Shown one piece after another: positions 1 through 64,000 of a stretch of DNA of 64,000 nt. The position numbers and the translations under genes were made by a program. The stretch spans positions 3,736 through 67,735 of the forward strand of contig DSEQ01000025.1 of NCBI GenBank assembly GCA_011056555.1. The letters are read 5' to 3'. The notes below the pieces were generated by a model, which was given only the letters and a program-made list of their open reading frames with translations, had not been told where the DNA came from and did not search any database. Each line of letters begins with the position of its first letter. Within the stretch, counting starts at the first letter, position 1. This DNA is from Candidatus Zixiibacteriota bacterium (GTDB lineage: Bacteria > Zixibacteria > MSB-5A5 > JAABVY01).

Positions 1-626
1 TGGAGAATGGAACACATGAAGCCAAATCTCTGATAGCCGAACTGACCTACGATTCGGAAATGATGACATATCATTCGACCGCGTACAATACTCAGCTTGT
101 CAATACCGACAGGCCGGTCTTTACCAAGACCCTGGAGTACGAGAATAAAGTCTCGGTTTCTGCCGCAGTGTTGGGGCAGGGACAGGTATTTGCCGGTTCC
201 GGGACGATCGCGACAATTCGCTTTGACAATGTCAGAAGCCAGGGTCCCGAACTGACCTTAACCCGGGCCGATATCCGCAACAATGACAACAAGAAGCTCC
301 TGGGCGACTTCACCGCACAGACTATAATGGCTTCGGCGGCATTGCCGGAGGCCTATGAGCTGTTCCAGAATCGTCCCAATCCATTCAATCCAGAGACAGA
401 AATCGCCTACAGCCTGCCCGAAGAGACTCATGTTACCATCAAGGTTTACAATATCGCAGGTCAAGTTGTAAGCACACTGGTGGATGAGGTCAGGCCGGCT
501 GGAATTCACAAGGTTACATGGAACGGCACCAATCAGAGCGGTTCCAGAGTAGCCTCCGGCGTCTACTTCTATCGTATGGAAACCAGTACATTCCGGAAAA
601 CCATAAAAATGATTCTGGTGAAATAG
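1..626 (+). CDS. 5'-truncated secreted protein with a T9SS (Por) C-terminal sorting domain; the reading frame is open to the window start
   Basis: C-terminal ~80 aa (NRPNPFNPETEIAYSLPEETHVTIKVYNIAGQVV...GVYFYRM) is a typical T9SS CTD/FlgD-Ig-like tail. No stop between position 3 and the first ATG at 60. Confidence 0.6.
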   Translation, partial: ENGTHEAKSLIAELTYDSEMMTYHSTAYNTQLVNTDRPVFTKTLEYENKVSVSAAVLGQGQVFAGSGTIATIRFDNVRSQGPELTLTRADIRNNDNKKLLGDFTAQTIMASAALPEAYELFQNRPNPFNPETEIAYSLPEETHVTIKVYNIAGQVVSTLVDEVRPAGIHKVTWNGTNQSGSRVASGVYFYRMETSTFRKTIKMILVK

Positions 627-682
627 ATTCAAACATGATCCGGAGGGGGGATTATCCCCTCCGGATTATTGAGGTACATATT

Positions 683-1765
683 ATGAGACATCCTTTGAAA
701 TTGCTTACTATTTTGACTGTCGGGCTGTTCTGCATACTTTATCCTGCCGTACTTGCGTCACAGGACGGCTCGGGACACGTACTCATTTCGCCTGAAGAAA
801 CAACCGTTACCATCGACGACACCTTCAGTATCTTTCTGGCAATTGATACTGTTGAGCTGGTAAAGGATTTTCTGGTCGATATACAGGTGGATACCAATAT
901 AATCAGACTGGACAGCTGTAAGCGGGTCAGTACATTTTTCACCGGACCCAGCGGAGCATTCACATACTGGAAAGATACCGTACAGTATTTCGGAGAAAAT
1001 GATTCGGCTTATGTCTACGAAATCCAGGGTTCGATCTTCGGCCCGGGCAATTTTGTCAATGGCCCCGGTGATTTGGTGCGGATGAAATACACCGCCGTGG
1101 GATACGGCATCAGCCCGGTTGACTTCCGTTACTATGAGTTCAGGGATACACTGGTTGATCCCCAAACCCATATGGGAAATATTATCGAACTCGAGGGAGC
1201 TCTGGACGGACAGGTTATCGTCTGTCCCACCGACCAGGCAATCATTTATGCCGGCCCGAACGATATTGGCTTTTTGTCTGAGAACGGACAAACTCCCGAT
1301 CCTCAAATATTTTCTGTGGCCAATCCATGCTTCGGGGATTTGCAGTGGGAGGCGTCGGAAAGCTGCAACTGGTTTGAGCTGAATTCTTATTCCGGAACAG
1401 CTCCCTCCGATATCACGGTTAGTATCGATATAAGCGGAGTCAATCCCGGTCTCTACCTCGACTCAATTGCAATAAGCTCCCTTGATGCGGCCAACTCGCC
1501 TCAATATGTGAGGGTGTCTCTGGAATTGACGCAGTCCTATCTTTGCGGTGACGCCAACGGTGATGGGAGTATCAATGTCTCGGATGCGGTTTACATCATA
1601 AATTACGTTTTCATAGGAGGCGCTGCGCCCGAACCGATGGCCTCGGGCGAGGTGAATTGTGACGGAAATGTCAATGTCAGCGATGCTGTCTGGATAATAA
1701 ATTATGTCTTCATAGGAGGCAACGCGCCCTGTGATGTGGATGGAGATTTGGAGCCTGACTGTTAG
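683..1765 (+). CDS. secreted protein with a cohesin-like beta-sandwich region and a C-terminal type-I dockerin repeat pair
   Basis: Signal peptide MRHPLKLLTILTVGLFCILYPAVLA at an internal ATG of the listed ORF (the upstream part overlaps the preceding gene). Two dockerin Ca-binding repeats: DANGDGSINVSDAVYIINYVF and VNCDGNVNVSDAVWIINYVF. Confidence 0.6.
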   Translation: MRHPLKLLTILTVGLFCILYPAVLASQDGSGHVLISPEETTVTIDDTFSIFLAIDTVELVKDFLVDIQVDTNIIRLDSCKRVSTFFTGPSGAFTYWKDTVQYFGENDSAYVYEIQGSIFGPGNFVNGPGDLVRMKYTAVGYGISPVDFRYYEFRDTLVDPQTHMGNIIELEGALDGQVIVCPTDQAIIYAGPNDIGFLSENGQTPDPQIFSVANPCFGDLQWEASESCNWFELNSYSGTAPSDITVSIDISGVNPGLYLDSIAISSLDAANSPQYVRVSLELTQSYLCGDANGDGSINVSDAVYIINYVFIGGAAPEPMASGEVNCDGNVNVSDAVWIINYVFIGGNAPCDVDGDLEPDC

Positions 1766-1779
1766 GGAGGAAAATCTAT

Positions 1780-2490
1780 ATGAAAAATAAAATAATTGTG
1801 ATTATCATGCTGATAATCGTCTCAAATTGCACTGTACTTTTTGGCCAAATGCCGGAAATGGCGCTTATGCCTCAGCTGAGCTATACTTCGGGAGCAGGCA
1901 CATTCGATATAAAACTCCAGTTGCTTTCTAATATTTACGACCTCAAAGCATACTCGGTGGCGATACAATTCGATTCCACAATGATCGAAACCCATCCGGA
2001 CAGCATCTGGGAAGGGCCATTGCTGGGCAGCACCGGCGCGCCCACCTTCTTCTGGGCAGGATTCTCGCCCGATTCGGGCACGCTTTACATCGATGGCGCT
2101 ATTCTCGGAGATGGCATAACCACCGGTTCTATAGGAGAATTGGCAACTATTCGGTTCAATGCAGAAAATCCGGTGATACCCGGAGAGTGTCCCCTGAATT
2201 TTATCTCCGTGCGCGCCAGGGATGCGACCAACAGCCCGCTCTATTATGACACTGTAAATGCCACAGTTATAATATGCGAGTATCTTCTGGCTGATGCCAA
2301 CGGTGATGGCACAATCAATGTCTCAGATGCGGTGTACATAATTAATTTCATCTTTGTCGGCGGGCCCGCTCCCGATCCCCTTCTGGTGGGGGACGCAAAT
2401 TGCGATGATACTGTAAATATCAGCGACGCGGTTTATATAATTAATTACATCTTTGTCGGCGGCGATCCGCCCTGCCGCGTATGTTATTGA
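1780..2490 (+). CDS. secreted cohesin-like / dockerin-repeat protein (paralog of the previous gene)
   Basis: N-terminal signal peptide and a cohesin-like middle region. Two dockerin repeats (DANGDGTINVSDAVYIINFIF, DANCDDTVNISDAVYIINYIF). Good RBS GGGAGG upstream. Confidence 0.6.
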   Translation: MKNKIIVIIMLIIVSNCTVLFGQMPEMALMPQLSYTSGAGTFDIKLQLLSNIYDLKAYSVAIQFDSTMIETHPDSIWEGPLLGSTGAPTFFWAGFSPDSGTLYIDGAILGDGITTGSIGELATIRFNAENPVIPGECPLNFISVRARDATNSPLYYDTVNATVIICEYLLADANGDGTINVSDAVYIINFIFVGGPAPDPLLVGDANCDDTVNISDAVYIINYIFVGGDPPCRVCY

Positions 2491-2862
2491 TTCTCAGTTT
2501 CTGATAAATAACCAACGGCTTAAACCGGGCAGAATTGACCGATTTTGAATCTCAGTCTGCTGGTGGGCTGATGGACGATCCATATTTTGTAGCGGCGTTT
2601 GCACAATTATCCGTTTGAAGCATGATGCGCTTTTACAACAAATAAGGGCTGTTTCTGAGGTCATATTTACCCGCAGAAGCAGACTTTCTTTTTGACACAA
2701 TCTTATCTGCATGTCCCCCAATTCATTAATAATTAAATTTGTAGAGCATTTCCCGGCACGGCTATTGCATAAGGATTTATTTAGTGGGGTTGGGTAGGCA
2801 ACCCTGATATTTGGGGGGAAGCCTTCTCGACTAGGGGCGAGCTCGTGAAGGTTCCAATTGAG

Positions 2863-2895
2863 GCCGGCAATCTTATAAGTTGCCGGCCTTTTTGA
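2863..2895. terminator. rho-independent terminator-like hairpin (gccggcaa-N9-ttgccggc followed by a T-run), orphaned about 370 nt downstream of the nearest gene
   Basis: Perfect 8-bp GC-rich stem plus TTTTT on the + strand. No ORF ends nearby. Confidence 0.4.
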
Positions 2896-3035
2896 GATTT
2901 CCCGCCAGCCCCATGAATTCAAGCTGTTTTCGGTATAAGTCTAATCCCCCGGATGTCGATACGCCTCGGGATCAACAAAATAATTGACATTTATATCCTT
3001 TTTGATATATTCCAGCGGCTTTAAAATAGAAGCGT

Positions 3036-5255
3036 GTGATGAAAATTCTTCCGATCTCTATCGCCCTGTTTATCTGCATCTTGAGCTGCGGTTCATCCGG
3101 GATGAATCCTGCTGAAGCGTTCAATCTGGAAATCGTTGAAGAACCATCCAGGCTACCATACCGCTTTACCGGCACGGGATGCACAAATTCCTGGAAATTT
3201 CCTATCAGCCTGGACAGCAGCGGAATACCCGCTCTCTACATCGTCCAGAATAACTGGCGAAAGCCGAGCGACTTATCATCCATCATCTTCAAATGGGAAG
3301 ACAAGGAACGCGACAATATCATAGCCCAGTTCAATGCCCGAACGGTCTTTATCATCTCCCATTATTCCGGCGACTTCGATCACGACTATGTCGAGGAGCT
3401 GGCCATAACCTATCTTATCGGCGATACGGTCTGGCTGGAGATTCTGGAACCCTTTGAAGAGAAGCAACATCGAATTCTGCTTGAGGTCGGGGAAGATTTT
3501 GACAGCAGTGGCAGCTGGGATGGCACCGTATTCGCTTTCAACGATTTCGATATGAATGCTGACGGCTTCAATGAAATCTTCGTAAGTGTTTCAGCCGGAT
3601 ATGACCTTTCTCCCAGATACCTGGCCTGTGTCGACTGGAAAAAAGAATCCATTATCTGGAAATATGACATGCCCCCTTATATCTCATTCGATCATTCCTA
3701 TATACTCCGGGATCCGAATTCCGGTGAGCATGTCCTGCTCTTCGGGGCAGGTTCGTTTTGCAACGGAGTGGAGGGCAATGGCCTTGATGACTGCCATTCC
3801 TATTTGATATGCGTGACCCTTGAGGGCGGGATGCTGTGGCAGAAGGAGATGGGCGGCAGATATACACATACCCATCCGGAACTCATCGATTATGACAATG
3901 ACGGCAAGCCCGATATCATCACGGAAATCTATCCCGAAGAAGATGATAGGCAGACCAGAGATATCATTATAGTTGATATTATGGGCAACACCCTGGATTA
4001 CATTATGATGGAAAAATATCTGAAAAATATGCAAATGTTCGATATCGACCTGGACGGGCAAGAGGAACTCTGCCTGTACTTTGGCGACAATTCCATTGAA
4101 TGTTACAATGATCAGCTTGAACTTGAAGTGTCCTTTAGCTGCGGGGCTCCACTGAGCTTCAGGGACAGTTATGACTTCATAAATCAGGGCAAACCGCAAT
4201 TCATTTGTAATGTAAGAGGAATCGGGCTGGCGCTTTTCGACTCAGAATTTAGACAGCTTGCCTTTTTGGATGAAGAGGATCCGGTTGAGGTATTCAAGTC
4301 TGATGCGGCGCTGGCGAATATCTTTGTACGGAATCCATCCGGCGGCTGCTCGTACAATATCGACAAGGCTCCCTGGCAAAGCGTTTTCTCCCGCTACCCG
4401 ATCCTGGCCTTCCTGGCCGGATTCATACCCTTATCGATAATCATCGCGGTTACCTGGATTATTCTCTTGAAATTCAGGCAGAAGAATAAGACCATTGCAC
4501 AGCAGCGAGATTCGCTTGACAATACCTTGAAAGAATTGAGGCAAACACAGCAGAAACTGATTGAAGCCGAAAAATACAAACAGGCCAAGGACATGGCTGG
4601 CGGCTTTGCACATGAGATTCGCAATGCCCTTTTCCCCGCCAAGGCCTCTATCAAAAAGATCGAAAGCGATCTTCGCAAAAGCGATCAGGCAGATTCGGGT
4701 ATTCCAAAGCTCACCCTGCTTGCCAGTACCGCCATCAGCAAAGCTATCGAGCTGACCAATCTGATTTCTCAATATACAAGGCTTGACTCGATTTACCAGC
4801 CCGAGAATGTAAATATTCACTCGATTATAGAGGAAGTGCTGGAGACCAACGAGTTGCGGCTCAAAGAGAATTCTGTTGAAATCAATCTTGAGGGTTCGGA
4901 TCAGGTCTGCATCGAGTCGAACCGCCGGCAGTTCTTTTCGGTCATAAACAATCTGCTTCTAAACAGCATAGATGCCATGAAGGATAAATCCGAGCGAAGG
5001 ATTGATATTTCCTGGTCCCATAATGAGAGTTCGGTATATCTTAAATTTCGCGATAGCGGCGGCGGCATCCCGCTCGAACTTCAGGAATCGGTGTTCAATG
5101 CCTTCCGATCCTATAAAAAAGAAAAGGGAATCGGCCTGGGCCTGGCAATAGTCAAGCGCGTTGTCGAGATGTATGGGGGCACAATTTCGGTCACGAGCCA
5201 ACCCGGGACGGGCACGAGCTTCAATCTGAAGCTAAAATCTTCGAAGTGCCCGTAG
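3036..5255 (+). CDS. sensor histidine kinase with a large periplasmic repeat (FG-GAP/beta-propeller-like) sensor domain; lipoprotein-type signal peptide
   Basis: Signal/lipobox LSCGSS. A TM helix at about residues 445-470. HisKA H-box (FAHEIRNALFP) and HATPase_c motifs (N, G1 DSGGGIP, G2 GIGLGL). No adjacent response regulator. Confidence 0.85.
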   Translation: MMKILPISIALFICILSCGSSGMNPAEAFNLEIVEEPSRLPYRFTGTGCTNSWKFPISLDSSGIPALYIVQNNWRKPSDLSSIIFKWEDKERDNIIAQFNARTVFIISHYSGDFDHDYVEELAITYLIGDTVWLEILEPFEEKQHRILLEVGEDFDSSGSWDGTVFAFNDFDMNADGFNEIFVSVSAGYDLSPRYLACVDWKKESIIWKYDMPPYISFDHSYILRDPNSGEHVLLFGAGSFCNGVEGNGLDDCHSYLICVTLEGGMLWQKEMGGRYTHTHPELIDYDNDGKPDIITEIYPEEDDRQTRDIIIVDIMGNTLDYIMMEKYLKNMQMFDIDLDGQEELCLYFGDNSIECYNDQLELEVSFSCGAPLSFRDSYDFINQGKPQFICNVRGIGLALFDSEFRQLAFLDEEDPVEVFKSDAALANIFVRNPSGGCSYNIDKAPWQSVFSRYPILAFLAGFIPLSIIIAVTWIILLKFRQKNKTIAQQRDSLDNTLKELRQTQQKLIEAEKYKQAKDMAGGFAHEIRNALFPAKASIKKIESDLRKSDQADSGIPKLTLLASTAISKAIELTNLISQYTRLDSIYQPENVNIHSIIEEVLETNELRLKENSVEINLEGSDQVCIESNRRQFFSVINNLLLNSIDAMKDKSERRIDISWSHNESSVYLKFRDSGGGIPLELQESVFNAFRSYKKEKGIGLGLAIVKRVVEMYGGTISVTSQPGTGTSFNLKLKSSKCP

Positions 5256-5275
5256 TCTTTTCACTGATAGAGCTA

Positions 5276-6664
5276 TTACTGCCTATCGATGGCTGTTTTG
5301 TAAGGTGTAAATCCGGGGACTCCCTTGTGCATGGTCAGGTCGGGCTTATGGAAAGCGGGATCGTCCCTGATCGTCTTAAGGAGCCTCTCTCGTTCTTCGT
5401 CAGTGGCAAGATGTGCAATCCCCACAGCCCGTTCACCCATACTGAGGCTCTTGGGATCAAAGGCGCCATTCTCCGTCACCAGTATAACACGATCGGCTGG
5501 TATTGCAGTTGTAGTGATCCCGGCCGGGCATCTGTCAACGATTTTCGACCTGCCGTCGCGGGTGACTGATTTCATAGCGATTATGGCAACCCCTCCGGGA
5601 GAATACTGCGCCCCCCTGATAAAGTCGCTTTGGCCGCCGATCCCGCTGTAAATCCTGCGGGCATCCAGCGAATCGGCCCAGATATTACCGTGCAGGTCGA
5701 CCCCGATAGCCGAATTGATCGCCACCATATTGGGCTGCTGGGCGATCACAAAAGCATTATTGGTGTAATCCGAGGGCCGGCTTTGCACCGCACTATTGAA
5801 ATGAAGCCACTCGTAACCTTTCTGATCCTTGGCCAGGAAAATCGAGGAGACTGAGAAGTTGATCCGCGGCTTCCACTTATTGGTCACCAGACCCTTCTTC
5901 ACCAGCCGCATCATAGCATCGGCAAACAACTCCGTGTGTATCCCCAGGTGCTGGCAGTTTTTTTTGAGAATGGCCGAGGTAACCGCTTCAGGCACTTCCC
6001 CGATACCATACTGGAGGGTGGAACCGGGCGTCTTGCCGCTGCCGTCTTTGATATACAGGGCGGCAATAATTTCACCGATTCTCATGGCCTTCTTGTCGGG
6101 TTTTTGAACCGGGCTTACCGGCAGGGGATAATCCGCATCAATCAAATAGTCTATATATCGCTGAGGAATTGCGGTGCCACCTACAAAGGGCATGCGGGCG
6201 TTGCGCTCGGCTATCACCACACCGCCCTTGTCGCGGGCGGAGCGGATTGCCGCCAGGACCGCCTCCACCGTCGTACCCAGGCTGTAATTGCCGCCGTTAT
6301 CAGGTCCGGCCACCGAACACAGAACCACGTTGGGACCGTCAGGCTCGGGCGCATAGCGCGGTATCTCGGAAAGATGCATGGGATGATATTTGGCCCAGCC
6401 CTGATTGACCGCTTCCCTGGTCAGGAGGCTGTTGAATATCACCCTGTGGGTTATACTCTGACAGCGCTCTTTGGAAAACAGGGGCCTGATCCTCTCACCA
6501 AGCGGCAGCACACAGAATAAAGCGACATGCTTGATATCCATATCCCTGGCAAGCTGCTCCAGGAGGACCTGCGGAGTAGCGGCATTACCGGAAGTATAGA
6601 TCACGCTTCCGGGCTTCAGGATCTTCGGATTTATTACGCTTTCAACTCTTTTGACAATTTTCAT
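5276..6664 (-). CDS. acetyl-CoA hydrolase/transferase family protein (4-hydroxybutyrate/succinyl-CoA:acetate CoA-transferase-like)
   Basis: Full-length (462 aa) similarity pattern to the AcH/Cat1/AbfT family. Convergent with the kinase gene. Confidence 0.75.
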   Translation of the reverse strand: MKIVKRVESVINPKILKPGSVIYTSGNAATPQVLLEQLARDMDIKHVALFCVLPLGERIRPLFSKERCQSITHRVIFNSLLTREAVNQGWAKYHPMHLSEIPRYAPEPDGPNVVLCSVAGPDNGGNYSLGTTVEAVLAAIRSARDKGGVVIAERNARMPFVGGTAIPQRYIDYLIDADYPLPVSPVQKPDKKAMRIGEIIAALYIKDGSGKTPGSTLQYGIGEVPEAVTSAILKKNCQHLGIHTELFADAMMRLVKKGLVTNKWKPRINFSVSSIFLAKDQKGYEWLHFNSAVQSRPSDYTNNAFVIAQQPNMVAINSAIGVDLHGNIWADSLDARRIYSGIGGQSDFIRGAQYSPGGVAIIAMKSVTRDGRSKIVDRCPAGITTTAIPADRVILVTENGAFDPKSLSMGERAVGIAHLATDEERERLLKTIRDDPAFHKPDLTMHKGVPGFTPYKTAIDRQ

Positions 6665-6757
6665 GAGGTTATAGATAATATGTTACAACAATAATTTCCA
6701 GCAATTTTATATCAAATCAGGTTTGCATCCCTTAAGTCCGGATCAAGATAAACACTT

Positions 6758-8026
6758 TCAATAATATATCTTAAACGAGACAAAATAAATATCCCCATAG
6801 CTTCCGAATTCGCTTTGAGGGACAACCGGGGGTACAATCGGTATTGCCTCTCTCTCCCTGAAGCCCTCGCCTATCCCGATAAAACCGCCCGCACTCAGGT
6901 ATATATTCTCTTCGATATTATACTCAACGCTGGGCGCTGCCAGCAGTGACGGATCGCCAAGATTGATGATCGCCTCCGCGTAGCCTGTTATAAGAGGCGT
7001 AATCTGGTATGAAAATCCGGGTGCCAGATAATGTTCTCCCAGAAAATATACCGAGCCCTCGCTATAAGCGGTTTGATTCAGCAGGCTGTAATAATCATCG
7101 GGGTCATTACTGCCGGCCTGGTTATAATGATATTCGATAAAGCTGTAGGTTCCGCTTCTAAAACTATAGTCCAGGCCGACAGAGCCGCGGAAGTATGATT
7201 CGTCTTCATCAAATCCATCATGTGACAAGGCGCCGGAAAAGACATACGCACCCTCAACCCAGAAACCTGCCCCGCCTATATAGCGCGTCAGATCAAATCC
7301 CAGCAGGAGATTTTCCCGGAATCCTATAACCATTCCGGAAATATCCGTGCGCTCTATATATGTTTTGCCCCGCAAGAAGAAGGCGCTATTCTCGAATTTA
7401 AAATCATCTCCGAAAACATATCCCAGGTCAAGTTCGCCCATAAAGCCCAGGGGATAGCGAATCCGCAGAGCATCAACGCCAATGCGATTTTCGATATCGA
7501 GCTCATTATATGGGAAAGGCGCCAGGACATCAGTGGGATTTATTACATGGGCCGAACCCCAGGCTATAGCCTGGCGGCCGAAATACAGGTCAAACTTCGG
7601 AAATGACAGGCTCAAATATGCCCGGTCGAGATTCTGATTTATCTTAAAGCTGCTTTCCTCGTCGTCATCTGGATATAACTCCCGCTCCAGATCAAGGGCG
7701 CGGTATCCATAACCGCGAGGATTAAAATCTAACAAGGCGGTCCTGTCCAACTGCTTATCCAGAATCACGGGGATCAAATTATATGAACAATGGAAATCCA
7801 CTTTCTCAGAAATCTCAAACCTGGTAGCAAGCCTAAGCCTGTTTGTGACCATCCCCATTAATCCAGGATCAGGGTCAGGGCCAGGGAAGGAGTGTTCAGG
7901 AAAATCAAGAACTGTTGAGAAATTCTTGTAATACCCGCCAATGCTGTACCAGTCCCCTTTCAAGATTGGAGGGCACCCGATCAGCATAATAATCATTATG
8001 ATCATAAGGCTGTTAATTTTTTTCAC
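6758..8026 (-). CDS. putative outer-membrane beta-barrel protein, last gene of the ABC export operon
   Basis: Signal peptide with lipobox-like LIGC. Alternating amphipathic strands, aromatic-rich, ends ...FKIYY. Stop of the upstream ATPase lies 4 nt away. Confidence 0.5.
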   Translation of the reverse strand: MKKINSLMIIMIIMLIGCPPILKGDWYSIGGYYKNFSTVLDFPEHSFPGPDPDPGLMGMVTNRLRLATRFEISEKVDFHCSYNLIPVILDKQLDRTALLDFNPRGYGYRALDLERELYPDDDEESSFKINQNLDRAYLSLSFPKFDLYFGRQAIAWGSAHVINPTDVLAPFPYNELDIENRIGVDALRIRYPLGFMGELDLGYVFGDDFKFENSAFFLRGKTYIERTDISGMVIGFRENLLLGFDLTRYIGGAGFWVEGAYVFSGALSHDGFDEDESYFRGSVGLDYSFRSGTYSFIEYHYNQAGSNDPDDYYSLLNQTAYSEGSVYFLGEHYLAPGFSYQITPLITGYAEAIINLGDPSLLAAPSVEYNIEENIYLSAGGFIGIGEGFREREAIPIVPPVVPQSEFGSYGDIYFVSFKIYY

Positions 8027-8029
8027 GAT

Positions 8030-8737
8030 TCAACCCTTTACCTCATCACGATCAACCTTGCCGTCTTTCAGAACAATCAGCCGCCGGGCCTTTTTCATCA
8101 CGCGCTGGTCGTGAGTTGAAAAGATAAATGTAATTTTGCTTTTCTCGTTCAGTTCACGCATGATCTCCATCAGGCTCTCGGCCGCCTCGGAATCGAGGCT
8201 GGCGGTGGGTTCATCCGCCAGCACAAGGGCCGGCTTCGATACCATAGCGCGCGCCACCCCCGCACGCTGCTGCTGTCCACCGGAAAGGCGGTTGGGACGG
8301 CGGTCGGCCATATCCTCCAATCCCAGATCGGCGAGAATTTTCTTCACCCGTTCATGTCGTTCTTTTTTTGGCACGCCCTGCAGGAGCATAACATATTCCA
8401 CATTTTCCTCTACAGTCAGCACAGGAATCAGATTGTTCGACTGAAAAATAAACCCGATATTATCGCGCCTGAAATCGGACAGCTCCTTTCCGCTCATCTC
8501 CGAAAGCAGCTTTCCAGAAAGCCGGACACTGCCCCCGGTAGCATCATCCAGCCCGGAGATGACATTCAGAAAGGTAGTCTTCCCGGAGCCGGAAGGCCCC
8601 ACAATTGCGGTGAACTCACCTTCATCAATGGTCAGGTCAATTCCACGCAGTGCTTTTACCGGGACTTTGTCTTCACGGTATTCTTTGACTATTCCCTGAG
8701 CCATGACTACATGATTATTTTCTTTTTTGTTCATCAT
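8030..8737 (-). CDS. ABC transporter ATP-binding protein (LolD/MacB/FtsE type)
   Basis: Walker A GPSGSGKT, Q-loop, signature LSGGQQQR, Walker B LVLADEPT, H-loop. RBS AGGAGA overlaps the stop of the upstream permease. Confidence 0.9.
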   Translation of the reverse strand: MMNKKENNHVVMAQGIVKEYREDKVPVKALRGIDLTIDEGEFTAIVGPSGSGKTTFLNVISGLDDATGGSVRLSGKLLSEMSGKELSDFRRDNIGFIFQSNNLIPVLTVEENVEYVMLLQGVPKKERHERVKKILADLGLEDMADRRPNRLSGGQQQRAGVARAMVSKPALVLADEPTASLDSEAAESLMEIMRELNEKSKITFIFSTHDQRVMKKARRLIVLKDGKVDRDEVKG

Positions 8738-8744
8738 CTATCTC

Positions 8745-9974
8745 CTAATGTGCTTTTCTCATAGCATTGACCGGTGTAAGCCGGGCGGCATAGATTGCCG
8801 GATAAAGGCTGACTATCAACGTGAAAACAAATACTAAAATCGGGTAAAGTATGAACTGCCCGGCTGTCATGACAGGATAGAGCGGCTCCCGGAAGGTCAC
8901 ACCGCTGTACTCGGATCCTGTGAAATCGAAACCGACATGGGTAAATATATAATTTACGATGAATCCCAGGACGATTCCTGCAACAGAACTGACAATAGCC
9001 AGCGCTCCGGCTTCGAAAACGATCAGGCGCGCCAGTTCAGCTTTCCTGGTACCGACTGCCAGAAGCACCCCGAACTCATACATCCTTTCGTACAACGACA
9101 TAAACAGGGCATTTATGATTCCCAGCGCCACAACGCCAAACAGAATCAGGCCGGTTATATATATGCTGAATCTTGATAATTCAAAAGCTGTCTGGAGCTG
9201 GGGCATTAGTTCGGCCCAGCCCTCGGCCGTATTTCCAAGCCGGGAATATTCATCCCAGAAAGGATGGTCCTTCTGCCTGCCTACTGATGATTGCCTGAAA
9301 TCGATTGCGATTTCATGCGCACTGTCTCCCAGGTTAAGCATCTCCCGTGCTTTATCCAGGCGCACGAAGGCCATGCCCTTATCGAGCTCATCCACATTCA
9401 TAAAATAAATCCCGGATACCCTGAAAAGCTCCTGGGCCAGGTTATCTGTCTGGACCTGCGCTGCGGTCAGCACCACGCGATCCCCAACTCCGACCTCCAG
9501 CCTTTCGGCCAGTTCCCTTCCGATAACCAAATTGCGTTCTCCCCCACCCGCCTCGAAATATGACCCTTTTTCCATCGCATCGTCAATCTGGGAGAGATGC
9601 TTTTCTGATTCGGGATTAATTCCCACCATGGTAACCGATCTCATATTCACAGGCGAACTGATAGCAGCATAAGAAAGCACCCTGACAGAAAAATTTTCGA
9701 CCAGTTCCTCATGCGCAAGCCTGCCGGTCAAGCTGTCCAGATTGGCAATGGTTTTTTCCACCGCATAGGTCTCCTGAAAACCCTCCCGGTGAATCTGTCC
9801 CTCACCCATGAATGATTCGGTGGCGGATTTAATCATATCCCTTTCCATCCCGATCATCAGAGCATCGACAAAGATGAGTGAAGCAAGTCCGATAGCCACC
9901 ACTGTAGAGGCAATCGCGGTGCGTCTTTTGTTGCGAAAAATATTGCGCCAGGCCAGCTTAATAAACATTATCAT
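8745..9974 (-). CDS. ABC transporter permease, FtsX/MacB/LolC-like (4 TM with a large periplasmic domain)
   Basis: N-terminal TM, ~200-aa periplasmic domain, C-terminal FtsX-type TM bundle. Typical 409-aa architecture. Confidence 0.85.
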   Translation of the reverse strand: MIMFIKLAWRNIFRNKRRTAIASTVVAIGLASLIFVDALMIGMERDMIKSATESFMGEGQIHREGFQETYAVEKTIANLDSLTGRLAHEELVENFSVRVLSYAAISSPVNMRSVTMVGINPESEKHLSQIDDAMEKGSYFEAGGGERNLVIGRELAERLEVGVGDRVVLTAAQVQTDNLAQELFRVSGIYFMNVDELDKGMAFVRLDKAREMLNLGDSAHEIAIDFRQSSVGRQKDHPFWDEYSRLGNTAEGWAELMPQLQTAFELSRFSIYITGLILFGVVALGIINALFMSLYERMYEFGVLLAVGTRKAELARLIVFEAGALAIVSSVAGIVLGFIVNYIFTHVGFDFTGSEYSGVTFREPLYPVMTAGQFILYPILVFVFTLIVSLYPAIYAARLTPVNAMRKAH

Positions 9975-9987
9975 ATTCGCATACTCC

Positions 9988-11202
9988 TCATACCGATCTC
10001 ATCGCCTGGGCGGGCGGAATACGCGCCGCTTTGACCGCCGGAAAGATAGAGACCAGAAATGCAGACACGACAACGCTGAGAGCGGGTATATAGAAACTGC
10101 GCAAATTCACTTCGGTATACATGCGCTTGAATTCGACTCCACCATAAGTAAATGTTTCTGGCAGCGGTACACCGTGAGCAGAAAGAGCATCATTAATCAG
10201 ATAGCTCAACCCGCAGCCGATAATAACCCCCGCCACTGCAATAATCAGAACTTCGATTATTACCAGCCGAAATACCTGACCTGGTGCGGTTCCAAGCGCA
10301 CGCAGGACGCCATACTCATGAGTACGTTCCAGCACACTCATCAGCACGGTGTTCAGCACCCCAACTGCAACCATGATAAGTATCACCACCAACATAATCC
10401 ACATGCCTTCTTTATCAGCCCGCATCGCGCGATAAAAAGATTTCGCAAATTCCTTCCAGGTGGCGACATCCAGCCCTGAATCATTGAGCGCTTCTTCTAT
10501 ACCGGCAGAGGTTTGGGGCACATCCGCCAGATTATCGCATATGACCGCTATTTCATGAATTCTGTTCTGCAGAACCAGGAGTTGCTGCGCATCCTCGAGA
10601 TGAAGGTAGAAGGAGGCGCGGTCCTCCATCTTATCTCCGCTTTCAACTATTCCGAACACTGCATAGAGATCATTGGCAATTGAACCGTCGGCGGCCTGGG
10701 ATATAATTACAATCGTATCACCGACCGAAGCTTTCAAAATTTTTGCCAGGCCCCTTCCCAGCAGAGCCTTATTTGAAGGCTGCGCGGAAAAATATCGGCC
10801 CTCTGCCACTTTTCGGTCCAGATGAGTGGCCCTGCTTTCGATTTCCGGATCAACGCCGATAATTCTCACCCCGGCGCTCTTGTCATTCAGCGAGGCCAGA
10901 CCGGATGCAAACAGGCGCGGAGTTGTGAACTCAACTCCGGCAATATCGGCAATTACATTCCGGAGTGAATCATAATTCTCTATATTCTTATAGAGGGAGG
11001 GTTTATCCAGGTAGCCCTGACTATGAATCTGGATATGGCCGAGACGATTGCGGGTGAATGAATCGATTATATTATTGTAGGTGCCGTCCGACCATCCGAT
11101 CGAAATCGCCGCCAGCACAAATCCCACAAACATGGTCAGCATCGTTATGATGCTGCGGCGCTTGCGCCTGAATATATTGCGCAGGGCGATCTTGAACATC
11201 AT
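9988..11202 (-). CDS. ABC transporter permease, FtsX/MacB/LolE-like (paralog)
   Basis: Same architecture as the previous gene. The tandem permease pair is typical of LolCDE/MacB-like exporters. Confidence 0.85.
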   Translation of the reverse strand: MMFKIALRNIFRRKRRSIITMLTMFVGFVLAAISIGWSDGTYNNIIDSFTRNRLGHIQIHSQGYLDKPSLYKNIENYDSLRNVIADIAGVEFTTPRLFASGLASLNDKSAGVRIIGVDPEIESRATHLDRKVAEGRYFSAQPSNKALLGRGLAKILKASVGDTIVIISQAADGSIANDLYAVFGIVESGDKMEDRASFYLHLEDAQQLLVLQNRIHEIAVICDNLADVPQTSAGIEEALNDSGLDVATWKEFAKSFYRAMRADKEGMWIMLVVILIMVAVGVLNTVLMSVLERTHEYGVLRALGTAPGQVFRLVIIEVLIIAVAGVIIGCGLSYLINDALSAHGVPLPETFTYGGVEFKRMYTEVNLRSFYIPALSVVVSAFLVSIFPAVKAARIPPAQAMRSV

Positions 11203-11219
11203 GGCTTCCGGCTGCTCCT

Positions 11220-11996
11220 TTACTCTGAACGGAGATTGCGCAAAGTGAAAATCCCCTCCTCCGGATCGACTCCGAATTCAAGCTCGATGTAGCGCAGAAT
11301 TGTCCTGCTCTTTTCATCCTCCGGAACCATCTCCATCACAGCTGGAATCCTGCGCCCATCAAATGTGGTGACGTCCCTGAGATATAACGTCCGAGCGAGT
11401 TTGTCATCTTCATCATAATATTTCTCCCAGACTGGAATATATTCGTCTTTTGTGGCAGCGACAACAATGCTCCCCCACACCACAGGCACATCATCATGCG
11501 GGATACATTTGATGTAATAAAGGCTGTCCACCGGATTCTCAACGCTTGTATATTCGTAATCATAATCATCAAAAAGCGAAAACTCCTTAACCAGGTCATC
11601 ATTGGTAAAATCCGAACCCATCCAGGAATTCATCATCATCGAAGGAGGGATTTTTATCACTTTGTTGGTCTTGGGAAGATAGTTCCACATTTCATTCCCT
11701 ATCCTGAGCGTACCCACACCTTCTTCCTTTTCGGGAGCGGTGATCCGGATGAACGTGTGATCCATATTTTTGGTCCAGACCTTCATCTTGAGAGTGCGTT
11801 CCCAGTGCTCGGTGGTAATCTTCATCTCGACTTCGGAGTAGCTGGCCTCGCTGCGGTAGAGCTGATCGATATAGTTAATCACATCCTCAACTTTTGGCCT
11901 GCCGCCTTCGGATTGCGCGTACAGGCATGATCCGATTAATACCATTAAGATTATGAATGAAGTTACAGGAACAAAATAAATCCGTTTAATCATCAT
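11220..11996 (-). CDS. LolA-like outer-membrane lipoprotein-sorting/carrier protein, first gene of the export operon
   Basis: Signal peptide. The LolA_like-type family is usually found adjacent to MacB/FtsX permeases (motifs YSEVEMKITT...W, GSDFTNDDL). Confidence 0.55.
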   Translation of the reverse strand: MMIKRIYFVPVTSFIILMVLIGSCLYAQSEGGRPKVEDVINYIDQLYRSEASYSEVEMKITTEHWERTLKMKVWTKNMDHTFIRITAPEKEEGVGTLRIGNEMWNYLPKTNKVIKIPPSMMMNSWMGSDFTNDDLVKEFSLFDDYDYEYTSVENPVDSLYYIKCIPHDDVPVVWGSIVVAATKDEYIPVWEKYYDEDDKLARTLYLRDVTTFDGRRIPAVMEMVPEDEKSRTILRYIELEFGVDPEEGIFTLRNLRSE

Positions 11997-12120
11997 GTGC
12001 CTCCGGCTAACAGGCGATTGAACTTATTATAGCACCCCATCAGGTTTATATTAATATATTCGTACAACAAAACCAGTTTGTTTTTGAAATTTCAGGGAAT
12101 ATGGTTTTGTTAAGGGCCGC

Positions 12121-13107
12121 TTACTCTCGACTGGGCGGGGCCATAAATTCCGGGCCCAATGGCTCTGAGATATTATTATCTAAAATCTGCTCGATTTCGG
12201 CCAGGTCCTCCGGGGACAATGACCAGTCCCAGATCTCATCCACCGCTTCGAGCTGATCAGGGCGACGCGCGCCCCAGAGCGCCACCTCAACGCCACTGTC
12301 CAGCATCCACCTGACCGCAAGATGTATTACTCTCCTATTATGCTCGTTTTTGGCGAACTGGTCCAGCTCATCGACAGCCTTGAGATATTCCTTGAACCTC
12401 GGCATCTGAAACTTGGGGTCCATCTTGCGCAGATCATCCCCTTCAAATTCGCGATCCTCGCTCATCTTGCCGCTCAAAAGCCCCCGGCAAAGAGAACCGT
12501 AAGCCAGAATTGCGATATCGTTTTCTTTGCAGAAGGGTAACTGGGTCTCAGCGATCTCCCTTTCGAACAGATTATAGGGCGGTTGAGAAACATGCAGAGG
12601 AGCTTCCTTCATAAATGTCTCCATCTGCTCGATTGAATAATTGCTTACTGCAATCGCCCTGATTTTTCCGGCCTCATGAATTTTATACATAGTTTCAGCA
12701 GTCTCCTCGATTGGAACCGCCGGATCGGGCCAGTGCACATGATAGACATCTATATAATCTGTTTTCAAGCGCTTCAGTGAATCATCTACCTCTTTCAACA
12801 GCCGTTCTTCGGAGGCATTCCTGAAAACCTCGTCCCCTTTCCACTCCAGTCCCGCTTTGGTTGAGAGCACGATTCTCTCCCGCTGCCGATATTCGGCCAT
12901 GGCCTTCCCGATAATTTCTTCCGACTTGCCGAAGCCGTATGCGGGCGCGGTGTCGATCAAATTTATTCCCCTTTCCAGAGCGCTCAAAATTGTATCGATG
13001 GATTTTTTTTCATCGGTGCCGCCCCACATCCAGCCTCCGATGGCCCAGGTACCAAGACCCACTCTCGAATTTGCCAGACTGAGATTAGGAAGTGTGACAG
13101 TTTCCAT
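12121..13107 (-). CDS. aldo/keto reductase family oxidoreductase
   Basis: N-terminal AKR signature LGLGTWAIGGWMWGG...E...IDTAPAYG over a 328-aa TIM-barrel length. Confidence 0.85.
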   Translation of the reverse strand: METVTLPNLSLANSRVGLGTWAIGGWMWGGTDEKKSIDTILSALERGINLIDTAPAYGFGKSEEIIGKAMAEYRQRERIVLSTKAGLEWKGDEVFRNASEERLLKEVDDSLKRLKTDYIDVYHVHWPDPAVPIEETAETMYKIHEAGKIRAIAVSNYSIEQMETFMKEAPLHVSQPPYNLFEREIAETQLPFCKENDIAILAYGSLCRGLLSGKMSEDREFEGDDLRKMDPKFQMPRFKEYLKAVDELDQFAKNEHNRRVIHLAVRWMLDSGVEVALWGARRPDQLEAVDEIWDWSLSPEDLAEIEQILDNNISEPLGPEFMAPPSRE

Positions 13108-13192
13108 TTTACTATTTCTCCTTTTTATACTCTATTAAACAACGAATCGATTTCGAATTATGAATATGTATTCCAAAAATGACAACCTGACT

Positions 13193-13921
13193 TTATAGCA
13201 TTTCCTGCAATTCCCTGGCATTCTGAGCTGCATATCCATCCTGATCGTTATCAAAATACATATATATTTCCTTACCACTATCGCTCCAGGCTTCAAAAGC
13301 CCCGCGCCACCCCGCCAGGGTCTCTTTGTCGTATTTGCCTTCGTATTTGGCGCCCGGTCCATGCAGACGGACATAGACAAAATCCGCGGTTATCTCACGC
13401 GGCGATATTTTCTTTTCGAGCTCATATATGCAGAAGGCGGCATTATGCTTTCGCAGGCATTCATAGACATCATCGATCCACCAGCTTTCGTCACGAAATT
13501 CAAAAACATATTTGTCCCTGTCGGGAAGCAATTCCAGAAATGACTCCAGCCTTTCGATGTTTACATTCCAGTGAGGAGGAAGTTGAAACAGAATCGGCCC
13601 CAGTTTCTTATCCAGGGTCTTCACTCTGTCAAGAAAATTGTCAAGCGGTTCTCGGGGGTCATTGAGCTTTTTCATATGAGTAATATAACGGCTGGCCTTT
13701 ACCGCAAAAACAAAATCATCAGGAGCAACATCTTTCCAGTCCTGCAGGGCCCCTTTATTCGGAAGCTGATAAAATGAATTATTGATTTCTACGGAGTGAA
13801 ATATTTCACAATAGTATTCAAACCACTCATTTTTTGGCATTTCATCAGGATAAAATGTGCCTTTCCAGTGATTATAGTTCCAGCCTGAAGTACCTATGTG
13901 TATCTTCTTTTTCTGATTCAT
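13193..13921 (-). CDS. DUF72 (UPF0759) family protein
   Basis: IHIGTSGWNYNHWKGTFYP... N-terminus characteristic of DUF72. The probable start is MNQKKK (an internal ATG of the listed ORF). Confidence 0.7.
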   Translation of the reverse strand: MNQKKKIHIGTSGWNYNHWKGTFYPDEMPKNEWFEYYCEIFHSVEINNSFYQLPNKGALQDWKDVAPDDFVFAVKASRYITHMKKLNDPREPLDNFLDRVKTLDKKLGPILFQLPPHWNVNIERLESFLELLPDRDKYVFEFRDESWWIDDVYECLRKHNAAFCIYELEKKISPREITADFVYVRLHGPGAKYEGKYDKETLAGWRGAFEAWSDSGKEIYMYFDNDQDGYAAQNARELQEML

Positions 13922-13954
13922 CGTTGATTCTCGTTTCACTAAGATTTTGCATAA

Positions 13955-14341
13955 TCAGGAGACTTTGCCATCGACCATCGTAGGCGGCATTGCTGAACGG
14001 AAACGCAAGAGGGTCGTTTCCATATCTTCATTAATAATTTCCAGGGCTTTGTGTCCTCCATCGGCAGTCTCTTCCATAATCATATATTGCGGGTTTTGAA
14101 TTTTATGGGTGACGGTCTTCTCGGCATTTTCAGATGTGACCACCAGCAGATTCAGGTCACCCTCGTCTTCCAGGACAAAATTCTGCATGGGGGCATTGTC
14201 GGCCAGAACTGTCTTGATGTCGTTCGTATCAAAATGGGTTATATCTAAACGCCAGTTCTTGTGGCTGGTCCCGAATCCAAGCACGAATTCCGGCCACTCC
14301 TCTCTGGGAATCTCGAATTTGCGGACGTTTTCGCTGCTCAT
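13955..14341 (-). CDS. hypothetical acidic protein; its ATG overlaps the stop of the upstream PRTase as ATGA
   Basis: Long ORF with a coding-like composition, translationally coupled to the upstream gene. No family recognised. Confidence 0.4.
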   Translation of the reverse strand: MSSENVRKFEIPREEWPEFVLGFGTSHKNWRLDITHFDTNDIKTVLADNAPMQNFVLEDEGDLNLLVVTSENAEKTVTHKIQNPQYMIMEETADGGHKALEIINEDMETTLLRFRSAMPPTMVDGKVS

Positions 14342-14982
14342 ACAGGCCTCTTTTCCCGCATTAACTCGCACACCTCCTCGTCGCTGACCTGCGGAAAGTT
14401 CTCATACCACTGACCAACACTACTGAACTGTCCGGGAGTATGCATGCAGACTACCTTATCGGCCTCGCTTTCCAGTCTCCGGCAGGTCGGTTCCGCCGCC
14501 ACCGGAACAGCAGCTATCACCTTCCGGGGATCGAGTTTTCTGACGGCTTTTATGGCTGCGAGCATCGATGCTCCGGTCGCCAGGCCATCATCAACCAGCA
14601 AAACGGTTTTGCCCGACACATCGGGAGTTTCTCTGCTTCCCCGATATTTGCGCAAGCGTCTCTCCAATTCGACTTTTTCAACCTCGGCTACCTTATCTAT
14701 TACCCGGGAGGGGATATCCATGGTGCGCACGATATCTTCATTGAGGAGCGTCAGACCACCCTGGGCAATTGATCCCATGGCCAGCTCTTCCTGGCCCGGC
14801 ACGCCAAGTTTCCGGACCATAAAGACATCCAACGGAGCGTTGAGTATGCTCGCGACCTCGTAGGCGACCGGCACCCCTCCGCGCGGAAGCCCGAGCACCA
14901 CAGTATCGTCCCCTTCTATCGTTTCCTTCAGCGACTCCCCCAGTTTCAGTCCTGCTTCTGTGCGATCTTTGAAATATGTCAT
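14338..14982 (-). CDS. phosphoribosyltransferase-domain protein (type I PRT fold)
   Basis: PRPP-binding motif VLLVDDGLATGASM. The start is placed at MTYFKDRTEAG (about 215 aa), an internal ATG of the longer listed ORF. Confidence 0.75.
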   Translation of the reverse strand: MTYFKDRTEAGLKLGESLKETIEGDDTVVLGLPRGGVPVAYEVASILNAPLDVFMVRKLGVPGQEELAMGSIAQGGLTLLNEDIVRTMDIPSRVIDKVAEVEKVELERRLRKYRGSRETPDVSGKTVLLVDDGLATGASMLAAIKAVRKLDPRKVIAAVPVAAEPTCRRLESEADKVVCMHTPGQFSSVGQWYENFPQVSDEEVCELMREKRPV

Positions 14983-15004
14983 ATAATTAAGCCTTTTCCC
15001 GCTG

Positions 15005-15403
15005 TTAATCCGAGGGCATCTCACCCTTGCTGCCGGCCTCAAAGAGTTTATTGTATTCATCCGGAAGCTGCGCCTTGACATCCTCAAGCTCGCCGCCTGT
15101 TACGGCATCCCCGATGACTTCAATCACCACTCTGGCATGGTAAACTGCATCCTGCATTCTGGAGCCTTCTTTCTCGGAGACCTTATTGAAAAACTCGTCC
15201 AGGCCGAACCTCTGGCCATGATCACTGTCGCCCATCAGATACACCACCTCATCAGGCAGTTGTGCCGCTAAATTATTTGCCTCTCCTTCAGTTATTCTCT
15301 CTGACAACGTGCTTAATGTTGCCCGGGTCGCCCTTACCGCTTCCTCCAGCGAACTGAGCCTTGCCCTGCTCTGCACCTCTCTTATAAATTCATCATATTT
15401 CAT
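15005..15403 (-). CDS. DUF2267 family protein
   Basis: MKYDEFIREVQ... with two helical DUF2267 repeats. Confidence 0.6.
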   Translation of the reverse strand: MKYDEFIREVQSRARLSSLEEAVRATRATLSTLSERITEGEANNLAAQLPDEVVYLMGDSDHGQRFGLDEFFNKVSEKEGSRMQDAVYHARVVIEVIGDAVTGGELEDVKAQLPDEYNKLFEAGSKGEMPSD

Positions 15404-15445
15404 ACATATCACACCCTTCAATTAAAGATCAGATTAAATCTATGA

Positions 15446-16057
15446 TTATTCTGTTTTACCGGAAGGCTTATCCACAACCTGTACTGTGCTGGCCTGAAAT
15501 CCGGCATCGCTGAGGGCGCCGACAAACCTGACACCCATACCCGGCTCCAGATCTTCAAGCCTGTCATTGACCAGGCTGCTTTCGTTGAAATAAACCTCTC
15601 TCCCTTCAATAGTCTTCAGGAAACCGTATCCTTCATCCTTGAATATACGTTCAATGACCGCGGCCACTTCCTGATCAGGATGCACTTTCACCTCATTGCG
15701 CTGCTTTTCAACCAGTTCCTTCAGCTGTCTTTGTGCAGCGGAAAAAACATCACGGATGACAGCGTCCAGCGGCTCATGCATATCGCCGTCGCCGGGCTCA
15801 CGTTTGACCACTATTTCATGACCCGGCGGGACACGTACATTGACCCTGACCCGATAAGGATTGCCCATTCGTTGGTGTTCCTGGGGTTTCTCGAGCGCAA
15901 TCCGGCAGCTTATTATATAATCGCACACCTTTTCCAGTGATGCCACTTTATCGTTAACGAGATCTACAAGCTCGTCAGTTTTTTTTATGTCCCTTAAGGT
16001 TAATTCGAGCGGTACTTCCAAAACGCCTCCTATCTGGATTCTAAACGCTACAAGCAA
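15446..16057 (-). CDS. hpf: ribosome hibernation promoting factor (HPF/RaiA) fused to a C-terminal cold-shock (CSD/S1-like) domain; TTG start
   Basis: N-terminal ~100 aa match HPF/YfiA (PYRVRVNVRVPPGHEIVV...LDAVIRDVFSAAQRQLKE). C-terminal VIERIFKDEGYGFLKTIEGREVYFNESSL...GVRF aligns to CspA (KGFGFI...DVFVHFSAI). Confidence 0.6.
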   Translation of the reverse strand: MLVAFRIQIGGVLEVPLELTLRDIKKTDELVDLVNDKVASLEKVCDYIISCRIALEKPQEHQRMGNPYRVRVNVRVPPGHEIVVKREPGDGDMHEPLDAVIRDVFSAAQRQLKELVEKQRNEVKVHPDQEVAAVIERIFKDEGYGFLKTIEGREVYFNESSLVNDRLEDLEPGMGVRFVGALSDAGFQASTVQVVDKPSGKTE

Positions 16058-16204
16058 GACTCTCCGATTAAAGCCGCTCCTTTTTTTTCCTGTCCGCAGA
16101 CACCGTTAAATTATGCAGGAATACGCCCTTTGCACAATACTAAATAGTTGTATAGGGATTGCGTAAGTGATGTACGTAATAGCGTAAATGCGAAATCTAC
16201 TGCG

Positions 16205-16921
16205 TTACCATTCCAGATTTTCCAGAGCCAGACGGATATCCCCGGCGGTGTTGAAGTGCTGCCTGATGAGGCTGTGTTTACGTCCCATAATAAGCTTCCT
16301 GACATTGTCATCGGCGCGCTTATAGCCCTCGGCCCCCCCGATCATCTCGTAAAAGACTGTCAAGAGATCAAAAACATCCTGCTGAATGCGTTCACGGTTG
16401 GACCGGCCAAGATCAAAAAGATCTATCAAACGCACATTAAAGCCCAGCCCTTTACGTTTGACCATAATATTATCCGTATGAATATCACCATGATACTGGC
16501 CCAGAAAGTGTATCTGCTCGATACCCCGGGCCAGGGCGTACAGCAGATGCATGGCCTGAAACTGGGTGAGCTTTCTTCCCCGCTGGCGTTTAATAAAGGT
16601 GGAGAGAAGCTCCCCTTCGGCCAGATCGGAGACCAGAAATTCGACCCTCTTCCCGCTGATTTTGGCCTCTCCTCTGTGATGGTACTGGATCAATATGGGG
16701 CAGGTTCTCAATTTGTAGAGTTTTCTTGCATACTTCAACAGAGGCTTGCGGCTTATGTGGTAGGGGTAGAATATCTTGGCCGCGCGGATTATACCGGTGT
16801 GCCGTTCGCGGACTTTATAAACCTCTCCCTCCCAGCCTCCTCCCAGGAATTCCACGACATGATAATTGGATCCCAGAGTGCGTCCCTCGGGAAGATCGAA
16901 ACTGAAGTCATTGCGGCCCAT
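16205..16921 (-). CDS. small protein-kinase-like (eukaryotic-type/RIO/Kdo-kinase-like) protein
   Basis: Gly-rich loop FLGGGWEGEVYKV, Lys motif AAKIF, catalytic-loop-like HGDIHTDNIMV, DFG-like IDLFDLG. Only 238 aa with no other domains. Confidence 0.55.
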   Translation of the reverse strand: MGRNDFSFDLPEGRTLGSNYHVVEFLGGGWEGEVYKVRERHTGIIRAAKIFYPYHISRKPLLKYARKLYKLRTCPILIQYHHRGEAKISGKRVEFLVSDLAEGELLSTFIKRQRGRKLTQFQAMHLLYALARGIEQIHFLGQYHGDIHTDNIMVKRKGLGFNVRLIDLFDLGRSNRERIQQDVFDLLTVFYEMIGGAEGYKRADDNVRKLIMGRKHSLIRQHFNTAGDIRLALENLEW

Positions 16922-17050
16922 GTGAAAATCGTCCTTTGCCTAAAAATGGTCAATTTCAATATATAAATTGTTAGATTTAAGGCATCTGATTTTTAAGCTA
17001 TACCCGGAAAAATTGTGATTTTCAATATTTAATTTTTGAAACTTTTTTGC

Positions 17051-17079
17051 TTGCCAAAACGTAAAATTTCCACTAAAAT
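17051..17079 (+). promoter_or_regulatory. sigma70-type promoter of groESL (TTGCCA-N17-TAAAAT)
   Basis: Read directly. Positioned immediately upstream of the CIRCE element. Confidence 0.55.
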
Positions 17080-17082
17080 ATT

Positions 17083-17109
17083 TTAGCACTCTCACGCCGA
17101 GAGTGCTAA
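17083..17109 (+). promoter_or_regulatory. CIRCE (HrcA operator) inverted repeat TTAGCACTC-N9-GAGTGCTAA
   Basis: Perfect match to the CIRCE consensus about 50 nt upstream of groES. Confidence 0.9.
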
Positions 17110-17157
17110 GAACAGCCCTAAACAGATCTCATGCAAGATATAAAAAAGGAGTTTCAT

Positions 17158-17445
17158 ATGAACATCAAGCCTTTGGCAGACAGGGTATTAGTAGAGCCTA
17201 TGGAAGCCGAAGAGGTAAAAAAAGGCGGGATCATCATTCCAGATACCGCCAAGGAGAAGCCCCAGCAGGGCAAGATAATTGCGGTTGGACCCGGCCGCAC
17301 CGCCGAGGACGGCAAAAGGGTTAAAATGGAAGTCTCGGTTGGAGACAAAATTCTATATGGGAAGTATTCCGGCTCGGAGGTTGACATTGACGCCAACAAG
17401 TATCTGATCATGCGCGAGTCGGATATTCTGGCTATTATCAAATAA
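17158..17445 (+). CDS. groES: co-chaperonin GroES
   Basis: [14 protein letters not shown]... canonical Cpn10. RBS AAAAAGGAG upstream. Confidence 0.95.
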
Positions 17446-17464
17446 TTTAAAAGGAGTAGCACAT

Positions 17465-19096
17465 ATGCCCAAGATGATAGCTTATAATACTTCTGCCCGC
17501 GACAAGCTGAAAAAGGGAATCGATAAACTGGCCGATGCTGTAAAGGTTACCCTGGGGCCGCGAGGCCGCAATGTGGTAATCGACAAGAAATTCGGTTCCC
17601 CGACCATCACCAAAGATGGTGTCACTGTCGCAAAAGAGATCGAACTGGAAGACCACTTCGGGAACATGGGCGCCCAGATGGTCAAGGAAGTCGCTTCCAA
17701 GACCTCTGATATCGCCGGTGACGGTACCACAACAGCGACTATAATAGCTCAGGCGATTTACCGCGAAGGTTTGAAAAATGTCACTGCCGGTGCAAATCCG
17801 ATGAGTGTCAAGCGCGGGATTGACAGGGCGGTTGATGCCATTGTGAAAGAACTCAGGGAACTTTCCCGCCCGGTGCCCGGAAAAAACGAGATATCCCAGG
17901 TCGGCACAATTTCGGCCAACAACGACAAGCTGATCGGCGATCTGATCGCGGAAGCTATGGAGAAAGTCGGCAAGGACGGAGTGATCACGGTTGAGGAAGC
18001 CAAAGGTACCGAGACCGAGCTGACAGTAGTCGAAGGTATGCAGTTTGACCGCGGTTACCTCTCTCCCTACTTCATCACTAATCCGGATAATATGGAAGCT
18101 GTCCTGGAAGATCCGATGATTCTTATCCATGACAAAAAGATCTCGAATATGAAAGATCTGCTTCCGATCCTGGAGAAGGTTGCCCAGATGGGCAAGCCGA
18201 TGCTTATCATTGCCGAGGATGTTGAGGGCGAGGCGTTGGCTACACTGGTGGTCAACAAGCTGCGCGGCACGATCAAGGTTGCCGCTGTGAAGGCTCCGGG
18301 TTTCGGTGATCGCAGAAAAGCCATGCTGGAAGACATCTCAGTCCTGACAGGCGGTAAGGTGATTTCCGAGGAACTCGGATTCAAACTCGAGAACACAGTG
18401 GTTTCAGATCTGGGCACGGCCAAGAAAGTCAATATCGACAAGGACAACACGACCATAGTCGAAGGCGGCGGAAGCACCGAGGAAATCAAGGCCCGTATCG
18501 GCCAGATCAAGAAGCAAATCGAGGATACAACCTCCGATTATGACCGCGAGAAACTGCAGGAACGTCTGGCCAAGCTGGCCGGAGGCGTGGCGGTTATCAA
18601 TGTCGGCGCGGCCACCGAGACTGAGATGAAAGAGAAGAAAGCGCGTGTCGAGGACGCCCTTCATGCCACCCGTGCAGCGGTTGAGGAGGGCATAGTGCCC
18701 GGAGGAGGTGTGGCCTACCTGCGTGCTCTGAATGCTCTGGAAAAGGTTAATCTCGATGAAGAGGAGAAAGTGGGTGTAATGATTGTCCGTAAAGCTCTGG
18801 AGGAACCGATCAGGCAGATCGCGTTCAACTCCGGCATTGACGGTTCAATTGTTCTCAATAAAGTGGCAGAGCAGAACGGCGCCTTCGGCTATAATGCGCT
18901 GACCGACACCTATGAGGATCTTCTGAAGGCGGGTGTAATAGACCCCACCAAGGTTGCCCGGACAGCGCTCGAAAATGCCGCTTCTATTGCAGGGCTGCTG
19001 TTGACCACAGAAGCTCTGGTTACCGAGAAGCCCGAAAAGAAAAAGGAAATGCCCGGCGCAGGCATGCCCCCGGGAGGGATGGATGAATGGGATTGA
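17465..19096 (+). CDS. groEL: chaperonin GroEL
   Basis: Canonical Cpn60 sequence through to the C-terminal GGM-type tail. Confidence 0.98.
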
Positions 19097-19131
19097 TTCC
19101 GCGTATGACACTATAATCAGGTAACTACTCG

Positions 19132-19160
19132 AGCCCGGCTTTTTATGCCGGGCTTTTATT
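19132..19160 (+). terminator. rho-independent terminator of groESL
   Basis: agcccggc-tttttat-gccgggct followed by TTTTATT. Confidence 0.75.
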
Positions 19161-19256
19161 CTGCCGGATTCCATCGCTGAGAAAAATCTTGTTCTATTAA
19201 GTTGTTTTGAGTACAGTAGAGTACAGGCCCAGTATCAGTAAATCGGGGAGGCTCTA

Positions 19257-20363
19257 ATGAGTAATCCGAAAATGATTGTAAATTCATCAAATCTGCGAAC
19301 AATTTGTATCCTGACCATATCGATTTCAATAATTCTTTCAGCTGCTGCCTTATGCCAGCAGACCGGCGGGGAGAAACTGATTATAGGCACCAAACCGACC
19401 GCTCCATTCGCCATGAAAGCCGAGGATGGTTCATGGTATGGCATCAGTATCGAGCTCTGGCGCACGATTGCCTCGGATCTGGAGCTTGAATATGTGTTCG
19501 AGGAGCGTGATTTGCAGGGATTGCTGGAGGGACTCGAGGACGGCTCCCTCGATCTGGTGGTCTCGGCCCTCACCATAAATTCCGAGCGCGAGGAAAAATT
19601 CGATTTCTCTCATCCCTTCTACAGCGCCGGTCTGACGATAGCATCATCTGCATCGGGAGGGGCCAGCTTTCTCAATGTCGCCCAGGGGCTTCTTTCCTCC
19701 CAGTTCATCCGGGTGGTAGCCATACTGGTCTTCATACTGCTTGTCACCGGTTTTTTGGTGTGGGCCTTTGAACGAAAACGCAACGCTGAACAATTCGGCG
19801 GAGGAATCGGAAAAGGTATCGGTTCCGGATTCTGGTGGTCAGCAGTTACCATGACCACCGTAGGTTATGGAGACAAGGCGCCCAAAACTTTCGGCGGGCG
19901 GATTGTGGCCCTGATCTGGATGTTTGCCGCTATCATTATCATATCCAGTCTTACGGCAGCTATTGCCTCGGCCCTGACGGTCTCTAAACTCGAGGCCAGG
20001 ATAAGCGGACCGGAGGATTTGCCCCGGGTGGAGGTGGGTACGATTGCCAGTTCCACCAGCGAGAAATATCTTCAGAATAATAAGATTAACTTCAGCACTT
20101 ATGATAGTCCCGGAGACGGCCTTAAAGCAGTGGCCCAGGGGGAGATAGATGCCTTCGTTTATGACGCGCCAATTCTCAGATATTTGATTAACAATAACTT
20201 CAAGGGTAAGCTGAAAACCCTGCCATCGACTTTCTTGCACCAGGATTACGGCATCGCTCTTTCAAACGGGAGGCCACTACGAGAAGCGATAAATATTGTC
20301 CTCTTGCGCGAAATCGCCCGACCGGAATGGGAAAGCCTTCTCGATAGATATATGGGAAAATGA
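19257..20363 (+). CDS. GluR0-like prokaryotic ionotropic glutamate-receptor homolog: a ligand-gated K+ channel with a split periplasmic solute-binding (SBP_bac_3) domain
   Basis: Signal peptide; S1 lobe; M1; pore helix with K+ selectivity filter TTVGYGD; M2; S2 lobe. Architecture S1-M1-P-M2-S2 as in Synechocystis GluR0. RBS GGGGAGG. Confidence 0.7.
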   Translation: MSNPKMIVNSSNLRTICILTISISIILSAAALCQQTGGEKLIIGTKPTAPFAMKAEDGSWYGISIELWRTIASDLELEYVFEERDLQGLLEGLEDGSLDLVVSALTINSEREEKFDFSHPFYSAGLTIASSASGGASFLNVAQGLLSSQFIRVVAILVFILLVTGFLVWAFERKRNAEQFGGGIGKGIGSGFWWSAVTMTTVGYGDKAPKTFGGRIVALIWMFAAIIIISSLTAAIASALTVSKLEARISGPEDLPRVEVGTIASSTSEKYLQNNKINFSTYDSPGDGLKAVAQGEIDAFVYDAPILRYLINNNFKGKLKTLPSTFLHQDYGIALSNGRPLREAINIVLLREIARPEWESLLDRYMGK

Positions 20364-20466
20364 ATGTGCGGAATTCTGTATCGGGATTATCAATAATCAT
20401 AAGCGTCTTCCTTTCAACAAGTTAAAAAATTCCGACAAAAAGTGTAGAACTTTTTAATCCAGTTGT

Positions 20467-20482
20467 TGTTGAATATTCTACA
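20467..20482. promoter_or_regulatory. 16-bp near-perfect palindrome TGTtGAATATTCtACA upstream of the sensor-kinase/NtrC operon
   Basis: 33-48 nt upstream of the HK start. The same core recurs at 32833-32848. Confidence 0.45.
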
Positions 20483-20514
20483 TAATTGTTGATCCATATA
20501 CTAAAGATTAACCC

Positions 20515-21570
20515 ATGTTTAAAACCAATAAATTATACCTGGTACTTCTGATCGTCATCACGGCAGCGACACTTACGCTGCATTATTATGGCCTTCTGTT
20601 CGAAGGTGTCCTGGGACATTCGCATCTGATCCATGTCATCCATGCGCGTCTGTGCTACATACCGATTGTTCTTGGCGCGGTTTGGTTCGGACTGCGCGGG
20701 GGCATTACTACCGCTGTTGTTATTTCGATTTTCGCGGTTCTGTACATCCAGCTCAAGCCGGTAATCATTGCTGAAGATCTGATAAATGAATACACTGAGA
20801 TCGCATTTTATCTGGCGATCGGCGGCATGGCCGGAATTTTGGTCGACAGGGATCGTTCATTTGTGCGCAAGAAGGAAGAGGCTGAGAGAAAGCTCCAGCA
20901 GGCACAAAGGCTCTCCATGATGGGCCAGATGACCGCTTCCATTGCGCATGAGATCAAGAATCCGCTTGGGTCGATCAAGGGCGCCTCGCAGATTTTGAAG
21001 GATGATTCGCTTTCGGACGAAGAGAAGCATGAGTTTGCGGAAATGATAGAAAAGGAAGCCGACAGGCTCGATTTTGTGGTCAAGGATTTTCTGTCCTATG
21101 CCCGCCCATCCCCATCCAGGTTTTCTGAAATAGACCTGCGCGAAATTCTGAATTCGGCCTATAAACAGCTTAAATATCAGGCTCGTGACAGTAATATCGA
21201 AATAAATATGGATTTTGACGAGGTCCCCTCGATCAAGGCCGACCCCGACAAGCTGCGCCAGGTATTTCTCAACATATTGCTCAACTCATTTCAGGCTATG
21301 CCTGATGGAGGAAAAATCGAGATAAAGTGCCTTCACGATAACGGTGATGCCGTGATAATCATCAGAGATAATGGTATCGGTATCCCCGTGCAGGATCTGG
21401 ACAAAATATACGATCCGTTCTACACTACCAAGAGCCGCGGTTCAGGCCTGGGACTGGCAACTACAAAAGCAATTATCGAAGAGCACAACGGCGCCATCAA
21501 AGCCGACAGCGCCAGGGGTGAGGGCACAACATTCAAAATATCGCTGCCAATTGAAGGTGCGGAGCATTAA
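20515..21570 (+). CDS. sensor histidine kinase (membrane N-terminus with a His-rich segment, HisKA + HATPase_c)
   Basis: 3-4 N-terminal TM helices; H-box SIAHEIKNPLGSI; N/G1/G2 boxes. Its stop TAA overlaps the RR start (TAATATG). Confidence 0.85.
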   Translation: MFKTNKLYLVLLIVITAATLTLHYYGLLFEGVLGHSHLIHVIHARLCYIPIVLGAVWFGLRGGITTAVVISIFAVLYIQLKPVIIAEDLINEYTEIAFYLAIGGMAGILVDRDRSFVRKKEEAERKLQQAQRLSMMGQMTASIAHEIKNPLGSIKGASQILKDDSLSDEEKHEFAEMIEKEADRLDFVVKDFLSYARPSPSRFSEIDLREILNSAYKQLKYQARDSNIEINMDFDEVPSIKADPDKLRQVFLNILLNSFQAMPDGGKIEIKCLHDNGDAVIIIRDNGIGIPVQDLDKIYDPFYTTKSRGSGLGLATTKAIIEEHNGAIKADSARGEGTTFKISLPIEGAEH

Positions 21571-21571
21571 T

Positions 21572-22924
21572 ATGAATAATGAGAGAATACTGGTTGTGGA
21601 TGATGATGCCTCGCTCAGGAGGATTATCGAGTTCCACCTGAAAAAAAAAGGCTACAAACTAACTGCCCTGGAAACTGCGGAAGAGGCCGTTAAGCATCTC
21701 AAAAAATCCAACTTCGAGCTTCTGATATCCGACATCAAAATGTCGGGTATGGACGGCCTGGATTTACTGCAGATAGCGCAGGAAATAAAGCCCGATCTGC
21801 CCGTGATTTTCATCACAGCCTTCGGGACTATTGAGATGGCGGTGGAGGCCATGAAGCTGGGAGCCTATGACTATATCACCAAGCCCTTTGATCTGGATGA
21901 TTTCATGCATACGGTGGAAAAAGCTCTGGACTATCACAGGCTTCTGGATGAAAACCTCAGGCTCAAGAAAGAGCTCAAGAACAGGGATTCATTTTCCAAT
22001 ATTATTGCCGCCTCAAAGCCGATGGAGGAAATTTTTAACAGCGTCAGGAAGGTGGCCAACACCGACACAACAGTGCTCATAACGGGTGAGTCGGGCACCG
22101 GTAAGGAGCTGATCGCCAGGGCCATACACCGGGAGAGCGAACGTTCCGACAATCCCATGATAACGGTCAATTGCGCCGCAATTCCCCGGGACCTTTTGGA
22201 GAGCGAACTGTTCGGCCATGTCGCCGGAGCATTTACCGGTGCGGTCAAGAACAAGACCGGTAAGTTTCAATTGGCTGACGGGGGAACGATCTTCCTGGAT
22301 GAGATCGGCGACCTTAGCATGGAACTGCAGGCCAAGCTCTTGCGAGTACTGGAAAATAGAGTGGTTGAACCGGTTGGATCGAATGAGTCCACGCCGGTAG
22401 ACATAAGGGTACTGGCGGCAACCAATCAAGACCTTAATAAAAAACTGAAAGCGGGTGAATTCAGGGAAGATCTGTTTTACCGTCTCAATGTCATTCCGAT
22501 CAATATTCCTCCCCTGCGCGAGCGCCGGGAAGATATTCCCCTCCTGGTGAAACACTTTCTCAACGAATACTCCGACAGTAAGAGACTATCCATTGATCCG
22601 AAAGCTCTCAAGGAATTAAGCGAGTATGACTGGCCCGGTAATGTGCGTGAATTAAAAAACCTGTTGAAGAGAATCGCTGTGCTGGCTGAGAACAGCAAGA
22701 TCATGCCTTCCGATCTTCCGCCTGAGATAAAATCAGAAGGCAGCCGGAAAACCGGCGAAGACAGAGCCGGTAACAATTCCCTGCAGGAAACTGAAAAAAA
22801 TGCGATAGTAGATGCTTTAAGGAAGACGGGATGGAACCAGACGCGGGCTGCCAAACGCCTGCAGATACCCCGACATATATTGATCTACCGCATGAAGAAG
22901 TACGGCATCAGAGAAGAAGAATAG
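21572..22924 (+). CDS. sigma54-dependent response regulator, NtrC/ZraR/AtoC family (REC + AAA+ sigma54-activator + Fis-type HTH)
   Basis: REC with phospho-acceptor Asp; Walker A GESGTGKE; GAFTGA motif (GHVAGAFTGA); C-terminal HTH (QTRAAKRLQIPRHILIYRMKK). Confidence 0.9.
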   Translation: MNNERILVVDDDASLRRIIEFHLKKKGYKLTALETAEEAVKHLKKSNFELLISDIKMSGMDGLDLLQIAQEIKPDLPVIFITAFGTIEMAVEAMKLGAYDYITKPFDLDDFMHTVEKALDYHRLLDENLRLKKELKNRDSFSNIIAASKPMEEIFNSVRKVANTDTTVLITGESGTGKELIARAIHRESERSDNPMITVNCAAIPRDLLESELFGHVAGAFTGAVKNKTGKFQLADGGTIFLDEIGDLSMELQAKLLRVLENRVVEPVGSNESTPVDIRVLAATNQDLNKKLKAGEFREDLFYRLNVIPINIPPLRERREDIPLLVKHFLNEYSDSKRLSIDPKALKELSEYDWPGNVRELKNLLKRIAVLAENSKIMPSDLPPEIKSEGSRKTGEDRAGNNSLQETEKNAIVDALRKTGWNQTRAAKRLQIPRHILIYRMKKYGIREEE

Positions 22925-22945
22925 AAAACCTGAGCCGATCTACGG

Positions 22946-23485
22946 TTACTTCAGATGAATCATTTTCCCGATAGTGTAGTAATTGTCGGCGGCAAAAATG
23001 TAGAAGTAGACGCCGCTGGAGAGAGATGCGCCGTCCTCGTTGCGACCGTTCCAAGTAACCTCGTAATCGCCCGGAAAATCAATCTCATCTTTAATGATTC
23101 TAACCTTCTGGCCAAAAATATTATAGACCGCAATATAGACGTAGGCCTCTACCGGAAGGCTGTATTTGATCACGGTGCTTGAATTGAAGGGATTGGGATA
23201 ATTTTGCGGCAGAAGAATTTGGAAGTCCTCGTTTTCTTTTGCCGCTTTCTCGGCCAGTTTTTCTGCCAGTTCCTCGGGGCTGACTTGTTCAAATTCGCCG
23301 TTACCGGAGTTTCGCGAATAGACCTGGAACGGTTTTTCAGCATCAGTTGAAATCTCAACTCTCTCGGCCTGCTCCTCGGCCTCTTCTATTTTCTCCGCCG
23401 GGCGATCGGGGTCCTCCCTGGAGAAGACATTATTGGAGATGCCCATAAAAATTAGAGTTAAAACTAAATGCACCATTACTTTCAT
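22946..23485 (-). CDS. small secreted acidic protein with a T9SS C-terminal sorting domain
   Basis: Signal peptide; C-terminal PQNYPNPFNSSTVIKYSLP...VYNIFGQKV...GVYFY CTD. Confidence 0.6.
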   Translation of the reverse strand: MKVMVHLVLTLIFMGISNNVFSREDPDRPAEKIEEAEEQAERVEISTDAEKPFQVYSRNSGNGEFEQVSPEELAEKLAEKAAKENEDFQILLPQNYPNPFNSSTVIKYSLPVEAYVYIAVYNIFGQKVRIIKDEIDFPGDYEVTWNGRNEDGASLSSGVYFYIFAADNYYTIGKMIHLK

Positions 23486-23602
23486 TATTAACTCCTGGTG
23501 CCGTGTTGATTATCTATTATAATTTAAGATTTTCCGAGCCAAAAACAACAGCAAATGACTGTTAAGAAAAATCCTGCCGTTTACATAATTCGGCCCTTTA
23601 TG

Positions 23603-24154
23603 CTACCATGAATCAGGGCTCAATGCTGGACGGCTTTCGGTATGAAAATGATAATAATGATAACCTTCATCCTCATGACCCATATGCATGCCCCTGCCGT
23701 CATGGCCCATGATACCATTCTCATTGAACATGATCATGTAATCGGTTCCATAATGCAGAGCGGAATCGGGCATGAATTCGCAGCTATCGAGATTTTCGTT
23801 CCAGTTAAACCTTCCGCCCCATTCAATTGAATCAATCCAGACCATCATATGGTTTCTGCGGATCATATTCATATGTCCCATTCCACCGTAGTGATCAAGT
23901 GAATCCATCCACTCATGCATCGGTTCTCCGCCGGAAAAATAGCTGTACAAGCGCACAGACTGTGTATCCATTGGCATATTGAATGCCATATGCAGTGATG
24001 TTTCGGTTGATACTGAGGACGCTCCGTCAGCCGGGATTATGCGCAGCAGTTCCGGATCCAGATTCGAGCTTTCCCCCGGTGAATCGTCGTTGCATGAGAT
24101 TAAGAGCAAAAATAAAATGGCCAGACCCCCCATAATAAGCGTTGCGTTTTTCAT
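23603..24154 (-). CDS. His/Met-rich lipoprotein, CopC-like putative periplasmic copper-binding protein
   Basis: Lipobox LISC; an Ig-like CopC-type N-terminal segment (LRIIPADGASSVSTETSLHMAFNMPMD); Met/His clusters (MGHMNM, MHMGHEDEGYHYYHFH). Sits in the copper island. Confidence 0.45.
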   Translation of the reverse strand: MKNATLIMGGLAILFLLLISCNDDSPGESSNLDPELLRIIPADGASSVSTETSLHMAFNMPMDTQSVRLYSYFSGGEPMHEWMDSLDHYGGMGHMNMIRRNHMMVWIDSIEWGGRFNWNENLDSCEFMPDSALHYGTDYMIMFNENGIMGHDGRGMHMGHEDEGYHYYHFHTESRPALSPDSW

Positions 24155-24203
24155 AAGTCTCTCCTGTGCTTATTCTTAGCTCGAGAACACCCGTGATCGA
24201 GCT

Positions 24204-24422
24204 TCAGCTTATTAGATCTTTTTTCTTCTCGTCATATTCTTCTTTGGAGATCTCGCCGGAAGCATAGCGTCGTTTCAGAACCTCCATTGCTGACGGTTCC
24301 TGTGATCGAGAAGAAGTTCTGTCGACCGTAAATTTTATCAGGAACACTATACCGATAACCACCAGGACCCAAAATATTATCATCCAGAGACCTCCGTAAG
24401 CCATATGATCATATCCGAACAT
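24204..24422 (-). CDS. SHOCT-domain small membrane protein
   Basis: One TM helix followed by the C-terminal SHOCT motif EVLKRRYASGEISKEEYDEKKKDL. Confidence 0.6.
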   Translation of the reverse strand: MFGYDHMAYGGLWMIIFWVLVVIGIVFLIKFTVDRTSSRSQEPSAMEVLKRRYASGEISKEEYDEKKKDLIS

Positions 24423-24505
24423 GCTGCACCGCCCTTGATTCTAAGCGGGCAGGCTCGAAAGTCGAATGTCGGCCTGCCCGGACATACATTTCGTTATGCT
24501 TCAAC

Positions 24506-24928
24506 TTAGTTAGAATCCTCCTTTTTGTTTTCGCCAGATTCCATCTGCATCTTTTTCTGCTCGGACATCTGGCCACCCATCATCTGCATCATTTTCTGTC
24601 CCATTTGGCTATGATCAGCCATCATCTGATGCATATTCTGCATCATATCCCGATGCTGGACCATCTCGTCCCTGAGTTCTGTGCAGTCTTCCATATCCAT
24701 CATGGTATTGAAGTGCTGCTCCATTTTTTCGAAATTAGTCATCATGGTTTCAGACTGATGGACCATGTTTTTCATCATGTTTTGCTGGCTCATCATCATG
24801 GAATCATCGGACATCATCATATGCTGTCCCTTATCGTCGCCGCGCATCTCCTGCTGGGCGGTTGCAAATGCGAACAGCATCAAGAGCGCCACCCCCAGAA
24901 ATATGCCAAAAGTAAACTGCCGTTTCAT
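24506..24928 (-). CDS. secreted methionine-rich protein (about 22% Met), putative periplasmic Cu(I)/Ag(I)-binding protein
   Basis: Signal peptide, then Q/D/M-rich repeats (HMMMSDDSMMMSQQNMMKNM...). Strong RBS AAAGGAGG. Adjacent to cusA. Confidence 0.6.
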   Translation of the reverse strand: MKRQFTFGIFLGVALLMLFAFATAQQEMRGDDKGQHMMMSDDSMMMSQQNMMKNMVHQSETMMTNFEKMEQHFNTMMDMEDCTELRDEMVQHRDMMQNMHQMMADHSQMGQKMMQMMGGQMSEQKKMQMESGENKKEDSN

Positions 24929-25043
24929 CGTATCCTCCTTTTTTGGATTGGTTCAAAGCTTTGTGCTGCAAGCTTTGATATAAACTGTTTTCTGCTCGTT
25001 AGGTAAAACAAAAGAAACCGCTCCCTCGTTCCGCCTAAATAAT

Positions 25044-28000
25044 TCAGGAGGATTTGTCAGCTTTCAATGTTTTTCTCATTTTTTGTTCTGCGATAGCGCT
25101 GTACAATACCGGTACCACAAACACTGTTATCAGGACTACAGTCATTCCGCCGAATGACGGTATCGCCATCGGAACCATAATATCCGAGCCTTTGCCGGTT
25201 GAAGTCAGGACAGGTATCAGCGCAAGGATAGTAGTACCCGCGGTCATCAATGCCGGACGGATTCTGCGCCTGGCCGCCTCCACAGTGGCCTCACGGATTT
25301 CCCCGACCGTCACAGGCTTTCTTCTGTCAAAAACCTGCCGCAGATAGGTTGCAACTATAACGCCGTTATCGGTGGCGATTCCGAACAGAGCCAGAAACCC
25401 CACCCATACCGCAACCGAAAGGTTGTATTGCCGAACCTGGAAGAGCTCGCGGAAATCGACTCCGAAGAGCGAGAAGTTCAGGAACCATCCCTGGCCGTAA
25501 AACCAGAGCATCAAAAACCCGCCGGCCCAGGCCACAAAAATACCCGAGAAAACCAGAAGCGTGGTGGGCACATTCTTAAACTGAAAATAGAGTATTAAAA
25601 AGATGATCAGCAGGGATAATGGAAGTACAACAATAAGTTTCTTTTCAGCCCTGACCTGATTCTCATAACTGCCGGCAAAGCTGTAGCTTACCCCGGCAGG
25701 AATATCGAAATCGCCTTTATTGATTTTTGATTTCAGATAATTATCGGCCGCCTGTACCACCTCGACCTCGGCATAATTCGGCTTCTTATCGAATATCACA
25801 TATCCGACGAGAAATGTATCCTCAGACTTTATGACCATCGGGCCCCTGCGAAATTCTATCTCGGCTAATTCCTTCAATGGTATCTGGGTACCGTCAGCCG
25901 CCGGAACAAGAATATCGCCCAGACTTTCCAGTGTATTTCTCAGCTCCCGAGGATAGCGCACTCGTACCGGATAACGCTCGCGGCCTTCCACTGTGGTGGT
26001 CAGACGTTTTCCTCCGACTGCAACCTCTATGATGTCCTGTATCTTTCTTATATGTATGCCATAGCGGGCAATCTTATGCCGGTCGATATCTATTTCCAGA
26101 TAAGGCTTGCCGACAATTCTATCGGCGATGACCGAAGCCGGTTCCACCTGCGGCACCTCTTTCAGATATTTTTCGATTTGATAACCGACCTGCTCGATCG
26201 TCTCCAGGTCGGGACCTTTGACTTTGACTCCCATCGGAGCGCGCATGCCCGACTGCAGCATCACTATGCGCGTGGCAATAGGCTGGAGTTTCGGGGCCGA
26301 GGTTGTACCCGGTAATTTGCCCGCCTTGATAATTTCATCCCAGATGTCATCGGGACTGTTAATATGATCGCGCCACTGACGATACGGTCTGCCGTCATCG
26401 TCGGGTATAAGCTCGCCCTTTTCATCCCGCACAAATTCATCCTTTTCGCGATCATATTTGAATTTCAAGACCTTACCGTCCTTGTTGGTCCTGTATTCCG
26501 ACTTATAATTTATGATCGTTTCAATCATGGAAATCGGGGCCGGATCAAGGGGCGAATCGACCCGTCCGATCTTTCCAACCACATTCTCAACTTCAGGGAT
26601 GGCATTAAAAGCCTTGTCCTGCAACTGGAGTACCTCCAGTGCCTCGCCTATCGAGGCATGCGGCATGGTGGTGGGCATGTACAGAAACGATCCCTCGTCC
26701 AGATCGGGCATGAATTCTTTGCCCAGTCCCGGGAATGTATGGTTAAGCGATGTATATACCTGCGTGGATCTCACAAAATCAGGCATGAAACCGAAGATTT
26801 TATTGAATCCGAGCCAGATTGAAATCCCCAAAAAGACCAGAAGTGTCGGGACCGCAAGAAAGAGCAGCTTATGTTCGAGACACCATCTCAGCACCGGTTC
26901 ATAAATTCTCATCAATCCTATAAAGAGCAACAAGATTCCGCCAATTAAGATAATAACGAATATTAAATTCAGCAGGAATCCATTGCCAATGCCCAGAGGC
27001 ATCCAGTGATGGGCCAGAAATACTCCCACTACCAGCACTATCAAGTAATTGACATAGCGCGGGATTAATGACTGCACTTCCTGCGGGATATATTTTTTGA
27101 ATTGCAGATAGGCCGCAATCAAAACAAGCGCGATTCCGGCCAGCCACAATGACCAGAAGACCGCAATAAACGCTCCCGCCAGGAATATCCCGATCGGCAG
27201 TATGCTTTTAAACCTGGATAATTTTGCCTTGCGGGTGAATAGTAAATCTGCGAAGGGAGGTATAATTGTCAGGGCCACTATGACCGAAGCTACCAGTGCA
27301 AATGTCTTTGTATATGCCAGCGGCTTGAACAGCTTGCCCTCAGCGGCAACCATCGTGAACACCGGAAGAAACGAAATTACAGTGGTTAAGATAGCGGTCA
27401 GTACTGCGCCCCCGACTTCGGATGAGGCAGCGAATATAACATCCCGTTTATTTGCGTCAGGCGGGGCCTTCTCGAGGTGCCTGAGTATGTTCTCACAAAT
27501 AATCACCCCCATATCTACAATTGTACCGATGGCAATTGCAATACCCGAGAGCGCAACAATATTGGCATCCACTCCAAAAAGTTTCATACCGATGAACACC
27601 ATCAGGACTGTGATTGGCAGCAGCCCGGAGATCAGCAGGGAACTTCGTATGTGCATCAATATTACGATCACCACAATGATGGTTACAAGGATTTCATCCA
27701 CCAGGGCAGTATTCAATGTCCCCAATGTCTCATAGATGAGGCCGGTACGGTCGTAGAACGGCACTATTGTAACCTGGGTCTCGGTACCGTCAGAAAGGAC
27801 TTTCCTGGGAAGCCCGGGAGCGATCTCCTCGATTTTTTCTTTCACATGATTTATTGTCGCCAGCGGATTTTCTCCGTAACGAACAACCACTACACCGCCC
27901 ACAGCCTCTGCCCCGCCCTTATCCAGCGCGCCGCGCCTCATTGCCGGACCCAGAGACACAGTGGCAACATCCTGAATCCGGATGGGGACGTTTTCACGTT

Positions 28001-28823
28001 CGAGGATCACGGAACTTCGGATATCATCCAGACTTTCGATAAAACCAAGTCCGCGGATGACATATTCAACCCGATTTATCTCGATCGTCTTAGCCCCCAC
28101 GTCGACATTGGACATCCTGACCGCATTGAAGACATCGGTGAGTTTAATGTTGTGGGCCTTCAAAGCGCTGGGATCGACATCTATCTGATATTCCTGCACA
28201 TAACCGCCTATCGAGGCCACCTCGGAGACACCATCAGCCGACTGCAGGGCGTAACGAACGATGTAATCCTGGATCGATCTCAATTCATGCAGATCCCATC
28301 CACCTGTTGGATTACCGTCTTTGTCGCGGCCCTCGAGGGTGTACCAGAAGACCTGTCCTAATGCAGTCGCATCCGGCCCAAGCGAGGGCTGCACTCCTTC
28401 CGGCAGTGTACCGGTCGGGAGGGAATTCAGTTTCTCCAGCACACGCGAGCGTGACCAGTAGAACTCGACATCCTCCTTGAAGATCACATAGATGGTCGAA
28501 AATCCGAGATAGGAATAACTGCGGATTGTCTTGACACCAGGTATGCCCAGCAGCGAGACCGTCAATGGATATGTAATCTGGTCCTCAACATCCTGGGGTG
28601 AACGTCCCATCCACTCGGTAAAGACAATCTGCTGATTCTCGCCAATATCCGGAATAGCATCGACCGGAACAGGTTCACGCGGCAGATTGCCCAGATCCCA
28701 GTCAAAGGGAGCGACCATAATACCCCAGCCGATCACCATTATTGTCAGCACGGATACGACCAGCTTGTTGTCCAGGCAGTAGCGTATTATTTTATCGAGA
28801 ATAGAATGATTTCTGTTATTCAA
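25044..28823 (-). CDS. cusA: heavy-metal efflux RND permease, CusA/CzcA family (1259 aa, with an extra ~150-aa periplasmic insertion)
   Basis: 12-TM RND topology with HME-family conserved regions (N-terminal MLNKIIRYCL..-like). Length exceeds the ~1040-aa typical CusA because of an insertion around KSEYRTNKDGKVL... Confidence 0.9.
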   Translation of the reverse strand: MNNRNHSILDKIIRYCLDNKLVVSVLTIMVIGWGIMVAPFDWDLGNLPREPVPVDAIPDIGENQQIVFTEWMGRSPQDVEDQITYPLTVSLLGIPGVKTIRSYSYLGFSTIYVIFKEDVEFYWSRSRVLEKLNSLPTGTLPEGVQPSLGPDATALGQVFWYTLEGRDKDGNPTGGWDLHELRSIQDYIVRYALQSADGVSEVASIGGYVQEYQIDVDPSALKAHNIKLTDVFNAVRMSNVDVGAKTIEINRVEYVIRGLGFIESLDDIRSSVILERENVPIRIQDVATVSLGPAMRRGALDKGGAEAVGGVVVVRYGENPLATINHVKEKIEEIAPGLPRKVLSDGTETQVTIVPFYDRTGLIYETLGTLNTALVDEILVTIIVVIVILMHIRSSLLISGLLPITVLMVFIGMKLFGVDANIVALSGIAIAIGTIVDMGVIICENILRHLEKAPPDANKRDVIFAASSEVGGAVLTAILTTVISFLPVFTMVAAEGKLFKPLAYTKTFALVASVIVALTIIPPFADLLFTRKAKLSRFKSILPIGIFLAGAFIAVFWSLWLAGIALVLIAAYLQFKKYIPQEVQSLIPRYVNYLIVLVVGVFLAHHWMPLGIGNGFLLNLIFVIILIGGILLLFIGLMRIYEPVLRWCLEHKLLFLAVPTLLVFLGISIWLGFNKIFGFMPDFVRSTQVYTSLNHTFPGLGKEFMPDLDEGSFLYMPTTMPHASIGEALEVLQLQDKAFNAIPEVENVVGKIGRVDSPLDPAPISMIETIINYKSEYRTNKDGKVLKFKYDREKDEFVRDEKGELIPDDDGRPYRQWRDHINSPDDIWDEIIKAGKLPGTTSAPKLQPIATRIVMLQSGMRAPMGVKVKGPDLETIEQVGYQIEKYLKEVPQVEPASVIADRIVGKPYLEIDIDRHKIARYGIHIRKIQDIIEVAVGGKRLTTTVEGRERYPVRVRYPRELRNTLESLGDILVPAADGTQIPLKELAEIEFRRGPMVIKSEDTFLVGYVIFDKKPNYAEVEVVQAADNYLKSKINKGDFDIPAGVSYSFAGSYENQVRAEKKLIVVLPLSLLIIFLILYFQFKNVPTTLLVFSGIFVAWAGGFLMLWFYGQGWFLNFSLFGVDFRELFQVRQYNLSVAVWVGFLALFGIATDNGVIVATYLRQVFDRRKPVTVGEIREATVEAARRRIRPALMTAGTTILALIPVLTSTGKGSDIMVPMAIPSFGGMTVVLITVFVVPVLYSAIAEQKMRKTLKADKSS

Positions 28824-28833
28824 ATCAGCCCTC

Positions 28834-30777
28834 TTAATTAGTCTTTTCCATATTCGGTGACAGTTTTTCCTTGATCTCTCCGCAACGCAGCATCATAGCG
28901 CCGTAAAACGAATTATAGACGGTATCTACAGTCTGGAGCCAGTAGGCCCCCTGGTTATCACGCGCCATCGGACAGAAAGTCAGGAAATAATCCTGGTCCG
29001 AGGCGTGTCCGAATGTTTCCTGCATTTCAATAATAACATTAGAAAGACCATAAAATGCATCGCGTGATTCTTCGATATTCTCGGCCTCGATGCCGGCCTC
29101 TGCATCCGCGATCATCTGCCCGGAATACTTTATCCATTTCATATGCGCATGATCCTTGAACAGGCCCATATCAACATTTTTGACCGACTTTTTTAATCCG
29201 CTGTAAGCTTCTGTAGCCTTGTCCAGCTCATCCGAGGCAAGCGCCATCTGCACATCAAAATAATGCGCATATACCGGGGTCAGGGCCTGCAATGTTTCAG
29301 GATCAAGCGTCACAGCTTCGGGTTCTTTCTGCCCGGAGGAGGGCCGCGATATGGGAGATTGCTGGCCATGCTGATGGGCCGGGCTGCCCCCTCCGCCTTC
29401 CACAAACATCATACTGGGCCGGGCCTGAATCTGAAGCTCGCTGTCGATCTTGAAGGCACCATTGGTAACAACCATTTCACCTTCAGAGAGGCCGGACTTG
29501 ACAACATATAAGTCTCCCGCACGCGGACCCAGTTCAACCTCTCGCCCTTCAAAGACAGGCTTGTCTCCGTCGCTCAGTTCGATATACACAACCGCGCGCT
29601 TTCCTGTCAGAAGAGGAGCGGAAGCCGGTATTACAAGCGGCGCCTCGGATTCCGAATCAGCCAACCGGTCATTGATCACATTTCCTTCCCTGTCCAGAAC
29701 CGACATAATAGTACCGCTTACAAACATGTCTGGCTTGAGCAGACCCTTCGGGTTATCCACTTCGGTCCGTACTCTGGCTGTACGGCTTTGAGGATTGATC
29801 ACAGGATCGATAAAGGTTATTTCAGCGTTGAATTCCTTTCCCGGGAAGGATGGGGATGTGAACACAACATTCTGGCCGACCTTAAGCCAGGGCAGATCGG
29901 TTTCATAGGCGTCGAAAAGCACCCAGATACTGGAAAGGTCGGCTATGGTATAGATTTGAGTGCCGGTCTTCACATACATTCCTTCTTTGGCGTTCTTTTC
30001 GACCACCACTCCGCTGACAGGAGATTTCAGCTTGACCTGCTCCAGCACAACTTCTGATTCTTCAATATCCTTTATTTGGCCTTCAGTCAGACCATAAAGC
30101 CGCAGCTTCTCACGAGCGGATTGAAGCGTCAGGCTGGCGGTCGACTTCAAAACAGAGCTGCCGTTGTTGAGCCTCTCGACCGACTGTTTGGCCTGCAGAA
30201 GTTCTTCCTGAGCGCTTATCAGTTCGGGTGAATAGATGTGTACCATATGTTCACCTTTCTGGACTGTCTCGCCTGTGAAATCAACGAACATTTTATCGAG
30301 CCTTCCGGGAACCCAGGCGGTGATATAGGAAACCTCAGCTTCATCATACGCAATCCTGCCGTTCATCCTGATCTCGGACTCAGCGAAGGCGCGTCTTACC
30401 GGAGTGGTTTGAATGAGAGCCAGTTTCTTGGCAGTTTCGGACATCTTTAACTGGCGCGGTCCCAGATCACCGCTGTTGTCCGATTCAAGCGGGATCAAGT
30501 CCATGAAGCAAATCGGACATTTTCCCGGCTCAGAGAGCTTTATCTGGGGATGCATGGAGCAGGTCCAGGTCGTCGGCTCGGATGAAGCGGCCTGCGCCTC
30601 GGCCTGGCTGTGCTCATGATTGGCGGCAGTGTTTGCCGATTCACCCCCCCGGCCTCCCGAGACTATCATGCCGAAGGAGAACACCACAACTAAAATCGCA
30701 ATGAATACAATCAGTCCCTTTCCCTTGCGCGGTATAAATCCCAGCAGGCTGTCATTATTATTTCTATGTTCAGTCAT
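28834..30777 (-). CDS. cusB: efflux RND periplasmic adaptor (CusB-like) with an N-terminal heavy-metal-binding Cys motif and a C-terminal DUF3347-like extension
   Basis: CSMHPQIKLSEPGKCPICFMDL (HMBD), then beta-barrel/lipoyl/MP domains, then a helical C-terminal extension (YAHYFDVQMALASDELD...). Confidence 0.8.
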   Translation of the reverse strand: MTEHRNNNDSLLGFIPRKGKGLIVFIAILVVVFSFGMIVSGGRGGESANTAANHEHSQAEAQAASSEPTTWTCSMHPQIKLSEPGKCPICFMDLIPLESDNSGDLGPRQLKMSETAKKLALIQTTPVRRAFAESEIRMNGRIAYDEAEVSYITAWVPGRLDKMFVDFTGETVQKGEHMVHIYSPELISAQEELLQAKQSVERLNNGSSVLKSTASLTLQSAREKLRLYGLTEGQIKDIEESEVVLEQVKLKSPVSGVVVEKNAKEGMYVKTGTQIYTIADLSSIWVLFDAYETDLPWLKVGQNVVFTSPSFPGKEFNAEITFIDPVINPQSRTARVRTEVDNPKGLLKPDMFVSGTIMSVLDREGNVINDRLADSESEAPLVIPASAPLLTGKRAVVYIELSDGDKPVFEGREVELGPRAGDLYVVKSGLSEGEMVVTNGAFKIDSELQIQARPSMMFVEGGGGSPAHQHGQQSPISRPSSGQKEPEAVTLDPETLQALTPVYAHYFDVQMALASDELDKATEAYSGLKKSVKNVDMGLFKDHAHMKWIKYSGQMIADAEAGIEAENIEESRDAFYGLSNVIIEMQETFGHASDQDYFLTFCPMARDNQGAYWLQTVDTVYNSFYGAMMLRCGEIKEKLSPNMEKTN

Positions 30778-30807
30778 GTCATTTCTCCTTTCAGCACCAG
30801 GTTCCTG

Positions 30808-31344
30808 TTACATCTCGTGCTGATGCCCATCCGTTTCCATTTTCATTTCAGGCTCTTCTGCTTGCTCATCTGTGGATGACTTTTCATCGAGTTTCATCAG
30901 ATACTTCTGAGGGTCTTCTTCAAATGACGCGACACATCCGGCACAGCAGAAATAAACCCTGCGTCCTTCGTAATCAGCATAAACTTCCTTTTTTTCCAGC
31001 TCCTTACCGGAAACCGGGCAGGTTGTCTGAATATTCTCGAACAGTACGCCTTCGGCGGCTGCCTTCTTAAAATATTTATCCGGATCGGCAACAAGCGCAC
31101 CGGAACATCCCGGACAGCAATGATACACCCTCTGGCCCTGGATATCGGTGTAGACTTCCTTATCTATCTTGCCGCCCATAACCGGGCAAATGGTTTGCGC
31201 TTTCATTTCCACAGCATCAGCTTTCTCCGCACTTTCGGACTTTGCGGTTTTTTCTGCCTTCTCATGCCCCTCGCCTGCCAAGGCCAGTCCGAATGTGAAA
31301 ATGGAAAGTGCAAATACGATTGAGAAAAATTGAAGCTTTTTCAT
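30808..31344 (-). CDS. secreted tandem YHS/TRASH-domain metal-binding protein
   Basis: Signal peptide. Two repeats of TCPV-G-x(n)-Y...CC-GC (TCPVMGGKI...YHCCPGCSG; TCPVSGKEL...YFCCAGCVA). Confidence 0.65.
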   Translation of the reverse strand: MKKLQFFSIVFALSIFTFGLALAGEGHEKAEKTAKSESAEKADAVEMKAQTICPVMGGKIDKEVYTDIQGQRVYHCCPGCSGALVADPDKYFKKAAAEGVLFENIQTTCPVSGKELEKKEVYADYEGRRVYFCCAGCVASFEEDPQKYLMKLDEKSSTDEQAEEPEMKMETDGHQHEM

Positions 31345-31364
31345 CAGCAGCTCCTTTCAAAAAG

Positions 31365-32747
31365 TTAATTGGTTAAATCGGTTTCTAATTCTTTTCCGGT
31401 TAAAACCTCTATCTCGGCCCCGCTTTTGGCCAGATCAGTTTTTGCTTTTTCAAATTTCAAAAGAAAATCCAGAAGCAGCCTCTGTGCATCGAGCACACTC
31501 AAAAAATCAGCCTCGCCCGCCTGATATGCGGAAAAAGATACATTCAGTGACTGCTCCGCCTTGGGAATCAGGCCGTCACGATACAGGCTGACCTTGCGCA
31601 AGGCGTCATTGTGCCTGTAAACTGCTTCCTCCATAATGGTAGCTATATGATTTTCAGAGTTGGCCAGCTTTTCCCGGGTCATCTTATGGCGCGCCTCTGC
31701 TTCCTCTTTTCTGGCCTTATTTTTGCCGAACCAGATAGGAATATTTATGCTGGCTGAAACCATCCAGGGATCCTTCCCGCTATCCTCCAGCGAGGGATTT
31801 ATGGCGTCGCCTGTTTCGATATAATCCACACCGAAAGTGAAGCTGGGATAAGATGATTTGCTCGCCAACCGGATTCCTGCCTCCTCCTTCTCAACCAGCG
31901 ATCTGATAACATCAAGATCGGGATTATTCTGTATCGCGGCCGAAATCAAGGAATCTTCTGAAAGCGTCAATTCATCAACCTCCATCGTATCAGGAACCGG
32001 AATAGGCCGGGAATCTTTTAGATTCAATGCTTCAAGCAGGCGTGCTCTGGCTGGACGAAGCCTGTCTTCAAGGCTCTGTAGACGATCCTCCAGCATGCCC
32101 AGTTCTACCTGGGCCTTGATGACATCGGGATGCCCTTTCTGGCCCACCTTGTATTTGATGCGGGCCACCGATTCCCAGAATTTTAACAGCTCAAAATTAT
32201 CCTCAGTCAACTGGATTTCTCTTCCGAGATAGTAGAGATCGTAGTATGCGGCCTTAACCTGGTAGATCAGCCTCAGCCTGGCCGATTGATAATTCTTATA
32301 AGCGGCATTAGCTGCCTCCAGCGCGATCTCTTTTCTGGCGCCGAGGGTGCCGAACCAGGGGAAGCTCTGCTTCAGGCCGATCCTGAATTCCTGGGGTCCG
32401 ACACGAGTTTCCACATTCTCGATGAAGTGACCGTAGGAGATCATCGGATCGGGCAGGGCCCCAGCATAGCCGGCTTTTTCAAGCTCGGATTTCCAGCGGT
32501 AAAAAGCCGCCTTCAAAGCGGGATTATTTTTCATCGCAATTTTCAGGTAATCCTCAAGCCTGGCGCTGGAATCGATGCCGATTGATCCGGGAGCATCCTG
32601 CTGGTAAAAATGCTCCAGCGAATCCGCCAGTCTTTCGGCTTCGCCCTTATCCAGCGCATATAATAATGAAGGCAAAATCACCAGAGTGACTGCCATCGCC
32701 ATAATTTCTAGTCCTCTTTTTCTCACTAACTTCATCATATCGCCCAT
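31365..32747 (-). CDS. cusC: TolC-family outer-membrane efflux protein (CusC-like OMF), first gene of the cus operon
   Basis: Signal peptide; two OEP repeats; 460 aa. Confidence 0.8.
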   Translation of the reverse strand: MGDMMKLVRKRGLEIMAMAVTLVILPSLLYALDKGEAERLADSLEHFYQQDAPGSIGIDSSARLEDYLKIAMKNNPALKAAFYRWKSELEKAGYAGALPDPMISYGHFIENVETRVGPQEFRIGLKQSFPWFGTLGARKEIALEAANAAYKNYQSARLRLIYQVKAAYYDLYYLGREIQLTEDNFELLKFWESVARIKYKVGQKGHPDVIKAQVELGMLEDRLQSLEDRLRPARARLLEALNLKDSRPIPVPDTMEVDELTLSEDSLISAAIQNNPDLDVIRSLVEKEEAGIRLASKSSYPSFTFGVDYIETGDAINPSLEDSGKDPWMVSASINIPIWFGKNKARKEEAEARHKMTREKLANSENHIATIMEEAVYRHNDALRKVSLYRDGLIPKAEQSLNVSFSAYQAGEADFLSVLDAQRLLLDFLLKFEKAKTDLAKSGAEIEVLTGKELETDLTN

Positions 32748-32753
32748 TAATAG

Positions 32754-32768
32754 TCAAATTGCATGCCA
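32754..32768 (-). promoter_or_regulatory. weak sigma54-like -24/-12 element (TGGCATG-N4-TTGA) immediately upstream of cusC
   Basis: Correct GG-N10-G spacing, but the -12 GC is GA. It ends only about 8 nt before the annotated ATG. Confidence 0.25.
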
Positions 32769-32832
32769 AAGAGCGTAACCTATTAATAGACAATAAGAAG
32801 AGTTTAATGCGGGAAATAAACGGGATGAAAAT

Positions 32833-32848
32833 TGTGGAATATTCTACA
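32833..32848. promoter_or_regulatory. 16-bp near-perfect palindrome TGTgGAATATTCtACA upstream of the cus operon
   Basis: Same core (GAATATTCTACA) and symmetry as the site at 20467-20482. Confidence 0.45.
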
Positions 32849-32890
32849 TTTTTGCAGACTATTCTCCAGAAGATTGGAGGTATCTGGAAA

Positions 32891-33943
32891 TCAGCAGATT
32901 CTGGGAAGCTGTTCTCCGCTTAACATATCAACTATTCTTTCGGTGCCTATTCTGGTTTTTAATGTAACCAGACCCGATTCTTCTTTTGTAACCTTCCCGA
33001 TGATTGCGGGTGAAAAATCGTGATCAGCCGCATTGATAATCACAAGTGCTTTCCCAGCATCGCCGGGCTTAACAAACATGACAAAGCGCCCCTCATTGGC
33101 AACATAAATCGGATCAAACCCGAGCATTTCGCAGGCCCCGCGCACACCCTTGCTGATGATGATGGACTTCTCTTCCAATTCTATCCGGAATTTCGAACTG
33201 CGGGCAATTTCGACACAAGCTGTGGCCAGACCTCCGCGGGTAAGATCGCGCAGGCAGTGAATCTCGATGCCGGCTTCCAGCAGTTTCATGATAACATCTG
33301 AAAGGGATATACAATCGCTTTCTATTTCAGTATCGAACGACAGCCTCTCACGTTTTGCCATCACCGCCATTCCATGCCTTCCAATATCCCCGTTAAGGAT
33401 TACAGCATCCCCCGGCCTTATACTTGAGGGCCTGATATTCAAATCGTGTTCAATAATTCCGATTCCTGCCGTATTAATATAAATCTGGTCGCATTTACCT
33501 TTATCGACTACTTTCGTATCGCCGGTAATAATTTTAGCTCCGGCATTTGCAGCCTCCCTTCGCATCGACAGGCAGATTTTCCAGAGTGTCTCGATTTCCA
33601 GACCTTCTTCCAGAATAAATCCGACGCTTATATACAGGGGGCGCGCCCCGCTCATGGCCAGATCATTGACCGTACCGCAAACAGCCAGCTTGCCTATATC
33701 GCCGCCCGGAAAAAAGATCGGTTGTATGACATATGAATCGGTGGTATAAGCAAGCCTTCCAGACGGTGCATGAATAACCGCGCTGTCATGCTCGCTTTCA
33801 AGACTGGAAGAATAAAAGGCGGCTACAAAAAGCTTTTCTATCAACTCATGCATCAGGCGTCCACCGCCCCCATGAGCCATCCTGATATGCGGATATTTAT
33901 CTTTTGGAATGGGGCACTCTTTTTCTCTCGGGTCAGCATCCAT
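32891..33943 (-). CDS. hypE: hydrogenase expression/formation protein HypE
   Basis: AIR-synthase-related fold with the MAHGGGG N-terminal motif and the C-terminal conserved Cys tail (PRIC). Confidence 0.9.
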
Positions 33944-35053
33944 CTATTCAAGCCCTGTCTTTTGCAGATCCAACTTACGGTAGCTATAGTAAGCGCTGCA
34001 TGCGCCCTCGGAGGAAACCATTGTCGCCCCAAGCGGATTTTCGGGAGTACATCTGGTGCCAAATGCCGGACAGTCGAATGGTTTCCGTGTGCCTTTCAGA
34101 ATCTCAGCGCTAATACATTCCCCGCTTTGATCCGAAATATCATCGACTTTTCCGAATTTCTCCTCGGCATCATACTGTCTGTACTTATCGCTTATTGCAA
34201 GACCGCTGGATTCTATCATCCCAAGCCCGCGCCATCTTCTATCCACGATTGTCAATACATCTTCCATAACCCTGCGCGCCTCTGCATTTCCCTCTCGTTT
34301 TACCGAACGGGAATACTGATTTTCAACCATAGCTCTTCCATCCTCAAGCTGCGCTAAAGACATATATATTCCCTGGATGATATCCAGAGGCTCGAATCCG
34401 GTGACCACAATTGGAACACTATATCCTGCAGACAATTCCTCGTACTGTTCGAAGCCGCTGACAGTGCATACATGACCGGCCGCAAGAAAAGCGTCGACTT
34501 TATTATTATCTGATGACAATATCACTTCCATGGCCGGAGGAATCAGAACCATCGCAGATAAAACCGAGAAGTTCTCGAGTCCAACCAGACCGGCCTGAAG
34601 GATTGACATCGCATTGGCAGGCGCCGTGGTCTCAAATCCGATCCCGAAAAAGACTACTTCCTTGTCAGGATTTTCCTGTGCGATTCTGAGCGCGTCAAGA
34701 GGAGAATAGACTACACGAAGATCGCCCCCGGCAGACTTAACACTAAACAGATCTCCTGCTGATCCCGGCACGCGCATCATATCCCCGAATGAGCAGAATA
34801 TCACATTTTCGCGGCCGGCGATCTCGATTGCCTTGTCGATAATGCTGAGCGGGGTGACACAGACCGGGCATCCGGGGCCGTGCAAAAGCGTAATCCTGTC
34901 GGGCAAGAGCTGATCCAGCCCGTGTCTGACAATGGCATGGGTCTGTCCCCCGCAGACCTCCATTATGTTCCAGTCTCGGCTTGTTATGCTTTTTATTTTC
35001 TCTGCAAAAGCGGCCACAGCCCGGGGATTATGATATTCGTCGATATATTTCAT
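33944..35053 (-). CDS. hypD: hydrogenase formation protein HypD
   Basis: [10 protein letters not shown]..; motifs CGGQTH and [10 protein letters not shown]. Confidence 0.9.
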
Positions 35054-35301
35054 TGCCTGTCCGCCTCTTCCATCATGCCGTCAATTTCATCGAGATATTC
35101 AAAGACTCTCTGCGCCTCATCCTCATCAACCATGCTGATAGCAAAACCGGCATGCACAATCACGTAGTCACCAATATTAGCATCCGGTACAAGTGACAGG
35201 TTTATTTGCTTGATAACCCCGCCGAAATTGACACGGCCGGTGTGCATCAAAGAATCGTCTCTTTCAATGCCGATAATCTTTCCCGGTATGGCCAGACACA
35301 T
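35050..35301 (-). CDS. hypC: hydrogenase assembly chaperone HypC/HupF
   Basis: [10 protein letters not shown]-terminus; 83 aa; ATGA overlap with hypD. Confidence 0.85.
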
Positions 35302-35306
35302 TTATC

Positions 35307-37616
35307 TTACTCCATAGATTCTTCTCTGGAAACTGCCATAATCTGACCCAACGAGATCCCGCCGTCATTAGGTGGAACCAGGTTGTGCCAGTATGGCAGA
35401 AAGCCCTCTTTCTTCAGGCGGTCAACCGCTTTTTCGGTCAAATACTTGTTCTGGAAACATCCGCCCGAAAGCACGACACGCTTCTTCCCATAAATCTTCG
35501 CAATCTCAACAATCATCTCAGCCAGTGTATTATGAAATCTTGCGGCAATTCGGTTTATGGAAATATCTCTACCATAGTCCTTGTTGATGTCATTGATCAT
35601 CTTTTCCCAATCTATAATATGTATATCTCCCTTTCTGGCAAGATCAAATGAGTAGCTCCCGAGATCATCAGACTTCTCCGCCGCAAATTCCAGCAGCATG
35701 GCTGCCTCTCCCTCGAAGTCGATTTCGTGGCAAAGTCCGATTATTGAGGCGACCGCGTCAAACAGGCGTCCCATACTCGATGTTCGCGGGCAATTGATCT
35801 CATTTTTCAACGCGCCCAGGAGTGGCTGCTTCTGTTCCGGCCTGAACCTGTCCAGAGGATTATTCTTTTCCATCCCGATGATATCTCGTCCATAAAGCTC
35901 GTACATCATCCCCAGCGCCGACCGTCTGGGTCTCAAAATTGCCCTCTCACCGCCGGGAAGCGGGAATGTCCTCAGATGGGCAATTCGCTGGTACGATTTA
36001 CCATCAATAGCCAGAAACTCTCCGCCCCAGATAGTGCCATCCTCGCCATACCCGCTGCCATCCCAGGCCACACCCAGGACATCAGAACTCAGACCATTTT
36101 CTGCCATACAGCTCAGGATGTGCGCATGATGATGCTGCACCTGCAGCAGTGGAGGTCCGCTTTTCCCGGCATAAACTGTGGAATAATAATCGGGATGCTT
36201 GTCGCAGGCTATAATGTCGGGCTTGAATTCATAAATATCAGAAAGTGAATTTATGGTGTCATTGAATGTGTCGATAGAAAGTCTCGTATCCAGGTCACCT
36301 ATGTGCTGGCTCATGAAAACATTCTTGCCTGATGACAGGGCGATAGTATTTTTCTGATGTGCCCCCACTGACAGGCTCGGCCTGGAGGGTTCTTTCAGAT
36401 ATATCGGCAGCGGAGCATAACCGCGCGCTCGTCTGAGGACAAGCTCTCTTGCGGCCGCCACGCGCACGATTGAATCGTCCACATGTCTTGCAATCGGCCG
36501 GTTGTGCACAAGAAATAGATCAGCGACACCCGACAGTCTTGCGAGAGCTTCCTTTTCATCGGTACAGATCGGCTCCTCGGCCAAATTTCCGCTGGTGGCC
36601 ACAACCGGAATTTTCAATTTGTGCATCAAGATATGATGCAATGGTGTGTAGGGCAGCATGATCCCAAGATAGGGATTATCCGGCGCGATACCCTTGAGAG
36701 GCCGAGGTGTACTTTCCAGGCCAAACCGCTTTCGCTTCAGAAGCACAATCGGAGCCTCGGATGATGTCAGTAGTTTTCTTTCAAGCTCGCTGACCTCGCA
36801 CTCCTGTTCAACCATAGCTATATTGGGATACATGAGTGCAAAGGGCTTCTTCTTTCGGCTTTTCAAACTCCGCAACCGCCTGACCGCCTGATAATTCTGT
36901 GCATCGACTATCAGATGAAATCCCCCCAGACCTTTCAAAGCCAGTATTTCACCGCCCAAAACAGCTTCGCAGGCCAGATCCAGAGCCTCATTACGCAGCG
37001 CCAGAGCCTCCCCGGATTTATCCCACAATTCCAGATGCGGTCCGCATCGGGGGCAGGCATTGGGCTGGGCATGAAAACGACGATTTACAGGATTTTCATA
37101 TTCCTCGCGGCACTCGTCGCACATTTCAAAAATTTTCATCGTGGTCATGGCGCGGTCATAGGGCAGCCCTTCTATAATACTATAGCGCGGACCGCAGTTC
37201 GTGCAGTTTGTGAAGGGGTAAAGGTAATGCCTGTTTTCAGGATCGAATATTTCGCGCAGACAGTCCGGGCAGGTTGCGATATCCGGCAGGACCACAGCCG
37301 TTTTATCTCCTGATGATTGGCTGTCGATGATCCGAAAGCCGGTTTCATTTTTCGGATCGATGTACTTCCGCCCGATATCGTCTATTCTGGAATGAACGGG
37401 CCTTTCAGCTTTTAATAATTCCGGGAATGTTTCAATATTTTTGCTATCACCCTCCAGTTCGATTTCTACACCACCTGACGAGTTGTTTATCCATCCCGAT
37501 AATCCTAGTCTTGACGCCAGCCTATAGACTGTCGGACGAAAACCCACACCCTGGACAGCGCCGCTGATCCTGAGATTTACACGTTTGAGCTGTCTATTTG
37601 AAATATTTGCTTTCAT
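35307..37616 (-). CDS. hypF: carbamoyltransferase HypF
   Basis: Acylphosphatase domain, two Zn-finger CxxC pairs, YrdC and Kae1-like domains; 769 aa. Confidence 0.9.
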   Translation of the reverse strand: MKANISNRQLKRVNLRISGAVQGVGFRPTVYRLASRLGLSGWINNSSGGVEIELEGDSKNIETFPELLKAERPVHSRIDDIGRKYIDPKNETGFRIIDSQSSGDKTAVVLPDIATCPDCLREIFDPENRHYLYPFTNCTNCGPRYSIIEGLPYDRAMTTMKIFEMCDECREEYENPVNRRFHAQPNACPRCGPHLELWDKSGEALALRNEALDLACEAVLGGEILALKGLGGFHLIVDAQNYQAVRRLRSLKSRKKKPFALMYPNIAMVEQECEVSELERKLLTSSEAPIVLLKRKRFGLESTPRPLKGIAPDNPYLGIMLPYTPLHHILMHKLKIPVVATSGNLAEEPICTDEKEALARLSGVADLFLVHNRPIARHVDDSIVRVAAARELVLRRARGYAPLPIYLKEPSRPSLSVGAHQKNTIALSSGKNVFMSQHIGDLDTRLSIDTFNDTINSLSDIYEFKPDIIACDKHPDYYSTVYAGKSGPPLLQVQHHHAHILSCMAENGLSSDVLGVAWDGSGYGEDGTIWGGEFLAIDGKSYQRIAHLRTFPLPGGERAILRPRRSALGMMYELYGRDIIGMEKNNPLDRFRPEQKQPLLGALKNEINCPRTSSMGRLFDAVASIIGLCHEIDFEGEAAMLLEFAAEKSDDLGSYSFDLARKGDIHIIDWEKMINDINKDYGRDISINRIAARFHNTLAEMIVEIAKIYGKKRVVLSGGCFQNKYLTEKAVDRLKKEGFLPYWHNLVPPNDGGISLGQIMAVSREESME

Positions 37617-37656
37617 ATGCTTTTAAAATAAATCATACGGTTTGATCATTCCGTTA

Positions 37657-38154
37657 TCATGATAAATAAACCAGCTCATCGATCTCTTGCTTGATCTTGA
37701 TAATTACTTTGCTGATCGCAGGCTTGATCTCTTGTGAAAAACACTTTCCGTGCTCAAAATTCCTGCATTCGATACAATAGACAATCAATTTCTCGGGTAA
37801 ACTCTCCAGGGTTCGAGCAAGCTCGATCGCCTCTCTAAGATTAAATGTGTGTGTGGATAAACTCGAGGTGATGTCCTCGGGAATTTCCTCGTTTAATGCA
37901 TCAAATCGAAAAACTGTTCCGGGTTCACATCCGGAGCATACGGCATCCACAAAGAATACATGCTTTCGTTTCTTCCAATGTTCTATCAGTTTTGTGCTGT
38001 CCCCTACATCCTTTATATATCTTGTCCGATCAGGGTAAAGCTGGAAGATCTTTTTTGCTATCACCGGACCCACCGCATCATCAGAGCGGAATTCATTTCC
38101 GGCGCCTACCAAAAGGATAAGGTCTTCCTCCTGCATCGTAGCTACCTCACTCAC
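37657..38154 (-). CDS. hydrogenase maturation endopeptidase (HycI/HoxW family)
   Basis: [25 protein letters not shown]... with the conserved Asp/His metal ligands. Placed directly downstream of the large subunit. Confidence 0.75.
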
Positions 38155-39436
38155 GGTCTATGGTTAGCTTCAGGAAATGGCAGGAGCAGGAGATGCAGGG
38201 ATCGTAGTTGCGAACGGCCTGTTCACATTTCCAGGTTAACTCGTCATGGGACAGGTTCAGGTTCTTCGAGACAAATTCTGTAAGATCCTCTTCTACCGAT
38301 GATTGATTCTGTGAGGTTGGCGGAATAATTCTGGCATCTTTAATAATGCCATTCTTGTCAATCTGATAACGATGGTAGAGTGTCCCGCGAGGAGCTTCCG
38401 TGGCGCCATGCCCGACGCCTTCTTGTGGTTCTATCTCTATATATGGTTGATCCGGCATTTCACAACTGGCGATTATGCGGAGCGCCTCATCACAGGCGTA
38501 TAATGTCTCAACCGCCCTTACTATTATGCTTTTGAAGGGATTATTGCAGGTCTTGCTCAGGCCGGCTTCTTTGGCGGCCTCTTTTGAGATCTTTGAGAGT
38601 TTATTGAAATTAAGACTGTAACGCGCCATTGGCCCGGTCATGTACGAACCGCGCCCCTTTACAGAGGCCTGCAGCGAGGTGGAATGCTTGACGTGATGTT
38701 CCTCGAAATAATCCAGGAACTGTTCAACACCGATATCGATGCCCTTATTGGAGGCTATCCCGCCCTCATCAATGGGGTACTCGCTTTCATGACTCACGCT
38801 TACGAATTCATAATCCCGTTCAAAATCGGGGAAGTCAAAGGTCGAGACCCATTTTACAGTTTCCAGTGAAGCATCCCGTGCCCATTTCAATGGCTCAACC
38901 ATCTTCTGCAGTTCTTTCTTGTTGGGGACTTTATAAAATCCGCCGACCCGAATATTGATGGGATGGATTTCGCGGCCACCCATCAGGATCATCAGATCAT
39001 TGCCGATCTTCTTGAGCTTTAGGCCTCGTTTTACAACATCCGGGTAATCTTTTGCCATCCCGATCGCATCCTCATATCCCAGAAAATCGGGGGCATGCAG
39101 CATATAAATATGCAGGCCATGGCTTTCGATCCATTCACCGCAGTAAATCAGTCTTCTCAAATCGCGAAGCGGCCCCTCGACCTTGACACCGCAGGCCATC
39201 TCCATCGCATGGCAAGAGCTCATCATGTAGGCAATCGGGCAGATCCCGCAAATTCGGGCGGTGATATCCGGGGCCTCGGTGAATTTCCGTCCGCGCAGAA
39301 AAGCCTCGAAAAACCTGGGCGGCTCGAATATATTCAGCTTTGCTTCCTTAACCTCATCACCGCGGATTTTGACCTGAAGTCCACCCTCTCCCTCGACACG
39401 GGCCAGGTAATCCACCTTGATCGATTTACCTTTCAT
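38147..39436 (-). CDS. NiFe hydrogenase large subunit, group 3b (sulfhydrogenase alpha, HydA-type)
   Basis: N-terminal L1 motif [10 protein letters not shown] and C-terminal DPCISCSCH (DPCxxCxxH). About 430 aa, typical of group 3. Start at MKGKSIKV (an internal ATG of the listed ORF). Confidence 0.85.
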
Positions 39437-40205
39437 GAGCTTCACTCTCCTTCCGGAATGAATCGGCATAGGCATTAAAATTGCGGAAGAATCTGGTCAG
39501 GTCGTCTCTGGAAACATTGAGTTTTTTACACCATTCGGCCAGTGAATTTGTATTGGGTGTTTCCTTGGGTCCGAAGCATCCATAACAGCCCCGATTATAG
39601 GAGGGACACAATGCGCCGCATCCAGCCTGTGTCACCGGACCCAGGCAGGGAGTACCATGCGCGACCATCACGCAGATGTTACCCTTGCGCTTGCATTCCA
39701 TGCACACGCTGTAGGGCGGGATAATCGGCTTCCTGCCGATCAAAAAAGCGCTTACAACCTCGAGCAGCTGGTATTTATTGATAGGACAGCCGCGCAATTC
39801 GTAGTCCACAAATACATGATCTGAAATCGGCGTGGACTTGTTCAGGGTTACGATATATTCCGGGCTGGGGTAAACTATAGCAACAAAATCCTTCACATCG
39901 CTGAAATTTCTGAGCGCCTGTATTCCGCCCGCGGTGGCACAGGCGCCAATCGTCACCAGCACTTTGGAAGCCCTTCTTACCTTATGAATCCGCTCTGCAT
40001 CATGCGGTGTGGTAATCGAACCTTCCACCAGAGAAACATCATATGGACCCTTGATGACTGCACGGGAGGCCTCCGGGAAATTGGCAATCGTAATCTTATC
40101 CGCAACTGCCAGAAGTTCATCTTCACAGTCTAGAAGACTAAGCTGGCAGCCATCGCATGAGGCGAATTTCCATACCGCGAGTTTTGGTTTACGCTCCCTG
40201 GCCAT
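39426..40205 (-). CDS. NiFe hydrogenase small subunit, group 3 (sulfhydrogenase delta)
   Basis: N-terminal CDGCQ proximal-cluster motif plus further Cys ligands; 259 aa. Confidence 0.85.
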
Positions 40206-40206
40206 A

Positions 40207-41073
40207 TCAATACTCTCGCCTGGTGAAGATTTCTTTAATATCGGAGTACCTGAATACAGGGCCGTCTTTGCAGACGAATAACGGACCCATCTGGCAGTGT
40301 CCGCACAGGCCGATTCCGCATTTCATATTTCTTTCCATGGACACATAGATGTCCGCGGGTTCCACGCCACGTTTCTGGAGCCCCAGCGCGCTGAAGCGCA
40401 TCATGATCTCCGGCCCGCAGACCATAGCTGTGCAGTTTAGATGATCGAACGGCGCCCTTCCGATCAGATTGGTCACCACGCCGACATTACCGCGCCAGGA
40501 GCCAGTTCCGCGATCGACAGTTATATGAACTTCGAGGTCAAGACGGGATCGCCACTTTTCCAGTTCCTTTTGGTACAGGATATCGCTGGGAGTTCTGGCT
40601 CCGTATAACAATACGATCTTGCCGTAATTCTCTCTGTGTGCCAGGAGGTAATACATTACCGGGCGCAACGGGGCCATACCGATACCGCCGGCCACCAGGA
40701 CAACATCATTACCCTCGGCCTCTTCCACCGGCCAGCTCGTGCCCAACGGCCCGCGTACTCCAAGAGTGCGGCCCGATTTCAGGCTGTCCATAGCCTTGGT
40801 GACATTACCGACCGCACGGGTTGTATGCACCAGCTTCTCCGGTCTGGTAGGATCGCCGCTGATCGAAATCGGCACCTCCCCCACACCGAAGACATAGATC
40901 ATATTGAACTGCCCGGGCTTAAAATCGAACTTTTTCGGTCCGGAGACAGGCTTCAGTTCCATGGAAAATGTATCCACGGTATCGCGTCTGAAGCGCTGAA
41001 TCATGAACTGCCGGGGCATCATCGGATCATCTTTAAATCCGATTGCCTTTTTATTCTTTTGTATTTCCGCCAT
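40207..41073 (-). CDS. sulfhydrogenase gamma subunit (FAD/NAD(P)-binding, 2Fe-2S; DHOD electron-transfer-subunit-like)
   Basis: Alignable to Pyrococcus HydG (GVGEVPISI; C-terminal [16 protein letters not shown]...CKDGPVF). The start is uncertain (TTG 41130 / ATG 41073 / ATG 41022). Confidence 0.75.
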
Positions 41074-41518
41074 ACACATCAAATAGTTGCATTCGGGTTG
41101 CTTCCAGGCGCTGGGCCATGAGTCTGGCAAAACGCCTCATTAATTCATAACCGAGCTCGTGATCTTCATCCATTTTACCGCGCAGGCATTTACCGTCCAA
41201 TGCGATCGCTCTGGTTAATTCGACCGCGCGAGCGTCGAAATGCCAGCGATAGGGCGGTATCAACCATGACCAACCGGTGACATCCCCGGTTTCACGGGTC
41301 TGAATCGCTATCGGACCTTTTTGCGGGATATAAGTTTCAATTATAATCTTACCGTGCCTGATAAAATAGAAATGGTTAGCCTCGTCCCCTTCACGGAAAA
41401 GAAATTCATCCTTCTTGAAAACAACATTGGAGCCGCAGCCGGTAATAAAATCGATATGCCGTTGCTCCAATCCCTCCAGGAATGGATGCTCTTTTAGTAC
41501 TTTTGCCAGAGATTCCAT
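41051..41518 (-). CDS. stand-alone cyclic-nucleotide-binding (cNMP/CAP effector) domain protein with no DNA-binding domain, embedded in the hydrogenase operon
   Basis: FKKDEFLFREGDEANHFYFIRHGKIII...RETGDVTGW...RAVELTRAIAL beta-roll motif. RBS GAGGAA sits 7 nt upstream, only 4 nt after the beta-subunit stop. Confidence 0.7.
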   Translation of the reverse strand: MESLAKVLKEHPFLEGLEQRHIDFITGCGSNVVFKKDEFLFREGDEANHFYFIRHGKIIIETYIPQKGPIAIQTRETGDVTGWSWLIPPYRWHFDARAVELTRAIALDGKCLRGKMDEDHELGYELMRRFARLMAQRLEATRMQLFDVYGGNTKE

Positions 41519-41522
41519 AAAT

Positions 41523-42659
41523 CTATTCCTCTTTATCTGCCATTATTTTGCCTTTTCCTTCACTTTCCCTGATGGCCTGAACTTCCTCGGTAATATCGAT
41601 TCCCACCGGGCACCAGGTAATGCATCTGCCGCAACCGACACAGCCCGACATCCCGAATTGATCGATCCAACTCGCCAGTTTGTGAGTCAGCCATTGACGA
41701 TACCGAGCCTTGGCTGAAGTGCGCACACTTCCTCCGTATATATAGGAATGATCCAGTGTAAAACATGAATCCCATTTGCGCACACGTTTGGCCGAATTGA
41801 CCTCGAGGCCGGAGATGTCCTCGATGTTTATGCAGAAACAGGTTGGGCACACTAAAGTGCAATTGCCGCAATTCAAACATCTCTGCGCAACTACTTCCCA
41901 GCGGGAACTCTCGAAATTGCGGTAAAGCAGCTCCTTTATGTCGTCTGTATCGAGCCGCCGGCCCATTTTATTCTCGGCCTCTTTCATCAGCCGGTCGGCT
42001 GTCTCGATCGCATTTTGATCAGCTTCTTTGCCCTTGATCTCCTTCATGATTTTTTCGCCGGCCTTTGTACCGGATTCAATCAAGAAATAGTGACCGCTGT
42101 TGTCAACAATTTCCGTGATCGCCAGGTCAAATCCCTTGGTGGCCCTGGGACCAGTACCCATCGAGACACAGAAACAGGTGCCGCCCGGACGCACACAATT
42201 CACAGCAACAATGAAAATATTCTGTCGGCATCTTTCATAATCCGCATCCTTATACGGCCCTTCAAGAAGAATCTCATCCTGGATCCGGATCGCCTCGATT
42301 TCACAGGCGCGGACGCCGATAAATGCCCGTTTGTGGATTTCCTGCTTATTTTCCACAATCTCGAAGCCGTCACCTTTACGCTTCAGCTCAAACAGCTTCT
42401 TCTCAGGCGGATAAAGATATCTTTTCCAGGTATGCTGGCCGACAACATAATCAAAGTATTTCTTGCCGCCCGATTTTACCAGTCTATATCTTCCGCCGTC
42501 CTGTTCATCAGTATACCCAACCGGCAAATCATCCACGTTTGTAATTTCATCATATATAAGGGCCGAATTATCCAGGGTGGGACCGATTATTTGATATTTT
42601 TCTGAAATCAGCGTATCAAAAAGACTTTGCAGGTTACCACTTTCGAGAACCAGAATCAT
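41523..42659 (-). CDS. sulfhydrogenase beta subunit (4Fe-4S cluster protein, HydB-type)
   Basis: Cys clusters CLNCGNCTLVCPTCFC and CVGCGRCITWCP. First gene of the beta-gamma-delta-alpha order typical of group 3b. Confidence 0.8.
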   Translation of the reverse strand: MILVLESGNLQSLFDTLISEKYQIIGPTLDNSALIYDEITNVDDLPVGYTDEQDGGRYRLVKSGGKKYFDYVVGQHTWKRYLYPPEKKLFELKRKGDGFEIVENKQEIHKRAFIGVRACEIEAIRIQDEILLEGPYKDADYERCRQNIFIVAVNCVRPGGTCFCVSMGTGPRATKGFDLAITEIVDNSGHYFLIESGTKAGEKIMKEIKGKEADQNAIETADRLMKEAENKMGRRLDTDDIKELLYRNFESSRWEVVAQRCLNCGNCTLVCPTCFCINIEDISGLEVNSAKRVRKWDSCFTLDHSYIYGGSVRTSAKARYRQWLTHKLASWIDQFGMSGCVGCGRCITWCPVGIDITEEVQAIRESEGKGKIMADKEE

Positions 42660-42681
42660 CCGCCAAATCCTTCAATCGACA

Positions 42682-42699
42682 TTGTGATTTATTTCACAA
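42682..42699. promoter_or_regulatory. CRP/FNR-family-type operator TTGTGA-N6-TCACAA between a TTGACA-N17-TATTTT promoter and the hydB start
   Basis: Perfect TGTGA-N6-TCACA palindrome, 23-42 nt upstream of the hydB ATG. Confidence 0.55.
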
Positions 42700-42812
42700 T
42701 TTATACTCAAAATATGATTGTATTCATTGACTGTCAAGAAGAAAAATAGATTAATCTATTTCATGCTGTATCTGTTAGATACCGCATTCATGAGCTCACG
42801 GCAACAAGAACT

Positions 42813-43508
42813 TTAAATTATTCTTAGACCGGAAATTTTTACAGCCCCGCGATGATAACCATCGGGAAATAGTCTCTCAAGATCATCCAGATCGATTTTA
42901 TTATCTTCGCAGGTCTCATAAACGGTCGGAATCTCATTCTTTTTGGCAAACCTGTCTCGCAGATAATGTATTATCTGCCAGTGCCTTTCGGACAGTTTGC
43001 CGCCTGGGATTTTCATATCTGCAGCGCGATGGGCGGCCTAAAATTCATCCCAGTCATCGGGGTTGACCAAGAATCCGCGCACATCAACCTGGTATACTTT
43101 TTCGGTGGCAATCACATCGTAATCTTTTTCGGTCGTGGGCATGAAATTCTGGCCGAGATAACCCTGTTTATAGGTTACTCCCGCAATCCTGCAGGCCCCG
43201 CGAAGATAGCCGGATGGAAACAGTCGCAGCAGGTCACTGAGACCAAGTTTGCACATGCGGCATGTCTCATAAACTGTCGGGCATTTCCCTTTTTCTTGAA
43301 ACTCAAGCCTGACGTAATAAATCACATCCCAGTGCTCCTCGGTCAACTTGGGAGGCATGCCGAGCTGCATGGCAGTCCATTCGGCAAAATCCTCGTCCCA
43401 GATGAAGAAATCGATCAGAAAATCATGAGAGTCAACCGAGTAAGTCTTATCCTTATAATTTACAATGCTCATGACTGGCTCCTTGTTAAAATCCGAAAAA
43501 CGCAGCAT
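42813..43508 (-). CDS. two-domain (tandem) DsrC/TusE/DsvC-family protein lacking the C-terminal Cys arm; the second domain is interrupted by an in-frame TAG at 43038-43040
   Basis: Domain C (MSIVNYKDKTYSVD...LFPSGYLRGACRIAGV), a linker, then domain D (KVYQVDVRGFLVNPDDWDEF*AAHRAADMKIPGG...GLRII). The stop replaces a Phe/Tyr conserved in the three paralogous domains. Confidence 0.55.
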
Positions 43509-44165
43509 TAAACCAGCCGCAAACCGGCTATTTTTATAATGCCGCGATGATAGCCATCCGGGAAGAGACTCTCGAGTTCGTCAAATTCAAGGTTAAATTC
43601 TTCACAAGTCCTGTAAACTGTGGGAATTCCCCCGAATTCCCTGAAATAGGCCCGCACAAAACGGATGATTCTCCAGTGCTGATCGGTCAATTTCCCGTCG
43701 GGAATCTGGCTTTCCATTGCCCGGTGCGAGGCAAAATCCTCATCCCAGTCATCAGGATTCATCAAGAATCCGTGGACGTCAATAACATAAGTCTTCTCTT
43801 CAACATGGACTTCCTCTTCCTCGACCTCCTCGTAAGGAATCCTTCCCAGATTGGTCTGCCTGTAGCTCAATCCGGCCAGCTTACAGGCCCCTCTCTGATA
43901 GCCGCTGGGGAAAAGCTGGCTGAGATCCTTCAGACGCAAATTATTTTTTTCTGCAGGTTTGATATAAGAGAGGACACTGGCCCGTCTCCTCAAAGTTTTT
44001 CCTTATGAACTTTATTACTTCCCAGTGCCGGCCCGTCAACCCGCCGTCAATTCCAAGGGATTGTGCTATACCTTCGGCGAAGACATCGTCCCACTCGTCA
44101 TAATTCTCGAGAAAACCGGATTGATCGACTTTATATGTCTTGCCCTTATAGCTAAATGTCCTCAT
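43508..44165 (-). CDS. two-domain (tandem) DsrC/TusE/DsvC-family protein, paralog of the previous gene; the first domain is interrupted by a frameshift at an A7 homopolymer (43934-43940)
   Basis: Domain A (MRTFSYKGKTYKVDQSGFL...QTCRK) continues in the +1 frame (NNLRLKDLSQLFPSGYQRGACKLAGL...) into domain B (...HRGIIKIAGLRLV). The TAATG stop/start overlaps the next gene. Confidence 0.55.
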
Positions 44166-44279
44166 ACAAGGCTCCTTGCTAAGATATTAGTTCACATGCA
44201 ACCATTTGTCTTATCCATTGGTCGTCATCCTACGTAGAATCTGTATTTTTGCTTTCTAAGTTAATATCCTGGTGCGTTA

Positions 44280-44295
44280 TGTGATAATTTTCACA
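44280..44295. promoter_or_regulatory. CRP/FNR-family-type operator ATGTGA-N6-TCACAT about 115 nt upstream of the DsrC-like tandem genes
   Basis: Perfect TGTGA-N6-TCACA palindrome. Second copy of the motif seen at 42682-42699. Confidence 0.55.
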
Positions 44296-44374
44296 TTCTA
44301 TAAACAAACTATCACAATCCAGCCTTATGTCAAGCAAAAAGTAGATTACTCTAATAATTTTTGATCAATATTTC

Positions 44375-45172
44375 TCAGCTTATCTTTTTTTGGTGTCTAT
44401 TGCAGAAATATCCGGTCCGCCCGGAGAATTTTCGGCTCTCGATTTTGCCCTTGCATTGGGGACATTTGCGACCCGCTTCTCGATTTGGTAAGAGATATGA
44501 CCGCGGCATCTTCTGCGGGTCAACTTCGGCTTCAACAGCTTTATTGAGAACTGTCTTAAGCGCTTTGAAGATCTTCTTAACCTCTTTGTTACCAAGCTTT
44601 TCTGTCCTGCTGGCGGGGTGAATACCGGCTCTGAAGAGGATTTCATCAGAATAAATATTGCCAATCCCGGCCATCGACTTCTGATCCATCAATGCCGATT
44701 TTACCAAGCCCCGCTTCTTATCCATAATTTCTTTGAACTTGCCCAAATCGAAATCATCTTTCAAAACATCCGGGCCGATATCGTTCTCCGCAGCAAAATC
44801 CTCTAACCCCTTCGCAATATCGACCTTTCCGAGCTTGCGCTGATTATCATAAGCCAGCTTATAGCCATTGGCGAAATTGAATATCACTCTTGCGTGATCG
44901 GGTTCCTGGTCTTCATTCTTGTAATATTTCAAGAAACCGGTCATACCGAAATGCAGCACCAGCCAGGCATTTTTTTCGAATCTGACAAACATGTACTTTC
45001 CCCGCCGCTCGGTTTCTTTGAACTTCCTGCCTTTCAATTTCATCTGCAGGCTGCGGGCGCTATGAGCACCAAGCACATCTTTGTCACGGACTTCGACCTT
45101 CTCGATCTTTCTATTCAATGCGGTCCTGTTAAGATATTTTCTAAAAACCTCGACGTCAGGTAATTCCGGCAT
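44375..45172 (-). CDS. mutM: formamidopyrimidine-DNA glycosylase (Fpg/Nei family)
   Basis: N-terminal PELPDVE (catalytic Pro2, Glu3); H2TH; C-terminal zinc finger CPQC...C..H. Confidence 0.85.
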   Translation of the reverse strand: MPELPDVEVFRKYLNRTALNRKIEKVEVRDKDVLGAHSARSLQMKLKGRKFKETERRGKYMFVRFEKNAWLVLHFGMTGFLKYYKNEDQEPDHARVIFNFANGYKLAYDNQRKLGKVDIAKGLEDFAAENDIGPDVLKDDFDLGKFKEIMDKKRGLVKSALMDQKSMAGIGNIYSDEILFRAGIHPASRTEKLGNKEVKKIFKALKTVLNKAVEAEVDPQKMPRSYLLPNREAGRKCPQCKGKIESRKFSGRTGYFCNRHQKKIS

Positions 45173-45195
45173 TATTCAACCCTCCCCTCGATTAT

Positions 45196-45918
45196 TCATC
45201 TCAGTAAAATTTCCATACCATCGTAAGCTATTTCAGCTTCGACCCTGCGTTCAGGGGCCATTTCACGGATTTTCTTTCCCAGTTTGCGCTCATCCCCCTT
45301 GATGATCTCGGAACCGCAATGGGTTATTATCATTTTGGGCACGCCTTCTTTCCGGCACCATGTCAATTGCGTCCGAATCGGCGTGTGTCCAATTAGAGTG
45401 TCGCCGCGTTTGCGGACAAAGGAGCGCCTGATAGTGGCGCCATCGCCGATATAAAGCGCCGCTCCCTCGAGGGCTTCTTTTCGGTCATAGATATAAACCA
45501 GATCAGGGGCATAGAATACCGTATGTTTTCCGGCTTTGACACGATACCCGACTGCCGGTGCTTTTATCGAATGCTCGACAGGAAAAGCCTCGAATGATAT
45601 TCCCCGCACATTAAACTTTTTCCGATGTCCGACTTTTTCCAGCTTATCTATTTTATATTTTTTAATTTCCGAATATGCATCTTCGGGAGCATAGACCGGA
45701 CACGGAGCACCTTCCTTTAAGCCGAAGGAATGATCCGGATGGGCATGGGTAATTACTATCGCATGCGGATTCAAATCATATACCTTGTTTTTCCAGTCCT
45801 CGCCGCAGTCGATCAGGACGTTTTTACCTTTGAAGGAGACCATCAGGTTGGTGTGTCTGCGATGACGGCTTGTTTTGGCTTCGATATTTCCTCTTGTACC
45901 AAGGAATGTCAGCTTCAT
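45196..45918 (-). CDS. MBL-fold metallo-hydrolase
   Basis: HAHPDH motif (ITHAHPDHSFG) and downstream His/Asp ligands. Confidence 0.7.
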   Translation of the reverse strand: MKLTFLGTRGNIEAKTSRHRRHTNLMVSFKGKNVLIDCGEDWKNKVYDLNPHAIVITHAHPDHSFGLKEGAPCPVYAPEDAYSEIKKYKIDKLEKVGHRKKFNVRGISFEAFPVEHSIKAPAVGYRVKAGKHTVFYAPDLVYIYDRKEALEGAALYIGDGATIRRSFVRKRGDTLIGHTPIRTQLTWCRKEGVPKMIITHCGSEIIKGDERKLGKKIREMAPERRVEAEIAYDGMEILLR

Positions 45919-45936
45919 CAGTCCGTACCAATCAGT

Positions 45937-47073
45937 TTATCCCAGTTCCTCTTCCAGGTCCATCTTCATATTCAGGAATTCCAGCATATCTTTCAAGGTC
46001 AGGACACCTACAAGATTGCCGTTCTCCACAACCATCAGCCTGGTCTTTTGATTCTTTCTCATGCGCGAGAGCGCCTCGACCGCATCGGTATCGGGGCTGA
46101 TTGTATTACTGTCTGAGCACTCATCTATGATTTCGGATACCTTATGCCTGTCGCGCTCTTCCTTCTTGATGTTTTTGACATCATTGATTGTGACACAGCC
46201 CCTCAGGCGGTTGTCTTCCTGAACAGGGAACATCTTATGATGATATCTATAAATATAATCCTCAACCAGATCATCAACCGCAAGATCGGGAGTGACCGTA
46301 ATCGGGTCTTTCTTCATGAAGCGGCTGACCTTCTCGCCCTCCAGAGCCTGCCGGACCAGGAGCTGCTGATATGATGACTGCGACGCTCCCCTGATGAACA
46401 AACCTATCAGAAAAATCCAGATACCTCCAATGAAATTGCCGCTGACAATATTGACCACACCCAGGATCAGAAGCAGGAACCCAAATCCGGAGCCTATTTT
46501 CGAGGCTATAGAGGTGGCTTTCCTCAGATTCTTCTTGGTGGCCCAGAGAATTGATCTGAGAATTCTCCCTCCGTCCAGAGGAAATGCGGGTATCAGGTTA
46601 AAACCGGCCAGCACAAGATTTATGAACCCAAGATAATTTATCACTCCGCCTACCGGGCTCTGACTCAGCGCGCCATGCCAGGCATAATACACTCCGAGGC
46701 AGATCAGTCCAATAATAATGCTGGTTATCGGCCCTATCACGGCCATATAGATTTCCGATTTCGGATTCTGCGGCTCCTCGGTCATCTCGGCCATACCGCC
46801 GAATATGAACAGGGTGATGCCATGCATGGGGATCCCATGCCTCCTTGCTACCAGAGAATGCGCAAGTTCATGAAAAACGACAGAAAAGAAAAGCCCGATT
46901 GTTCCGGCCGCACCCATCCACCAGTAGATCGAAGTGGAAAAACCCTCATACATTGCCGGGAATAGTCCCGCCGCCAGTGACCAGGTAATCAAGAGCGCCA
47001 GAATAAGCCATGACCAGTCCAGCTTTACTTCAAAACCGAATATTGTGAATAGTCTTATGCCCTTGCCAAACAA
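45937..47073 (-). CDS. site-2 protease family (M50) zinc metalloprotease with a C-terminal CBS pair
   Basis: HExxH in a TM helix (FHELAHSLVARRHG), further TMs, two CBS domains. Confidence 0.8.
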   Translation of the reverse strand: MFGKGIRLFTIFGFEVKLDWSWLILALLITWSLAAGLFPAMYEGFSTSIYWWMGAAGTIGLFFSVVFHELAHSLVARRHGIPMHGITLFIFGGMAEMTEEPQNPKSEIYMAVIGPITSIIIGLICLGVYYAWHGALSQSPVGGVINYLGFINLVLAGFNLIPAFPLDGGRILRSILWATKKNLRKATSIASKIGSGFGFLLLILGVVNIVSGNFIGGIWIFLIGLFIRGASQSSYQQLLVRQALEGEKVSRFMKKDPITVTPDLAVDDLVEDYIYRYHHKMFPVQEDNRLRGCVTINDVKNIKKEERDRHKVSEIIDECSDSNTISPDTDAVEALSRMRKNQKTRLMVVENGNLVGVLTLKDMLEFLNMKMDLEEELG

Positions 47074-47131
47074 TTTAATCTCCTTTATAGCTTTGAGTTG
47101 GTTTCTTTACTATAGGAAATGGCCGTCAGCT

Positions 47132-49519
47132 TTACTCCAATCCTTTTTCCACATCAGCTATACGTTTGATTGTATTTATCACGCTGTCGGGATTGAGGGA
47201 AATCGAGTCGATTCCCTCGCGTACCAGAAATTCCGCAAATTCAAGGTAATCGCTGGGCGCCTGACCGCAGATTCCCACCTCGCAATCATGTTTATTGGCG
47301 CGCTCGATGAGCTGCGAAATAAAAACCTTTACAGCATTGTTGCGTTCATCAAAAAGGCTGCTCAATTCAGCCGAATCCCGATCGATCCCCAGGACAAGCT
47401 GGGTAAGATCGTTGGAACCGATCGAGAAACCGTCGAATCTCTGGGCGAATTCCTCCGCCAGAATCACATTGGATGGTATCTCGCACATCACATAAATTTT
47501 CAGGGCGCTTTGGCCTCGCTCCAGATCATAATCTGAAAGAACCGAGAGGATTTTATCGGCCTCCTCGACTGTTCTGCAGAACGGGATCATGATAGCCACG
47601 TTTTCCATGCCGATCTCTTCCCGCACTTTTTTTATTGCCTTGCATTCCAGCGCAAAGGCCTCGCGGTATTTTTCGCTGTAATAGCGCGAGGCGCCACGGA
47701 AGCCGAGCATGGGATTCTCTTCATCCGGTTCAAACTGTTTTCCCCCGATCAGGTCAGCATATTCATTGGATTTGAAATCGCTCATTCGCACAATCACCTG
47801 TTTGGGATATTGCGAAGCCGCGATTTTGGCAATTCCCCGCGCCAGGTGATCGATGAAATACTGCGGTTTGGAATCATATCCTTTGGTAAGATCACGGATC
47901 GTCTTTTTGGCATCCTTGTCTTTCAGGTCATCGTAATGTAAGAGCGCCAGGGGATGAATTTTGATTACATTATTAATAATGAATTCCATCCTCGCCAAGC
48001 CGATACCGTCCGCCGGAAGGCGCCACCATCTGAAGGCCGCTCCCGGACTGGCAATGTTCATCTTGATTTTTGTTTTGGTCTCAGGAATTTCTTTCAGATC
48101 TATGGTCGATTCCTCAAATTCCAGGATACCGTCATATACCACCCCGCGCTCATTGTCCGTGCAGGAAATTGTAATTTCCTGATTATCCTCTATCTTTTCC
48201 GTAGCTTCCTCGGTTCCGACAACAGCAGGGATACTGAGTTCACGGCTGACGATTGCCGCATGTGATGTGCGGCCGCCATAATCAGTGACGATTCCGGCCG
48301 CTTTCTTCATAATCGGTACCCAGTCCGGGTCGGTCATGCCGGTGATTAAGATCGATCCCTCCTTAAATTTGTCAATATCGTCAGCATCCCTTATAACCTG
48401 CGCTTTGGCCGCAGCGATCGCCTCGCCGATGCTCAGGCCGGAAAGAATTTCTTTTCCCCCCTCCTTCAACTCATAAGCCTTCATCGAGCCCGCCTCTTTT
48501 TGAGACTGCACAGTTTCCGGGCGGGCCTGGACAATATAGAGCTTGCCGTTCTGACCATCTTTGGCCCATTCAATATCCATGGGCTGGCCATAATGTTTTT
48601 CGATTTCTACCGCCCATTCAGCGAGTGTCAGGATCTCTTCATCCTCCAGCACAAAGCTGCTTCGCTCTTTTTTTGTAGCGTTGATATTCTTTGTGGTGCT
48701 GCTGCGGGCATAGACCATTTTCTTCTCTTTATCGCCCAGTATCTTATCAATAATCGGGTTATAGCTGTCCCGGCCCAGAAGGGGTTTGAAGACCTGATAT
48801 TCGTCCGGATTGATACTTCCCTGTACAACATTTTCGCCCAGTCCCCAGGCGGCATTGATCACAACCATATCCTCAAAACCGGTCTCGGTGTCAATTGAAA
48901 ACATTACCCCTGAGCCGGCTTTGTCCGAACGGACCATGCGCTGGACGCCGATGGAAAGAGCAACCTTCTTATGATCAAAGCCTTTTTCTTCACGATAGCT
49001 TATGGCCCGGTTTGTAAAAAGCGAGGCATAACAGCTCTTGCATGCTTCCAGAAGATCCTCCTCTCCGCTGACATTCAGATATGTCTCCTGCTGGCCAGCG
49101 AAACTGGCATGCGGAAGATCTTCGGCGGTTGCGCTGCTCCTTACCGCCACGCTGATATCCTGATTCCCGTTGCGGTTGCGTAATTCATTGAAGGCGCTGA
49201 TGATCTCTTCTGCAATACCATTGGGGAACTCACCCTTTCGAAACATCATCCGGATCGATTTTCCCACTTTGCTGAGATTGCCGCCATCTTCTTTCAACTC
49301 CTTCAGCCTGGCGTCCATTTTCTCACTGATTTCATTTTCTTCCAGGTATTTGCGGTAAGCCTCGGCGGTAGTGGCGAAACCATCCGGAACCCTGACGCCG
49401 CGCTCTTTAAGATTGCTTATCATCTCACCCAGAGAAGCGTTCTTGCCTCCCACGATGGAAACATCATCGGAGCTCAAATCATCAAACAATCGAATGTATT
49501 GGCCGCTTTCTTTGTTCAT
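47132..49519 (-). CDS. ppsA: phosphoenolpyruvate synthase (pyruvate, water dikinase)
   Basis: PEP-utilising-enzyme mobile domain with catalytic His (GGRTSHAAIVSRE) plus N-terminal ATP-grasp and C-terminal PEP-binding domains. Start placed at MNKESGQY with RBS GAGGTGAGG. Confidence 0.9.
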   Translation of the reverse strand: MNKESGQYIRLFDDLSSDDVSIVGGKNASLGEMISNLKERGVRVPDGFATTAEAYRKYLEENEISEKMDARLKELKEDGGNLSKVGKSIRMMFRKGEFPNGIAEEIISAFNELRNRNGNQDISVAVRSSATAEDLPHASFAGQQETYLNVSGEEDLLEACKSCYASLFTNRAISYREEKGFDHKKVALSIGVQRMVRSDKAGSGVMFSIDTETGFEDMVVINAAWGLGENVVQGSINPDEYQVFKPLLGRDSYNPIIDKILGDKEKKMVYARSSTTKNINATKKERSSFVLEDEEILTLAEWAVEIEKHYGQPMDIEWAKDGQNGKLYIVQARPETVQSQKEAGSMKAYELKEGGKEILSGLSIGEAIAAAKAQVIRDADDIDKFKEGSILITGMTDPDWVPIMKKAAGIVTDYGGRTSHAAIVSRELSIPAVVGTEEATEKIEDNQEITISCTDNERGVVYDGILEFEESTIDLKEIPETKTKIKMNIASPGAAFRWWRLPADGIGLARMEFIINNVIKIHPLALLHYDDLKDKDAKKTIRDLTKGYDSKPQYFIDHLARGIAKIAASQYPKQVIVRMSDFKSNEYADLIGGKQFEPDEENPMLGFRGASRYYSEKYREAFALECKAIKKVREEIGMENVAIMIPFCRTVEEADKILSVLSDYDLERGQSALKIYVMCEIPSNVILAEEFAQRFDGFSIGSNDLTQLVLGIDRDSAELSSLFDERNNAVKVFISQLIERANKHDCEVGICGQAPSDYLEFAEFLVREGIDSISLNPDSVINTIKRIADVEKGLE

Positions 49520-50279
49520 ATCCTCACCTCTTCCGTGGTAGCTTGAATTGGCCTTGAAGCTACCGGAGACAGCGTCTGAAAACAGGTTTAGCAAATCTCC
49601 GAACACCTCTATCCATAAAGCCCATTTTTAGCATGGCTCTTGATTGACACCCGATTCGAAACAGCAAAAATAATTCTGCTGCCCGCATTTTTATCAATCG
49701 ATTATCTTCAGAAAAATCAGATTTGATGATGTTGTTGGTGATATTGGCCCGGTTTCTAATTCCACTTTCGGTCTTATCAGTGCACAGTGAGATTCGTTGC
49801 ACTGCCAATCACCTCTTCCGAACTGAAATACTGCCCGGGGCTTGATTTTATACGATGCCCCTCACGCAGGGAGACCCAGTAAAAATGTATTGGGATTCTA
49901 CACTTAACGCTTTTTGGAATGTGGAATATAATGGGGGGCCACCCTTTTGGTTTATATTGAGCCGCGATCTCTCCACTACCGGCGGACTTATGATAACCAT
50001 AGTCAGGACAGAAAAATCCGCCATTGAATCTGGGGGATATGCCTGGCGTTAAACTGGATCTTCCCTGCGTGAAGGGCATACCGGCTTGTATGCGACCCCA
50101 TTCCTCGATTCTTTTACTCGGCTTCTCTTCAATTAAATGTAACAAGTTTTCTTTTCCCTCTTTTTCTTTGCTGACATAAGAAACGGGAATCTATCTGCAA
50201 AATCAATACTAATAGATTGTATAGATAATGCGTATTGCTGATACGCATTAGAGGAATTGAAGGTAATGTTTCTGCAGGT

Positions 50280-50948
50280 CTAAGCGTTCTTCTTTCGTGA
50301 GACCTGCTCGCGCAGCCAGTCACACCAGAGATTAAGGTTGTCTCCTGTGCGGCAGGAAATGCGCATGATATGCAGGCTGCCATTGATCTGCCGGGCATTC
50401 TTTTCAGCTTTATCGATATCGAAATCGGATAATCCCAGAAGATCGATCTTGTTTATCACCAGGGCTGATGACTTTCGAAACATGGCCGGGTACTTGAGCG
50501 GTTTATCATCCCCCTCGGTGGTACTGATCAGAACCACTTTCATATCCTCTCCCAGATCAAACCCGGATGGACATACCAGATTGCCCACATTTTCTATGAA
50601 AAGCAGATCGAGAGAATCGGTATCTATCTTCTCTAAGGCTTTGCCCAGCATGCGCGCATCCAGATGGCAGGCGCCCCCGGTTATAATCGGGCGGACAATT
50701 TTTCCGCCCGCACGCTCGAGCCTTATGGCGTCGTTCTCGGTCTGGACATCTCCTGCGATCAGGCCAATCCTGAATTCATCTTTCAAAAGCGAAAGCGTTT
50801 TTTCCAGCAGGCTTGTTTTGCCTGATCCCGGGGAGCTCACAAGGTTTAATGCCAATATTTTTCTTGCTCCCAGATCTTTTCTTATCTGAGCCGCCAGCTT
50901 ATCATTTTCAGACAGCACTTTTTCTTCTACCTGCACTCTCTCAGCCAT
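50280..50948 (-). CDS. hypB: hydrogenase nickel incorporation GTPase HypB
   Basis: GSGKT P-loop, CH motif, G-domain; 222 aa. Confidence 0.9.
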   Translation of the reverse strand: MAERVQVEEKVLSENDKLAAQIRKDLGARKILALNLVSSPGSGKTSLLEKTLSLLKDEFRIGLIAGDVQTENDAIRLERAGGKIVRPIITGGACHLDARMLGKALEKIDTDSLDLLFIENVGNLVCPSGFDLGEDMKVVLISTTEGDDKPLKYPAMFRKSSALVINKIDLLGLSDFDIDKAEKNARQINGSLHIMRISCRTGDNLNLWCDWLREQVSRKKNA

Positions 50949-50969
50949 GTTTTCCTCAATACTTCAATG

Positions 50970-51311
50970 CTACTCAAAAGTCAGATGTGTAATTATCAGT
51001 TCCTCACCCTTGCGGACTTCCACTTCGTAAGATCCGCACCCGGGACAGATAAAAACAAATTCATCAATTATAAACTCTCTGCCGCATGACCGGCAAACAG
51101 CCTCGATCGAAACAGTCTCGATTTTCAACTCTGTCCCCGAAAGCTCCGTTTCTTTCTTCAACATATCAAAGGCAAAGCGCAGCGATTCCGGGTCGATACA
51201 ACTCAATTTTCCGACTTTGACTCCGATCTCTTTTAAGACGTTGAAATTACGGCTCTGCATCTCCTGTTGGGAAAAACTGATTATCTCCCGGGCCACTCTC
51301 ATTTCATGCAC
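50970..51311 (-). CDS. hypA: hydrogenase nickel insertion protein HypA (probable GTG start giving MHEM...)
   Basis: MHE N-terminus and two CxxC pairs (CRSCG, CPGCG). Confidence 0.8.
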   Translation of the reverse strand: MHEMRVAREIISFSQQEMQSRNFNVLKEIGVKVGKLSCIDPESLRFAFDMLKKETELSGTELKIETVSIEAVCRSCGREFIIDEFVFICPGCGSYEVEVRKGEELIITHLTFE

Positions 51312-51434
51312 GCTGATATCCCGCTTGCAGCTTTTTATCTCCAAGCTACCGACGGGTAGGATATTGTCAAATGAAAAAATGTAATGACAGAATTATAAAT
51401 ATATCAGCCCGAAAACAGGAGGTCTGGAATGTTT

Positions 51435-52436
51435 TTAAGATGTCTTAATTTCATGGCACTTATCCGCGAGGGCGGTCAATTCCTCGTATCCCCATATGCC
51501 ACGGTCGTTAAGCAGTTTTGTCAGGTGTTTTGGAAGCGCTTCTTCGCCATTATGTGCTCCGGCTACAGCCCCGGTCATGGCACCCGTGGTATCTACATCC
51601 CCGCCAATAGAAACTGCGGTCGAAATCGCATCCCAATAGCTGTCCTTATAGCGCAAAAAGCTGTAAAGGCTCCAGAGCACGCTGCTTATCACGAAAGGTG
51701 ATATCCCCGGCCATCCATCAACATAATCCGGGGATTTACCGGCACGGCTAATAGGAGCAAGCGCCTTGTGCGGAGGCAGAAGTATCCAGTCTTTGAGCGC
51801 CAGAGTCAACTTCGAAAATTCGTCATCATAATAGGCCATCCACTTCGCGATATTCTCGATAAAAGCGTCAGTGTCTTCAGCCTGCCCGGTAAGAGCCATA
51901 GCTGTGGCCCCGGCAATGGCGACTGATCCCGCCGAACAGCGCGTATCCTTATGCGTTATCCAGCCCTGGGTATGGGCGACTTTTATCATTTCTTCGGCAT
52001 CATCATAATGGAACATCCCTACCGGTGCTGCGCGCATCGCTGTTCCGTTGCCGGCCGAGGGCGGCGGTTCTCCCGACCTCTTCCAGCTCACTCCTCTGGC
52101 GAGATTCCTTGCCGCTTTGGCCGTGGCCAGGCCCTGCCCTACGATACGGTTTTCACGGAAAATCGCCTCGATTCTCTCAGCATAATCTTTGGGATCAAAA
52201 CCGCCTTTTTCGATCATGCTCTCGAGCAGTTCACGGGCCAGCTGAGAATCGTCGGTATATTGCCCGGACCATTCAATCCGGTTCGGCTCAAAACCGTCAA
52301 ACCAATGCTTGGCCTTATTAAAAATGAAGCTGCTGCAGTCATTTTCATCACGGCCTTCAATCGGAAATCCAAGCGCATCGCCAAGGCACTGGCCGAGAAG
52401 ACATCCCCTGAACTTTGTTTTAGATGGTTTTAACAT
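51435..52436 (-). CDS. ADP-ribosylglycohydrolase family protein
   Basis: N-terminal GCLLGQCLGDALG and C-terminal DTD/GG metal-binding motifs of the ARH/DraG family. Confidence 0.8.
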   Translation of the reverse strand: MLKPSKTKFRGCLLGQCLGDALGFPIEGRDENDCSSFIFNKAKHWFDGFEPNRIEWSGQYTDDSQLARELLESMIEKGGFDPKDYAERIEAIFRENRIVGQGLATAKAARNLARGVSWKRSGEPPPSAGNGTAMRAAPVGMFHYDDAEEMIKVAHTQGWITHKDTRCSAGSVAIAGATAMALTGQAEDTDAFIENIAKWMAYYDDEFSKLTLALKDWILLPPHKALAPISRAGKSPDYVDGWPGISPFVISSVLWSLYSFLRYKDSYWDAISTAVSIGGDVDTTGAMTGAVAGAHNGEEALPKHLTKLLNDRGIWGYEELTALADKCHEIKTS

Positions 52437-52757
52437 ATAATCTCAGGATATATTAACACATGGATGCAGATAAAAAAAGCAATTTCTGCGACGATTTGAT
52501 TAGAAAGATCGCTTTCTCAAACAGCCCGGCTTACGGCTTTTAAGTTTTTTTTATTTTCTCAACTTTTTTCGTTATTCCTCAGCATTTTGAAGGCCCTTAC
52601 TGCATGAACAAAATTAATTTTATTCTTGTCTAATTTGAATGATTAATATATACTACAACAGGTTAGACATATTTTGAGATTGCGGAAAAAGGAGGTTTTG
52701 GAGTGTCAACAGGGCCGGAAACCCAATTAAAAAAAGTTGAAAAATTGTAAATTTAGT

Positions 52758-52785
52758 GTTGACAAGTGGTAAATATATAGTACAT
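52758..52785 (+). promoter_or_regulatory. sigma70-type promoter of small RNA 1 (TTGACA-N16-TACATT)
   Basis: Read directly. Paralogous to the promoter at 53237. Confidence 0.45.
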
Positions 52786-52791
52786 TTATGT

Positions 52792-52866
52792 TACCCCTTT
52801 CATTTAAACCTACCCTATAAGATGTGGTGTCTATGGACCGGCTCCTGCTAGCCGGTCTTTTATTTA
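52792..52866 (+). ncRNA. candidate small RNA, copy 1 (~75 nt) with its own promoter and an intrinsic terminator (gaccggc-N8-gccggtc + U-run)
   Basis: About 80% identical to copy 2 from the predicted TSS through the terminator. Shared blocks AAACCUACC and UGUGGUGUCUA. Confidence 0.5.
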
Positions 52867-53236
52867 TTTAAATATGAAAGTTGTGCAAAAAGAAATTCCT
52901 CTTATGCATCGCAGCAGTTTTCTTGCGCTATAAACGACAATTATCAGAAAAATTACACTACTGTTCGTCGACCGAGATCAGCCAGCATCAAAAATTTGAT
53001 CGGAACTATATAAATTCATCCCATCAAAGTCTTCCCCGTTTTAATCTTTAATTCCGAGATAGACATTTCATTCATTCAGGGTGCGATTCATCCTTGTTTT
53101 TTTGCATTTTGGGCATTAAATAGGATCCGGATACTTAAATCTCAAAGAACTCCGGACATTTAAGTTGATACGGACTATACTTTTAGAAATATTTCGCGGA
53201 TTAATGAAATTTTTTGATGATTCCGGTTCAAAAACA

Positions 53237-53265
53237 TTGACATCATGAATCCACATAATTATATT
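53237..53265 (+). promoter_or_regulatory. sigma70-type promoter of small RNA 2 (TTGACA-N17-TATATT)
   Basis: Near-consensus -35/-10 with 17-nt spacing. Confidence 0.55.
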
Positions 53266-53270
53266 CAGAT

Positions 53271-53342
53271 ACCCTTTTCGTTAAACCTACCTTAAAATTG
53301 TGGTGTCTAGGACCGGTTCCTACCTGCCGGTCCGCTTTTTTT
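53271..53342 (+). ncRNA. candidate small RNA, copy 2 (~72 nt) ending in terminator ggaccgg-N10-ccggtcc + U7
   Basis: Paralog of copy 1. Strong terminator. No ORF. Confidence 0.55.
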
Positions 53343-53435
53343 ATAATTCCAATAATGGAAACCAGTGAATTTAAACTTGTTGAATGAACTCGACTTTTGT
53401 ATCCTGTTTCTACTTATTTTATTTGGTGCCGGATA

Positions 53436-54878
53436 ATGGGTAATATGAAATGCTTCTGGAAGATATTTGTTGCGCTTTTGGCTTTGCTTTTAGTGTCGTG
53501 CGGTGGTCATGACAGATCCTCGGACGTCAAAGAAGTAAACCTGGATCTTGCTGCGATCAAAAAAAGCGGATCTCTGAGGGCTATAACCACCTATGGCGCC
53601 ACCAGCTACTTCATATATCGCGGGCGGCCGATGGGGTATGAATATGAGCTCTTGACACGTCTGGCCGAGCATCTCAATCTCAATCTGGAAATAGTGATTG
53701 CCAAAAATCTCGACAGCCTGATAAGCATGCTGAAAAAGGGCGATGGCGATATCATAGCTCATGGCCTGGCAATAACCCGGCAGAGAAAAGAACGGGTAGC
53801 ATTCGCCACCCCTCACACCGTCACCCGTCAGGTTCTGGTGCAGAGGCTGCCCGAAAACTGGCGCGATATGAAGCTGCACGAGATAGAAGACGCCCTGATC
53901 CGCAATCCGATAGATTTGATCGGCAAAAAAGTGCACGTGCGCAGAAATACGTCCTATTACCAGCGCCTTATTAATCTTTCCGAGGAGATAGGGGACGAAA
54001 TCGATATCGAACTTGCCCCGGGCGATCTTGCCACCGAGGATTTGATAGCAATGGTGGCTGAAGGGGAGATCGATTATACTGTCGCTGATCAATATATAGC
54101 GGCTATAAACAAGACCTATTATCCCGACCTCGATATAAAAACCGTCATAAGTTTTCCTCAGCGCATAGCCTGGGCTATCCGTAAATCCTCGCCGCAGTTA
54201 CTGGAAGCGGTAAATGACTGGATTTACGAAATGAAGAAGGGGCTGGATTATCATGTTTTATATAACAAATATTTCAAGAACACAAAGGCCTTCAAACGGC
54301 GTAAAGAATTCTCTTCATACCCCGGGGGCAGGATTTCGGCCTATGATGATCAGATCAAGAAGCATGCCGCTATGCTTAATTGGGACTGGAGCCTGCTGGC
54401 TTCCATGATTTATCAGGAATCGAGATTCGATCCCGAGACGGAATCATGGGCTGGTGCAAAAGGCCTGATGCAGCTCATGCCTGCCATGACCGAGCGATTC
54501 GGGTTAGAGGACCCATCCGATCCGCAAGAAAACATTGAAGCCGGTACCAGGTATCTTCTCTACCTAAAGGAGCTGTGGGGAATAATCCCGGACAGTCTGG
54601 AACGCATAAAGTTCATCCTGGCCTCATATAATGTGGGCGAAAATCATGTCAGTGACGCCCGGCGGCTGGCCGATAAATATGGCGCCGACCCTGATCTCTG
54701 GGAAGGAAATGTCGCCAAATACCTGCGCCTGAAATCGAAGAAAAAATATTATAACGATGCAGTGGTAAAATACGGTTACTGCCGAGGCGATGAGCCGTAC
54801 AAATATGTCAAGGAGATATTTGAAAGATACGAGCACTACCGCAGGGTGATTGAGTTTAATTCAAAGCCGGGGACTTAG
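53436..54878 (+). CDS. mltF: membrane-bound lytic murein transglycosylase F-like lipoprotein (SBP_bac_3 domain + SLT domain)
   Basis: Lipobox LLVSCGG; periplasmic binding domain; SLT catalytic region (ESRFDPETESWAGAKGLMQLMP). Confidence 0.8.
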   Translation: MGNMKCFWKIFVALLALLLVSCGGHDRSSDVKEVNLDLAAIKKSGSLRAITTYGATSYFIYRGRPMGYEYELLTRLAEHLNLNLEIVIAKNLDSLISMLKKGDGDIIAHGLAITRQRKERVAFATPHTVTRQVLVQRLPENWRDMKLHEIEDALIRNPIDLIGKKVHVRRNTSYYQRLINLSEEIGDEIDIELAPGDLATEDLIAMVAEGEIDYTVADQYIAAINKTYYPDLDIKTVISFPQRIAWAIRKSSPQLLEAVNDWIYEMKKGLDYHVLYNKYFKNTKAFKRRKEFSSYPGGRISAYDDQIKKHAAMLNWDWSLLASMIYQESRFDPETESWAGAKGLMQLMPAMTERFGLEDPSDPQENIEAGTRYLLYLKELWGIIPDSLERIKFILASYNVGENHVSDARRLADKYGADPDLWEGNVAKYLRLKSKKKYYNDAVVKYGYCRGDEPYKYVKEIFERYEHYRRVIEFNSKPGT

Positions 54879-55474
54879 TTTCTTTTCTTGCCGAATTTCG
54901 AAAGGTAGTCAACCACGCCGTCAGTGGTCGGTTTCATGCCTTGCCTGCCTTCTTCCCAGTTGGCCGGACAGACATTGCCGCTCTTCTCATGAAACCTGAG
55001 GGCATCAACCATGCGAAGCGCTTCCGGGATGCTCCGTCCGAGCGCATTGTCATTGACTACACAATGGCGAATGATACCTTCCTTATCTATCAGGAACAGT
55101 CCCCTGAGGGCGGTTCCATCGCTCAGAAGCACGCCGTAGTCCCGGGCGATGTTTTTTTTGAGGTCGGACACCAGGGGATAGCGAATCTGACCTATACCGC
55201 CCTGATCGACCGCGGTCTTTTTCCAGGCCAGGTGGGTATACTCGGAATCCACTGAGACACCTACCACCTCGGTCTCCCTCTCCCTGAATTTATCCAGAGC
55301 CTCTTCGAAAGCCAAAATCTCCGAGGGGCAGACGAAAGTGAAGTCAAGCGGATAAAAGAACAGTATTACATACATGCCGCGCATGGATGAGAGATTGAAT
55401 CTGGCAAAGCTGTTATCGCCCATGACAGCGGTGGCTATGAAATCGGGGGCCTCTTTGGTCACCAAGAATGACAT
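54875..55474 (-). CDS. peroxiredoxin (typical 2-Cys Prx, AhpC/TSA family)
   Basis: Peroxidatic Cys motif FTFVCPSEI and a resolving Cys near the C-terminus (VCPANW). Confidence 0.9.
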   Translation of the reverse strand: MSFLVTKEAPDFIATAVMGDNSFARFNLSSMRGMYVILFFYPLDFTFVCPSEILAFEEALDKFRERETEVVGVSVDSEYTHLAWKKTAVDQGGIGQIRYPLVSDLKKNIARDYGVLLSDGTALRGLFLIDKEGIIRHCVVNDNALGRSIPEALRMVDALRFHEKSGNVCPANWEEGRQGMKPTTDGVVDYLSKFGKKRN

Positions 55475-55493
55475 TTAAATATCCTGTCTATGC

Positions 55494-55524
55494 AAATCCA
55501 TGCCGGTCATCCCGGCATGGATTT
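55494..55524. other. 13-bp perfect stem-loop (aaatccatgccgg-tcatc-ccggcatggattt) between the small ORF and prx
   Basis: Read directly. No U-run, so it is probably an intercistronic RNA structure rather than a terminator. Confidence 0.4.
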
Positions 55525-55570
55525 ATTTCCAGATTAAATTCATGACGCTATCCTGCGCCCTCTCAGATCT

Positions 55571-55744
55571 TTAGTCGTTCTGAGGATTGGCGGATTCGTC
55601 GACGCAGATCATCTTAAGCTGATCTTCATTACCCTGATCAATATGCTTCAGGGAGTCGACCGGGCAAAGGTAAGTATTGCCTGAATCGGCCTTGATCCAC
55701 TTTACGCTCAATTCTTTCTTGAACTCTTTCATCTCTTCTGTCAT
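55571..55744 (-). CDS. unlisted 57-aa small protein (MTEEMKEFKKELSVKWIKADSGNTYLCPVDSLKHIDQGNEDQLKMICVDESANPQND) between trx and prx
   Basis: ATG preceded by RBS AAGGAG at 8-nt spacing. Coding-like composition. Co-oriented inside the trx-prx oxidative-stress operon. Confidence 0.5.
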   Translation of the reverse strand: MTEEMKEFKKELSVKWIKADSGNTYLCPVDSLKHIDQGNEDQLKMICVDESANPQND

Positions 55745-55839
55745 GCCATTTCTCCTTTTTCTAATTATTGATTCTTCGCAGCATTGCGAATATTTTTAAA
55801 ATAGATAAACCTCTTTAATTTTTAGATGGTTCCCGGCAA

Positions 55840-56211
55840 TTATTCCATTTCTTCCTGATTCTCGATATGGGCCCGCACCTCATCCATATCCACCCCCATA
55901 GCCTGATTAACCACACCCTCCAGACCGGACTCATCCAGATAACCGGGCTGCATGAAAAGCATAATCTCATCCCTGAAGAGAATTAACGTGGGGATATGCT
56001 CCACCCCCAGTTTGTCGGTTGCCTCCTTCTGCTCCTGAGTATTGAGCTTTGCGAAGGTATATTCAGGAAATTTCTCCGCCACTTTTTCAAAAACCGGTTG
56101 AAATTCCTTACAGGCTCCACACCAGGGGGCCCAGCAGTCAATCACAAGGATTTCTGAATTAGAAAGCAGCTCATTGAAATTTTCTTTAGTCAGATTAATC
56201 AGGTTCATCAT
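55840..56211 (-). CDS. trx: thioredoxin (active site WCGAC)
   Basis: Thioredoxin fold motif VIDCWAPWCGACKEFQP; 123 aa. Confidence 0.85.
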   Translation of the reverse strand: MMNLINLTKENFNELLSNSEILVIDCWAPWCGACKEFQPVFEKVAEKFPEYTFAKLNTQEQKEATDKLGVEHIPTLILFRDEIMLFMQPGYLDESGLEGVVNQAMGVDMDEVRAHIENQEEME

Positions 56212-56306
56212 ATCCCTTCTAATGTACTAGCTCGGTAACCCGGATAATACCGCATTGGTTCCGGCGAAAAGAAAATAAAAATAGAAAAAAACTCTTGACA
56301 AACAGG

Positions 56307-56316
56307 AGTAATTACT
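56307..56316. promoter_or_regulatory. perfect palindrome AGTAATTACT inside the divergent trx/perR promoter region (candidate PerR/Fur-type box), adjacent to TTGACA at 56295
   Basis: Read directly. AT-rich dyad resembling PerR-box half-sites (TTATAAT-N-ATTATAA-like). Confidence 0.35.
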
Positions 56317-56336
56317 AAATAGTAGCTGTTGGCAAA

Positions 56337-56816
56337 ATGGCAGAAGATCAACTACAATCATTTTTAAATCGCTGCCGGGAGCATGGGCTCAAGATCACTC
56401 CCCAGCGCACGGCCATATATGAAATGCTCTGCGGTTCGCGGAAGCATCCCACGGCCGAGCATATATATGCGGAAATCAGGAATAGCTATCCGAATATCTC
56501 ATTTGATACTGTTAATCGAACCCTGAAAACATTCGCAGAGATCGGCCTGACCGGCGTAGTCGAGGGTCACGGCGGGCCGCGCCGTTACGATCCCAACCTT
56601 GAGAGCCACCATCATATCCATTGTGTCCGATGCCGTGAGATATTTGATTTTCAGAGCGACGAGCTGGATAACCTGGAAATCCCGCCGGAAATCAAACAAG
56701 AATATAGAATTTTAAACAAGAGAGTTGTACTGAATGCGGTATGCAGGAGATGCCGCAGAAGGAGCCATATCAAAAAGCAGAGGCAGAAAAAAGGAGCAAG
56801 CAATGAGCAAGACTGA
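56337..56816 (+). CDS. perR: Fur-family transcriptional regulator (PerR-like)
   Basis: Winged-helix N-terminus; HHHIHC and CxxC (CVRCREI, CRRC) metal sites. Its 3' end overlaps the rubrerythrin start by 14 nt. Confidence 0.8.
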   Translation: MAEDQLQSFLNRCREHGLKITPQRTAIYEMLCGSRKHPTAEHIYAEIRNSYPNISFDTVNRTLKTFAEIGLTGVVEGHGGPRRYDPNLESHHHIHCVRCREIFDFQSDELDNLEIPPEIKQEYRILNKRVVLNAVCRRCRRRSHIKKQRQKKGASNEQD

Positions 56817-57330
56817 TGAAAACCTGAAAGCCGCTTTTGCGGGAGAATCCCAGGCCCGCAACAAATACACCTTTTTTGCCCAGGTGGCCAGGAAAGAGGG
56901 CCTGCATTACATCGCCAAGATCTTTGAGGAAACCGCCGAGAACGAAAAGCGTCACGCCAAGGATGAATTTGTGCTGTTGGATGGTCTCGGCGATACGGCG
57001 GCCAATCTGGATGAGGCCATCAACGGCGAGCAGTACGAAACCATCACCATGTATCCCGAGTTCGCTGAACAGGCCAAGGAAGACGGCAATATGGCGGCCG
57101 CCCGGCTTTTTATGCAGATTGCCAAAGTGGAAGCGCATCATCGCGACCGCTACCGGAAATTACTGGAAAGAGTAAAAAACGGTACCGTCTATAAGCGTGA
57201 TGAGCCGATCAAATGGAAATGCAGTGTCTGCGGTTATATCCATGAAGGCACCCAGCCTCCCGGAAAATGCCCCTGCTGCCAGCATCCCAAAGAATATTAC
57301 GAACCGGCGGACATGGAAACCGATATTTAG
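56803..57330 (+). CDS. rbr: rubrerythrin
   Basis: Di-iron ferritin-like EX(n)H motifs plus a C-terminal rubredoxin-like CSVCG...CPCC. Start at MSKTDENLKAAF. Confidence 0.9.
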   Translation: MSKTDENLKAAFAGESQARNKYTFFAQVARKEGLHYIAKIFEETAENEKRHAKDEFVLLDGLGDTAANLDEAINGEQYETITMYPEFAEQAKEDGNMAAARLFMQIAKVEAHHRDRYRKLLERVKNGTVYKRDEPIKWKCSVCGYIHEGTQPPGKCPCCQHPKEYYEPADMETDI

Positions 57331-57376
57331 GAGCATCCGGGGCAGCGGTTCATATCTGCGGACGTATTTAACGGAT

Positions 57377-58873
57377 TCAGGCGCGGTTGTAGATATAGGT
57401 AAGATCGGCAAGCTTCTCTTTAATATCTGAAGCAAGGCTGTTCGGTTTCATCCGCCAGCGCCAGTTTCCATTACCGTGAGCGGGGCGGTTCATACGGGTC
57501 TCCTCTCCCAGGCCCAGAATATCCTGCATGGGGAAGATAGCCAGCTTCGCACGTGATGCCATGGCCAGACGTATCATCTCCCAGGGGATTTCATCGGCCG
57601 AAACTTCCCGCCCGATATACTTGAACAGCCTCCCCCTGATCTCGGGGTCGGTTTCATAATCAAACCACCCCCGCACTGTGTTGTTGTCGTGTGTGGCGGT
57701 GTAGGCGACATAGTTTTCCTCATAATTATGGGGCAGATAAGGATGTTTGGGATCATCGGCTCCAAATCCGAACATCAGAACCTTCATCCCGGGGAACGAA
57801 TATTTTTTCAAAGTCTCGCGGACATCCGCGTTGATCATTCCCAGATCCTCGGCCACAATGGGGGGGATGAAGAAATGTTTCAGCATGGTATTGAAGAAGT
57901 CATCAACCGGGACCTTGACCCATTTACCGTTAATCGCGGTTTCCTCTCCGCTGGCGACCTCCCAGTATGCGACAAGTCCGCGGAAATGATCGATCCTGAT
58001 GATATCGAACTGGCGGAAATTGTGCCTGAGCCTTTGAATCCACCATTTATAATCCGATTCCTTCAGCACATCCCAGTTATAAACAGGATTGCCCCATAGC
58101 TGGCCGGTTTCGCTGAAGTAATCGGGCGGCACCCCGGCCACAAAAGTCGGCGTCTTATCTTCGTTCAATTTGAAAATATGCGGATTGCTCCAGACATCCA
58201 CGCTATCATAGTTGACATAGATGGGAATATCACCGAAAAGCTGGATCCCTATTTCATTGCAGTATTTTCTCAAAGCGAACCATTGCTTATAGCAGAGATA
58301 CTGTATAAATTTTTCCCGCTCGATTTTTTCCTTGAATTCAGCCTCGGCCTTTTTCAGTGCATCCCGGTGCCGGTCGCGAAATTCCACCGGCCACTGATTC
58401 CAGGCTCTACCTTCAAAATGCCGCTTTAAAATCATGAAAAGTGCGAAGTCATCCAGCCAGTAAACATTATCCCGGCAGAACCGATCGTATTCGGCGCGAT
58501 GACTATTTTTCTGAAAATGGGCGAAGGCCCTGTCCAGCAGGGTTTTCTTGTATTCAGCCACAGCCTGAAAATCGACCTTCTCGATATCAAAGTCAGGAAC
58601 CGAATTCAGGTCGGAATCACTCAGGTATCCACCCTCGATCATCAATTCCGGGCTGAGCATCCACGGACTTATGGCTGAGGAGGAGGCGCTGCTATAAGGC
58701 GAATTGCCGTGCATGGGATCGGTCGGAGTGAGGGGAAGAATCTGCCAGCAGCTTTGCCTTGTGTCTGCCAGAAAATCGGCAAAACGATATGCCTCCGGGC
58801 CGAAATCACCTATTCCGAATCGTGACGGTAAAGAGGTTATGTGCATCAAAATCCCGCTGCCTCTCTTTATCAT
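57377..58873 (-). CDS. malQ: 4-alpha-glucanotransferase (amylomaltase, GH77)
   Basis: GSGILMHITSLPS N-terminus and GH77 catalytic regions; 498 aa. Confidence 0.9.
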   Translation of the reverse strand: MIKRGSGILMHITSLPSRFGIGDFGPEAYRFADFLADTRQSCWQILPLTPTDPMHGNSPYSSASSSAISPWMLSPELMIEGGYLSDSDLNSVPDFDIEKVDFQAVAEYKKTLLDRAFAHFQKNSHRAEYDRFCRDNVYWLDDFALFMILKRHFEGRAWNQWPVEFRDRHRDALKKAEAEFKEKIEREKFIQYLCYKQWFALRKYCNEIGIQLFGDIPIYVNYDSVDVWSNPHIFKLNEDKTPTFVAGVPPDYFSETGQLWGNPVYNWDVLKESDYKWWIQRLRHNFRQFDIIRIDHFRGLVAYWEVASGEETAINGKWVKVPVDDFFNTMLKHFFIPPIVAEDLGMINADVRETLKKYSFPGMKVLMFGFGADDPKHPYLPHNYEENYVAYTATHDNNTVRGWFDYETDPEIRGRLFKYIGREVSADEIPWEMIRLAMASRAKLAIFPMQDILGLGEETRMNRPAHGNGNWRWRMKPNSLASDIKEKLADLTYIYNRA

Positions 58874-61674
58874 GATTCCTCCTCACTGATCAATAACGCT
58901 GCCGGAAAGCTATTCAAAATTCGGCCTGTCGAGAATGCATTGTCTTCGCTTTTTATCCGCTCTTTTGTAATCATATTAATCCAGTTTTGAGGGAAGTCCT
59001 CGGGCACTTTTATTCTTGTGTCCTTCCATACTTTTTCACCCAGCGGCAACTCGTCTTCTCTTATCAAAGCGGTCAAAAATCTCGGCGCCGCAACAACAGC
59101 AAAAGAACTTTCGAGGTTCCTTCCAAAAGCGACGATATTGTTACTGAATTCTCCTGCGCATTCCAATGGCATATAATTTCCTTTCAGGAACAGGTTTCGG
59201 TTATTATTCCTGGCCCTCAGGATTGCATGAATCAGGAACTGCTTTACTCTCCCGTCCTGTTTTTTATCCAATAGTCTCCCGATCAGCCCTTCAAGATCAT
59301 TATCGACAGCCTGCTTTATATTTTCAAGGCTGCTGTATCGCTTTTCGAAATCGACCGGCCGCCGATTGTCCGGATCAACCAGGGTCAGATCCCAGTACTC
59401 GGTACCCTGATAGAAGTCAGGCACTCCGGGGCAGGCTATTTTGAGCAGGATCTGTGAAAGCGAATTAAAGATTCCATAATGGGCGATCTTTTTCTGGAAT
59501 GGTACAAATTCTTCCCAGAAATGATTATTCTTCACCCTGTCGAAAACCTTATCAACAAAACCCAGAAAAGCCTCTTCATATTCATTGTCCGGTTTGATCC
59601 AGGCAGTATGTACCTTGGCCTCCCGCACAGCCTTGATGACATATTCCTTGATCCGCTCCTTATAGACCTCGATATCTTCCAGACCTGTATATGTTCCCAA
59701 AAGAGTTTGATAAAAGAAATACTCATCATTGTAATCCGGCGCGTACTTCTGCCTGACTTTCTTCTTCCTGCTGCGGTTAATCTTGATCCAGTTCTTGAGG
59801 TTCTGCTCCCACTCAGTCGGTATTTCGGAAAGAACGTTTATACGGGCGCGGGTATCTTCACCCCGCTTGGTATCATGAGTTGCAGTGGTATTCAACGAAT
59901 ACGGGAATTTTTCGGTACGCCGTCTATTGAATTCATGGAAATTATCAATCGATATCCCGAAGCGGTGCGGGTTGCTGCCGACCTCGTTCAGAGAGGTCAG
60001 GCGGTTGTATATATACAGGATGGTATCCTCGAAACCCTTGGCCATTACCGGGCCGGTGTATTGCTGGAAGTTCATAATCACATGCATCCAGCGCTTCTTT
60101 TCATCCTCGGGAGCGGAATCATCGTACTTCAAAAGCAGGAATTTCTCGATGAACTTCAGTTCATAGCCCAGATCGGGATTCCGCTCCAGGGCGGAGTCAA
60201 TCGCCTCTTTTATAATCTTCCTGTCCGTTTCCCGCACGAACTCATCATTAATATAGGTGCGGTAAACCGGAAACAGTGCAATAACCTCCTCCAACGCACG
60301 CTTTAATCCATACAGCGTGATATCCTGACCATAGCGGTCATGGCTGGAAATATGCTTTATATATTGCGCCAGATTATCAATATTGCCGGCCATATGTTTT
60401 TCGATGATCAATTTCTTCTTTTCATGCAGAATCTCATCATAGCTCTGCGAGAGCCGCGCATACTTATAATACAGTTTGCTGAAGCGGTCGCGGTTATTTT
60501 CATCACACAAAAGCCCGTTAACATGATTTAAAAATTCATATCCGGTGGTTCCCTGTACAGGCCATTCAGAAGGAAGTTGCTCATCTTCTTCCAGAATTTT
60601 TTCTACGACTATAAAGGCGTCGCCGGTTTTCTCCCGCAGCCTCTGCAAATATGTTTCCGGATCAAATAAGCCATCGATATGGTCTATACGCAAACCCGTA
60701 AATTTCTCCTGGTCGAGCATTTTGAAGATGAGTTGATGGGTGTGCTCCATGACCTTTTTGCTTCTGATATTGACACAGATCAGGTCATTGACAGTAAAAA
60801 AGCGTCGGTAATTTATTTCCTCGGTGGCCACTTTCCAGAATGATAAACGGAAAAGCTGCTCACCTATCAGCTCATCGAGCGCCTCTATTCCGCTCTTGTC
60901 CTCGGATTCGGAGTTGAAAAATGCCAGGTTTTCATCAACAAAGTTTCTGACGGCTGCATTATCCTGATATAGCGACCATAATATTCTCTTGACATGCTGA
61001 ACCTGATGACAAAATGAATCGGGACCATCTAAGGATGAAATCGTGCGCATCAGATGAAGCGTGCCCAGGAATTTTATGTACTCGGAGTTGTCCTGACCCA
61101 GAGTTTCCTCCAGGGAGGAGATATTGTACTCAAACAGGCGTGGATATGAGCTTATACGCAGGGGCAGCCTGAGTTCGTAATAATTGACGCTGAGGCCGTT
61201 CCGGTCGTATTTTAATTTGATCTCTCCAACCTGGAGACATTCAGCATAAAGTTTTCCCAGCACCGGCACCAGCATCTTACCCTTCATATTTTCATAGGGA
61301 TGATCCCATTCGATTTCGAAAAATTCATAATATTTCGAGTTTTCCCCCGCCTCGAAAATATCCATGAGCATTTTATTATCAGAATTTATGGCCATGTGAT
61401 TAGGCACTATATCCTGCAGCCATCCCATACCTTTGTTCTTGACCGCCTGCATGAGATTCTGGTAATCATCTTCCTCGCCCAGATCAGGGTTCAGGCTCAA
61501 CGGATCGACTATGTCATAACCGTGCGTACTGCCCTTGCGGGCATGAAATATGGGAGATGCGTATATATCTGTTATTCCCAGCTCAGAAAGGTAATCGACG
61601 ATTCTTTCCGCATCCCTGAATCCAAATCCGGGGTTAAACTGGATTCTGTATGTCGAAACCGGGATGTGCGTCAT
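58870..61674 (-). CDS. treY: malto-oligosyltrehalose synthase (GH13, TreY)
   Basis: STYRIQFNPGFGFRDAERIVDYLSELGITDIYASPIF N-terminus typical of TreY; 934 aa. ATGA overlaps with the flanking genes. Confidence 0.85.
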   Translation of the reverse strand: MTHIPVSTYRIQFNPGFGFRDAERIVDYLSELGITDIYASPIFHARKGSTHGYDIVDPLSLNPDLGEEDDYQNLMQAVKNKGMGWLQDIVPNHMAINSDNKMLMDIFEAGENSKYYEFFEIEWDHPYENMKGKMLVPVLGKLYAECLQVGEIKLKYDRNGLSVNYYELRLPLRISSYPRLFEYNISSLEETLGQDNSEYIKFLGTLHLMRTISSLDGPDSFCHQVQHVKRILWSLYQDNAAVRNFVDENLAFFNSESEDKSGIEALDELIGEQLFRLSFWKVATEEINYRRFFTVNDLICVNIRSKKVMEHTHQLIFKMLDQEKFTGLRIDHIDGLFDPETYLQRLREKTGDAFIVVEKILEEDEQLPSEWPVQGTTGYEFLNHVNGLLCDENNRDRFSKLYYKYARLSQSYDEILHEKKKLIIEKHMAGNIDNLAQYIKHISSHDRYGQDITLYGLKRALEEVIALFPVYRTYINDEFVRETDRKIIKEAIDSALERNPDLGYELKFIEKFLLLKYDDSAPEDEKKRWMHVIMNFQQYTGPVMAKGFEDTILYIYNRLTSLNEVGSNPHRFGISIDNFHEFNRRRTEKFPYSLNTTATHDTKRGEDTRARINVLSEIPTEWEQNLKNWIKINRSRKKKVRQKYAPDYNDEYFFYQTLLGTYTGLEDIEVYKERIKEYVIKAVREAKVHTAWIKPDNEYEEAFLGFVDKVFDRVKNNHFWEEFVPFQKKIAHYGIFNSLSQILLKIACPGVPDFYQGTEYWDLTLVDPDNRRPVDFEKRYSSLENIKQAVDNDLEGLIGRLLDKKQDGRVKQFLIHAILRARNNNRNLFLKGNYMPLECAGEFSNNIVAFGRNLESSFAVVAAPRFLTALIREDELPLGEKVWKDTRIKVPEDFPQNWINMITKERIKSEDNAFSTGRILNSFPAALLISEEES

Positions 61675-64000
61675 TCCACCCTGACCCTTATATGTTCGCC
61701 CAGCAATTTAAACTGCTCCACCCAATCCTGTGCATATTTATCCCCGGCCTCGGCCCTGTCCTTGATTTCAGGATAATTAGTCCTGCCTGTATTGAAATAG
61801 CGCACTTGAGATTTCCAGAGGTTATACTGCAGAGAAAGAGGTTCCAGGGTCTGCATCAGTCGGTTTATAGTTTGCAGCAGCTCCCGGTTCTCGGGCTCGT
61901 CTCTCCATTGCGAGGTCAATGAATCTATCTTTGTACTGGTCAGGTATCCCAGGGTCTCCTTATCTATTTCCAGCGGCCAGCGGCCAATTTCCTCGACATT
62001 TCTTTCCAGCTTTTCGAAATCCAGTTCGTCGCTCTCGAGATTACTGCGGATATCCCGGTTCAAAACAAACTTCATCAGTGTTGAGAAATAGTCGGGGAGG
62101 GGCATATTCAGGTCGGAGAGGGCCTGAATCACCGGATATTGACTCTCAAACAGCTGGCGAAACGAAGTATCGATATCTTTGGCGCTCCGATCCAGAAGCT
62201 CGCTCATGATCGCGCGCTGCTCGTTCTTGAAGAGATGCCTCAATGAGAAGCTGTTGTTCTCAAAATACTTATCGGTAAGCCGCACCACCTCGGAGATGTC
62301 GTTTTTCATGAAACTGCCATGAATGTCGGTCAGCATTGAGTCGAACTTCTCCTGCTCCATCCTTGCCAGCGCTCCGCTCATTATATTGTGCCCGCCCAGA
62401 TGCAGCGCGGCAAAACTGATATGCTCTTCACTCCATGTGATATCGGAGCGAATATGCACCGATCCAATGGCCAGCTTCTGGCGCCCGACTTCTGAGCGGT
62501 CAAAGATTTTTCCCTTAACAGAATAATTATATATCTTATCCTCCTCGGAAAAATCCCTGAACAGGGTACTGATGCCGTAATGTGCGCCGACACGTAAAAG
62601 CTCGAGGATACTGGGTTCAACATATTTTTCATATATATCTGCGCCATGCTTATGTTCATCGAGATTACTCGGCACCCTTTCCATCAGGCCCTTGTAGGCA
62701 TTCTGGAGGTTTATTCCGCTGACTTCCTTCGCCAACTGCATCGCGCGGGCGGCATATTCGATCACCTGCACCGTTTCAAGACCCGAGACCTCGTCAAAGA
62801 ACCATCCGCAACTGGTGTACATCAGCATCGCATGTCTCTGCATTTCCAGAAGGCGCAGGAGCTTGATTTTATCCTCCTGGGTTAAATCTTCACGGGCATG
62901 GTTGCTCAGGAAGCTCTCCACGTTTTCATTGGATCTATCCAGGATGACCTCAATATAATCATTCCTGGCCTGCCACGGATCCTGCAATAGCTTTGAACCG
63001 CTGTCCTCGTAAATTTCAATCAGGTTATCCCGCAGCCAGTCCAGTGCACCCCTGAGCGGTGCACGCCATTTTTGATTCCATCCTTCATGCATACCCGTGG
63101 AACATCCGCAGTCACTCCGCCAGCGCTCGATCCCATGCACACAGCTCCAGGACGAATCCTCGATGATCTCGGCCTCATATTCGGGAGGATGCCGCTCGAG
63201 ATATTCGCCGTAATTGGTCAGCTTGGCAGGGGTTTCCTTCTCCAGGTAATAGAGGCAATAGGCCAGTGCCATATCGCCATGAGTCTGGTGATGCCCGTAG
63301 GTTTCACCGTCGGTTGCTATATGCACAAGCTGCGATTCATCTCCCTCTTCGTCGAAGGCCGAATGCAGGCGTTCGGCAAAAATTTCACCATTGGTCAGAA
63401 GACCGCCGAAGGCGATATCCTGTGAGATAGGACCGTCATAGAAGAACAGCGCTATTGAATTTCCTGAAGGCAGGTTGCAGAGATAGGGGCGTTTCGGATC
63501 AACCGATGAATCGGAGACATCCGTCCACTCCTGTTCACCCAGTTGCCTGATTCTTTTAGCCTGATGCGGGGCCAGGAGTGTGAATTTGATGCCGTACTCG
63601 GCAAGAAACTCGAGCGTTTCGATATCCACCGCGGTTTCGGGCAGCCACATGCCTTCGGGGTCACGGCCAAATCGGCTCTGGAAGTCTTTTATGCCCCAGA
63701 TGATCTGGGTCCTTTTATCGCGTTCATTTGAAAGCGGCATGATGCTGTGATTATAGGTTTGCGCCATAGCCGAACCATGACCGGAATATCTTTCCAGACT
63801 TTCCTTATCTGCCTGCAAAATGGCCTCGTAAATTTCCGGGTCAAACCACTTCAGCCAGCTCAGAAGAGTGGGGCCAAAATTGAAACTGATTTTTGAGTAA
63901 TTATTGCTGATATCGATAATACGCCTTTCCGGATCGAGGATATGCGAGGCCGTGTTGGGTGCATAGCATTCAGCGGTGATTCGGCTGTTCCAGTCGTGAT
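61671..64000 (-). CDS. GH57-family alpha-glucan-active enzyme (amylopullulanase/branching-enzyme-like with a C-terminal DUF3536-like region); 5'-truncated, frame open to the window end
   Basis: GH57 N-terminal conserved blocks (ECYAPN...SFNFGPTLLSWL, AYNHSIMPL) lie upstream of the listed TTG start. No stop in frame up to 64000. Confidence 0.8.
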   Translation of the reverse strand, partial: HDWNSRITAECYAPNTASHILDPERRIIDISNNYSKISFNFGPTLLSWLKWFDPEIYEAILQADKESLERYSGHGSAMAQTYNHSIMPLSNERDKRTQIIWGIKDFQSRFGRDPEGMWLPETAVDIETLEFLAEYGIKFTLLAPHQAKRIRQLGEQEWTDVSDSSVDPKRPYLCNLPSGNSIALFFYDGPISQDIAFGGLLTNGEIFAERLHSAFDEEGDESQLVHIATDGETYGHHQTHGDMALAYCLYYLEKETPAKLTNYGEYLERHPPEYEAEIIEDSSWSCVHGIERWRSDCGCSTGMHEGWNQKWRAPLRGALDWLRDNLIEIYEDSGSKLLQDPWQARNDYIEVILDRSNENVESFLSNHAREDLTQEDKIKLLRLLEMQRHAMLMYTSCGWFFDEVSGLETVQVIEYAARAMQLAKEVSGINLQNAYKGLMERVPSNLDEHKHGADIYEKYVEPSILELLRVGAHYGISTLFRDFSEEDKIYNYSVKGKIFDRSEVGRQKLAIGSVHIRSDITWSEEHISFAALHLGGHNIMSGALARMEQEKFDSMLTDIHGSFMKNDISEVVRLTDKYFENNSFSLRHLFKNEQRAIMSELLDRSAKDIDTSFRQLFESQYPVIQALSDLNMPLPDYFSTLMKFVLNRDIRSNLESDELDFEKLERNVEEIGRWPLEIDKETLGYLTSTKIDSLTSQWRDEPENRELLQTINRLMQTLEPLSLQYNLWKSQVRYFNTGRTNYPEIKDRAEAGDKYAQDWVEQFKLLGEHIRVRVE

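Follow-up and report, generated by a model that had tools for sequence, protein, structure and literature searches.

Within the 64-kb window (the whole stretch of DNA analysed here, from a Zixibacteria MAG), the plus strand carries at 19257..20363 a gene for a GluR0-type ligand-gated K+ channel. The reading frame opens with an ATG and encodes 368 amino acids, with the stop codon included in the coordinates, so the ORF named in the original prediction is real and its limits are exact. A ribosome-binding site, GGGGAGG, can be read directly on the sequence 5 nt upstream of the ATG (19245..19251, plus strand), and beyond it a strong terminator-like hairpin with a 9-pair stem, 7 G-C pairs and a T-run (19131..19155, plus strand) lies 3' of groEL and sets the channel gene apart from the groES-groEL unit. 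Downstream of the channel come a histidine kinase gene (20515-21570) and then an NtrC-type sigma-54 activator gene (21572-22924), a pair that had been predicted and is indeed present; channel, kinase and regulator all lie on one strand, and the spacer between channel and kinase measures 151 bp (20364-20514). Scans for sigma-70 promoters and terminators across 19000-23100 gave counts at chance level, the post-groEL terminator being the sole convincing element. Because the terminator scan of this interval found no terminator-like hairpin in the channel-kinase spacer, transcription through the channel stop into the kinase operon is possible. Two antisense ORFs on the minus strand inside the channel gene (19235-19576 and 19839-20240) are taken as by-products of the coding frame. 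No second copy of the channel was found within the 64-kb window, and Rfam and tRNA scans of its whole length returned no match.

The analysis establishes the architecture, filter, binding residues and fold of the channel protein, whose parts follow one another along the plus strand. A hydrophobic N-terminal helix (residues 1-33; 19257..19355), seen as a hydropathy peak centred on residues 20-27 and as a helix at 10-34 in the structural model, would serve as a signal sequence or as an anchor and so place S1 in the periplasm. The S1 half of the clamshell (residues ~38-135; 19368..19661), recognised by its match to Lig_chan-Glu_bd (residues 41-129; 3.4e-10), by its alignment to residues 4-93 of the PDB entry 2pyy and by conservation, contains W60, A104, T106 and R111. 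The M1 transmembrane helix (residues 148-172; 19698..19772) is supported by the model and by hydropathy, and the pore helix (residues 184-199; 19806..19853) by the model and by the Ion_trans_2 match. The K+ selectivity filter TTVGYGD (residues 200-206; 19854..19874), evident from the sequence and from conservation in relatives, is part of TMTTVGYGD at residues 198-206, in which the K+ channel signature T-x-V-G-Y-G-D is present. The M2 inner helix (residues 212-245; 19890..19991), placed by the model and by alignment to GluN1, includes SSLTAAIASAL, and the S2 half of the clamshell (residues 249-368; 20001..20360), aligned to residues 104-221 of 2pyy and recognised by conservation, holds S266-T267-S268 and Y302-D303. 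Since hydropathy reveals no more than three hydrophobic segments and S2 is the last part of the chain, the 368-residue protein has neither a third membrane helix (M4) after S2 nor an amino-terminal domain, S1 beginning near residue 38. Positive charges are gathered in the two loops that border the P-loop (ERKRN and DKAPKTFGGR), which together with the N-terminal helix would fit a periplasmic binding domain and an inverted pore.

Profile searches and structure prediction converge on the same picture. SBP_bac_3 matches at 1.3e-22 in a split alignment across residues 41-368 that is interrupted by the channel module; Lig_chan matches at 7.5e-18 over residues 156-259, which correspond to no more than positions 7-113 of the 146-position profile; and Ion_trans_2 matches at 3.8e-12 over residues 159-241. 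These three and the Lig_chan-Glu_bd match all exceed the curated Pfam cut-offs, with scores far beyond chance. The AlphaFold single-chain model, built with 60 homologs as input (mean pLDDT 88, pTM 0.70), sets the M1, pore and M2 helices between two alpha/beta lobes, with lower confidence in the linkers and pore (pLDDT 63-89). Compared by Foldseek, the model aligns with AMPA-receptor LBD-TMD chains over 365-383 columns at E~1e-22, with TM scores of 0.5-0.66. The predicted arrangement of two binding half-domains around an M1-P-M2 pore bearing TTVGYGD is thus upheld by Pfam, by PDB sequence matches and by the model alike, as is the GluR0 architecture, with its S1-M1-P-M2-S2 order, K+ filter and lack of both ATD and M4. 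Two of the checks suggested at the outset came out in its favour: the HMM search recovered Lig_chan and SBP_bac_3 above their cut-offs, and the structure prediction found helices at the expected M1, pore and M2 places in a fold like the AMPA-receptor LBD-TMD. The observation that would have counted against it, a solute-binding protein on an unrelated anchor with no pore match, was not seen; Lig_chan and Ion_trans_2 are both matched and the filter is present.

The ligand site carries the hallmarks of the wider receptor family. The stretch A104-L-T106-I-N-S-E-R111-E-E-K-F-D-F-S-H-P-F has the spacing of the conserved iGluR S1 motif, and Y302-D303 aligns to the W-D of GluN1. The S1 Arg, which contacts the alpha-carboxyl group, and the S2 Asp, which contacts the alpha-amino group, are the conserved contacts defined by Ger et al. 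(PMC2950845). Across 60 relatives A104, T106, R111 and D303 are invariant, together with T201, V202, G203, Y204, G205 and D206 of the filter; of 150 diverse representatives, any two of which are more than 50% different, 146 retain GYG, 143 retain R111 and 137 retain D303, while a further seven have Glu at position 303. Towards the side-chain end of the pocket the family varies, with Y, H or F at position 302, T, S or A at 267 and S, A or G at 268. When the isolated S1S2 core is compared with the PDB, the best matches are GlnPQ binding domains (3.1e-36), followed by 2pyy (1.8e-32) and then glutamine-binding proteins, to which its likeness is about as strong as to 2pyy, and because these are its closest counterparts the ligand is likely to be a polar alpha-amino acid, such as glutamate or glutamine. 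In M2, SSLTAAIASAL aligns with the eukaryotic SYTANLAAFL with five of ten positions identical. The aligned M2 motif has the form S-x-(F/L)-T-A-x-I-A-S-x-L, and the pattern across the channel family is S-x-F-T-A-x-I-(A/T)-S-x-L.

The kinase and its regulator, meanwhile, keep company of another kind. The kinase ortholog at locus L081 (70% identity) still has the regulator, T9SS and Big_5 genes alongside it, yet no channel lies upstream, and even at this channel-less locus a 17-nt block around the kinase-proximal operator is invariant. At each of L082-L086 (53-58% identity) the ortholog and an OEP - CusB-like (HMBD) - RND operon form a divergent pair; five of the six sampled orthologs therefore adjoin a cusCBA-like efflux operon, and none of the six adjoins a channel. 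The intergenic regions of L082-L086 have in common a palindrome, TGTAGAATATTCTACA, near the kinase start and a TGGCAT-N5-TTGC sigma-54 promoter facing the efflux genes. In the window, the operator TGTTGAATATTCTACA (20467..20482, plus strand), 33 nt before the kinase start, belongs to the kinase-regulator operon and is no part of the channel, and this conserved element assigns the 3' part of the spacer between channel and kinase to the control region of the kinase itself. The window also has an efflux operon of its own on the minus strand, comprising genes for an OEP (31365-32747), a YHS protein (30808-31344), CusB/HMBD (28834-30777), an RND pump (25044-28823) and Met- and His-rich small proteins (24506-24928 and 23603-24154). 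Upstream of it lie a copy of the palindrome (32833-32848), a weaker copy (32853-32868) and the promoter TGGCATGCAATTTGA (32754-32768). With up to 3 mismatches allowed, the palindrome occurs at 3 sites in the whole window against 0.22 expected, only before the kinase gene and the efflux operon; with up to 2, it occurs exactly once in each of 8 kinase-ortholog loci and in none of 78 other loci. A scan for TGGCAC-N5-TTGC gave 41 matches against 55 expected and placed no sigma-54 promoter in the spacers upstream of the channel or between channel and kinase. In the four-helix membrane region of the kinase, H23, H43 and C47 are invariant across 117 orthologs and constitute a metal-ligand set. A weak match to DUF4118 (KdpD-type) in the same region, considered as a link to K+ sensing, was rejected because it falls below the cut-off and because the genomic context speaks for metal efflux. 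Given the pairing with efflux operons, the shared operator, the sigma-54 promoter and the invariant H23, H43 and C47, the kinase and sigma-54 regulator are predicted to control a Cus-like metal-efflux operon. As a by-product, the analysis brings to light, for Zixibacteria and related lineages, a sigma-54 regulon for metal efflux that is compact and has a defined operator.

We hold with considerable confidence that the gene at 19257..20363 encodes a GluR0-type amino-acid-gated K+ channel, most likely transcribed as its own unit and without a functional tie to the kinase and sigma-54 regulator. Its N-terminal hydrophobic segment would direct the export of S1 and S2, which would form a periplasmic amino-acid-binding clamshell, and between them M1, the pore helix, the TTVGYGD filter and M2 would build an inverted K+-channel pore. 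By analogy with the characterised GluR0, four subunits would make up one channel. An alpha-amino acid, probably a polar one, would be held by T106, R111, S266/T267 and D303; by the same analogy, its binding would close the clamshell and pull on the S1-M1 and M2-S2 linkers, and this pull may open the M2 bundle and let K+ flow down its electrochemical gradient. What such a channel does for the cell we infer from characterised relatives.

The original prediction went further and took the position of the channel, directly upstream of the HK/NtrC pair, as a hint of coupled sensing, with channel, kinase and sigma-54 regulator forming one sensory module in which ligand binding or K+ flux feeds the two-component system. 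Several points speak for this: the three genes share a strand, the 151-bp channel-kinase spacer has no predicted terminator, the kinase has no periplasmic sensor domain of its own, the channel-kinase-regulator order is kept in the two closest genomes, and a sigma-54 activator also stands beside the channel at two distant loci (L034 and L049). Yet the kinase/regulator pair is kept in only 2 of the 80 best channel loci, both from close relatives (L001, where the channel is 85% identical, and L002, where it is 79% identical), and the adjacency is missing from 76 of the 78 more distant ones. At L001 collinearity with the window extends over the entire block, groESL through to the T9SS and Big_5 genes, and the synteny of channel and kinase is therefore shallow. 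The activators at L034 and L049 are unrelated to the one in the window, and L015 and L063 have only an unrelated kinase beside the channel; these unrelated regulators and kinases are judged compatible with chance, in the case of the activators because such regulators are common. On the kinase side, the pattern among orthologs also argues against coupling, since no channel adjoins any of the six sampled, L081 keeps the regulator, T9SS and Big_5 genes with an intact operator block but no channel, the other five are paired with efflux operons under a common palindrome and sigma-54 promoter, the window's palindrome ties the kinase gene to its own efflux operon, and the kinase membrane region bears an invariant metal-ligand set. 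The proposed coupling consequently fails, and we regard a single sensory module as very improbable; what had been a tempting inference is removed as false, the kinase and regulator belonging to a metal-efflux regulon. On the sequence evidence, the channel gene is most likely transcribed independently and happens to neighbour a two-component system.

Two further readings leave the locus as it stands and concern the protein itself. Under one, the channel is of the GluR0 type but is gated by a ligand other than glutamate, whether glutamine, serine, glycine or another small amine-carboxylate, which would make 'glutamate receptor' a misnomer. Several amino acids reportedly act on Synechocystis GluR0, the glutamine/asparagine-binding GlnPQ domains give the highest score with the S1S2 core and glutamine-binding proteins a strong one, and the side-chain end of the pocket (positions 302, 267 and 268) is variable in the family. 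Against this, the next-best match of the core is the glutamate-bound Nostoc GluR0 core, and S268 aligns with a hydroxyl residue that touches the distal carboxylate in glutamate-binding receptors, an equivalence that we assume from the GluN1 alignment and textbook GluA2/GluN2A numbering. A non-glutamate ligand is accordingly a tentative alternative, somewhat less probable than its opposite but one to be taken seriously. Far harder to sustain is the view that the protein is a membrane-anchored solute-binding protein serving an ABC transporter, its pore-like insert being a degenerate anchor. Names do point that way, since the sources list ABC-type amino acid transport substrate-binding proteins and the public annotation reads 'transporter substrate-binding domain-containing protein', and the SBP_bac_3 match is strong. 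The insert, however, matches Lig_chan and Ion_trans_2 above their cut-offs and bears a filter that is invariant throughout the family and needless in a mere anchor; the binding-protein fold is interrupted where an ABC substrate-binding protein would have it whole; no ABC permease or ATPase was found among the genes scanned, about 14.3-37.6 kb of the window; and such annotations were already flagged as errors by Ger et al. 2010 (PMC2950845). We therefore give this view almost no credence and return to the GluR0-type amino-acid-gated K+ channel as the identity of the protein. Public databases still mislabel these channels as transporter substrate-binding proteins, and the practical value of the result lies in a corrected annotation.

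If the two-component system is not the partner of these channels, their genomic neighbours suggest where to look instead. Clustering of the neighbours at the 80 best channel loci revealed no recurrent signalling partner or two-component system. MscS family genes lie within 6 kb of the channel in 17 of the 80, 11 of them within 500 bp and 10 of those 11 co-oriented with it; CorA genes recur at 9 of the loci, CNNM/CorC genes at 5 and pentapeptide-repeat K+ channels at 3. Neighbours of this kind, recurrently concerned with ion homeostasis, agree with the osmotic and K+ role of Synechocystis GluR0 (PMC13099474). That effluxed glutamate might activate GluR0 has been raised as speculation in the same study, which reports no genomic link. 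We propose, as an outside chance, that GluR0-type and MscS-family channels form a circuit in which glutamate, released with K+ to the periplasm through MscS-type channels during osmotic transitions, gates GluR0, which in turn resets K+ content and membrane potential. Since no MscS gene lies in the 64-kb window, the argument for such a circuit here comes entirely from family membership. The pairing is nevertheless the most useful lead to emerge, for it bears on what glutamate receptors do for bacteria, a matter still poorly understood.

The family from which these loci were drawn is extensive. A word-indexed search yielded at least 4,921 clusters (90% identity) at E<=1e-5 among 8,000 scored candidates, and nearly all of the best 120 of those clusters share the same Pfam set and a length of ~360 aa. 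An exhaustive search of representatives returned 1,352 clusters (50% identity) at E<=1e-30; in the top 150 of these every match is one single stretch, and most span nearly the whole query. Confirmed loci place a channel relative in at least 512 species genomes from more than 15 phyla, with Zixibacteria, Ignavibacteria, Desulfobacterota, Planctomycetota, Verrucomicrobiota, Acidobacteriota, Bacteroidota, Calditrichia, Myxococcota, Proteobacteria, Omnitrophota and Trueperaceae among the groups represented. With so many clusters, genomes and phyla, the statement that this architecture is rare in bacteria is wrong, and the family is far larger than literature counts of about 12 to 100 sequences. 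For the channel itself little changes: it is an ordinary, new and uncharacterised member, an addition from Zixibacteria to a family known since 1999.

Set against the known systems, the channel has over its entire chain the same fold as the LBD-TMD layer of eukaryotic AMPA/NMDA receptors, and NMDA GluN1 chains align with it without a break from S1 through the pore to S2. It stands outside the eukaryotic iGluR class (AMPA/kainate/NMDA/delta), having no amino-terminal domain, M4 or C-terminal tail and no strict SYTANLAAF gate, and carrying a true K+ filter, TVGYGD, where the eukaryotic receptors have a Q/R/N-site pore loop. With two-TM K+ channels such as KcsA it has in common the M1-pore helix-TVGYGD-M2 module picked up by Ion_trans_2, but unlike that of KcsA its pore interrupts a periplasmic binding protein, and the predicted orientation of the pore in the membrane is inverted.

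Other relations are found among prokaryotic receptors. The ligand-binding core of Nostoc punctiforme GluR0 (2pyy) is the best full-length PDB sequence match (3.3e-28), aligning as two blocks to channel residues 40-129 and 249-366; both lobes align end to end and the T...R and D positions are identical, although identity over the S1S2 core, counted by hand on the alignment, is only ~34%, and 2pyy is a soluble construct whose entry is silent on the Nostoc pore. The functional prototype is GluR0 of Synechocystis PCC 6803 (slr1257, UniProt P73797), which shows glutamate-evoked K+ currents with an EC50 of about 30 uM (bioRxiv 10.1101/2021.01.27.428399), and for which K+ uptake, outward-facing termini, a role in cell volume and, by experiment, the inverted orientation of the pore have been described (PMC13099474). 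Its architecture is alike in the order S1, M1-P-M2 bearing a GYG K+ filter, and S2; its signal sequence has a putative counterpart in the N-terminal helix of the channel, and both proteins do without ATD and M4 and possess the S1 Arg and S2 Asp (PMC2950845). It is a distant relation all the same, for when the S1S2 core is compared with PDB sequences, the 60 best matches include the Nostoc core and glutamine-binding proteins but no chain labelled as the core of Synechocystis GluR0, and its host is a cyanobacterium whereas the channel comes from a Zixibacteria MAG. Partial NCBI proteins with 100% identity to the channel and to the kinase bear the Zixibacteria label. The channel fits the definition of Group 1, the 'putative glutamate-sensitive potassium channels' of Ger et al. 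2010 (PMC2950845), in which glutamate-binding halves enclose a pair of TM helices and a P-loop bearing a K+ channel filter. It shares with that group the conserved Arg and Asp and the routine mis-annotation as a solute-binding protein, and whereas that survey counted 12 sequences, the present searches show a family more than 100-fold that size, with members in many uncultured phyla.

A Cus-like metal-efflux operon appears to be the target of the histidine kinase and sigma-54 regulator encoded at 20515-22924. The palindromic operator TGT(A/T)GAATATTC(T/C)ACA is found 5' of both the kinase gene (20467-20482) and the efflux operon (32833-32848, with a weaker copy at 32853-32868), and at the operon it is followed by a sigma-54 promoter of the form TGGCAT-N5-TTG(C/A) (32754-32768). 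Comparison of the intergenic regions of L081-L086, loci carrying kinase orthologues, revealed the same operator and promoter arrangement in five orthologous loci. The sensor part of the kinase (residues 1-115; window 20515-20860) is a membrane domain of four helices lacking a periplasmic loop, and matches Pfam DUF4118 weakly. Across 117 orthologues, H23, Y25, H43, R45, C47, Y48, P50, W57, E92 and E95 are all invariant, a pattern of conservation that suggests a metal-binding site within the membrane.

The metal-efflux gene cluster spans 23603-32747 on the minus strand, where genes for an OEP (31365-32747), a YHS-domain protein (30808-31344) and a CusB-like protein with HMBD and DUF3347 domains (28834-30777) precede that of a 1259-aa RND pump (25044-28823); after the pump come a very Met-rich protein of 140 aa (24506-24928), for which Pfam gives no match, and then a Big_5 protein rich in His and Met (23603-24154). 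Directly past the operon, also on the minus strand, lie hydrogenase-maturation genes (32891-37616) encoding an AIR-synthase-like HypE-type protein (32891-33943), HypD (33944-35053) and HypF (35307-37616). Convergent with the regulator gene is a minus-strand gene (22946-23485) whose small product bears a T9SS C-terminal sorting domain; another such domain, at 50% identity, is located close to the window start (360-623), and these copies fit an FCB-group host.

Upstream of groESL is a minus-strand group (14338-16921) that includes a short gene of protein-kinase type (16205-16921) and one in which a Ribosomal_S30AE/sigma-54-modulation protein is joined to a cold-shock-like domain (15446-16057); its other members encode a DUF2267 protein and a phosphoribosyltransferase. 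The order of protein-kinase-like gene, groES, groEL and channel is seen again on the contig of P0002.

Other ion-transport genes recur beside GluR0-type channel genes in the 80 best related loci. In 11 of them (L004, L011, L014, L016, L019, L026, L031, L036, L041, L061 and L071) a gene for a mechanosensitive channel of the MscS family is found within 500 bp of the GluR0-type gene, mostly on the same strand; CorA is nearby in nine and CNNM/CorC in five. Some genomes also hold another GluR0-type gene, divergent at 32-36% identity, that adjoins the first or lies near it, as at L050 (3149-4120), L058 (2966-3931) and L079 (7104-8075); such pairing suggests tandem paralogues or possible heteromers.

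Within the inner pore helix (M2) of the channel, residues 230-240 read SSLTAAIASAL (window 19944-19976), and the family pattern is S-x-F-T-A-x-I-(A/T)-S-x-L. This pattern aligns with SYTANLAAFL, the gate motif of eukaryotic receptors, and in the channel family the SYTANLAAFL-like helix occurs together with a true K+ filter.

Follow-up and report, generated by a model that had tools for sequence, protein, structure and literature searches.

Introduction

CorSR of Myxococcus xanthus is a copper-responsive sigma-54 two-component system. In this system a histidine kinase is paired with a regulator made of REC, sigma-54 AAA+ and HTH_8 domains, the system is encoded beside its targets, and copper-tolerance genes are induced from sigma-54 promoters (PMC3707914), all of which the locus described here resembles. 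ZraSR (HydHG) of E. coli and Salmonella is likewise a metal-responsive sigma-54 system, acting on its target and on its own operon from shared sites (PMC4987338). CusRS of E. coli offers a likeness of another kind, a two-component system that lies beside a CusCBA-type Cu(I)/Ag(I) RND pump (cusCFBA) and induces it. Enhancer sites of related activators have also been described, namely TGT-N10-ACA for NifA (PMC4999443) and TGTC-N10-GACA for GlrR (PMC4987338).

Here we analyse a 64-kb stretch of the genome of an uncultured Zixibacteria bacterium (the window), in which an earlier note had read a palindrome shared by a sensor-kinase gene and a cus operon as consistent with a ZraSR-like sigma-54 system that activates Cu/Ag efflux and regulates itself.

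The kinase-regulator pair

20515..21570, plus strand: sensor histidine kinase, 351 aa, with a four-helix membrane domain, HisKA and HATPase_c
21572..22924, plus strand: response regulator and sigma-54 enhancer-binding protein, 450 aa, with REC (D54), AAA+ with GAFTGA, AAA lid and Fis-type HTH (HTH_8)

The regulator was rightly taken for a sigma-54 activator, since GAFTGA is found together with Walker A and a Fis-type helix-turn-helix. Its recognition helix, PRH(I/V)L(I/L)YRMKK, is kept across the family and, across loci that share the motif described below, has changed far less than the remainder of the regulator. The N-terminal membrane domain of the kinase is followed by no HAMP and includes no periplasmic domain; it carries the His-rich stretch GHSHLIHVIH (GHSHLIHVIHARL) to which the earlier note had drawn attention. 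H23 and C47 do not vary, and H43 hardly does; in alignment A2, which covers the sensor only, H43 too is invariant. There is a weak match to DUF4118 (E 0.0014), and the AlphaFold model of the kinase has a pLDDT of 82.

The membrane domain sets the kinase apart from the described sensors. CorS combines a signal peptide with a periplasmic sensor domain and HAMP, whereas the kinase here has four membrane helices and neither of the latter two; ZraS has a periplasmic zinc-sensing domain and CusS senses metal via its periplasmic domain, unlike this kinase. CusR, for its part, is an OmpR/PhoB winged-helix regulator at a sigma-70 promoter, in contrast to the sigma-54 AAA+ regulator found here. "ZraSR-like" therefore describes the architecture but not the ancestry of the pair: ZraSR-type models are among the best named matches of the kinase core and the regulator, but the equivalog cut-offs were failed (ZraS 215 vs 479 bits, with only the kinase core aligned; ZraR 419 vs 760 bits), zraP is absent from the system and the kinase lacks the periplasmic sensor domain.

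The cus-like operon

31365..32747, minus strand: outer-membrane efflux protein (OEP; TolC/CusC-like), first operon gene, possible starts 32747, 32738, 32735 and 32702
30808..31344, minus strand: secreted protein with a pair of Cys-rich metal-binding repeats, of which one matches YHS/TRASH
28834..30777, minus strand: CusB-like periplasmic adaptor with N-terminal heavy-metal-binding domain and C-terminal DUF3347
25044..28823, minus strand: CusA-type heavy-metal RND pump, 1259 aa (TIGR00914, 786 bits vs cut-off 701)
24506..24928, minus strand: 140-aa secreted protein, extremely Met/His-rich, composition like SilE/PcoE
24204..24422, minus strand: 72-aa membrane protein, L081 orthologue recorded as PF09851 (SHOCT)
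23603..24154, minus strand: lipoprotein with Big_5-like domain and His/Met-rich C-terminal part, syntenic in L081 and L085
22946..23485, minus strand: small secreted protein with type IX secretion C-terminal sorting domain, last gene of the cluster, syntenic in L081 and L085

The operon is convergent with the kinase-regulator pair and runs in the order OEP, YHS protein, CusB, CusA and then Met/His-rich proteins. The cluster extends from 32747 down to about 22946; its promoter is indeed 10 kb away from the pair, as had been said of the whole efflux island, but its end lies 21 nt from the regulator gene. Whether the small secreted protein belongs to the operon is uncertain. The pump scores 632 bits against E. 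coli CusA, the best solved match, and 405 against ZneA, and the methionines aligned with CusA M573, M623 and M672 are conserved, so that the E. coli methionine triad is retained. The YHS/TRASH protein occupies the position of E. coli CusF, and the extra Met/His-rich proteins after cusA are a further difference from cusCFBA. The 140-aa protein, for which no family match was found, is a candidate periplasmic Cu(I)/Ag(I) binder judging by its composition. An RND pump as the predicted target also differs from the chaperone ZraP and from the multicopper oxidase and P-type ATPase of CorSR (PMC3707914).

The linkage of kinase, regulator and cus genes that the earlier note proposed to compare is conserved. 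The genes are adjacent and convergent in the close relatives L081-L085 and L089, and, in many relatives with kinases 40-60% identical, divergent (L087/88, L092/93, L108, L113, L135, L146, L151, L157/158) or co-directional (L114, L134). In a GC-rich subgroup (L104, L119), genes for DUF11/OmpA surface proteins stand beside the pair instead of cus genes, and the kinase-regulator family is thus not always tied to metal efflux.

The palindromic sites

20443..20450, plus strand: upstream half-site TGTAGAAC, forming the left half of a degenerate second site some 24 bp before the kinase-proximal palindrome
20467..20482, no strand assigned: kinase-proximal palindrome TGTTGAATATTCTACA, proposed response-regulator site and operator at the kinase-regulator promoter
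32833..32848, no strand assigned: predicted promoter-proximal enhancer site, TGTAGAATATTCCACA on the operon strand
32853..32868, no strand assigned: predicted promoter-distal, weaker enhancer site, TGGAGAATAGTCTGCA on the operon strand

The palindrome is present upstream of both the kinase gene and the cus operon, with the coordinates 20467-20482 and 32833-32848 confirmed. The two 16-mers, TGTTGAATATTCTACA and TGTGGAATATTCTACA, differ solely at position 4, have the 13-nt run GAATATTCTACAT in common and each hold seven of eight dyad-symmetric pairs, as the earlier note had described. Its spacings needed adjustment: 32 nt rather than 33 separate the kinase-proximal copy from the kinase ATG (20515), and the cus-proximal copy lies 85 nt upstream of the first OEP ATG (32747) or 130 nt upstream of the gene-caller start (32702). 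Since the flanks of the 16-mers are unrelated beyond a core of about 18 nt, the palindrome is not a repeat element. Allowing up to three mismatches to the ideal palindrome adds one window match, TGCAGACTATTCTCCA at 32853-32868, a weaker copy adjoining the cus-proximal site with centres 20 bp apart.

Might the two copies be a chance resemblance in AT-rich intergenic DNA? At up to two mismatches, TGTNGAATATTCNACA has only two matches in the 64-kb window, vs 0.26 expected from shuffles, and two matches were obtained in 2 of 100 window shuffles; because the pattern was defined after the sites had been seen, these window-only statistics are merely moderate. It is the comparative data that make chance untenable. 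Across about 90 related loci (0.86 Mb), the family consensus TGTWGAAWATTCTACA has 45 matches at up to two mismatches, vs 0.22 expected, and a control of 80 unrelated kinase loci (1.26 Mb) yielded a single match, the motif being nearly absent from these unrelated loci. The positional preference is strict: of the 45 copies, 41 are found no more than 400 nt upstream of the kinase gene, and the other four, like every outlier at up to three mismatches, precede cus operons or a Met-rich-protein homologue. The motif is tied exclusively to this kinase-regulator family and to cus-type operons, and, as described below, it co-occurs with sigma-54 promoters.

The sites are likewise conserved in orthologous regions. 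The motif is retained upstream of cus operons and of kinase orthologues of 39 to 90% identity; in most of about 80 metagenomic orthologues its centre precedes the kinase start by 12 to 52 nt. TGTTGAATATTCTACA is kept exactly in L081-L083 and L089 (kinase 90% identical) and in L084 (82%), with diverged flanks. L085 has an identical copy of the 32833-32848 site and L086 a version that is perfectly palindromic, and the L085 counterpart of the distal site is TGAAGAATAGTCTTCA. Pairs of sites with a spacing of 20-22 bp are also present in L114, L122, L123, L146, L151 and L126. When diverged intergenic regions are aligned, the blocks that stay invariant are mainly the palindrome, the upstream half-site and TTGGCAYG..ATYTG.

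Like the NifA and GlrR sites, the motif combines TGT and ACA arms in a dyad of 16-18 bp, which lies upstream of a -24/-12 promoter, is often repeated in tandem and depends on helix face; the inner WGAAWATTCW and the recognition helix PRHILIYRMKK are, however, specific to the family here, and the regulator has a receiver domain where NifA has a GAF domain. From the co-occurrence of the motif with the kinase-regulator pair we infer that the regulator encoded at 21572-22924 is the protein that binds the palindrome.

Crp/Fnr-family proteins recognise TGTGA-N6-TCACA and CopY-like repressors TACA-N2-TGTA boxes. The 16-bp TGT...ACA geometry resembles the former, and in L085 and L086 the hydrogenase cluster that lies upstream of cus encodes a cNMP-binding protein, so the palindrome could belong to another dimeric factor of either kind, encoded elsewhere, with the closeness of the two-component system incidental. 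We consider this very unlikely. The cNMP-binding protein, of about 155 aa with no further Pfam domain recorded, is missing from most motif loci, whereas on about 60 independent contigs, whose neighbouring genes differ, the motif is found with the kinase-regulator pair. Moreover, pairs 20-22 bp apart are typical of NtrC-type activators, and at cus operons the motif stands at a fixed distance upstream of sigma-54 promoters, which need an enhancer-binding protein; the regulator is the only one encoded nearby.

The sigma-54 promoter

32754..32768, minus strand: predicted sigma-54 promoter TGGCATGCAATTTGA, GG (-24) at 32767-32766 and TTGA (-12) at 32757-32754

The GG of this promoter lies 73.5 bp from the centre of the 32833-32848 site. 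An element at equal distance is present in L085 (TGGCATGGCATTTGT) and L086 (TGGCACGCCATCTGT), where the spacer sequence has diverged. The -12 TTGA of this element lacks the canonical C, and the earlier note, which had found the element, called it weak; the cus-like operons, however, have the conserved form TGGCAYG-N4-TTG(A/T/C), with TTGA or TTGT commonest at -12 in the clade, and with the same form and position in relatives the window promoter is typical for the family, so we drop that label. The predicted transcription start, near 32742, falls past the first in-frame ATG, which would leave either a leader of only 4-7 nt or a gene start at 32702. No rpoN was seen among the scanned ORFs of the window.

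Wherever the motif stands at a cus operon, a sigma-54 promoter follows, about 74-107 bp on. Seventeen cus-upstream regions carry the form TGGCAY-N5-YTG(A/T/C), for which the background is 0.01 per 330 nt, and 14 of these regions have one or two sites 73.5-107.5 bp upstream of the GG; in L108, L113 and L136 the promoter is present and the cus-upstream region holds no site at up to four mismatches. The distances cluster near 74, 83, 94 and 106 bp, in steps of roughly a helical turn (Rayleigh p ~8e-4 in the curated set). With unsupervised site calling the phasing statistic is weaker (~5e-3). Beyond the pump genes, the L099 homologue of the 140-aa protein has a motif copy to itself, together with a perfect sigma-54 promoter. 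In L087 (kinase 58% identity), the palindrome and a consensus promoter facing the cus genes, TGGCATATAAGTTGC, share a single intergenic region with the kinase gene.

The kinase-proximal copy

Sigma-54 elements accompany the palindrome at cus operons, as had been anticipated, but not at the kinase gene: the interval from the kinase-proximal copy to the kinase ATG is too short for a sigma-54 promoter and contains no motif for one, whereas both ZraSR promoters are sigma-54 dependent. Nor was a sigma-70 consensus promoter found upstream of the kinase gene in the window. In distant relatives the motif includes the -35 hexamer TTGAAA of an apparent sigma-70 promoter, an overlap that could account for part of its conservation there. 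A site at the system's own operon is thus present, as the autoregulation proposed in the earlier note would have it, but operator-type control is more likely than sigma-54 activation.

It is also conceivable, though unlikely, that only the cus-proximal pair functions and that the kinase-proximal copy is a relic of a divergent arrangement such as that of L087, or a mere part of the kinase promoter. In relatives whose kinases are 54-61% identical, the kinase-adjacent site does serve a divergent sigma-54 promoter, 93-107 bp away, and in the window, where the upstream gene is co-directional, no such promoter is left; the TTGAAA overlap would fit the second version. Yet the 16-mer is exact in the window, L081 and L084 despite diverged flanks, and none of the three has the divergent arrangement. 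Conservation spans all 16 positions, not merely a hexamer, and extends to the second half-site 22-24 bp upstream: its AGAAC block is invariant in the alignment of the window, L081 and L084, and L084 has a fuller site there, cAGAACATATTCTACA, 22 bp from the main site. We therefore favour a functional operator at the kinase gene.

Proposed model

The earlier note's core reading, a sigma-54 two-component system that activates Cu/Ag efflux, draws support from gene linkage, motif conservation, motif-promoter spacing and the near-absence of the motif elsewhere. We put at about three in four the probability that the regulator binds the palindromes, activates the Cu/Ag efflux operon from the -24/-12 promoter and acts on its own operon. 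In our model, the kinase would pass on a signal through its compact membrane-embedded sensor, and the adjacent NtrC-family regulator would recognise the palindrome. Phosphorylated dimers on the two sites 20 bp apart (32833-48 and 32853-68) would assemble an active AAA+ ring which, with ATP and by DNA looping over about 74 bp, would open the closed sigma-54 RNA polymerase complex at TGGCATGCAATTTGA (32768-32754). The output would be OEP, the YHS protein, CusB and CusA, and probably the downstream Met/His-rich proteins. At the kinase gene, the single strong site would be an operator overlapping or abutting the promoter and giving feedback, probably negative. Because of the cargo genes, namely CusA with its methionine triad, CusB with its heavy-metal-binding domain, the YHS protein and the 140-aa Met/His-rich secreted protein, Cu(I)/Ag(I) is the most likely inducing signal.

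The available part of PMC3707914 mentions no binding motif for CorR; the motif is the main finding here. The closest analogues of the circuit that we propose for Zixibacteria would be CorSR, ZraSR and CusRS.

Results

The two-component pair and the efflux cluster

Two plus-strand genes encode a sigma-54-type two-component pair, on which a minus-strand cluster of efflux genes converges.

Genes of the kinase-regulator pair and of the minus-strand cluster
20515-21570, plus strand: histidine kinase, 351 aa; 115 N-terminal residues in hydrophobic helices, then HisKA and HATPase_c
21572-22924, plus strand: regulator, 450 aa; REC, sigma-54 AAA+ (GAFTGA), lid domain, Fis-type HTH
32747 down to 22946, minus strand: cluster converging on the pair, made up of the genes that follow
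Minus strand: outer-membrane factor (outer-membrane efflux protein, OEP, E 1.2e-51)
Minus strand: secreted protein with two Cys-rich metal-binding repeats, one of them matched as YHS
Minus strand: CusB-like adaptor; heavy-metal-binding domain, DUF3347, HlyD_D23/CusB barrel-sandwich domain (E 6.8e-75)
Minus strand: CusA/CzcA-family pump, 1259 aa (TIGR00914, 786 vs cut-off 701)
Minus strand: Met/His-rich secreted protein, 140 aa (24506-24928)
Minus strand: 72-aa membrane protein, whose orthologue in the related locus L081 is recorded as SHOCT
Minus strand: His/Met-rich lipoprotein (23603-24154)
Minus strand: small protein with a type IX secretion sorting domain

The domains of the regulator place it among the NtrC-family enhancer-binding response regulators: the receiver domain (PF00072, E 7.8e-30) has its phospho-acceptor, D54, within LLISDIKM; GAFTGA, GESGTGKE and LDEIGD are all readable in the sigma-54 AAA+ domain (PF00158, E 2.3e-73); and a Fis-type HTH (PF02954, E 2.2e-13) stands at the C terminus. 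Its recognition helix, PRH(I/V)L(I/L)YRMKK, is nearly invariant among the regulators of loci that share the palindromic motif considered below. No Sigma54 domain (rpoN) was found among the window ORFs scanned; the GAFTGA regulator and the conserved promoters suggest that rpoN is present in the genome. The best kinase matches, at 100%, 90% and 82% identity, are named Zixibacteria.

The pump scores 632 bits against E. coli CusA and 405 bits against the zinc pump ZneA, and its methionines align with CusA M573, M623 and M672, the three of the Cu(I)/Ag(I) site, all of which are kept. The adaptor exceeds the cut-off of TIGR01730 (126 vs 94.9) and falls below that of the CusB subfamily model PRK09783 (130 vs 390). 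No CusF-like match was found, and the position of CusF in the operon is held by the YHS/TRASH-domain protein. In JGI data the closest OEP homologue, P0122, is 87% identical. From this cargo, namely the methionine triad of CusA, the metal domain of CusB, and the YHS and Met/His-rich proteins, we infer that the signal would be Cu(I)/Ag(I).

Several further features of the region deserve record. The gene at 24506-24928 (minus strand) encodes a secreted protein of 140 aa that has a signal peptide, MMM runs and HxxM/MxxH. It is extremely rich in Met and His, with a composition like that of the SilE/PcoE metal sponges, and has no family match in Pfam or NCBIfam. With a motif copy of its own, TGTAGAATATTATCCA, and a perfect sigma-54 promoter, TGGCATAGATATTGC, the homologue of this protein in the related locus L099 (1014-1536) would be a member of the same regulon. 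The lipoprotein at 23603-24154 (minus strand) combines a weak Big_5 domain with a tail rich in His and Met (GMHMGHEDEGYHYYHFH); it is syntenic 3' of cusA in both L081 and L085, and could be a further periplasmic metal binder. The gene 5' of the kinase (19257-20363, plus strand) encodes a glutamate-receptor-like fusion of solute-binding and ion-channel domains (SBP_bac_3, Lig_chan, Ion_trans_2), found at the same position in L081 and L084. On the far side, 5' of the cus promoter, a hydrogenase maturation and NiFe-hydrogenase cluster occupies 32891-42659 (minus strand), recognised by synteny with L085 and L086 (HypD, HypC, HypF, HycI, large and small subunits, a cNMP-binding protein); the HypE-like AIR synthase-related protein at 32891-33943 (minus strand) is directly upstream of the cus promoter, with no sign of a terminator between hypE and the cus enhancer sites.

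A shared palindrome and a sigma-54 promoter

The earlier note had reported related palindromes before the two transcription units, and the sequence confirms both, with their core and dyad symmetry: TGTTGAATATTCTACA at 20467-20482 and TGTGGAATATTCTACA at 32833-32848 differ only at position 4, have the 13-nt run GAATATTCTACAT in common and are symmetric at 7 of 8 pairs each. A search of the 64-kb window at two or fewer mismatches to the pattern gave these two copies and no others (0.26 expected); relative to the ideal palindrome, a limit of three mismatches adds one, TGCAGACTATTCTCCA at 32853-32868, which adjoins the 32833-32848 copy with a centre-to-centre distance of 20 bp. Since the cus genes run on the minus strand from 32747, the 32833-32848 palindrome is upstream of the operon on the operon's own strand; its distance from cusC, put at about 90 nt in that note, is 85 nt to the first ATG of the OEP gene and 130 nt to the start chosen by the gene caller. 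An origin in a repeat or mobile element is ruled out, as the flanks of the two palindromes are unrelated beyond about 18 nt, and readings as a Crp/Fnr site or a CopY box were rejected on context.

A sigma-54-like element had also been noticed between the second palindrome and cusC. It is indeed present (TGGCATGCAATTTGA at 32768-32754), with the GG and the -12 G in place and the C replaced by A, and the two cus sites are centred 73.5 and 93.5 bp 5' of it. It need not, however, be called weak: the form GGYAY-N5-YTG(A/T/C) is matched in 17 regions 5' of the first cus gene (a stricter form with a leading T has a background of 0.01 per 330 nt) and, since TTGA and TTGT are commoner than canonical TTGC as the -12 element of related loci, the window element has the normal form of its clade. 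At cus, the one match from a sigma-70 consensus scan fell within the enhancer sites and was uninformative.

The OEP gene could start at one of the in-frame ATGs at 32735-32747 or at M16 (32702), the choice of the gene callers. The upstream ATGs encode a Lys/Arg-rich signal-peptide N-region, kept in L085 (9965-10001), and lie only 4-10 nt past the predicted sigma-54 transcription start, which would imply a nearly leaderless mRNA.

Conservation of the motif in relatives

The linkage of the kinase, the regulator and the cus genes is conserved in relatives. The four loci whose kinase is 90% identical (L081-L083, L089) and one at 82% (L084) keep the arrangement, and the site before their kinase genes is TGTTGAATATTCTACA without a change and in an unchanged position, in an intergenic region that has otherwise diverged; a half-site is conserved 22-24 bp 5' of the kinase-proximal site, with a fuller second site in L084. 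On the cus side, L085 (OEP 75% identical) keeps both enhancer sites, and in L086 (OEP 61% identical) the main site is a perfect palindrome and the second is degenerate. In both of these loci TTGGCAYG..ATYTG is kept, and in them as in the window site and promoter are 73.5-74.5 bp apart, with the intervening 60 or so nucleotides not conserved.

More distant relatives came from a metagenome scan seeded with the membrane sensor domain only, which returned 80 loci. In most of them the consensus TGTWGAAWATTCTACA is centred 12-52 nt before the kinase start. At two or fewer mismatches the motif has 45 matches in 0.86 Mb of orthologue loci (0.22 expected), 41 of them within 400 nt 5' of the kinase gene; the remainder, together with all outliers at up to three mismatches, lie 5' of cus-type operons (in the window, L085, L086, L114 and L134) or of the homologue of the Met-rich protein (L099). 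A control set of 80 non-orthologous kinase loci (1.26 Mb), drawn from a scan with the full-length kinase alignment that was swamped by the generic HisKA sequence [IV]AHEIKNP, had one match. Cus-type genes adjoin the kinase-regulator pair, mostly divergently, in about half of the loci with enough context. In L087 a single 300-nt intergenic region holds the palindrome, a sigma-54 promoter of consensus form facing the pump genes (TGGCATATAAGTTGC) and the kinase gene.

The enhancer sites are usually paired, 20-22 bp apart, and the distance from the promoter-proximal site to the GG falls into classes near 74, 83, 94 and 106 bp, the pattern that face-of-helix-dependent looping by an enhancer-binding protein would give. 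Helical phasing at a 10.5-bp period is clear in the hand-curated list (Rayleigh p ~8e-4) and weaker in the unsupervised one (p ~5e-3), which includes probable false promoters and misses those without a T before the GG, and we regard it as suggestive.

Two variations on the motif region were also seen. Between the enhancer site and the sigma-54 promoter of L087 (7590-7635) is a perfect inverted repeat, CGTAACAT-N13-ATGTTACG, which may be the site of a bending protein or of a second regulator. In five loci (L113, L114, L121, L126, L127) the motif has the form TGYRCAATATTGYRCA, with both half-sites changed symmetrically (G5 to C, C12 to G), as would be expected for a dimeric protein of shifted specificity; the recognition helix shows no evident change to match.

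The site before the kinase gene

Of the roles that the kinase-proximal palindrome might have, activation of a sigma-54 promoter between it and the kinase gene is excluded in the window: only 32 nt separate palindrome and ATG and no GG-N10-G is found in them, so that the site cannot be the upstream activator site of a downstream sigma-54 promoter. In relatives whose kinase is 54-61% identical, a divergent sigma-54 promoter lies 93-107 bp from the site and is served by it, and a TTGACA-type -35 hexamer of the kinase gene adjoins the site; in more distant relatives the -35 is inside the motif (TTGAAA-N18-TATATT-N6-ATG). The window lineage has lost the divergent partner and has nevertheless kept the 16-mer exactly. 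NtrC acts negatively at sigma-70 promoters. We believe that the site is most likely an autoregulatory operator, and that its sign is probably negative; because the sigma-70 consensus scan 5' of the kinase gene found no plus-strand promoter in the window, the operator is a step that we infer.

The arrangement TGTTGAAAATTCTACA-N10-TATATT-N6-ATG, seen in L103-L106, L109, L131, L137, L141, L143, L160 and others, looks like a sigma-70 promoter with its -35 in the motif; the start predicted for TATATT-N6-ATG falls on the A of the ATG, so that the kinase mRNA would be leaderless. L108 and L113 have sigma-54 promoters (GGCATGCTAGTTGC, GGCACATTAGTTGC) some 58-65 nt before the kinase start, and theirs would be the positive-autoregulation variant of the circuit. 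GC-rich distant relatives (L103, L104, L106, L117, L142, L154, L155, L161) have a second conserved element, TTGCAATGTGCAA with variants, about 60-70 nt 5' of the kinase-proximal motif, which is unreadable as a -24/-12 promoter on either strand. In L104 and L119 the divergent neighbours encode one small unknown protein and two large surface proteins of the DUF11/OmpA kind.

The sensor domain of the kinase

The kinase lacks periplasmic, HAMP and PAS domains. Four hydrophobic helices, with connecting loops of at most 8 residues, make up its first 115 residues, for which the sole match is a weak one to DUF4118; the AlphaFold model has helices at 2-28, 37-46, 48-80 and 86-161. Among 22 kinase homologues H23 and C47 never vary and H43 almost never, and in a sensor-only alignment of 15 sequences H43, too, is invariant. 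A subgroup with DUF11/OmpA surface proteins in place of pumps as its neighbours retains all three residues as well. H43-x3-C47, which would lie on one helix face, recalls the Cu(I) site of the plant ethylene receptor, Cys65-x3-His69.

Direct intramembrane metal sensing by the kinase is possible. On the fullest reading the kinase would be the first of a new type of intramembrane sensor for Cu(I)/Ag(I), with a four-helix DUF4118-like domain that has no periplasmic part, binds the metal directly through H23, H43 and C47, and is coupled to an enhancer code of TGTWGAAWATTCTACA pairs in phase with a TTGA/TTGT sigma-54 promoter, shared across Zixibacteria and, by the source names of the kinase homologues, other FCB-group lineages. 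Taken as a whole we consider this reading unlikely, at about one chance in four.

Discussion

The comparative data support the earlier interpretation, a sigma-54 two-component system at Cu/Ag efflux genes, as largely right: in Zixibacteria such a circuit, with a defined enhancer code, most likely controls a Cu/Ag RND pump and, judging from the source names of kinase homologues, it would extend to related FCB-group lineages.

The comparison with ZraSR holds for the logic of the system and not for membership. The regulator scores 419 where the ZraR cut-off is 760, and the kinase 215 where that of ZraS is 479, with only residues 114-348 aligned; NCBIfam has no equivalog for either protein, both being well below the cut-offs for ZraR/ZraS, AtoC/AtoS and NtrC/NtrB. 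ZraS is defined by a periplasmic metal-sensing domain between two TM helices, which the window kinase lacks, and ZraSR has the divergent target zraP, whereas the neighbours here are the glutamate-receptor-like channel and cus, with no ZraP/CpxP-like gene. CusRS has a pump of the same kind as its target, but its regulator is of the OmpR/PhoB winged-helix type, in contrast to the REC, AAA+ and HTH_8 architecture found here.

Closest in the literature is CorSR of Myxococcus xanthus, a copper-responsive sigma-54 two-component system established by experiment, with a periplasmic-sensor and HAMP kinase, and with a multicopper oxidase and a P-type ATPase as targets; the available part of that report mentions no CorR binding motif (PMC3707914). 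The window kinase, in contrast, has neither a HAMP nor a periplasmic domain, and its putative targets are RND pump genes. The TGT-N10-ACA form of the palindrome matches the enhancers of NifA and GlrR (PMC4999443; PMC4987338). Our literature search found nothing directly relevant on copper regulation in Zixibacteria, and no description of this motif or of a sigma-54 regulator of a cus/czc (CusCBA) pump. The combination of a ZraR/CorR-type sigma-54 activator with a CusCBA pump, which is under OmpR-type control in model bacteria, is one that we have not found described.

While the logic of the circuit is familiar, the sensor domain could be its new part, and we see the compact His/Cys membrane sensor as a candidate for a new way of sensing Cu/Ag. 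The motif and the TTGA/TTGT promoter variant are usable for the annotation of regulons and sigma-54 promoters in metagenome bins of Zixibacteria and the related FCB group, and the pair of motif and sensor could double as a metal biosensor part. For an uncultured phylum, the sensor, activator, enhancer motif, promoter and target operon together would make up a testable circuit for metal resistance.

Follow-up and report, generated by a model that had tools for sequence, protein, structure and literature searches.

Group 3b [NiFe]-hydrogenases count among the hydrogenases found most widely in bacteria from soil and sediment, and those of mycobacteria and their relatives are tied to survival under hypoxia. 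To our knowledge, everything known about their structure and biochemistry comes from the archaeal sulfhydrogenases, which have four subunits and a contiguous hydBGDA operon. The locus described here, located in a 64-kb stretch of DNA from a Candidatus Zixiibacteriota bacterium (hereafter the window), raises the question of what a small protein consisting only of a cyclic nucleotide-binding (CNB) domain is doing in an operon of this type, where its gene separates those of the beta and gamma subunits. An initial annotation knew of no description of this arrangement, and had proposed that the CNB protein could tie the activity of the hydrogenase to a nucleotide second messenger.

Operon layout and hydrogenase group

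All genes of the hydrogenase operon lie on the minus strand, in the order beta, CNB protein, gamma, delta, alpha, HycI-type protease and hypFCDE. The first gene (41523..42659) codes for a HydB/AsrA-like beta subunit of 378 aa with a 4Fe-4S dicluster domain (PF17179 Fer4_22, E = 1.5e-34). Beyond the CNB gene (41051..41518), the HydG/AsrB-like gamma subunit (40207..41022; 271 aa) combines FAD/NAD(P)-binding and 2Fe-2S domains (PF00175 NAD_binding_1 and PF10418 DHODB_Fe-S_bind). Its start was placed at the ATG at 41022, 28 nt downstream of the CNB stop codon, since homologues align from residue 1 there; the ORF list instead gave a TTG at 41130. The 259-aa delta (small) subunit (39426..40205; Oxidored_q6, PF01058, E = 6.6e-23), which is 62-84% identical among the operons surveyed, and the 429-aa alpha (large, Ni-Fe) subunit (38147..39436; PF00374 NiFeSe_Hases) are encoded by reading frames that overlap by 11 nt. 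The HycI-type maturation endopeptidase follows (37657..38154; PF01750, E = 1.2e-12), and then hypF (35307-37616), hypC (35050-35301) and hypD (33944-35053), each recognized by its Pfam match, and a putative hypE (32891-33943), assigned by inspection of its translation, the last residues of which are PRIC. A weak candidate promoter, TTGACA-17-TATTTT (42709..42737, minus strand), is found in the 153-nt gap 5′ of beta; the region holds 11 promoter-like sites, no excess over the 10.6 expected from shuffled sequence, so that only the position of this one is suggestive. An Rfam scan of the whole window gave no match.

Pfam identified the full four-gene set of a group 3b enzyme, i.e. a Fer4_22 beta, a gamma with FAD/NAD and 2Fe-2S domains, an Oxidored_q6 delta, and alpha, and the alpha translation contains the Ni-Fe ligand motifs RICGIC and DPCISCSCH, in agreement with the patterns RxCGxC and DPCxxC(x)2H. 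The closest solved relatives of alpha are the sulfhydrogenase alpha chains of P. furiosus and T. kodakarensis (9nez_D, E = 1.2e-73; 5yxy_A, E = 1.2e-69), whereas matches to other groups in the PDB are weaker (Mvh, 3e-48; an NAD-reducing 3d enzyme, 1e-38; 3c, 3a and 3d all 3e-48 or worse). Beta likewise matches a sulfhydrogenase beta chain (9nez_B, E = 3.5e-37). All four enzyme subunits are homologous to those of the archaeal sulfhydrogenases I and II (P. furiosus, T. kodakarensis; PDB 9nez, 9e15, 5yxy), and it is archaeal chains of this kind that alpha and beta match best in the PDB, where no bacterial 3b structure was found. Based on the Pfam and PDB matches and the ligand motifs, the assignment to group 3b (sulfhydrogenase-type) made in the initial annotation holds, and an NAD(P)-linked bidirectional H2 activity is predicted.

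A stand-alone CNB protein with a family of its own

The product of the gene between beta and gamma is a stand-alone, CRP-like protein of 155 aa. It matches PF00027 over residues 32-118 with 45.8 bits (cut-off 27.5; E = 5.9e-12), and Pfam detected neither a second domain nor a helix-turn-helix (HTH) in the protein, which ends at residue 155 after a C-terminal helix. The AF2 model (pLDDT 94.1) consists of a beta-roll and a 30-residue C-helix, and its best Foldseek matches are 3mdp, MtbCRP and GlxR. That is, Pfam, the structural model and Foldseek agree on the beta-roll of a canonical CNB domain, and the CAP-type beta-roll without HTH that had initially been described is confirmed, with the C-helix as an addition. 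The sensor-domain fold and the C-helix are common to CRP/FNR factors (MtbCRP, GlxR, DNR, FNR; TM ~0.75-0.80); however, these carry a C-terminal winged-helix DNA-binding domain, which the CNB protein lacks, and its cAMP cassette is degenerate. The best structural match, 3mdp (E = 1.7e-12; rmsd 1.7 Å over 134 columns), which is also the best single-domain match by sequence profile (91 bits), corresponds to Gmet_1532 of Geobacter metallireducens. This is also a stand-alone CNB protein, but a structural-genomics entry, with an identity of only 23%; no solved PDB chain is closely related to the CNB protein.

Homologues number 3916, nearly all of them about 155 aa long, and those with E <= 1e-30 form 237 clusters at 50% identity. 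The window protein carries the sequence GWSWLIPPYRW, the signature of a CNB-like family of 3b operons (GWSW...PPYRW), to which it conforms in motif, length and position. Family members share 40-94% identity across the full length and the window ORF is intact, which rules out a pseudogene or a gene-calling artefact. An FNR-like Fe-S or thiol sensor was also considered and rejected: Cys28, Cys111 and Cys116 are conserved in 87%, 67% and 59% of members, respectively, and none is universal. The three occur together in 36 of 82 members and are all missing from seven, and the window protein has Met in place of Cys at position 116.

The phosphate-binding cassette is degenerate

In the canonical cassette of cNMP-binding domains (G-E-L-A-L...R-[ST]-A), the Glu binds the ribose 2′-OH and the Arg binds the cyclic phosphate. 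The window protein has neither of these residues, its cassette being G82-W83-S84-W85...W92-H93. When the profile was aligned without gaps to the CNB domains of PKG, W83 fell in the Glu column, where 75 of 82 members have Trp, and W92 in the column of the phosphate-binding Arg, where 63 of 82 do. Alignment to E. coli CRP and to HoxI (see below) with hmmalign again showed the Glu-to-Trp replacement, and set CRP Arg82 opposite H93, beside a one-residue insertion in CRP; R91, near the Arg column, is Arg in only 48 of 82 members.

Sensing of cAMP or cGMP by the CNB protein therefore seems unlikely, because conserved Trp residues replace the canonical Glu and Arg of the cassette, and the proposed second-messenger link is not borne out. 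A genuine allosteric module that binds cAMP or cGMP and couples the hydrogenase to a second messenger would fit the significant PF00027 match and a fold closest to the cAMP-binding CRP/GlxR and PKG domains, but the Trp substitutions, on which both alignments agree in the case of the Glu, make this reading improbable.

A regular fifth gene of bacterial 3b operons

Scanning genomes with the motif GWSW[LI][VFI][PS]PY, derived from a 14-sequence alignment, gave matches in at least 600 species genomes (599 confirmed), belonging to at least 14 phylum-level lineages. The neighbourhoods were examined at 84 loci by tblastn with the operon subunits, including gamma and alpha. The insertion noted in the window is widely present elsewhere: beta lies directly 5′ of the CNB gene at 80 of the 84 loci, gamma is the next gene at every one of the 78 loci with further sequence, and the complete order beta-CNB-gamma-delta-alpha-protease occurs at 60. 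Bacterial group 3b operons thus regularly contain a fifth gene, the CNB gene, which usually lies between beta and gamma. Its share of such operons, estimated from plasmids only, is 12 of 15. Among the remainder, a Streptomyces plasmid (L088) was checked directly and has a 3b operon without the CNB gene, and two further cases were inferred from match coordinates 11-19 kb apart. Similarly, the locus tags of M. smegmatis Hyd3 give beta, gamma, delta and alpha without an extra gene (PMC2799521). Moreover, four of the 84 family members examined stand alone among unrelated genes, and unlinked copies in Actinomycetota adjoin nitroreductase, acyltransferase/polyketide-cyclase and CBS-domain genes. Given the operons without the gene and the solitary members, the enzyme does not strictly require the CNB protein, and the protein is not confined to the enzyme.

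With such a distribution the arrangement can hardly be called undescribed. CNB genes of 3b operons are annotated in RefSeq, and papers of 2025 and 2026 mention them in passing, one in the R. equi 3b cluster (PMC13332983) and one under the name HoxI (PMC12319191); beyond these mentions, the literature searched contained no study of what the 3b CNB protein does. Members of the same family in the same position include WP_016881449 of Rhodococcus sp. DK17 plasmid pDK1 (33% identity, 130 bits against the family profile) and WP_202821808 of a Burkholderia thailandensis plasmid (50% identity, 231 bits); WP_013415449 of Rhodococcus equi 103S has the same position, known here only from the gene order in PMC13332983. 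The window gene is a typical example of this known, uncharacterized family: nothing essential distinguishes it from the recorded members, and it adds nothing new beyond that. Genes for universal stress proteins lie on the flanks of the 3b operons of Burkholderia and Rhodococcus.

Comparison with HoxI

A further precedent is HoxI, a CNB subunit of the soluble hydrogenase of C. necator that has been known since 2005 (cited in PMC12319191 and PMC3189943). HoxI (C. necator H16 pHG1, L005:24836-25339; 167 aa) is also a small CNB-only protein of a soluble hydrogenase operon. As part of HoxHYFUI2 it attaches loosely to the NAD(H)-side module, and high ionic strength releases it from the diaphorase (PMC3189943). 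A HoxI homodimer on the diaphorase module confers NADPH activation (PMC3189943; Burgdorf 2005, as cited in PMC12319191), and NADPH, not cAMP, has been proposed as the ligand of HoxI (Burgdorf 2005, as cited in PMC12319191).

HoxI and the window protein share 27% identity over 98 residues. Against the CNB family profile HoxI reaches 54 bits, no better than PKG and CRP domains, whereas family members score 130-250 bits. Furthermore, the HoxI cassette retains G-E-L and a Ser, while the 3b CNB family has G-W-S-W and a Trp. Identity, profile score and cassette alignment together rule out orthology. The gene positions differ as well: hoxI follows the protease gene and closes a 3d operon with a HoxFU-type diaphorase, whereas the 3b CNB gene has AsrA/AsrB-like beta and gamma as its neighbours on either side. 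Annotations of 3b CNB genes as 'cyclic nucleotide-binding' or 'HoxI' should not be taken literally.

Coupling, fusions and a possible role

In the window the beta stop codon (41525-41523) is separated by 4 nt from the CNB ATG at 41518. The junction reads GAGGAATAG-ATTT-ATG, and a Shine-Dalgarno sequence, AGAGGA (41527..41532, minus strand), can be read within the 3′ end of beta, its GAGGA 8 nt before the ATG. The tight coupling to beta that had first been noted is therefore real, and the same 4-nt gap is found on the contig encoding a 94%-identical CNB protein (P0001). Overall, the gap from the beta stop to the CNB start has a median of -1 nt and is <= 50 nt at 72 of 80 loci; that from the CNB stop to the gamma start has a median of 33 nt. 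Beta and CNB form a single ORF in L007, L028 and P0141, and a CNB-gamma fusion (P0259) is present directly after beta on three contigs, two of which were shown to come from different samples; fusions other than P0259 are few, each from a single assembly. In L001, beta-CNB-gamma is retained although delta is reduced to a 50-codon remnant. The fusions on either side, together with retention after loss of alpha-delta, suggest that the CNB protein is a non-catalytic partner of the beta-gamma, i.e. NAD(P)-side, module.

That the CNB protein assists or regulates the enzyme as a partner is our preferred and, we think, plausible reading, and we lean towards a non-catalytic subunit residing on the beta-gamma half of the 3b enzyme. 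The CNB protein would be co-produced with beta and gamma and would bind this half, through which electrons move between NAD(P) and the hydrogenase dimer, probably as a dimer formed through the long C-terminal helix, as in CRP-type proteins. Its role would resemble that of HoxI in the C. necator soluble hydrogenase. Any ligand would presumably not be cAMP or cGMP, and a pyridine nucleotide, as proposed for HoxI, would be the obvious candidate. We are more tentative about the GWSW-type CNB protein being a true fifth subunit, recruited independently of HoxI, with a Trp-lined pocket that would bind a non-cyclic ligand and gate electron flow through beta-gamma; this is possible, though doubtful. 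If it were true, the ligand (NAD(P)H, or a different signal of redox or metabolic state) would set when H2 is evolved or consumed under hypoxia or reductive stress. In any case, many bacterial 3b operons carry a conserved fifth gene with an apparently rebuilt, non-cNMP pocket, sometimes fused to beta or gamma, which offers a concrete target for the purification or structure of a bacterial 3b enzyme.

The conserved position and coupling between beta and gamma could also be those of a dedicated assembly or maturation chaperone of one or both subunits, which would load FeS or FAD, or hold them for alpha-delta docking, and be absent from the mature enzyme. The archaeal four-subunit enzymes work without a CNB protein and some bacterial operons lack the gene, as such a helper would allow. 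However, a protein covalently joined to beta (L007, L028, P0141) or to gamma (P0259) must stay with its partner permanently and at a 1:1 ratio, which is atypical of a transient chaperone, and we know of no chaperone precedent for the CNB fold, so that we regard this explanation as unlikely.

The same fusions argue against an HTH-less CRP/FNR paralogue that would act on transcription indirectly, e.g. through C-helix heterodimers with a full-length CRP/FNR regulator, giving feedback on hydrogenase or hypoxia genes. A CRP-like sensor domain with a dimerization helix but no DNA-binding domain would suit this role, as would the unlinked Actinomycetota copies and the stress-protein genes mentioned above. 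Nevertheless, neither fusion to enzyme subunits nor coupling and an invariant position between them across many phyla would be expected of a regulator, and this seems to us the least probable of the explanations, below even cyclic-nucleotide binding. An accessory partner of beta-gamma remains the reading that we prefer. Finally, relatives with two CNB domains in tandem were considered as evidence for dimerization in the hydrogenase setting and set aside, since P0123, the one whose context is usable, adjoins metal-efflux genes and not a hydrogenase; another such relative, P0121, lies on a contig of about 1 kb.

The CNB gene in the group 3b operon

On the minus strand of the window, beta (41523-42659; 378 aa, PF17179 Fer4_22, E 1.5e-34), the gene for the cNMP-binding-fold (CNB) protein (41051-41518), gamma (from ATG 41022, MMPRQF...; NAD_binding_1 and DHODB_Fe-S_bind), delta (39426-40205; Oxidored_q6), alpha (from ATG 39436, MKGKSIKV...; NiFeSe_Hases) and a HycI-type protease gene (37657-38154) form a single co-oriented set with hypF, hypC, hypD and hypE (32891-33943, assigned by reading the translation). 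The ORFs and Pfam matches thus bear out the gene set and the embedded CNB gene described in the initial annotation. The 155-aa CNB protein matched PF00027 (cNMP_binding) over residues 32-118 with an E-value of 5.9e-12 (45.8 bits, cut-off 27.5), confirming the domain that had been read from the sequence, and this was the sole domain match in a Pfam scan of the protein. The beta/CNB junction reads ...GAGGAA TAG ATTT ATG..., that is, a 4-nt gap with the Shine-Dalgarno sequence lying within beta, a coupling as tight as had been claimed. A mechanical ORF list puts the starts at TTG 41130 for gamma and at 39475 for alpha. Homologues align in tblastn from the ATGs at 41022 and 39436, so that gamma starts 28 nt past the CNB stop, and alpha and delta overlap by 11 nt.

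The closest solved relatives of alpha are the sulfhydrogenase alpha subunits of P. furiosus and T. kodakarensis (E 1e-73 and 1e-70), compared with 1e-48 or worse for solved group 3c, 3a and 3d enzymes, and beta matches sulfhydrogenase beta among solved structures. As judged from these similarities, the proposed assignment of the hydrogenase to group 3b holds. The solved 3b enzymes found in the structure search are archaeal only.

Distribution and gene order of the CNB family

The CNB protein has 3916 relatives in a 90%-clustered database, with identities of up to 94%, nearly all of them stand-alone PF00027 proteins of ~155 aa. An exhaustive HMMER scan of 50%-identity representatives recovered 2033 clusters at E <= 1e-10, of which 237 reached E <= 1e-30. 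When 82 diverse members were aligned, the signature G-x-V-L-G-W-S-W-L-x-P-P-Y-R-W-x-F-D-A-R-A emerged, and the peptide pattern GWSW[LI][VFI][PS]PY, scanned against one genome per species, matched at least 600 species genomes (599 confirmed). The best 80 of these at least 600 matches came from Zixibacteria, Ignavibacteria, Kapaibacteria, Bacteroidota, several classes of Acidobacteriota, Actinomycetota, four classes of Chloroflexota, Planctomycetota (including Brocadia), Armatimonadota, Verrucomicrobiota, Nitrospinota, KSB1, Calditrichota, Sumerlaeota and Binatia. Further family matches were located on plasmids of Burkholderiaceae, Rhodococcus and Streptomyces. The family is widespread and annotated, and the window copy is typical of it.

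A survey of related operons for the same insertion had been suggested, and tblastn of the window's proteins against 84 loci found beta directly upstream of the CNB gene in 80 of them, with gamma next in all 78 loci where the sequence continues. The complete order beta-CNB-gamma-delta-alpha-protease was present in 60 loci, while 20 had partial versions, mostly cut by contig ends, and four had the CNB gene alone. The median gap is -1 nt from the beta stop to the CNB start, with many overlaps of 4 and 14 nt, and 33 nt from the CNB stop to the gamma start; tight coupling of the three genes is general across the family loci. On the metagenomic contig encoding P0001, a CNB protein with 94% identity to that of the window, beta, a 4-nt gap, CNB and gamma follow one another as in the window. 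Where the family occurs in 3b operons, the beta-CNB-gamma arrangement is the rule. Universal stress protein genes flank the 3b operons of the Burkholderia and Rhodococcus plasmids, with CBS-domain and STAS-domain genes also present at the Burkholderia locus, flanks reminiscent of hypoxia or dormancy regulons.

The CNB gene is neither universal in 3b operons nor exclusive to them. A 3b-type delta (at least 60% identity) was found on 15 plasmids, 12 of which carry the embedded CNB gene; in the other three, all from Streptomyces, a family member lies 11-19 kb from delta on the opposite strand. Direct inspection of one of these (L088) gave a beta-gamma spacing of 119 nt with nothing between, and its remote family copy bears the GWSW...PPY motif. 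By its locus tags, Hyd3 of M. smegmatis consists of beta, gamma, delta, alpha and protease with no extra gene (PMC2799521). The four lone-CNB loci are all from Actinomycetota. In the two inspected (L038:7001-7462 and L057:6264-6725), its neighbours are genes for a nitroreductase, an acyltransferase and a polyketide cyclase. In Streptomyces sp. NBC_01340 (L090:3911-4387), a GWSW-motif member ~9 kb from a 3b operon without an embedded CNB gene adjoins CBS-pair genes and a 778-aa ORF resembling, by eye, a P-type ATPase.

Fold and nucleotide pocket

The AF2 model of the CNB protein (pLDDT 94.1, pTM 0.86) comprises N-terminal helices, a beta-roll, a C-helix of 30 residues (120-150) and, at residues 83-86, a short helix equivalent to that of the cassette. 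Foldseek groups it with 3mdp, itself a stand-alone CNB protein, and with the sensor domains of CRP/GlxR; in the structure search, none of the solved structures was a close relative. In an ungapped alignment of the family profile to PKG CNB domains, W83 takes the place of the cassette Glu and W92 that of the phosphate-binding Arg. The Glu-to-Trp substitution was also obtained by hmmalign with HoxI, the CNB-domain subunit of the Cupriavidus necator soluble hydrogenase, and with E. coli CRP, where CRP Arg82 aligns with H93, adjacent to an insertion of one residue in CRP. Trp occupies position 83 in 75 of the 82 aligned members, position 85 in 74 and position 92 in 63, with Pro at position 89 in 79 and Arg at position 91 in 48. 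Because the cassette Glu and Arg columns hold Trp, canonical cAMP or cGMP binding seems unlikely, and the link to a cyclic-nucleotide messenger put forward in the initial annotation is probably wrong.

A semi-conserved cysteine triad is also visible in the alignment (C28, 87%; C111, 67%; position 116, 59%; all three in 36/82 members). The window protein has two of the three, C28 and C111, with M116 in place of the third; in some members the triad might reflect a thiol or metal site.

Relation to HoxI and earlier descriptions

In the R. equi 103S 3b cluster, a cyclic nucleotide-binding domain protein is listed with the FAD/NAD(P) gene on one side and the 4Fe-4S gene on the other (PMC13332983), and the products of the 'M. 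acidophilus' 29 3b cluster are said to include 'HoxI' (PMC12319191). HoxI itself is described as loosely bound to the diaphorase part of HoxHYFUI2 (PMC3189943). It dissociates at high salt and pH. Hydrogenase operons with an accessory protein of the cNMP-domain type are therefore not undescribed, contrary to what had been supposed. The mentions in 3b clusters are passing only, and the searchable literature yielded no work on the function or structure of the family that occurs in 3b operons.

HoxI (plasmid pHG1) shares 27% identity over 98 residues with the window protein; against the family profile its score is 54 bits, compared with 130 bits for the Rhodococcus member, 231 for Burkholderia and 252 for the window. 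Unrelated CNB domains score 56 (a single PKG domain), 71 (MtbCRP) and 91 bits (3mdp), and HoxI is thus no closer to the family than generic CNB domains. The identity and the profile score rule out that the family is HoxI. Moreover, HoxI keeps the cassette G-E-L and the Ser, whereas the family has Trp at the Glu position. These comparisons suggest that the two were recruited in parallel, or at the least that they diverged very long ago.

Proposed site of action

Natural fusions occur on both sides of the CNB gene. A single ORF spans beta and CNB in two species genomes (L007 and L028) and in P0141, and a CNB-gamma fusion (P0259) is encoded in identical sequence on three contigs, at least two of them from different samples, and directly follows beta. 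Furthermore, a decayed operon in Zixibacteria CP070766.1 (L001:4871-7466) retains beta, CNB and gamma intact but, of delta, no more than the initial 50 codons (84% identical), followed by an unrelated opposite-strand gene; alpha and protease are gone. The invariant position, the fusions and this retention tie the CNB protein to the beta-gamma module and not to the Ni-Fe dimer.

C-helices of the CRP type mediate dimerisation. HoxI is reported to be a dimer in the soluble hydrogenase (PMC3189943). Given both, under the most economical model the CNB protein would be an accessory subunit of the 3b hydrogenase, dimeric and located on its NAD(P) side, in keeping with the accessory character rightly assigned to it at the outset. 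A function as assembly factor or an indirect transcriptional role is possible, and we rate either lower than the accessory subunit.

Neighbouring genes

Four DsrC-like (PF04358) domains form an array at 42813-44165 on the minus strand, 153 nt upstream of beta. The array resembles two tandem two-domain genes, both disrupted, one frameshifted within an A8 run (near 43944-43951) and the other interrupted by an in-frame TAG at 43038-43040 within a conserved domain (DEF*AAHRAADMKIPGGKLSERHW). The usual terminal DsrC cysteine arm is absent from all four domains. The P0001 contig has mutM directly upstream of beta and lacks the array, which is therefore an insertion in the window. The genes hypB (cobW/HypB domain) and hypA lie at 50280-51344 on the minus strand, ~8 kb upstream of the operon and apart from hypFCDE; in relatives such as L094 and the Burkholderia locus L003, unlike in the window, hypA directly follows the protease gene. 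Directly after hypE, ORFs at 25044-32747 resemble, from their translations read by eye, an outer-membrane factor, CusB-like and CusA-like efflux set. A tandem two-CNB relative of 348 aa (P0123, JGI 3300050821) immediately precedes an efflux operon of the OEP-CusB-CusA type; the resemblance may be coincidence.

Follow-up and report, generated by a model that had tools for sequence, protein, structure and literature searches.

The window analysed here, a stretch of 64 kb, carries on its minus strand a group 3b-like [NiFe] hydrogenase and maturation operon (32891..42659), as assigned by Pfam and by the gene calls in the identical contig L001. It comprises hydB (41523-42659), a gene for a protein with only a cNMP-binding domain (41051-41518), hydG (40207-41130), hydD (39426-40205), hydA (38147-39475), hycI (37657-38154), hypF (35307-37616), hypC (about 35050-35301), hypD (33944-35053) and hypE (32891-33943). 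Consistent with group 3b, HydB is AsrA-like, HydG is an FAD/NAD-binding, AsrB-like protein, and the small and large subunits are nearest to those of sulfhydrogenases. The best NCBIfam and PDB matches of all four subunits are sulfhydrogenase subunits, and their order and domains are the same as in sulfhydrogenases I and II of Pyrococcus and Thermococcus (HydBGDA/ShyBCDA). The NCBIfam scores lie far below the Thermococcales equivalog cut-offs, and the window enzyme is best regarded as a homologue of the Thermococcales sulfhydrogenase, not as the same equivalog. Unlike the operons of Pyrococcus and Thermococcus, the one in the window encodes an additional 155-aa protein with a cNMP-binding domain between hydB and hydG, a feature that is found in nearly all bacterial relatives sampled.

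Upstream of hydB, on the same strand, lie two genes for double DsrC-like proteins, both of which are interrupted. Copy 1 (43508..44165) has a +1 frameshift in an A7 run (~43941-43960), and after removal of one A it aligns end to end with intact homologues of 219 aa; in copy 2 (42813..43508), an in-frame TAG (43038-43040) takes the place of a conserved aromatic residue (Tyr/Phe). Both interrupted copies have identical sequences in L001 and L002. The PF04358 domain, with the DsrC/TusE/RspA fold, is present twice per protein. DsrC itself is defined by a C-terminal arm, AGLPKPTGC(V/A), with a terminal cysteine, CysA, usually in addition to CysB (PMC8477390). Neither domain has this arm with CysA: domain 1 ends in GAC(R/K)(I/L)AG and is followed by a linker, and domain 2 ends in KI(A/S)GLR(L/I)(V/I). 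Domain 1 resembles Desulfovibrio DsrC in that it aligns up to GACK(M/L)AG and keeps CysB, the first C-terminal cysteine. Unlike DsrC and TusE, however, the proteins consist of two fused domains (~219 aa) with extra conserved cysteines (CPxVYETC), and their genes are part of hydrogenase or Hdr clusters and do not accompany dsrAB or tusBCD. The label "sulfur-relay" that an earlier note on this DNA had given to these genes is weak in view of the missing arm and CysA and of the interruption of both copies.

Two palindromes in a duplicated promoter module

An exact search of the 64 kb for TGTGA-N6-TCACA returned two sites, at 42683-42698 and 44280-44295. Re-reading the window bore out the earlier note on the sequences and coordinates of these boxes, and also its remark that there are no other instances. 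Two sites compare with an expected 0.04, which overstates their independence because the boxes are paralogues that stem from duplication of a single promoter module (see below); none of 100 shuffled windows reached two. Both boxes are intergenic, and intergenic DNA makes up only ~5.4 kb of the window. Allowing one or two mismatches in the core gave 24 sites versus 21.9 expected, which is chance level, and everything except the two boxes lies inside ORFs. Searches with up to two mismatches in the core or four in the 18-mer found no further regulon members in the 64 kb, only chance-level matches inside ORFs.

Extended to 18 bp, Box 1 (42682-42699) reads TTGTGATTTATTTCACAA on the plus strand and TTGTGAAATAAATCACAA on the minus strand, which is that of the genes. 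This candidate operator starts 9 nt past the −10 hexamer of the hydB promoter and lies 24 nt 5′ of the hydB ATG. The promoter (42709..42737, minus strand) has a −35 element TTGACA (42737-42732), a 17-nt spacer, and a −10 element TATTTT (42714-42709). Described in the earlier note as TTGACA-N17-TATTTT, it was also called by our consensus scan, with 10 of 12 consensus matches. Likewise confirmed is the location of Box 1 between this promoter and the hydB ribosome-binding site, GAAGGA (42668..42673, minus strand), which is followed by the ATG at 42659. Both hexamers and the ribosome-binding site are conserved in an alignment with L006–L008. Transcription of hydB would start near 42702. Another palindrome on the minus strand (42744..42761; AAATAGAT-TA-ATCTATTT) ends 6 nt before the hydB −35 element. 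In L006 it has changed symmetrically to AAATAGAC-CA-GTCTATTT, and as an RNA hairpin it is predicted to reach only −4.5 kcal/mol. It might bind a second protein, terminate the upstream gene weakly, or act as an UP-like element.

The DsrC-like genes are preceded by a similar arrangement. Box 2 (44279-44296) reads ATGTGATAATTTTCACAT on the plus strand and ATGTGAAAATTATCACAT on the gene strand, again minus, and has the same sequence in L001 and L002, which are independent assemblies. This candidate operator begins 9 nt past a putative −10 hexamer, and 113 nt separate its end from the ATG of the first DsrC-like gene (44165). The promoter of this array (44306..44333, minus strand) has a −35 element TTGACA (44333-44328), a 16-nt spacer, and an extended −10 element TGaTAGTTT (TG at 44314-44313, hexamer at 44311-44306), which was read by eye and from a regular-expression table. 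The hexamer is weak, with three of six matches plus the extended TG, and fell below the threshold of the promoter scanner.

In the alignment, the promoter region of the DsrC-like genes (IG2) is colinear with the hydB promoter and its orthologues, with the common order of upstream palindrome, TTGACA, 16-17 nt, TAnnnT, 9 nt, and box. The similarity between IG2 and the hydB promoter is significant with the box masked (0 of 2000 shuffles). Judged by this alignment, the DsrC-array promoter is a paralogue of the hydB promoter, and a promoter–operator module of ~90 bp has been duplicated. Shared control of the hydrogenase operon and the DsrC-like genes, as previously proposed, thus stands in so far as one common element precedes both, but it came about via duplication of a module, not through two independently recruited sites. 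The duplication offers a clean example of a new gene cassette being wired into an existing regulon. Because both DsrC-like genes are interrupted, the promoter at Box 2 may now regulate pseudogenes.

Relative to the starts predicted from TTGACA, 16-17 nt, and TAnnnT, the box centre falls at about +11 in both window promoters. The boxes thus overlap or directly follow the core promoter, as is typical of Rex operators, with the proviso that these starts are predicted. An activator position of the −41.5/−61.5 type was found only in L037, L063, and L066 and not in the window. Placement just past the −10 element is, on this reading of the promoters, that of a repressor and not of a CRP/FNR class I or II activator. 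The window promoters have consensus −35 and −10 elements and should need no activator. Neither a scan nor reading by eye revealed a promoter 3′ of Box 2 that would make this box an activator site. Intrinsic termination was ruled out as a role for the boxes, which have no T-run behind them and lie after promoters.

Recurrence of the boxes in other hydrogenase clusters

Conservation in orthologous promoters, a check that had been named beforehand, turned out in favour of the boxes. Box 1 is kept, with an unchanged offset, in L006, L007, and L008, the HydB proteins of which are 76-82% identical to that of the window; it is invariant save for one spacer base, and its flanks diverge. Across 0.97 Mb of hydrogenase and DsrC loci, 17 perfect core boxes were found versus 0.7 expected. 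Apart from the one in L092, all perfect boxes whose neighbours were examined lie within a hydrogenase or hyp cluster or adjoin one. The complete arrangement of −35 element, 16-17 nt, −10 element, 3-12 nt, and 18-bp box occurs in eight promoters from at least five lineages (the window twice, L006, L007/L008, L018, L031, and L095), and in L097 and L100 an 18-mer of the same type precedes an hdrCBA-mvhDGA-(double DsrC) cluster. In L006 and L008, the box is kept without a neighbouring DsrC gene. As we see it, the real support for the boxes is this conservation in orthologous and distant hydrogenase promoters, and the conclusion that both palindromes are genuine, selected regulatory sites is well supported.

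Two classes of sites can be distinguished. Class A sites, which include those of the window, conform to TTGTGAA-W4-WTCACAA and lie 3-12 nt past the −10 element of a consensus promoter. Class B sites, which occur in other lineages, have a GC-rich spacer and a centre near −40, with CRP/FNR genes nearby; in L037, L063, and L066, a TGTAAT-like −10 element follows the box at a distance of 19 nt. Class B boxes that are linked to CRP/FNR genes have C or T at position 7. This difference is not explained by composition, because genome GC is similar across the classes (0.52-0.56).

Candidate regulators

The core TGTGA-N6-TCACA is common to CRP-type sites, so that the motif alone cannot separate the regulator families. 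The extended 18-bp consensus of class A is, by sequence comparison, equal to the generalised Rex operator consensus, TTGTGAANNNNTTCACAA (PMC5317091; PMC6391272), with an A/T spacer. As 18-bp inverted repeats matching it, Box 1 agrees at 13 and Box 2 at 11 of the 14 specified bases, and the boxes of L018, L031, and L095 agree at all 14. We compared the boxes with the Rex operators of Streptomyces coelicolor, Bacillus subtilis, Staphylococcus aureus, Thermotoga maritima, and Caldicellulosiruptor, and with the predicted site before the rex–[FeFe]-hydrogenase genes of Caldithrix abyssi. Shared features are the 18-bp palindrome TTGTGAA-N4-TTCACAA with an A/T spacer, the location over or just past the promoter, and target genes for hydrogenases or NAD(P)H-linked redox enzymes. 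The S. aureus site, for example, is TTGTGAAW4TTCACAA (PMC2883068), and in Caldithrix, which belongs to a related phylum, the first gene of a hydrogenase operon is a rex gene with a site of this kind (PMC5317091; PMC6391272). Unlike these operators, each window box has one half-site that is TGTGAT and not TGTGAA; the T. maritima Rex operator that was crystallised has a TTGTGAT half-site as in the window boxes (PMC8836258). A further difference is that no gene for Rex, a protein with a winged-helix (PF06971) and a Rossmann domain (PF02629), was located, either in the 64-kb window (Pfam, essentially all genes) or in ~100 loci (phmmer, every ORF). These phmmer searches used Rex, CRP, and FNR queries on the ORFs of all loci, and the Rex query was validated. 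An NADH-sensing regulator would fit the operon because HydG has an NAD_binding_1 domain and the best matches of the subunits are NAD(P)H-dependent sulfhydrogenases. On balance, and with some reserve, we consider it probable that the regulator of both boxes is Rex, the sensor of NADH/NAD+.

A Rex-type switch on a hydrogenase is what the sites look most like, and it would be sensible biology of an already known type. Each box would be the operator of one dimeric repressor, covering about +3 to +20. The promoter under each box, presumably a strong one of the sigma-70 type (TTGACA, 16-17 nt, TAnnnT, directly before the box), would be silenced when the bound repressor blocks RNA polymerase binding or promoter escape. 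The operon of the group 3b-like, NAD(P)-linked hydrogenase and the hyp genes would be transcribed from one copy of the module, and the pair of double DsrC-like genes, which lie as an insertion between fpg and hydB, from the other; one signal would be answered by both transcription units. Upon build-up of NADH, Rex would leave the operators, and the hydrogenase then synthesised would serve to remove or rebalance reducing equivalents; both repression and the NADH signal are parts of the scheme that we infer. If Rex is indeed the regulator, uncultured Zixibacteria and their relatives would control their cytoplasmic H2-cycling enzymes by an NADH-sensing switch already known from Firmicutes, Actinobacteria, and Thermotogae. 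Production and consumption of H2 by these bacteria, which are abundant in sediments, would then follow a rule that can be tested. A literature search yielded no description of Rex for the Zixibacteria-like phylum, for group 3b [NiFe] hydrogenase, or for double DsrC-like genes, and no paper in which Rex, Zixibacteria, and group 3b hydrogenases are connected.

The earlier note had instead assigned both boxes to a CRP/FNR-family regulator encoded elsewhere. A protein of the HcpR, CooA, or CRP type would here have to act as a repressor, and it is generally known that CRP-family proteins can repress from sites 3′ of the −10 element (bioRxiv 10.1101/172254). The core of the window boxes is an exact match to the CRP-type consensus, with the 5+5 core and spacing of E. 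coli CRP sites (TGTGA-N6-TCACA) and Desulfovibrio HcpR-type sites (TTGTGA-N6-TCACAA). Related sites and nearby CRP/FNR genes also precede homologous hydrogenase clusters in other lineages: the perfect boxes in the 3b clusters of L037, L063, and L066 are in a class II-like position, L063 and L075 contain full CRP/FNR genes (cNMP_binding plus HTH_Crp_2, with a CRP-type RETVxR recognition helix) whose products are 48% identical to each other, and in L030 the box lies directly 5′ of a gene for a cNMP-domain protein. The boxes linked to CRP/FNR genes, however, are of class B in position 7, spacer, and activator position, whereas the window box lies 3′ of the −10 element and follows the Rex pattern in its spacer and at positions 7 and 12. 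Moreover, neither the window nor any class A locus yielded a CRP/FNR gene in the Pfam and phmmer searches, and promoters with consensus −35 and −10 elements would be activator-independent. The HTH-less cNMP protein, previously cited as evidence for a CRP regulon, does not help to decide: with or without a box, at least 62 of 69 homologous operons have its gene after hydB, and as a conserved operon component it says nothing on the box. With only 21-24% identity to the sensor domains of the L063 and L075 regulators, it was ruled out as a part of box regulation. The absence of a regulator gene from the window agrees with a regulator encoded elsewhere; position and 18-bp consensus make CRP/FNR the second choice after Rex, and we regard control by this family as rather unlikely.

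The palindromes could also act as RNA, since a start ~7 nt past the −10 element would put both at transcript 5′ ends, where a hairpin with 6-7 bp in the stem and 6 nt in the loop might stabilise the mRNA or modulate its translation. The predicted hairpins reach −6.3 and −5.3 kcal/mol (z ~−4.3 versus shuffles), and the outer pairing is kept by symmetric changes (T..A in Box 1, A..T in Box 2), with a G-U-compatible change in L009. An RNA stem should co-vary, yet the GTGA/TCAC stem does not vary among hydrogenase promoters even though their HydB proteins are only 52-82% identical, and both in the window and in L006–L008 positions 7 and 12 form an A-A mismatch. In class B promoters the same motif lies 5′ of the −10 element and is hence untranscribed; Rfam gave no known RNA family over the box region, and the box sequence equals a known protein-binding consensus. 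A function as RNA therefore seems very improbable. Still less credible is binding of the boxes by the double DsrC-like proteins, or by a regulator of another, unknown family. The DsrC family has an HTH-like motif, a two-domain protein could read a site of two-fold symmetry, and Allochromatium DsrC reportedly binds dsr promoter DNA. Double DsrC genes accompany many class A hydrogenase clusters (the window, L095, L097, and L100), and some family members have faint precomputed LexA_DNA_bind matches. None of this is direct evidence, however; L006 and L008 keep the box with no DsrC gene adjoining, both DsrC copies of the window are interrupted while the boxes are still perfect, and the match to all 14 specified bases of the Rex consensus would be a coincidence.

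Double DsrC-like proteins and hydrogenases

The double DsrC-like family is widespread, with 1531 homologues, and intact members are found elsewhere within group 3b and Hdr-Mvh hydrogenase clusters. We suggest, very tentatively, that in Zixibacteria-like bacteria cytoplasmic [NiFe] hydrogenases might have these proteins as dedicated partners, although we consider this an unlikely outcome. The double DsrC-like proteins could serve as a thiol/disulfide (or persulfide) electron acceptor or as a redox-sensing subunit for the AsrAB-like HydBG and for HdrABC-MvhADG, and the common operator would tie their synthesis to that of the hydrogenase under one redox signal. If so, the "sulfhydrogenase" and the bacterial Hdr-Mvh complexes would gain a natural protein substrate. 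The presence of this family in hydrogenase clusters suggests a protein partner that has gone unrecognised, and this by-product of the analysis may matter more than the boxes themselves.

The boxes, their promoters and a duplicated module

All genes surrounding the two boxes are carried on the minus strand. Box 1 (TTGTGAAATAAATCACAA, 42699-42682, minus strand) follows a TTGACA -35 hexamer (42737-42732, minus) and, after 17 nt, a TATTTT -10 hexamer (42714-42709, minus), with gagtataaa between the -10 and the box; 8 nt, the ribosome-binding sequence GAAGGA and another 8 nt then lead to the hydB ATG (42659). Box 2 (ATGTGAAAATTATCACAT, 44296-44279, minus) is located within the 209 nt that separate fpg (44375-45172) from the ATG of the first DsrC-like ORF (44165, minus). 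The earlier note had described both boxes, and the promoter and ribosome-binding site around box 1, correctly: the coordinates agree, and an exact search of the window returns these two boxes only. Imperfect matches are about as frequent as expected by chance and fall within ORFs.

Comparative footprinting of orthologous hydB promoters found the box kept at a fixed offset. In three close relatives (L006-L008), a perfect box lies 24-25 nt from the hydB ATG, as in the window; the aligned 18-mer is constant save for one spacer base, and the hexamers read TTGACA/ATGACA (-35) and TAnnnT (-10), with diverging bases in between. This pattern is a classical phylogenetic footprint. The more distant L009 (HydB identity 55%) has a degenerate box, TTGTGACTTAAGTCGCAT.

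The promoter region of the DsrC-like genes next to fpg (IG2) aligns colinearly with the hydB promoter region (IG1) and its orthologues. Common landmarks are a TAGA..TCTA palindrome, CTTTTTGCTTGACA, TAnnnT after 16 nt, a further 9 nt, and the box; CTTTTTGCTTGACA in IG2 is identical to that of L008, and the similarity is significant with the box removed (0/2000 shuffles). In L006 and L008 the hydB promoter comes directly after fpg, and DsrC genes are absent from this position. Insertion of the DsrC cassette thus went along with duplication of the promoter-operator unit, and because the boxes are one duplicated module, the two exact occurrences of TGTGA-N6-TCACA in the window against 0.04 expected do not count independent events. 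Although overall identity between IG1 and IG2 is only 62%, both retain an intact -35, -10 and 5+5 core, which points to selection on each copy of the box.

Just 5' of the hydB -35 hexamer lies an 18-bp palindrome, AAATAGAT-TA-ATCTATTT (42744-42761, minus), with a degenerate copy at about 44337-44353. It is kept in L006-L008, the change in L006 being symmetric (GAC..GTC), and may serve as a second site for a protein, as a weak terminator for the preceding gene or as an UP-like element.

Boxes in more distant lineages

A HydB profile search yielded 80 metagenome loci at 52-62% identity, five of which carry a perfect box 5' of hydB and several more a near-perfect one. The non-redundant loci, 0.97 Mb in total, contain 17 perfect boxes where 0.7 would be expected; all those with examined neighbours, apart from the one in L092, are intergenic and belong to or adjoin a hydrogenase or hyp cluster. 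The sites fall into two classes. Class A, TTGTGAA-W4-(T/A)TCACA(A/T), comprises both window boxes and those of L006-L008, L018, L031, L095/096, L097, L100 and L092; where a promoter is recognizable, the box lies 3-12 nt past the -10 of a TTGACA / 16-17 nt / TAnnnT promoter. Class B, yTGTGAy followed by a GC-rich spacer and ATCACAc, accompanies 3b hydrogenase and hyp clusters of other lineages. In L037 (position 113), L063 (1708) and L066 (1233) it is found 19 nt ahead of a TGTAAT-like -10, centred near -40; it precedes hypC in L075 (9272) and a cNMP-domain gene in L030 (16583).

In L097 and L100 the class A boxes lie 5' of hdrCBA-mvhDGA, in clusters that also contain double DsrC genes. They match the Rex consensus (TTGTGAATTATTTCACAT, L097:735-752; TTGTGAATGAATTCACAT, L100:1947-1964) and are about 330-350 nt 5' of hdrC; short Pfam-less ORFs called across them are probably spurious. 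The L092 box (TTGTGATTTTTTTCACAT, 14857-14872), in the complete Zixibacteria genome CP070766.1, is flanked by a 109-aa gene of unknown function and a dockerin-domain gene.

Candidate regulators

The box finding is real and well conserved, and the window boxes are very probably functional operators of a repressor. Rex is itself a repressor; it binds sites that overlap promoters, and hydrogenases are frequent members of its regulons. At every letter the class A consensus agrees with the generalized Rex operator TTGTGAANNNNTTCACAA (Ravcheev et al. 2012, as quoted in PMC5317091 and PMC6391272). The TTGTGAT half-site of the crystallized T. maritima Rex operator (PMC8836258) resembles that of the window boxes, the S. 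aureus Rex site has an A/T spacer like that of class A (PMC2883068), and in Caldithrix, which belongs to a related phylum, rex and a Rex-type site stand ahead of a hydrogenase operon (PMC5317091). An NAD(P)-linked group 3b enzyme would be a logical target. On these grounds we predict, with moderate confidence, that Rex binds the window boxes, although a search with a validated query gave no rex gene, either in the window or across about 100 loci. The mechanism is most likely of a known kind, a Rex-type redox repressor at hydrogenase promoters, in a phylum for which no description of it was found in the literature.

The earlier note had instead proposed a CRP/FNR-family regulator encoded elsewhere. 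Genes for such proteins are physically linked to class B boxes: L063:9733-10485 and L075:1855-2607 encode orthologous regulators, 48% identical, with a CRP-type RETVxR recognition helix. This linkage gives the alternative real weight. The linked boxes differ from those of the window in site class, position and gene neighbourhood, however, and the window holds no full-length CRP/FNR gene; a repressor of this family at the window boxes is a serious but less likely candidate than Rex. The cNMP-binding-only protein, which the earlier note took as a pointer to a CRP-type regulon, loses that meaning as an operon component conserved regardless of the box. A regulator outside both families is improbable. 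The regulatory genes of the window itself code for a sigma-54 activator, histidine kinases and a Fur/PerR-like protein. Least probable is that the boxes work as RNA hairpins. Such hairpins are predicted (-6.3 and -5.3 kcal/mol) at the 5' end of the predicted transcripts, but the stem sequence is invariant, without co-variation, in very distant homologues, position 7/12 is mismatched in the window, and class B promoters carry TGTGA-N6-TCACA where it is untranscribed, all of which disfavours RNA as the primary function.

The hydrogenase operon and the double DsrC-like family

Pfam, NCBIfam and PDB comparisons identify the operon after box 1 as a group 3b-like cytoplasmic [NiFe] hydrogenase. HydB is AsrA-like, HydG combines NAD_binding_1 and Fe-S domains, the small and large subunits best match the Pyrococcus/Thermococcus sulfhydrogenase, and HycI and HypFCDE come after the subunits. 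HydB is 82, 77, 76 and 55% identical to its counterparts in the nearest species-collection genomes (Zixibacteria and 'Ignavibacteria' MAGs). Between hydB and hydG lies a gene for a 155-aa protein with a cNMP-binding domain only (41051-41518, minus), whose homologue follows hydB in at least 62 of the 69 loci with enough sequence, box or not. The archaeal sulfhydrogenase reference operons are described with four subunits only; almost all bacterial relatives of the window's hydrogenase add this protein, possibly a fifth subunit, an effector sensor or an effector-binding module.

In the window, hypA and hypB (50280-51344, minus) are 8 kb from the hyd-hyp operon, separated by PEP synthase/PPDK-like, M50 protease, metallo-beta-lactamase-fold and fpg genes; in L007 they (3740-4771) lie directly 5' of the hydB promoter, so the hypB-hydB region has been rearranged among close relatives. 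An oxidative-stress cluster (54875-57330) encodes an AhpC-type peroxiredoxin, thioredoxin, the Fur/PerR-like regulator and rubrerythrin, the regulator gene overlapping the rubrerythrin gene start.

The four DsrC-like ORFs of the window represent two genes with two DsrC-like domains each (42813-44165, minus), both interrupted: copy 1 by a +1 frameshift at an A7 run (about 43941-43960), copy 2 by an in-frame TAG (43038-43040) at a conserved Tyr/Phe. Two independent assemblies (L001, L002) agree exactly in this DNA, which rules out random sequencing errors; the interruptions may reflect pseudogenes, phase variation or recoding. Three short contigs (L003-L005) break within the tandem array. Intact homologues (1531 matches, many labelled Zixibacteria) are about 219 aa long. 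Unlike DsrC and TusE, whose chemistry is defined by the AGLPKPTGC arm with CysA, they lack this arm in both domains; CysB is retained in domain 1 and there are additional conserved cysteines; cysteine motifs kept across the family are CPxVYETC and GAC.

The missing CysA arm, together with the hydrogenase-cluster neighbourhoods, undercuts the 'sulfur relay' label given to these genes. A double DsrC gene closes the 3b operon of L009 (11374-12033) and lies between hycI and hypF of the 3b cluster in L095/096 (L095:10001-10660), and two to four tandem copies flank hdr(CB)A-mvhDGA-hycI in L090 (9253-11392), L097 (9244-10660), L098 (9256-10660), L099 (1532-2188 and 9209-11342) and L100 (9243-11392). 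These neighbourhoods make co-expression with cytoplasmic hydrogenases a recurrent theme, the predicted route being promoter duplication in the window and operon membership elsewhere. The proposed shared regulon is therefore supported in substance, with the sharing arising from one duplicated module and not from two independent boxes. Of greater novelty is the possibility that double DsrC-like proteins act as partners of hydrogenase and Hdr.

The double DsrC genes of L092 and L093 have no adjoining hydrogenase. In L093 (10001-14360), two of them surround a SIR2-family gene and a gene for a 734-aa fusion of a cysteine-desulfurase-like domain (Aminotran_5) with AIRS/AIRS_C (SelD/ThiL-like) domains, an arrangement that may link some members to sulfur or selenium trafficking.
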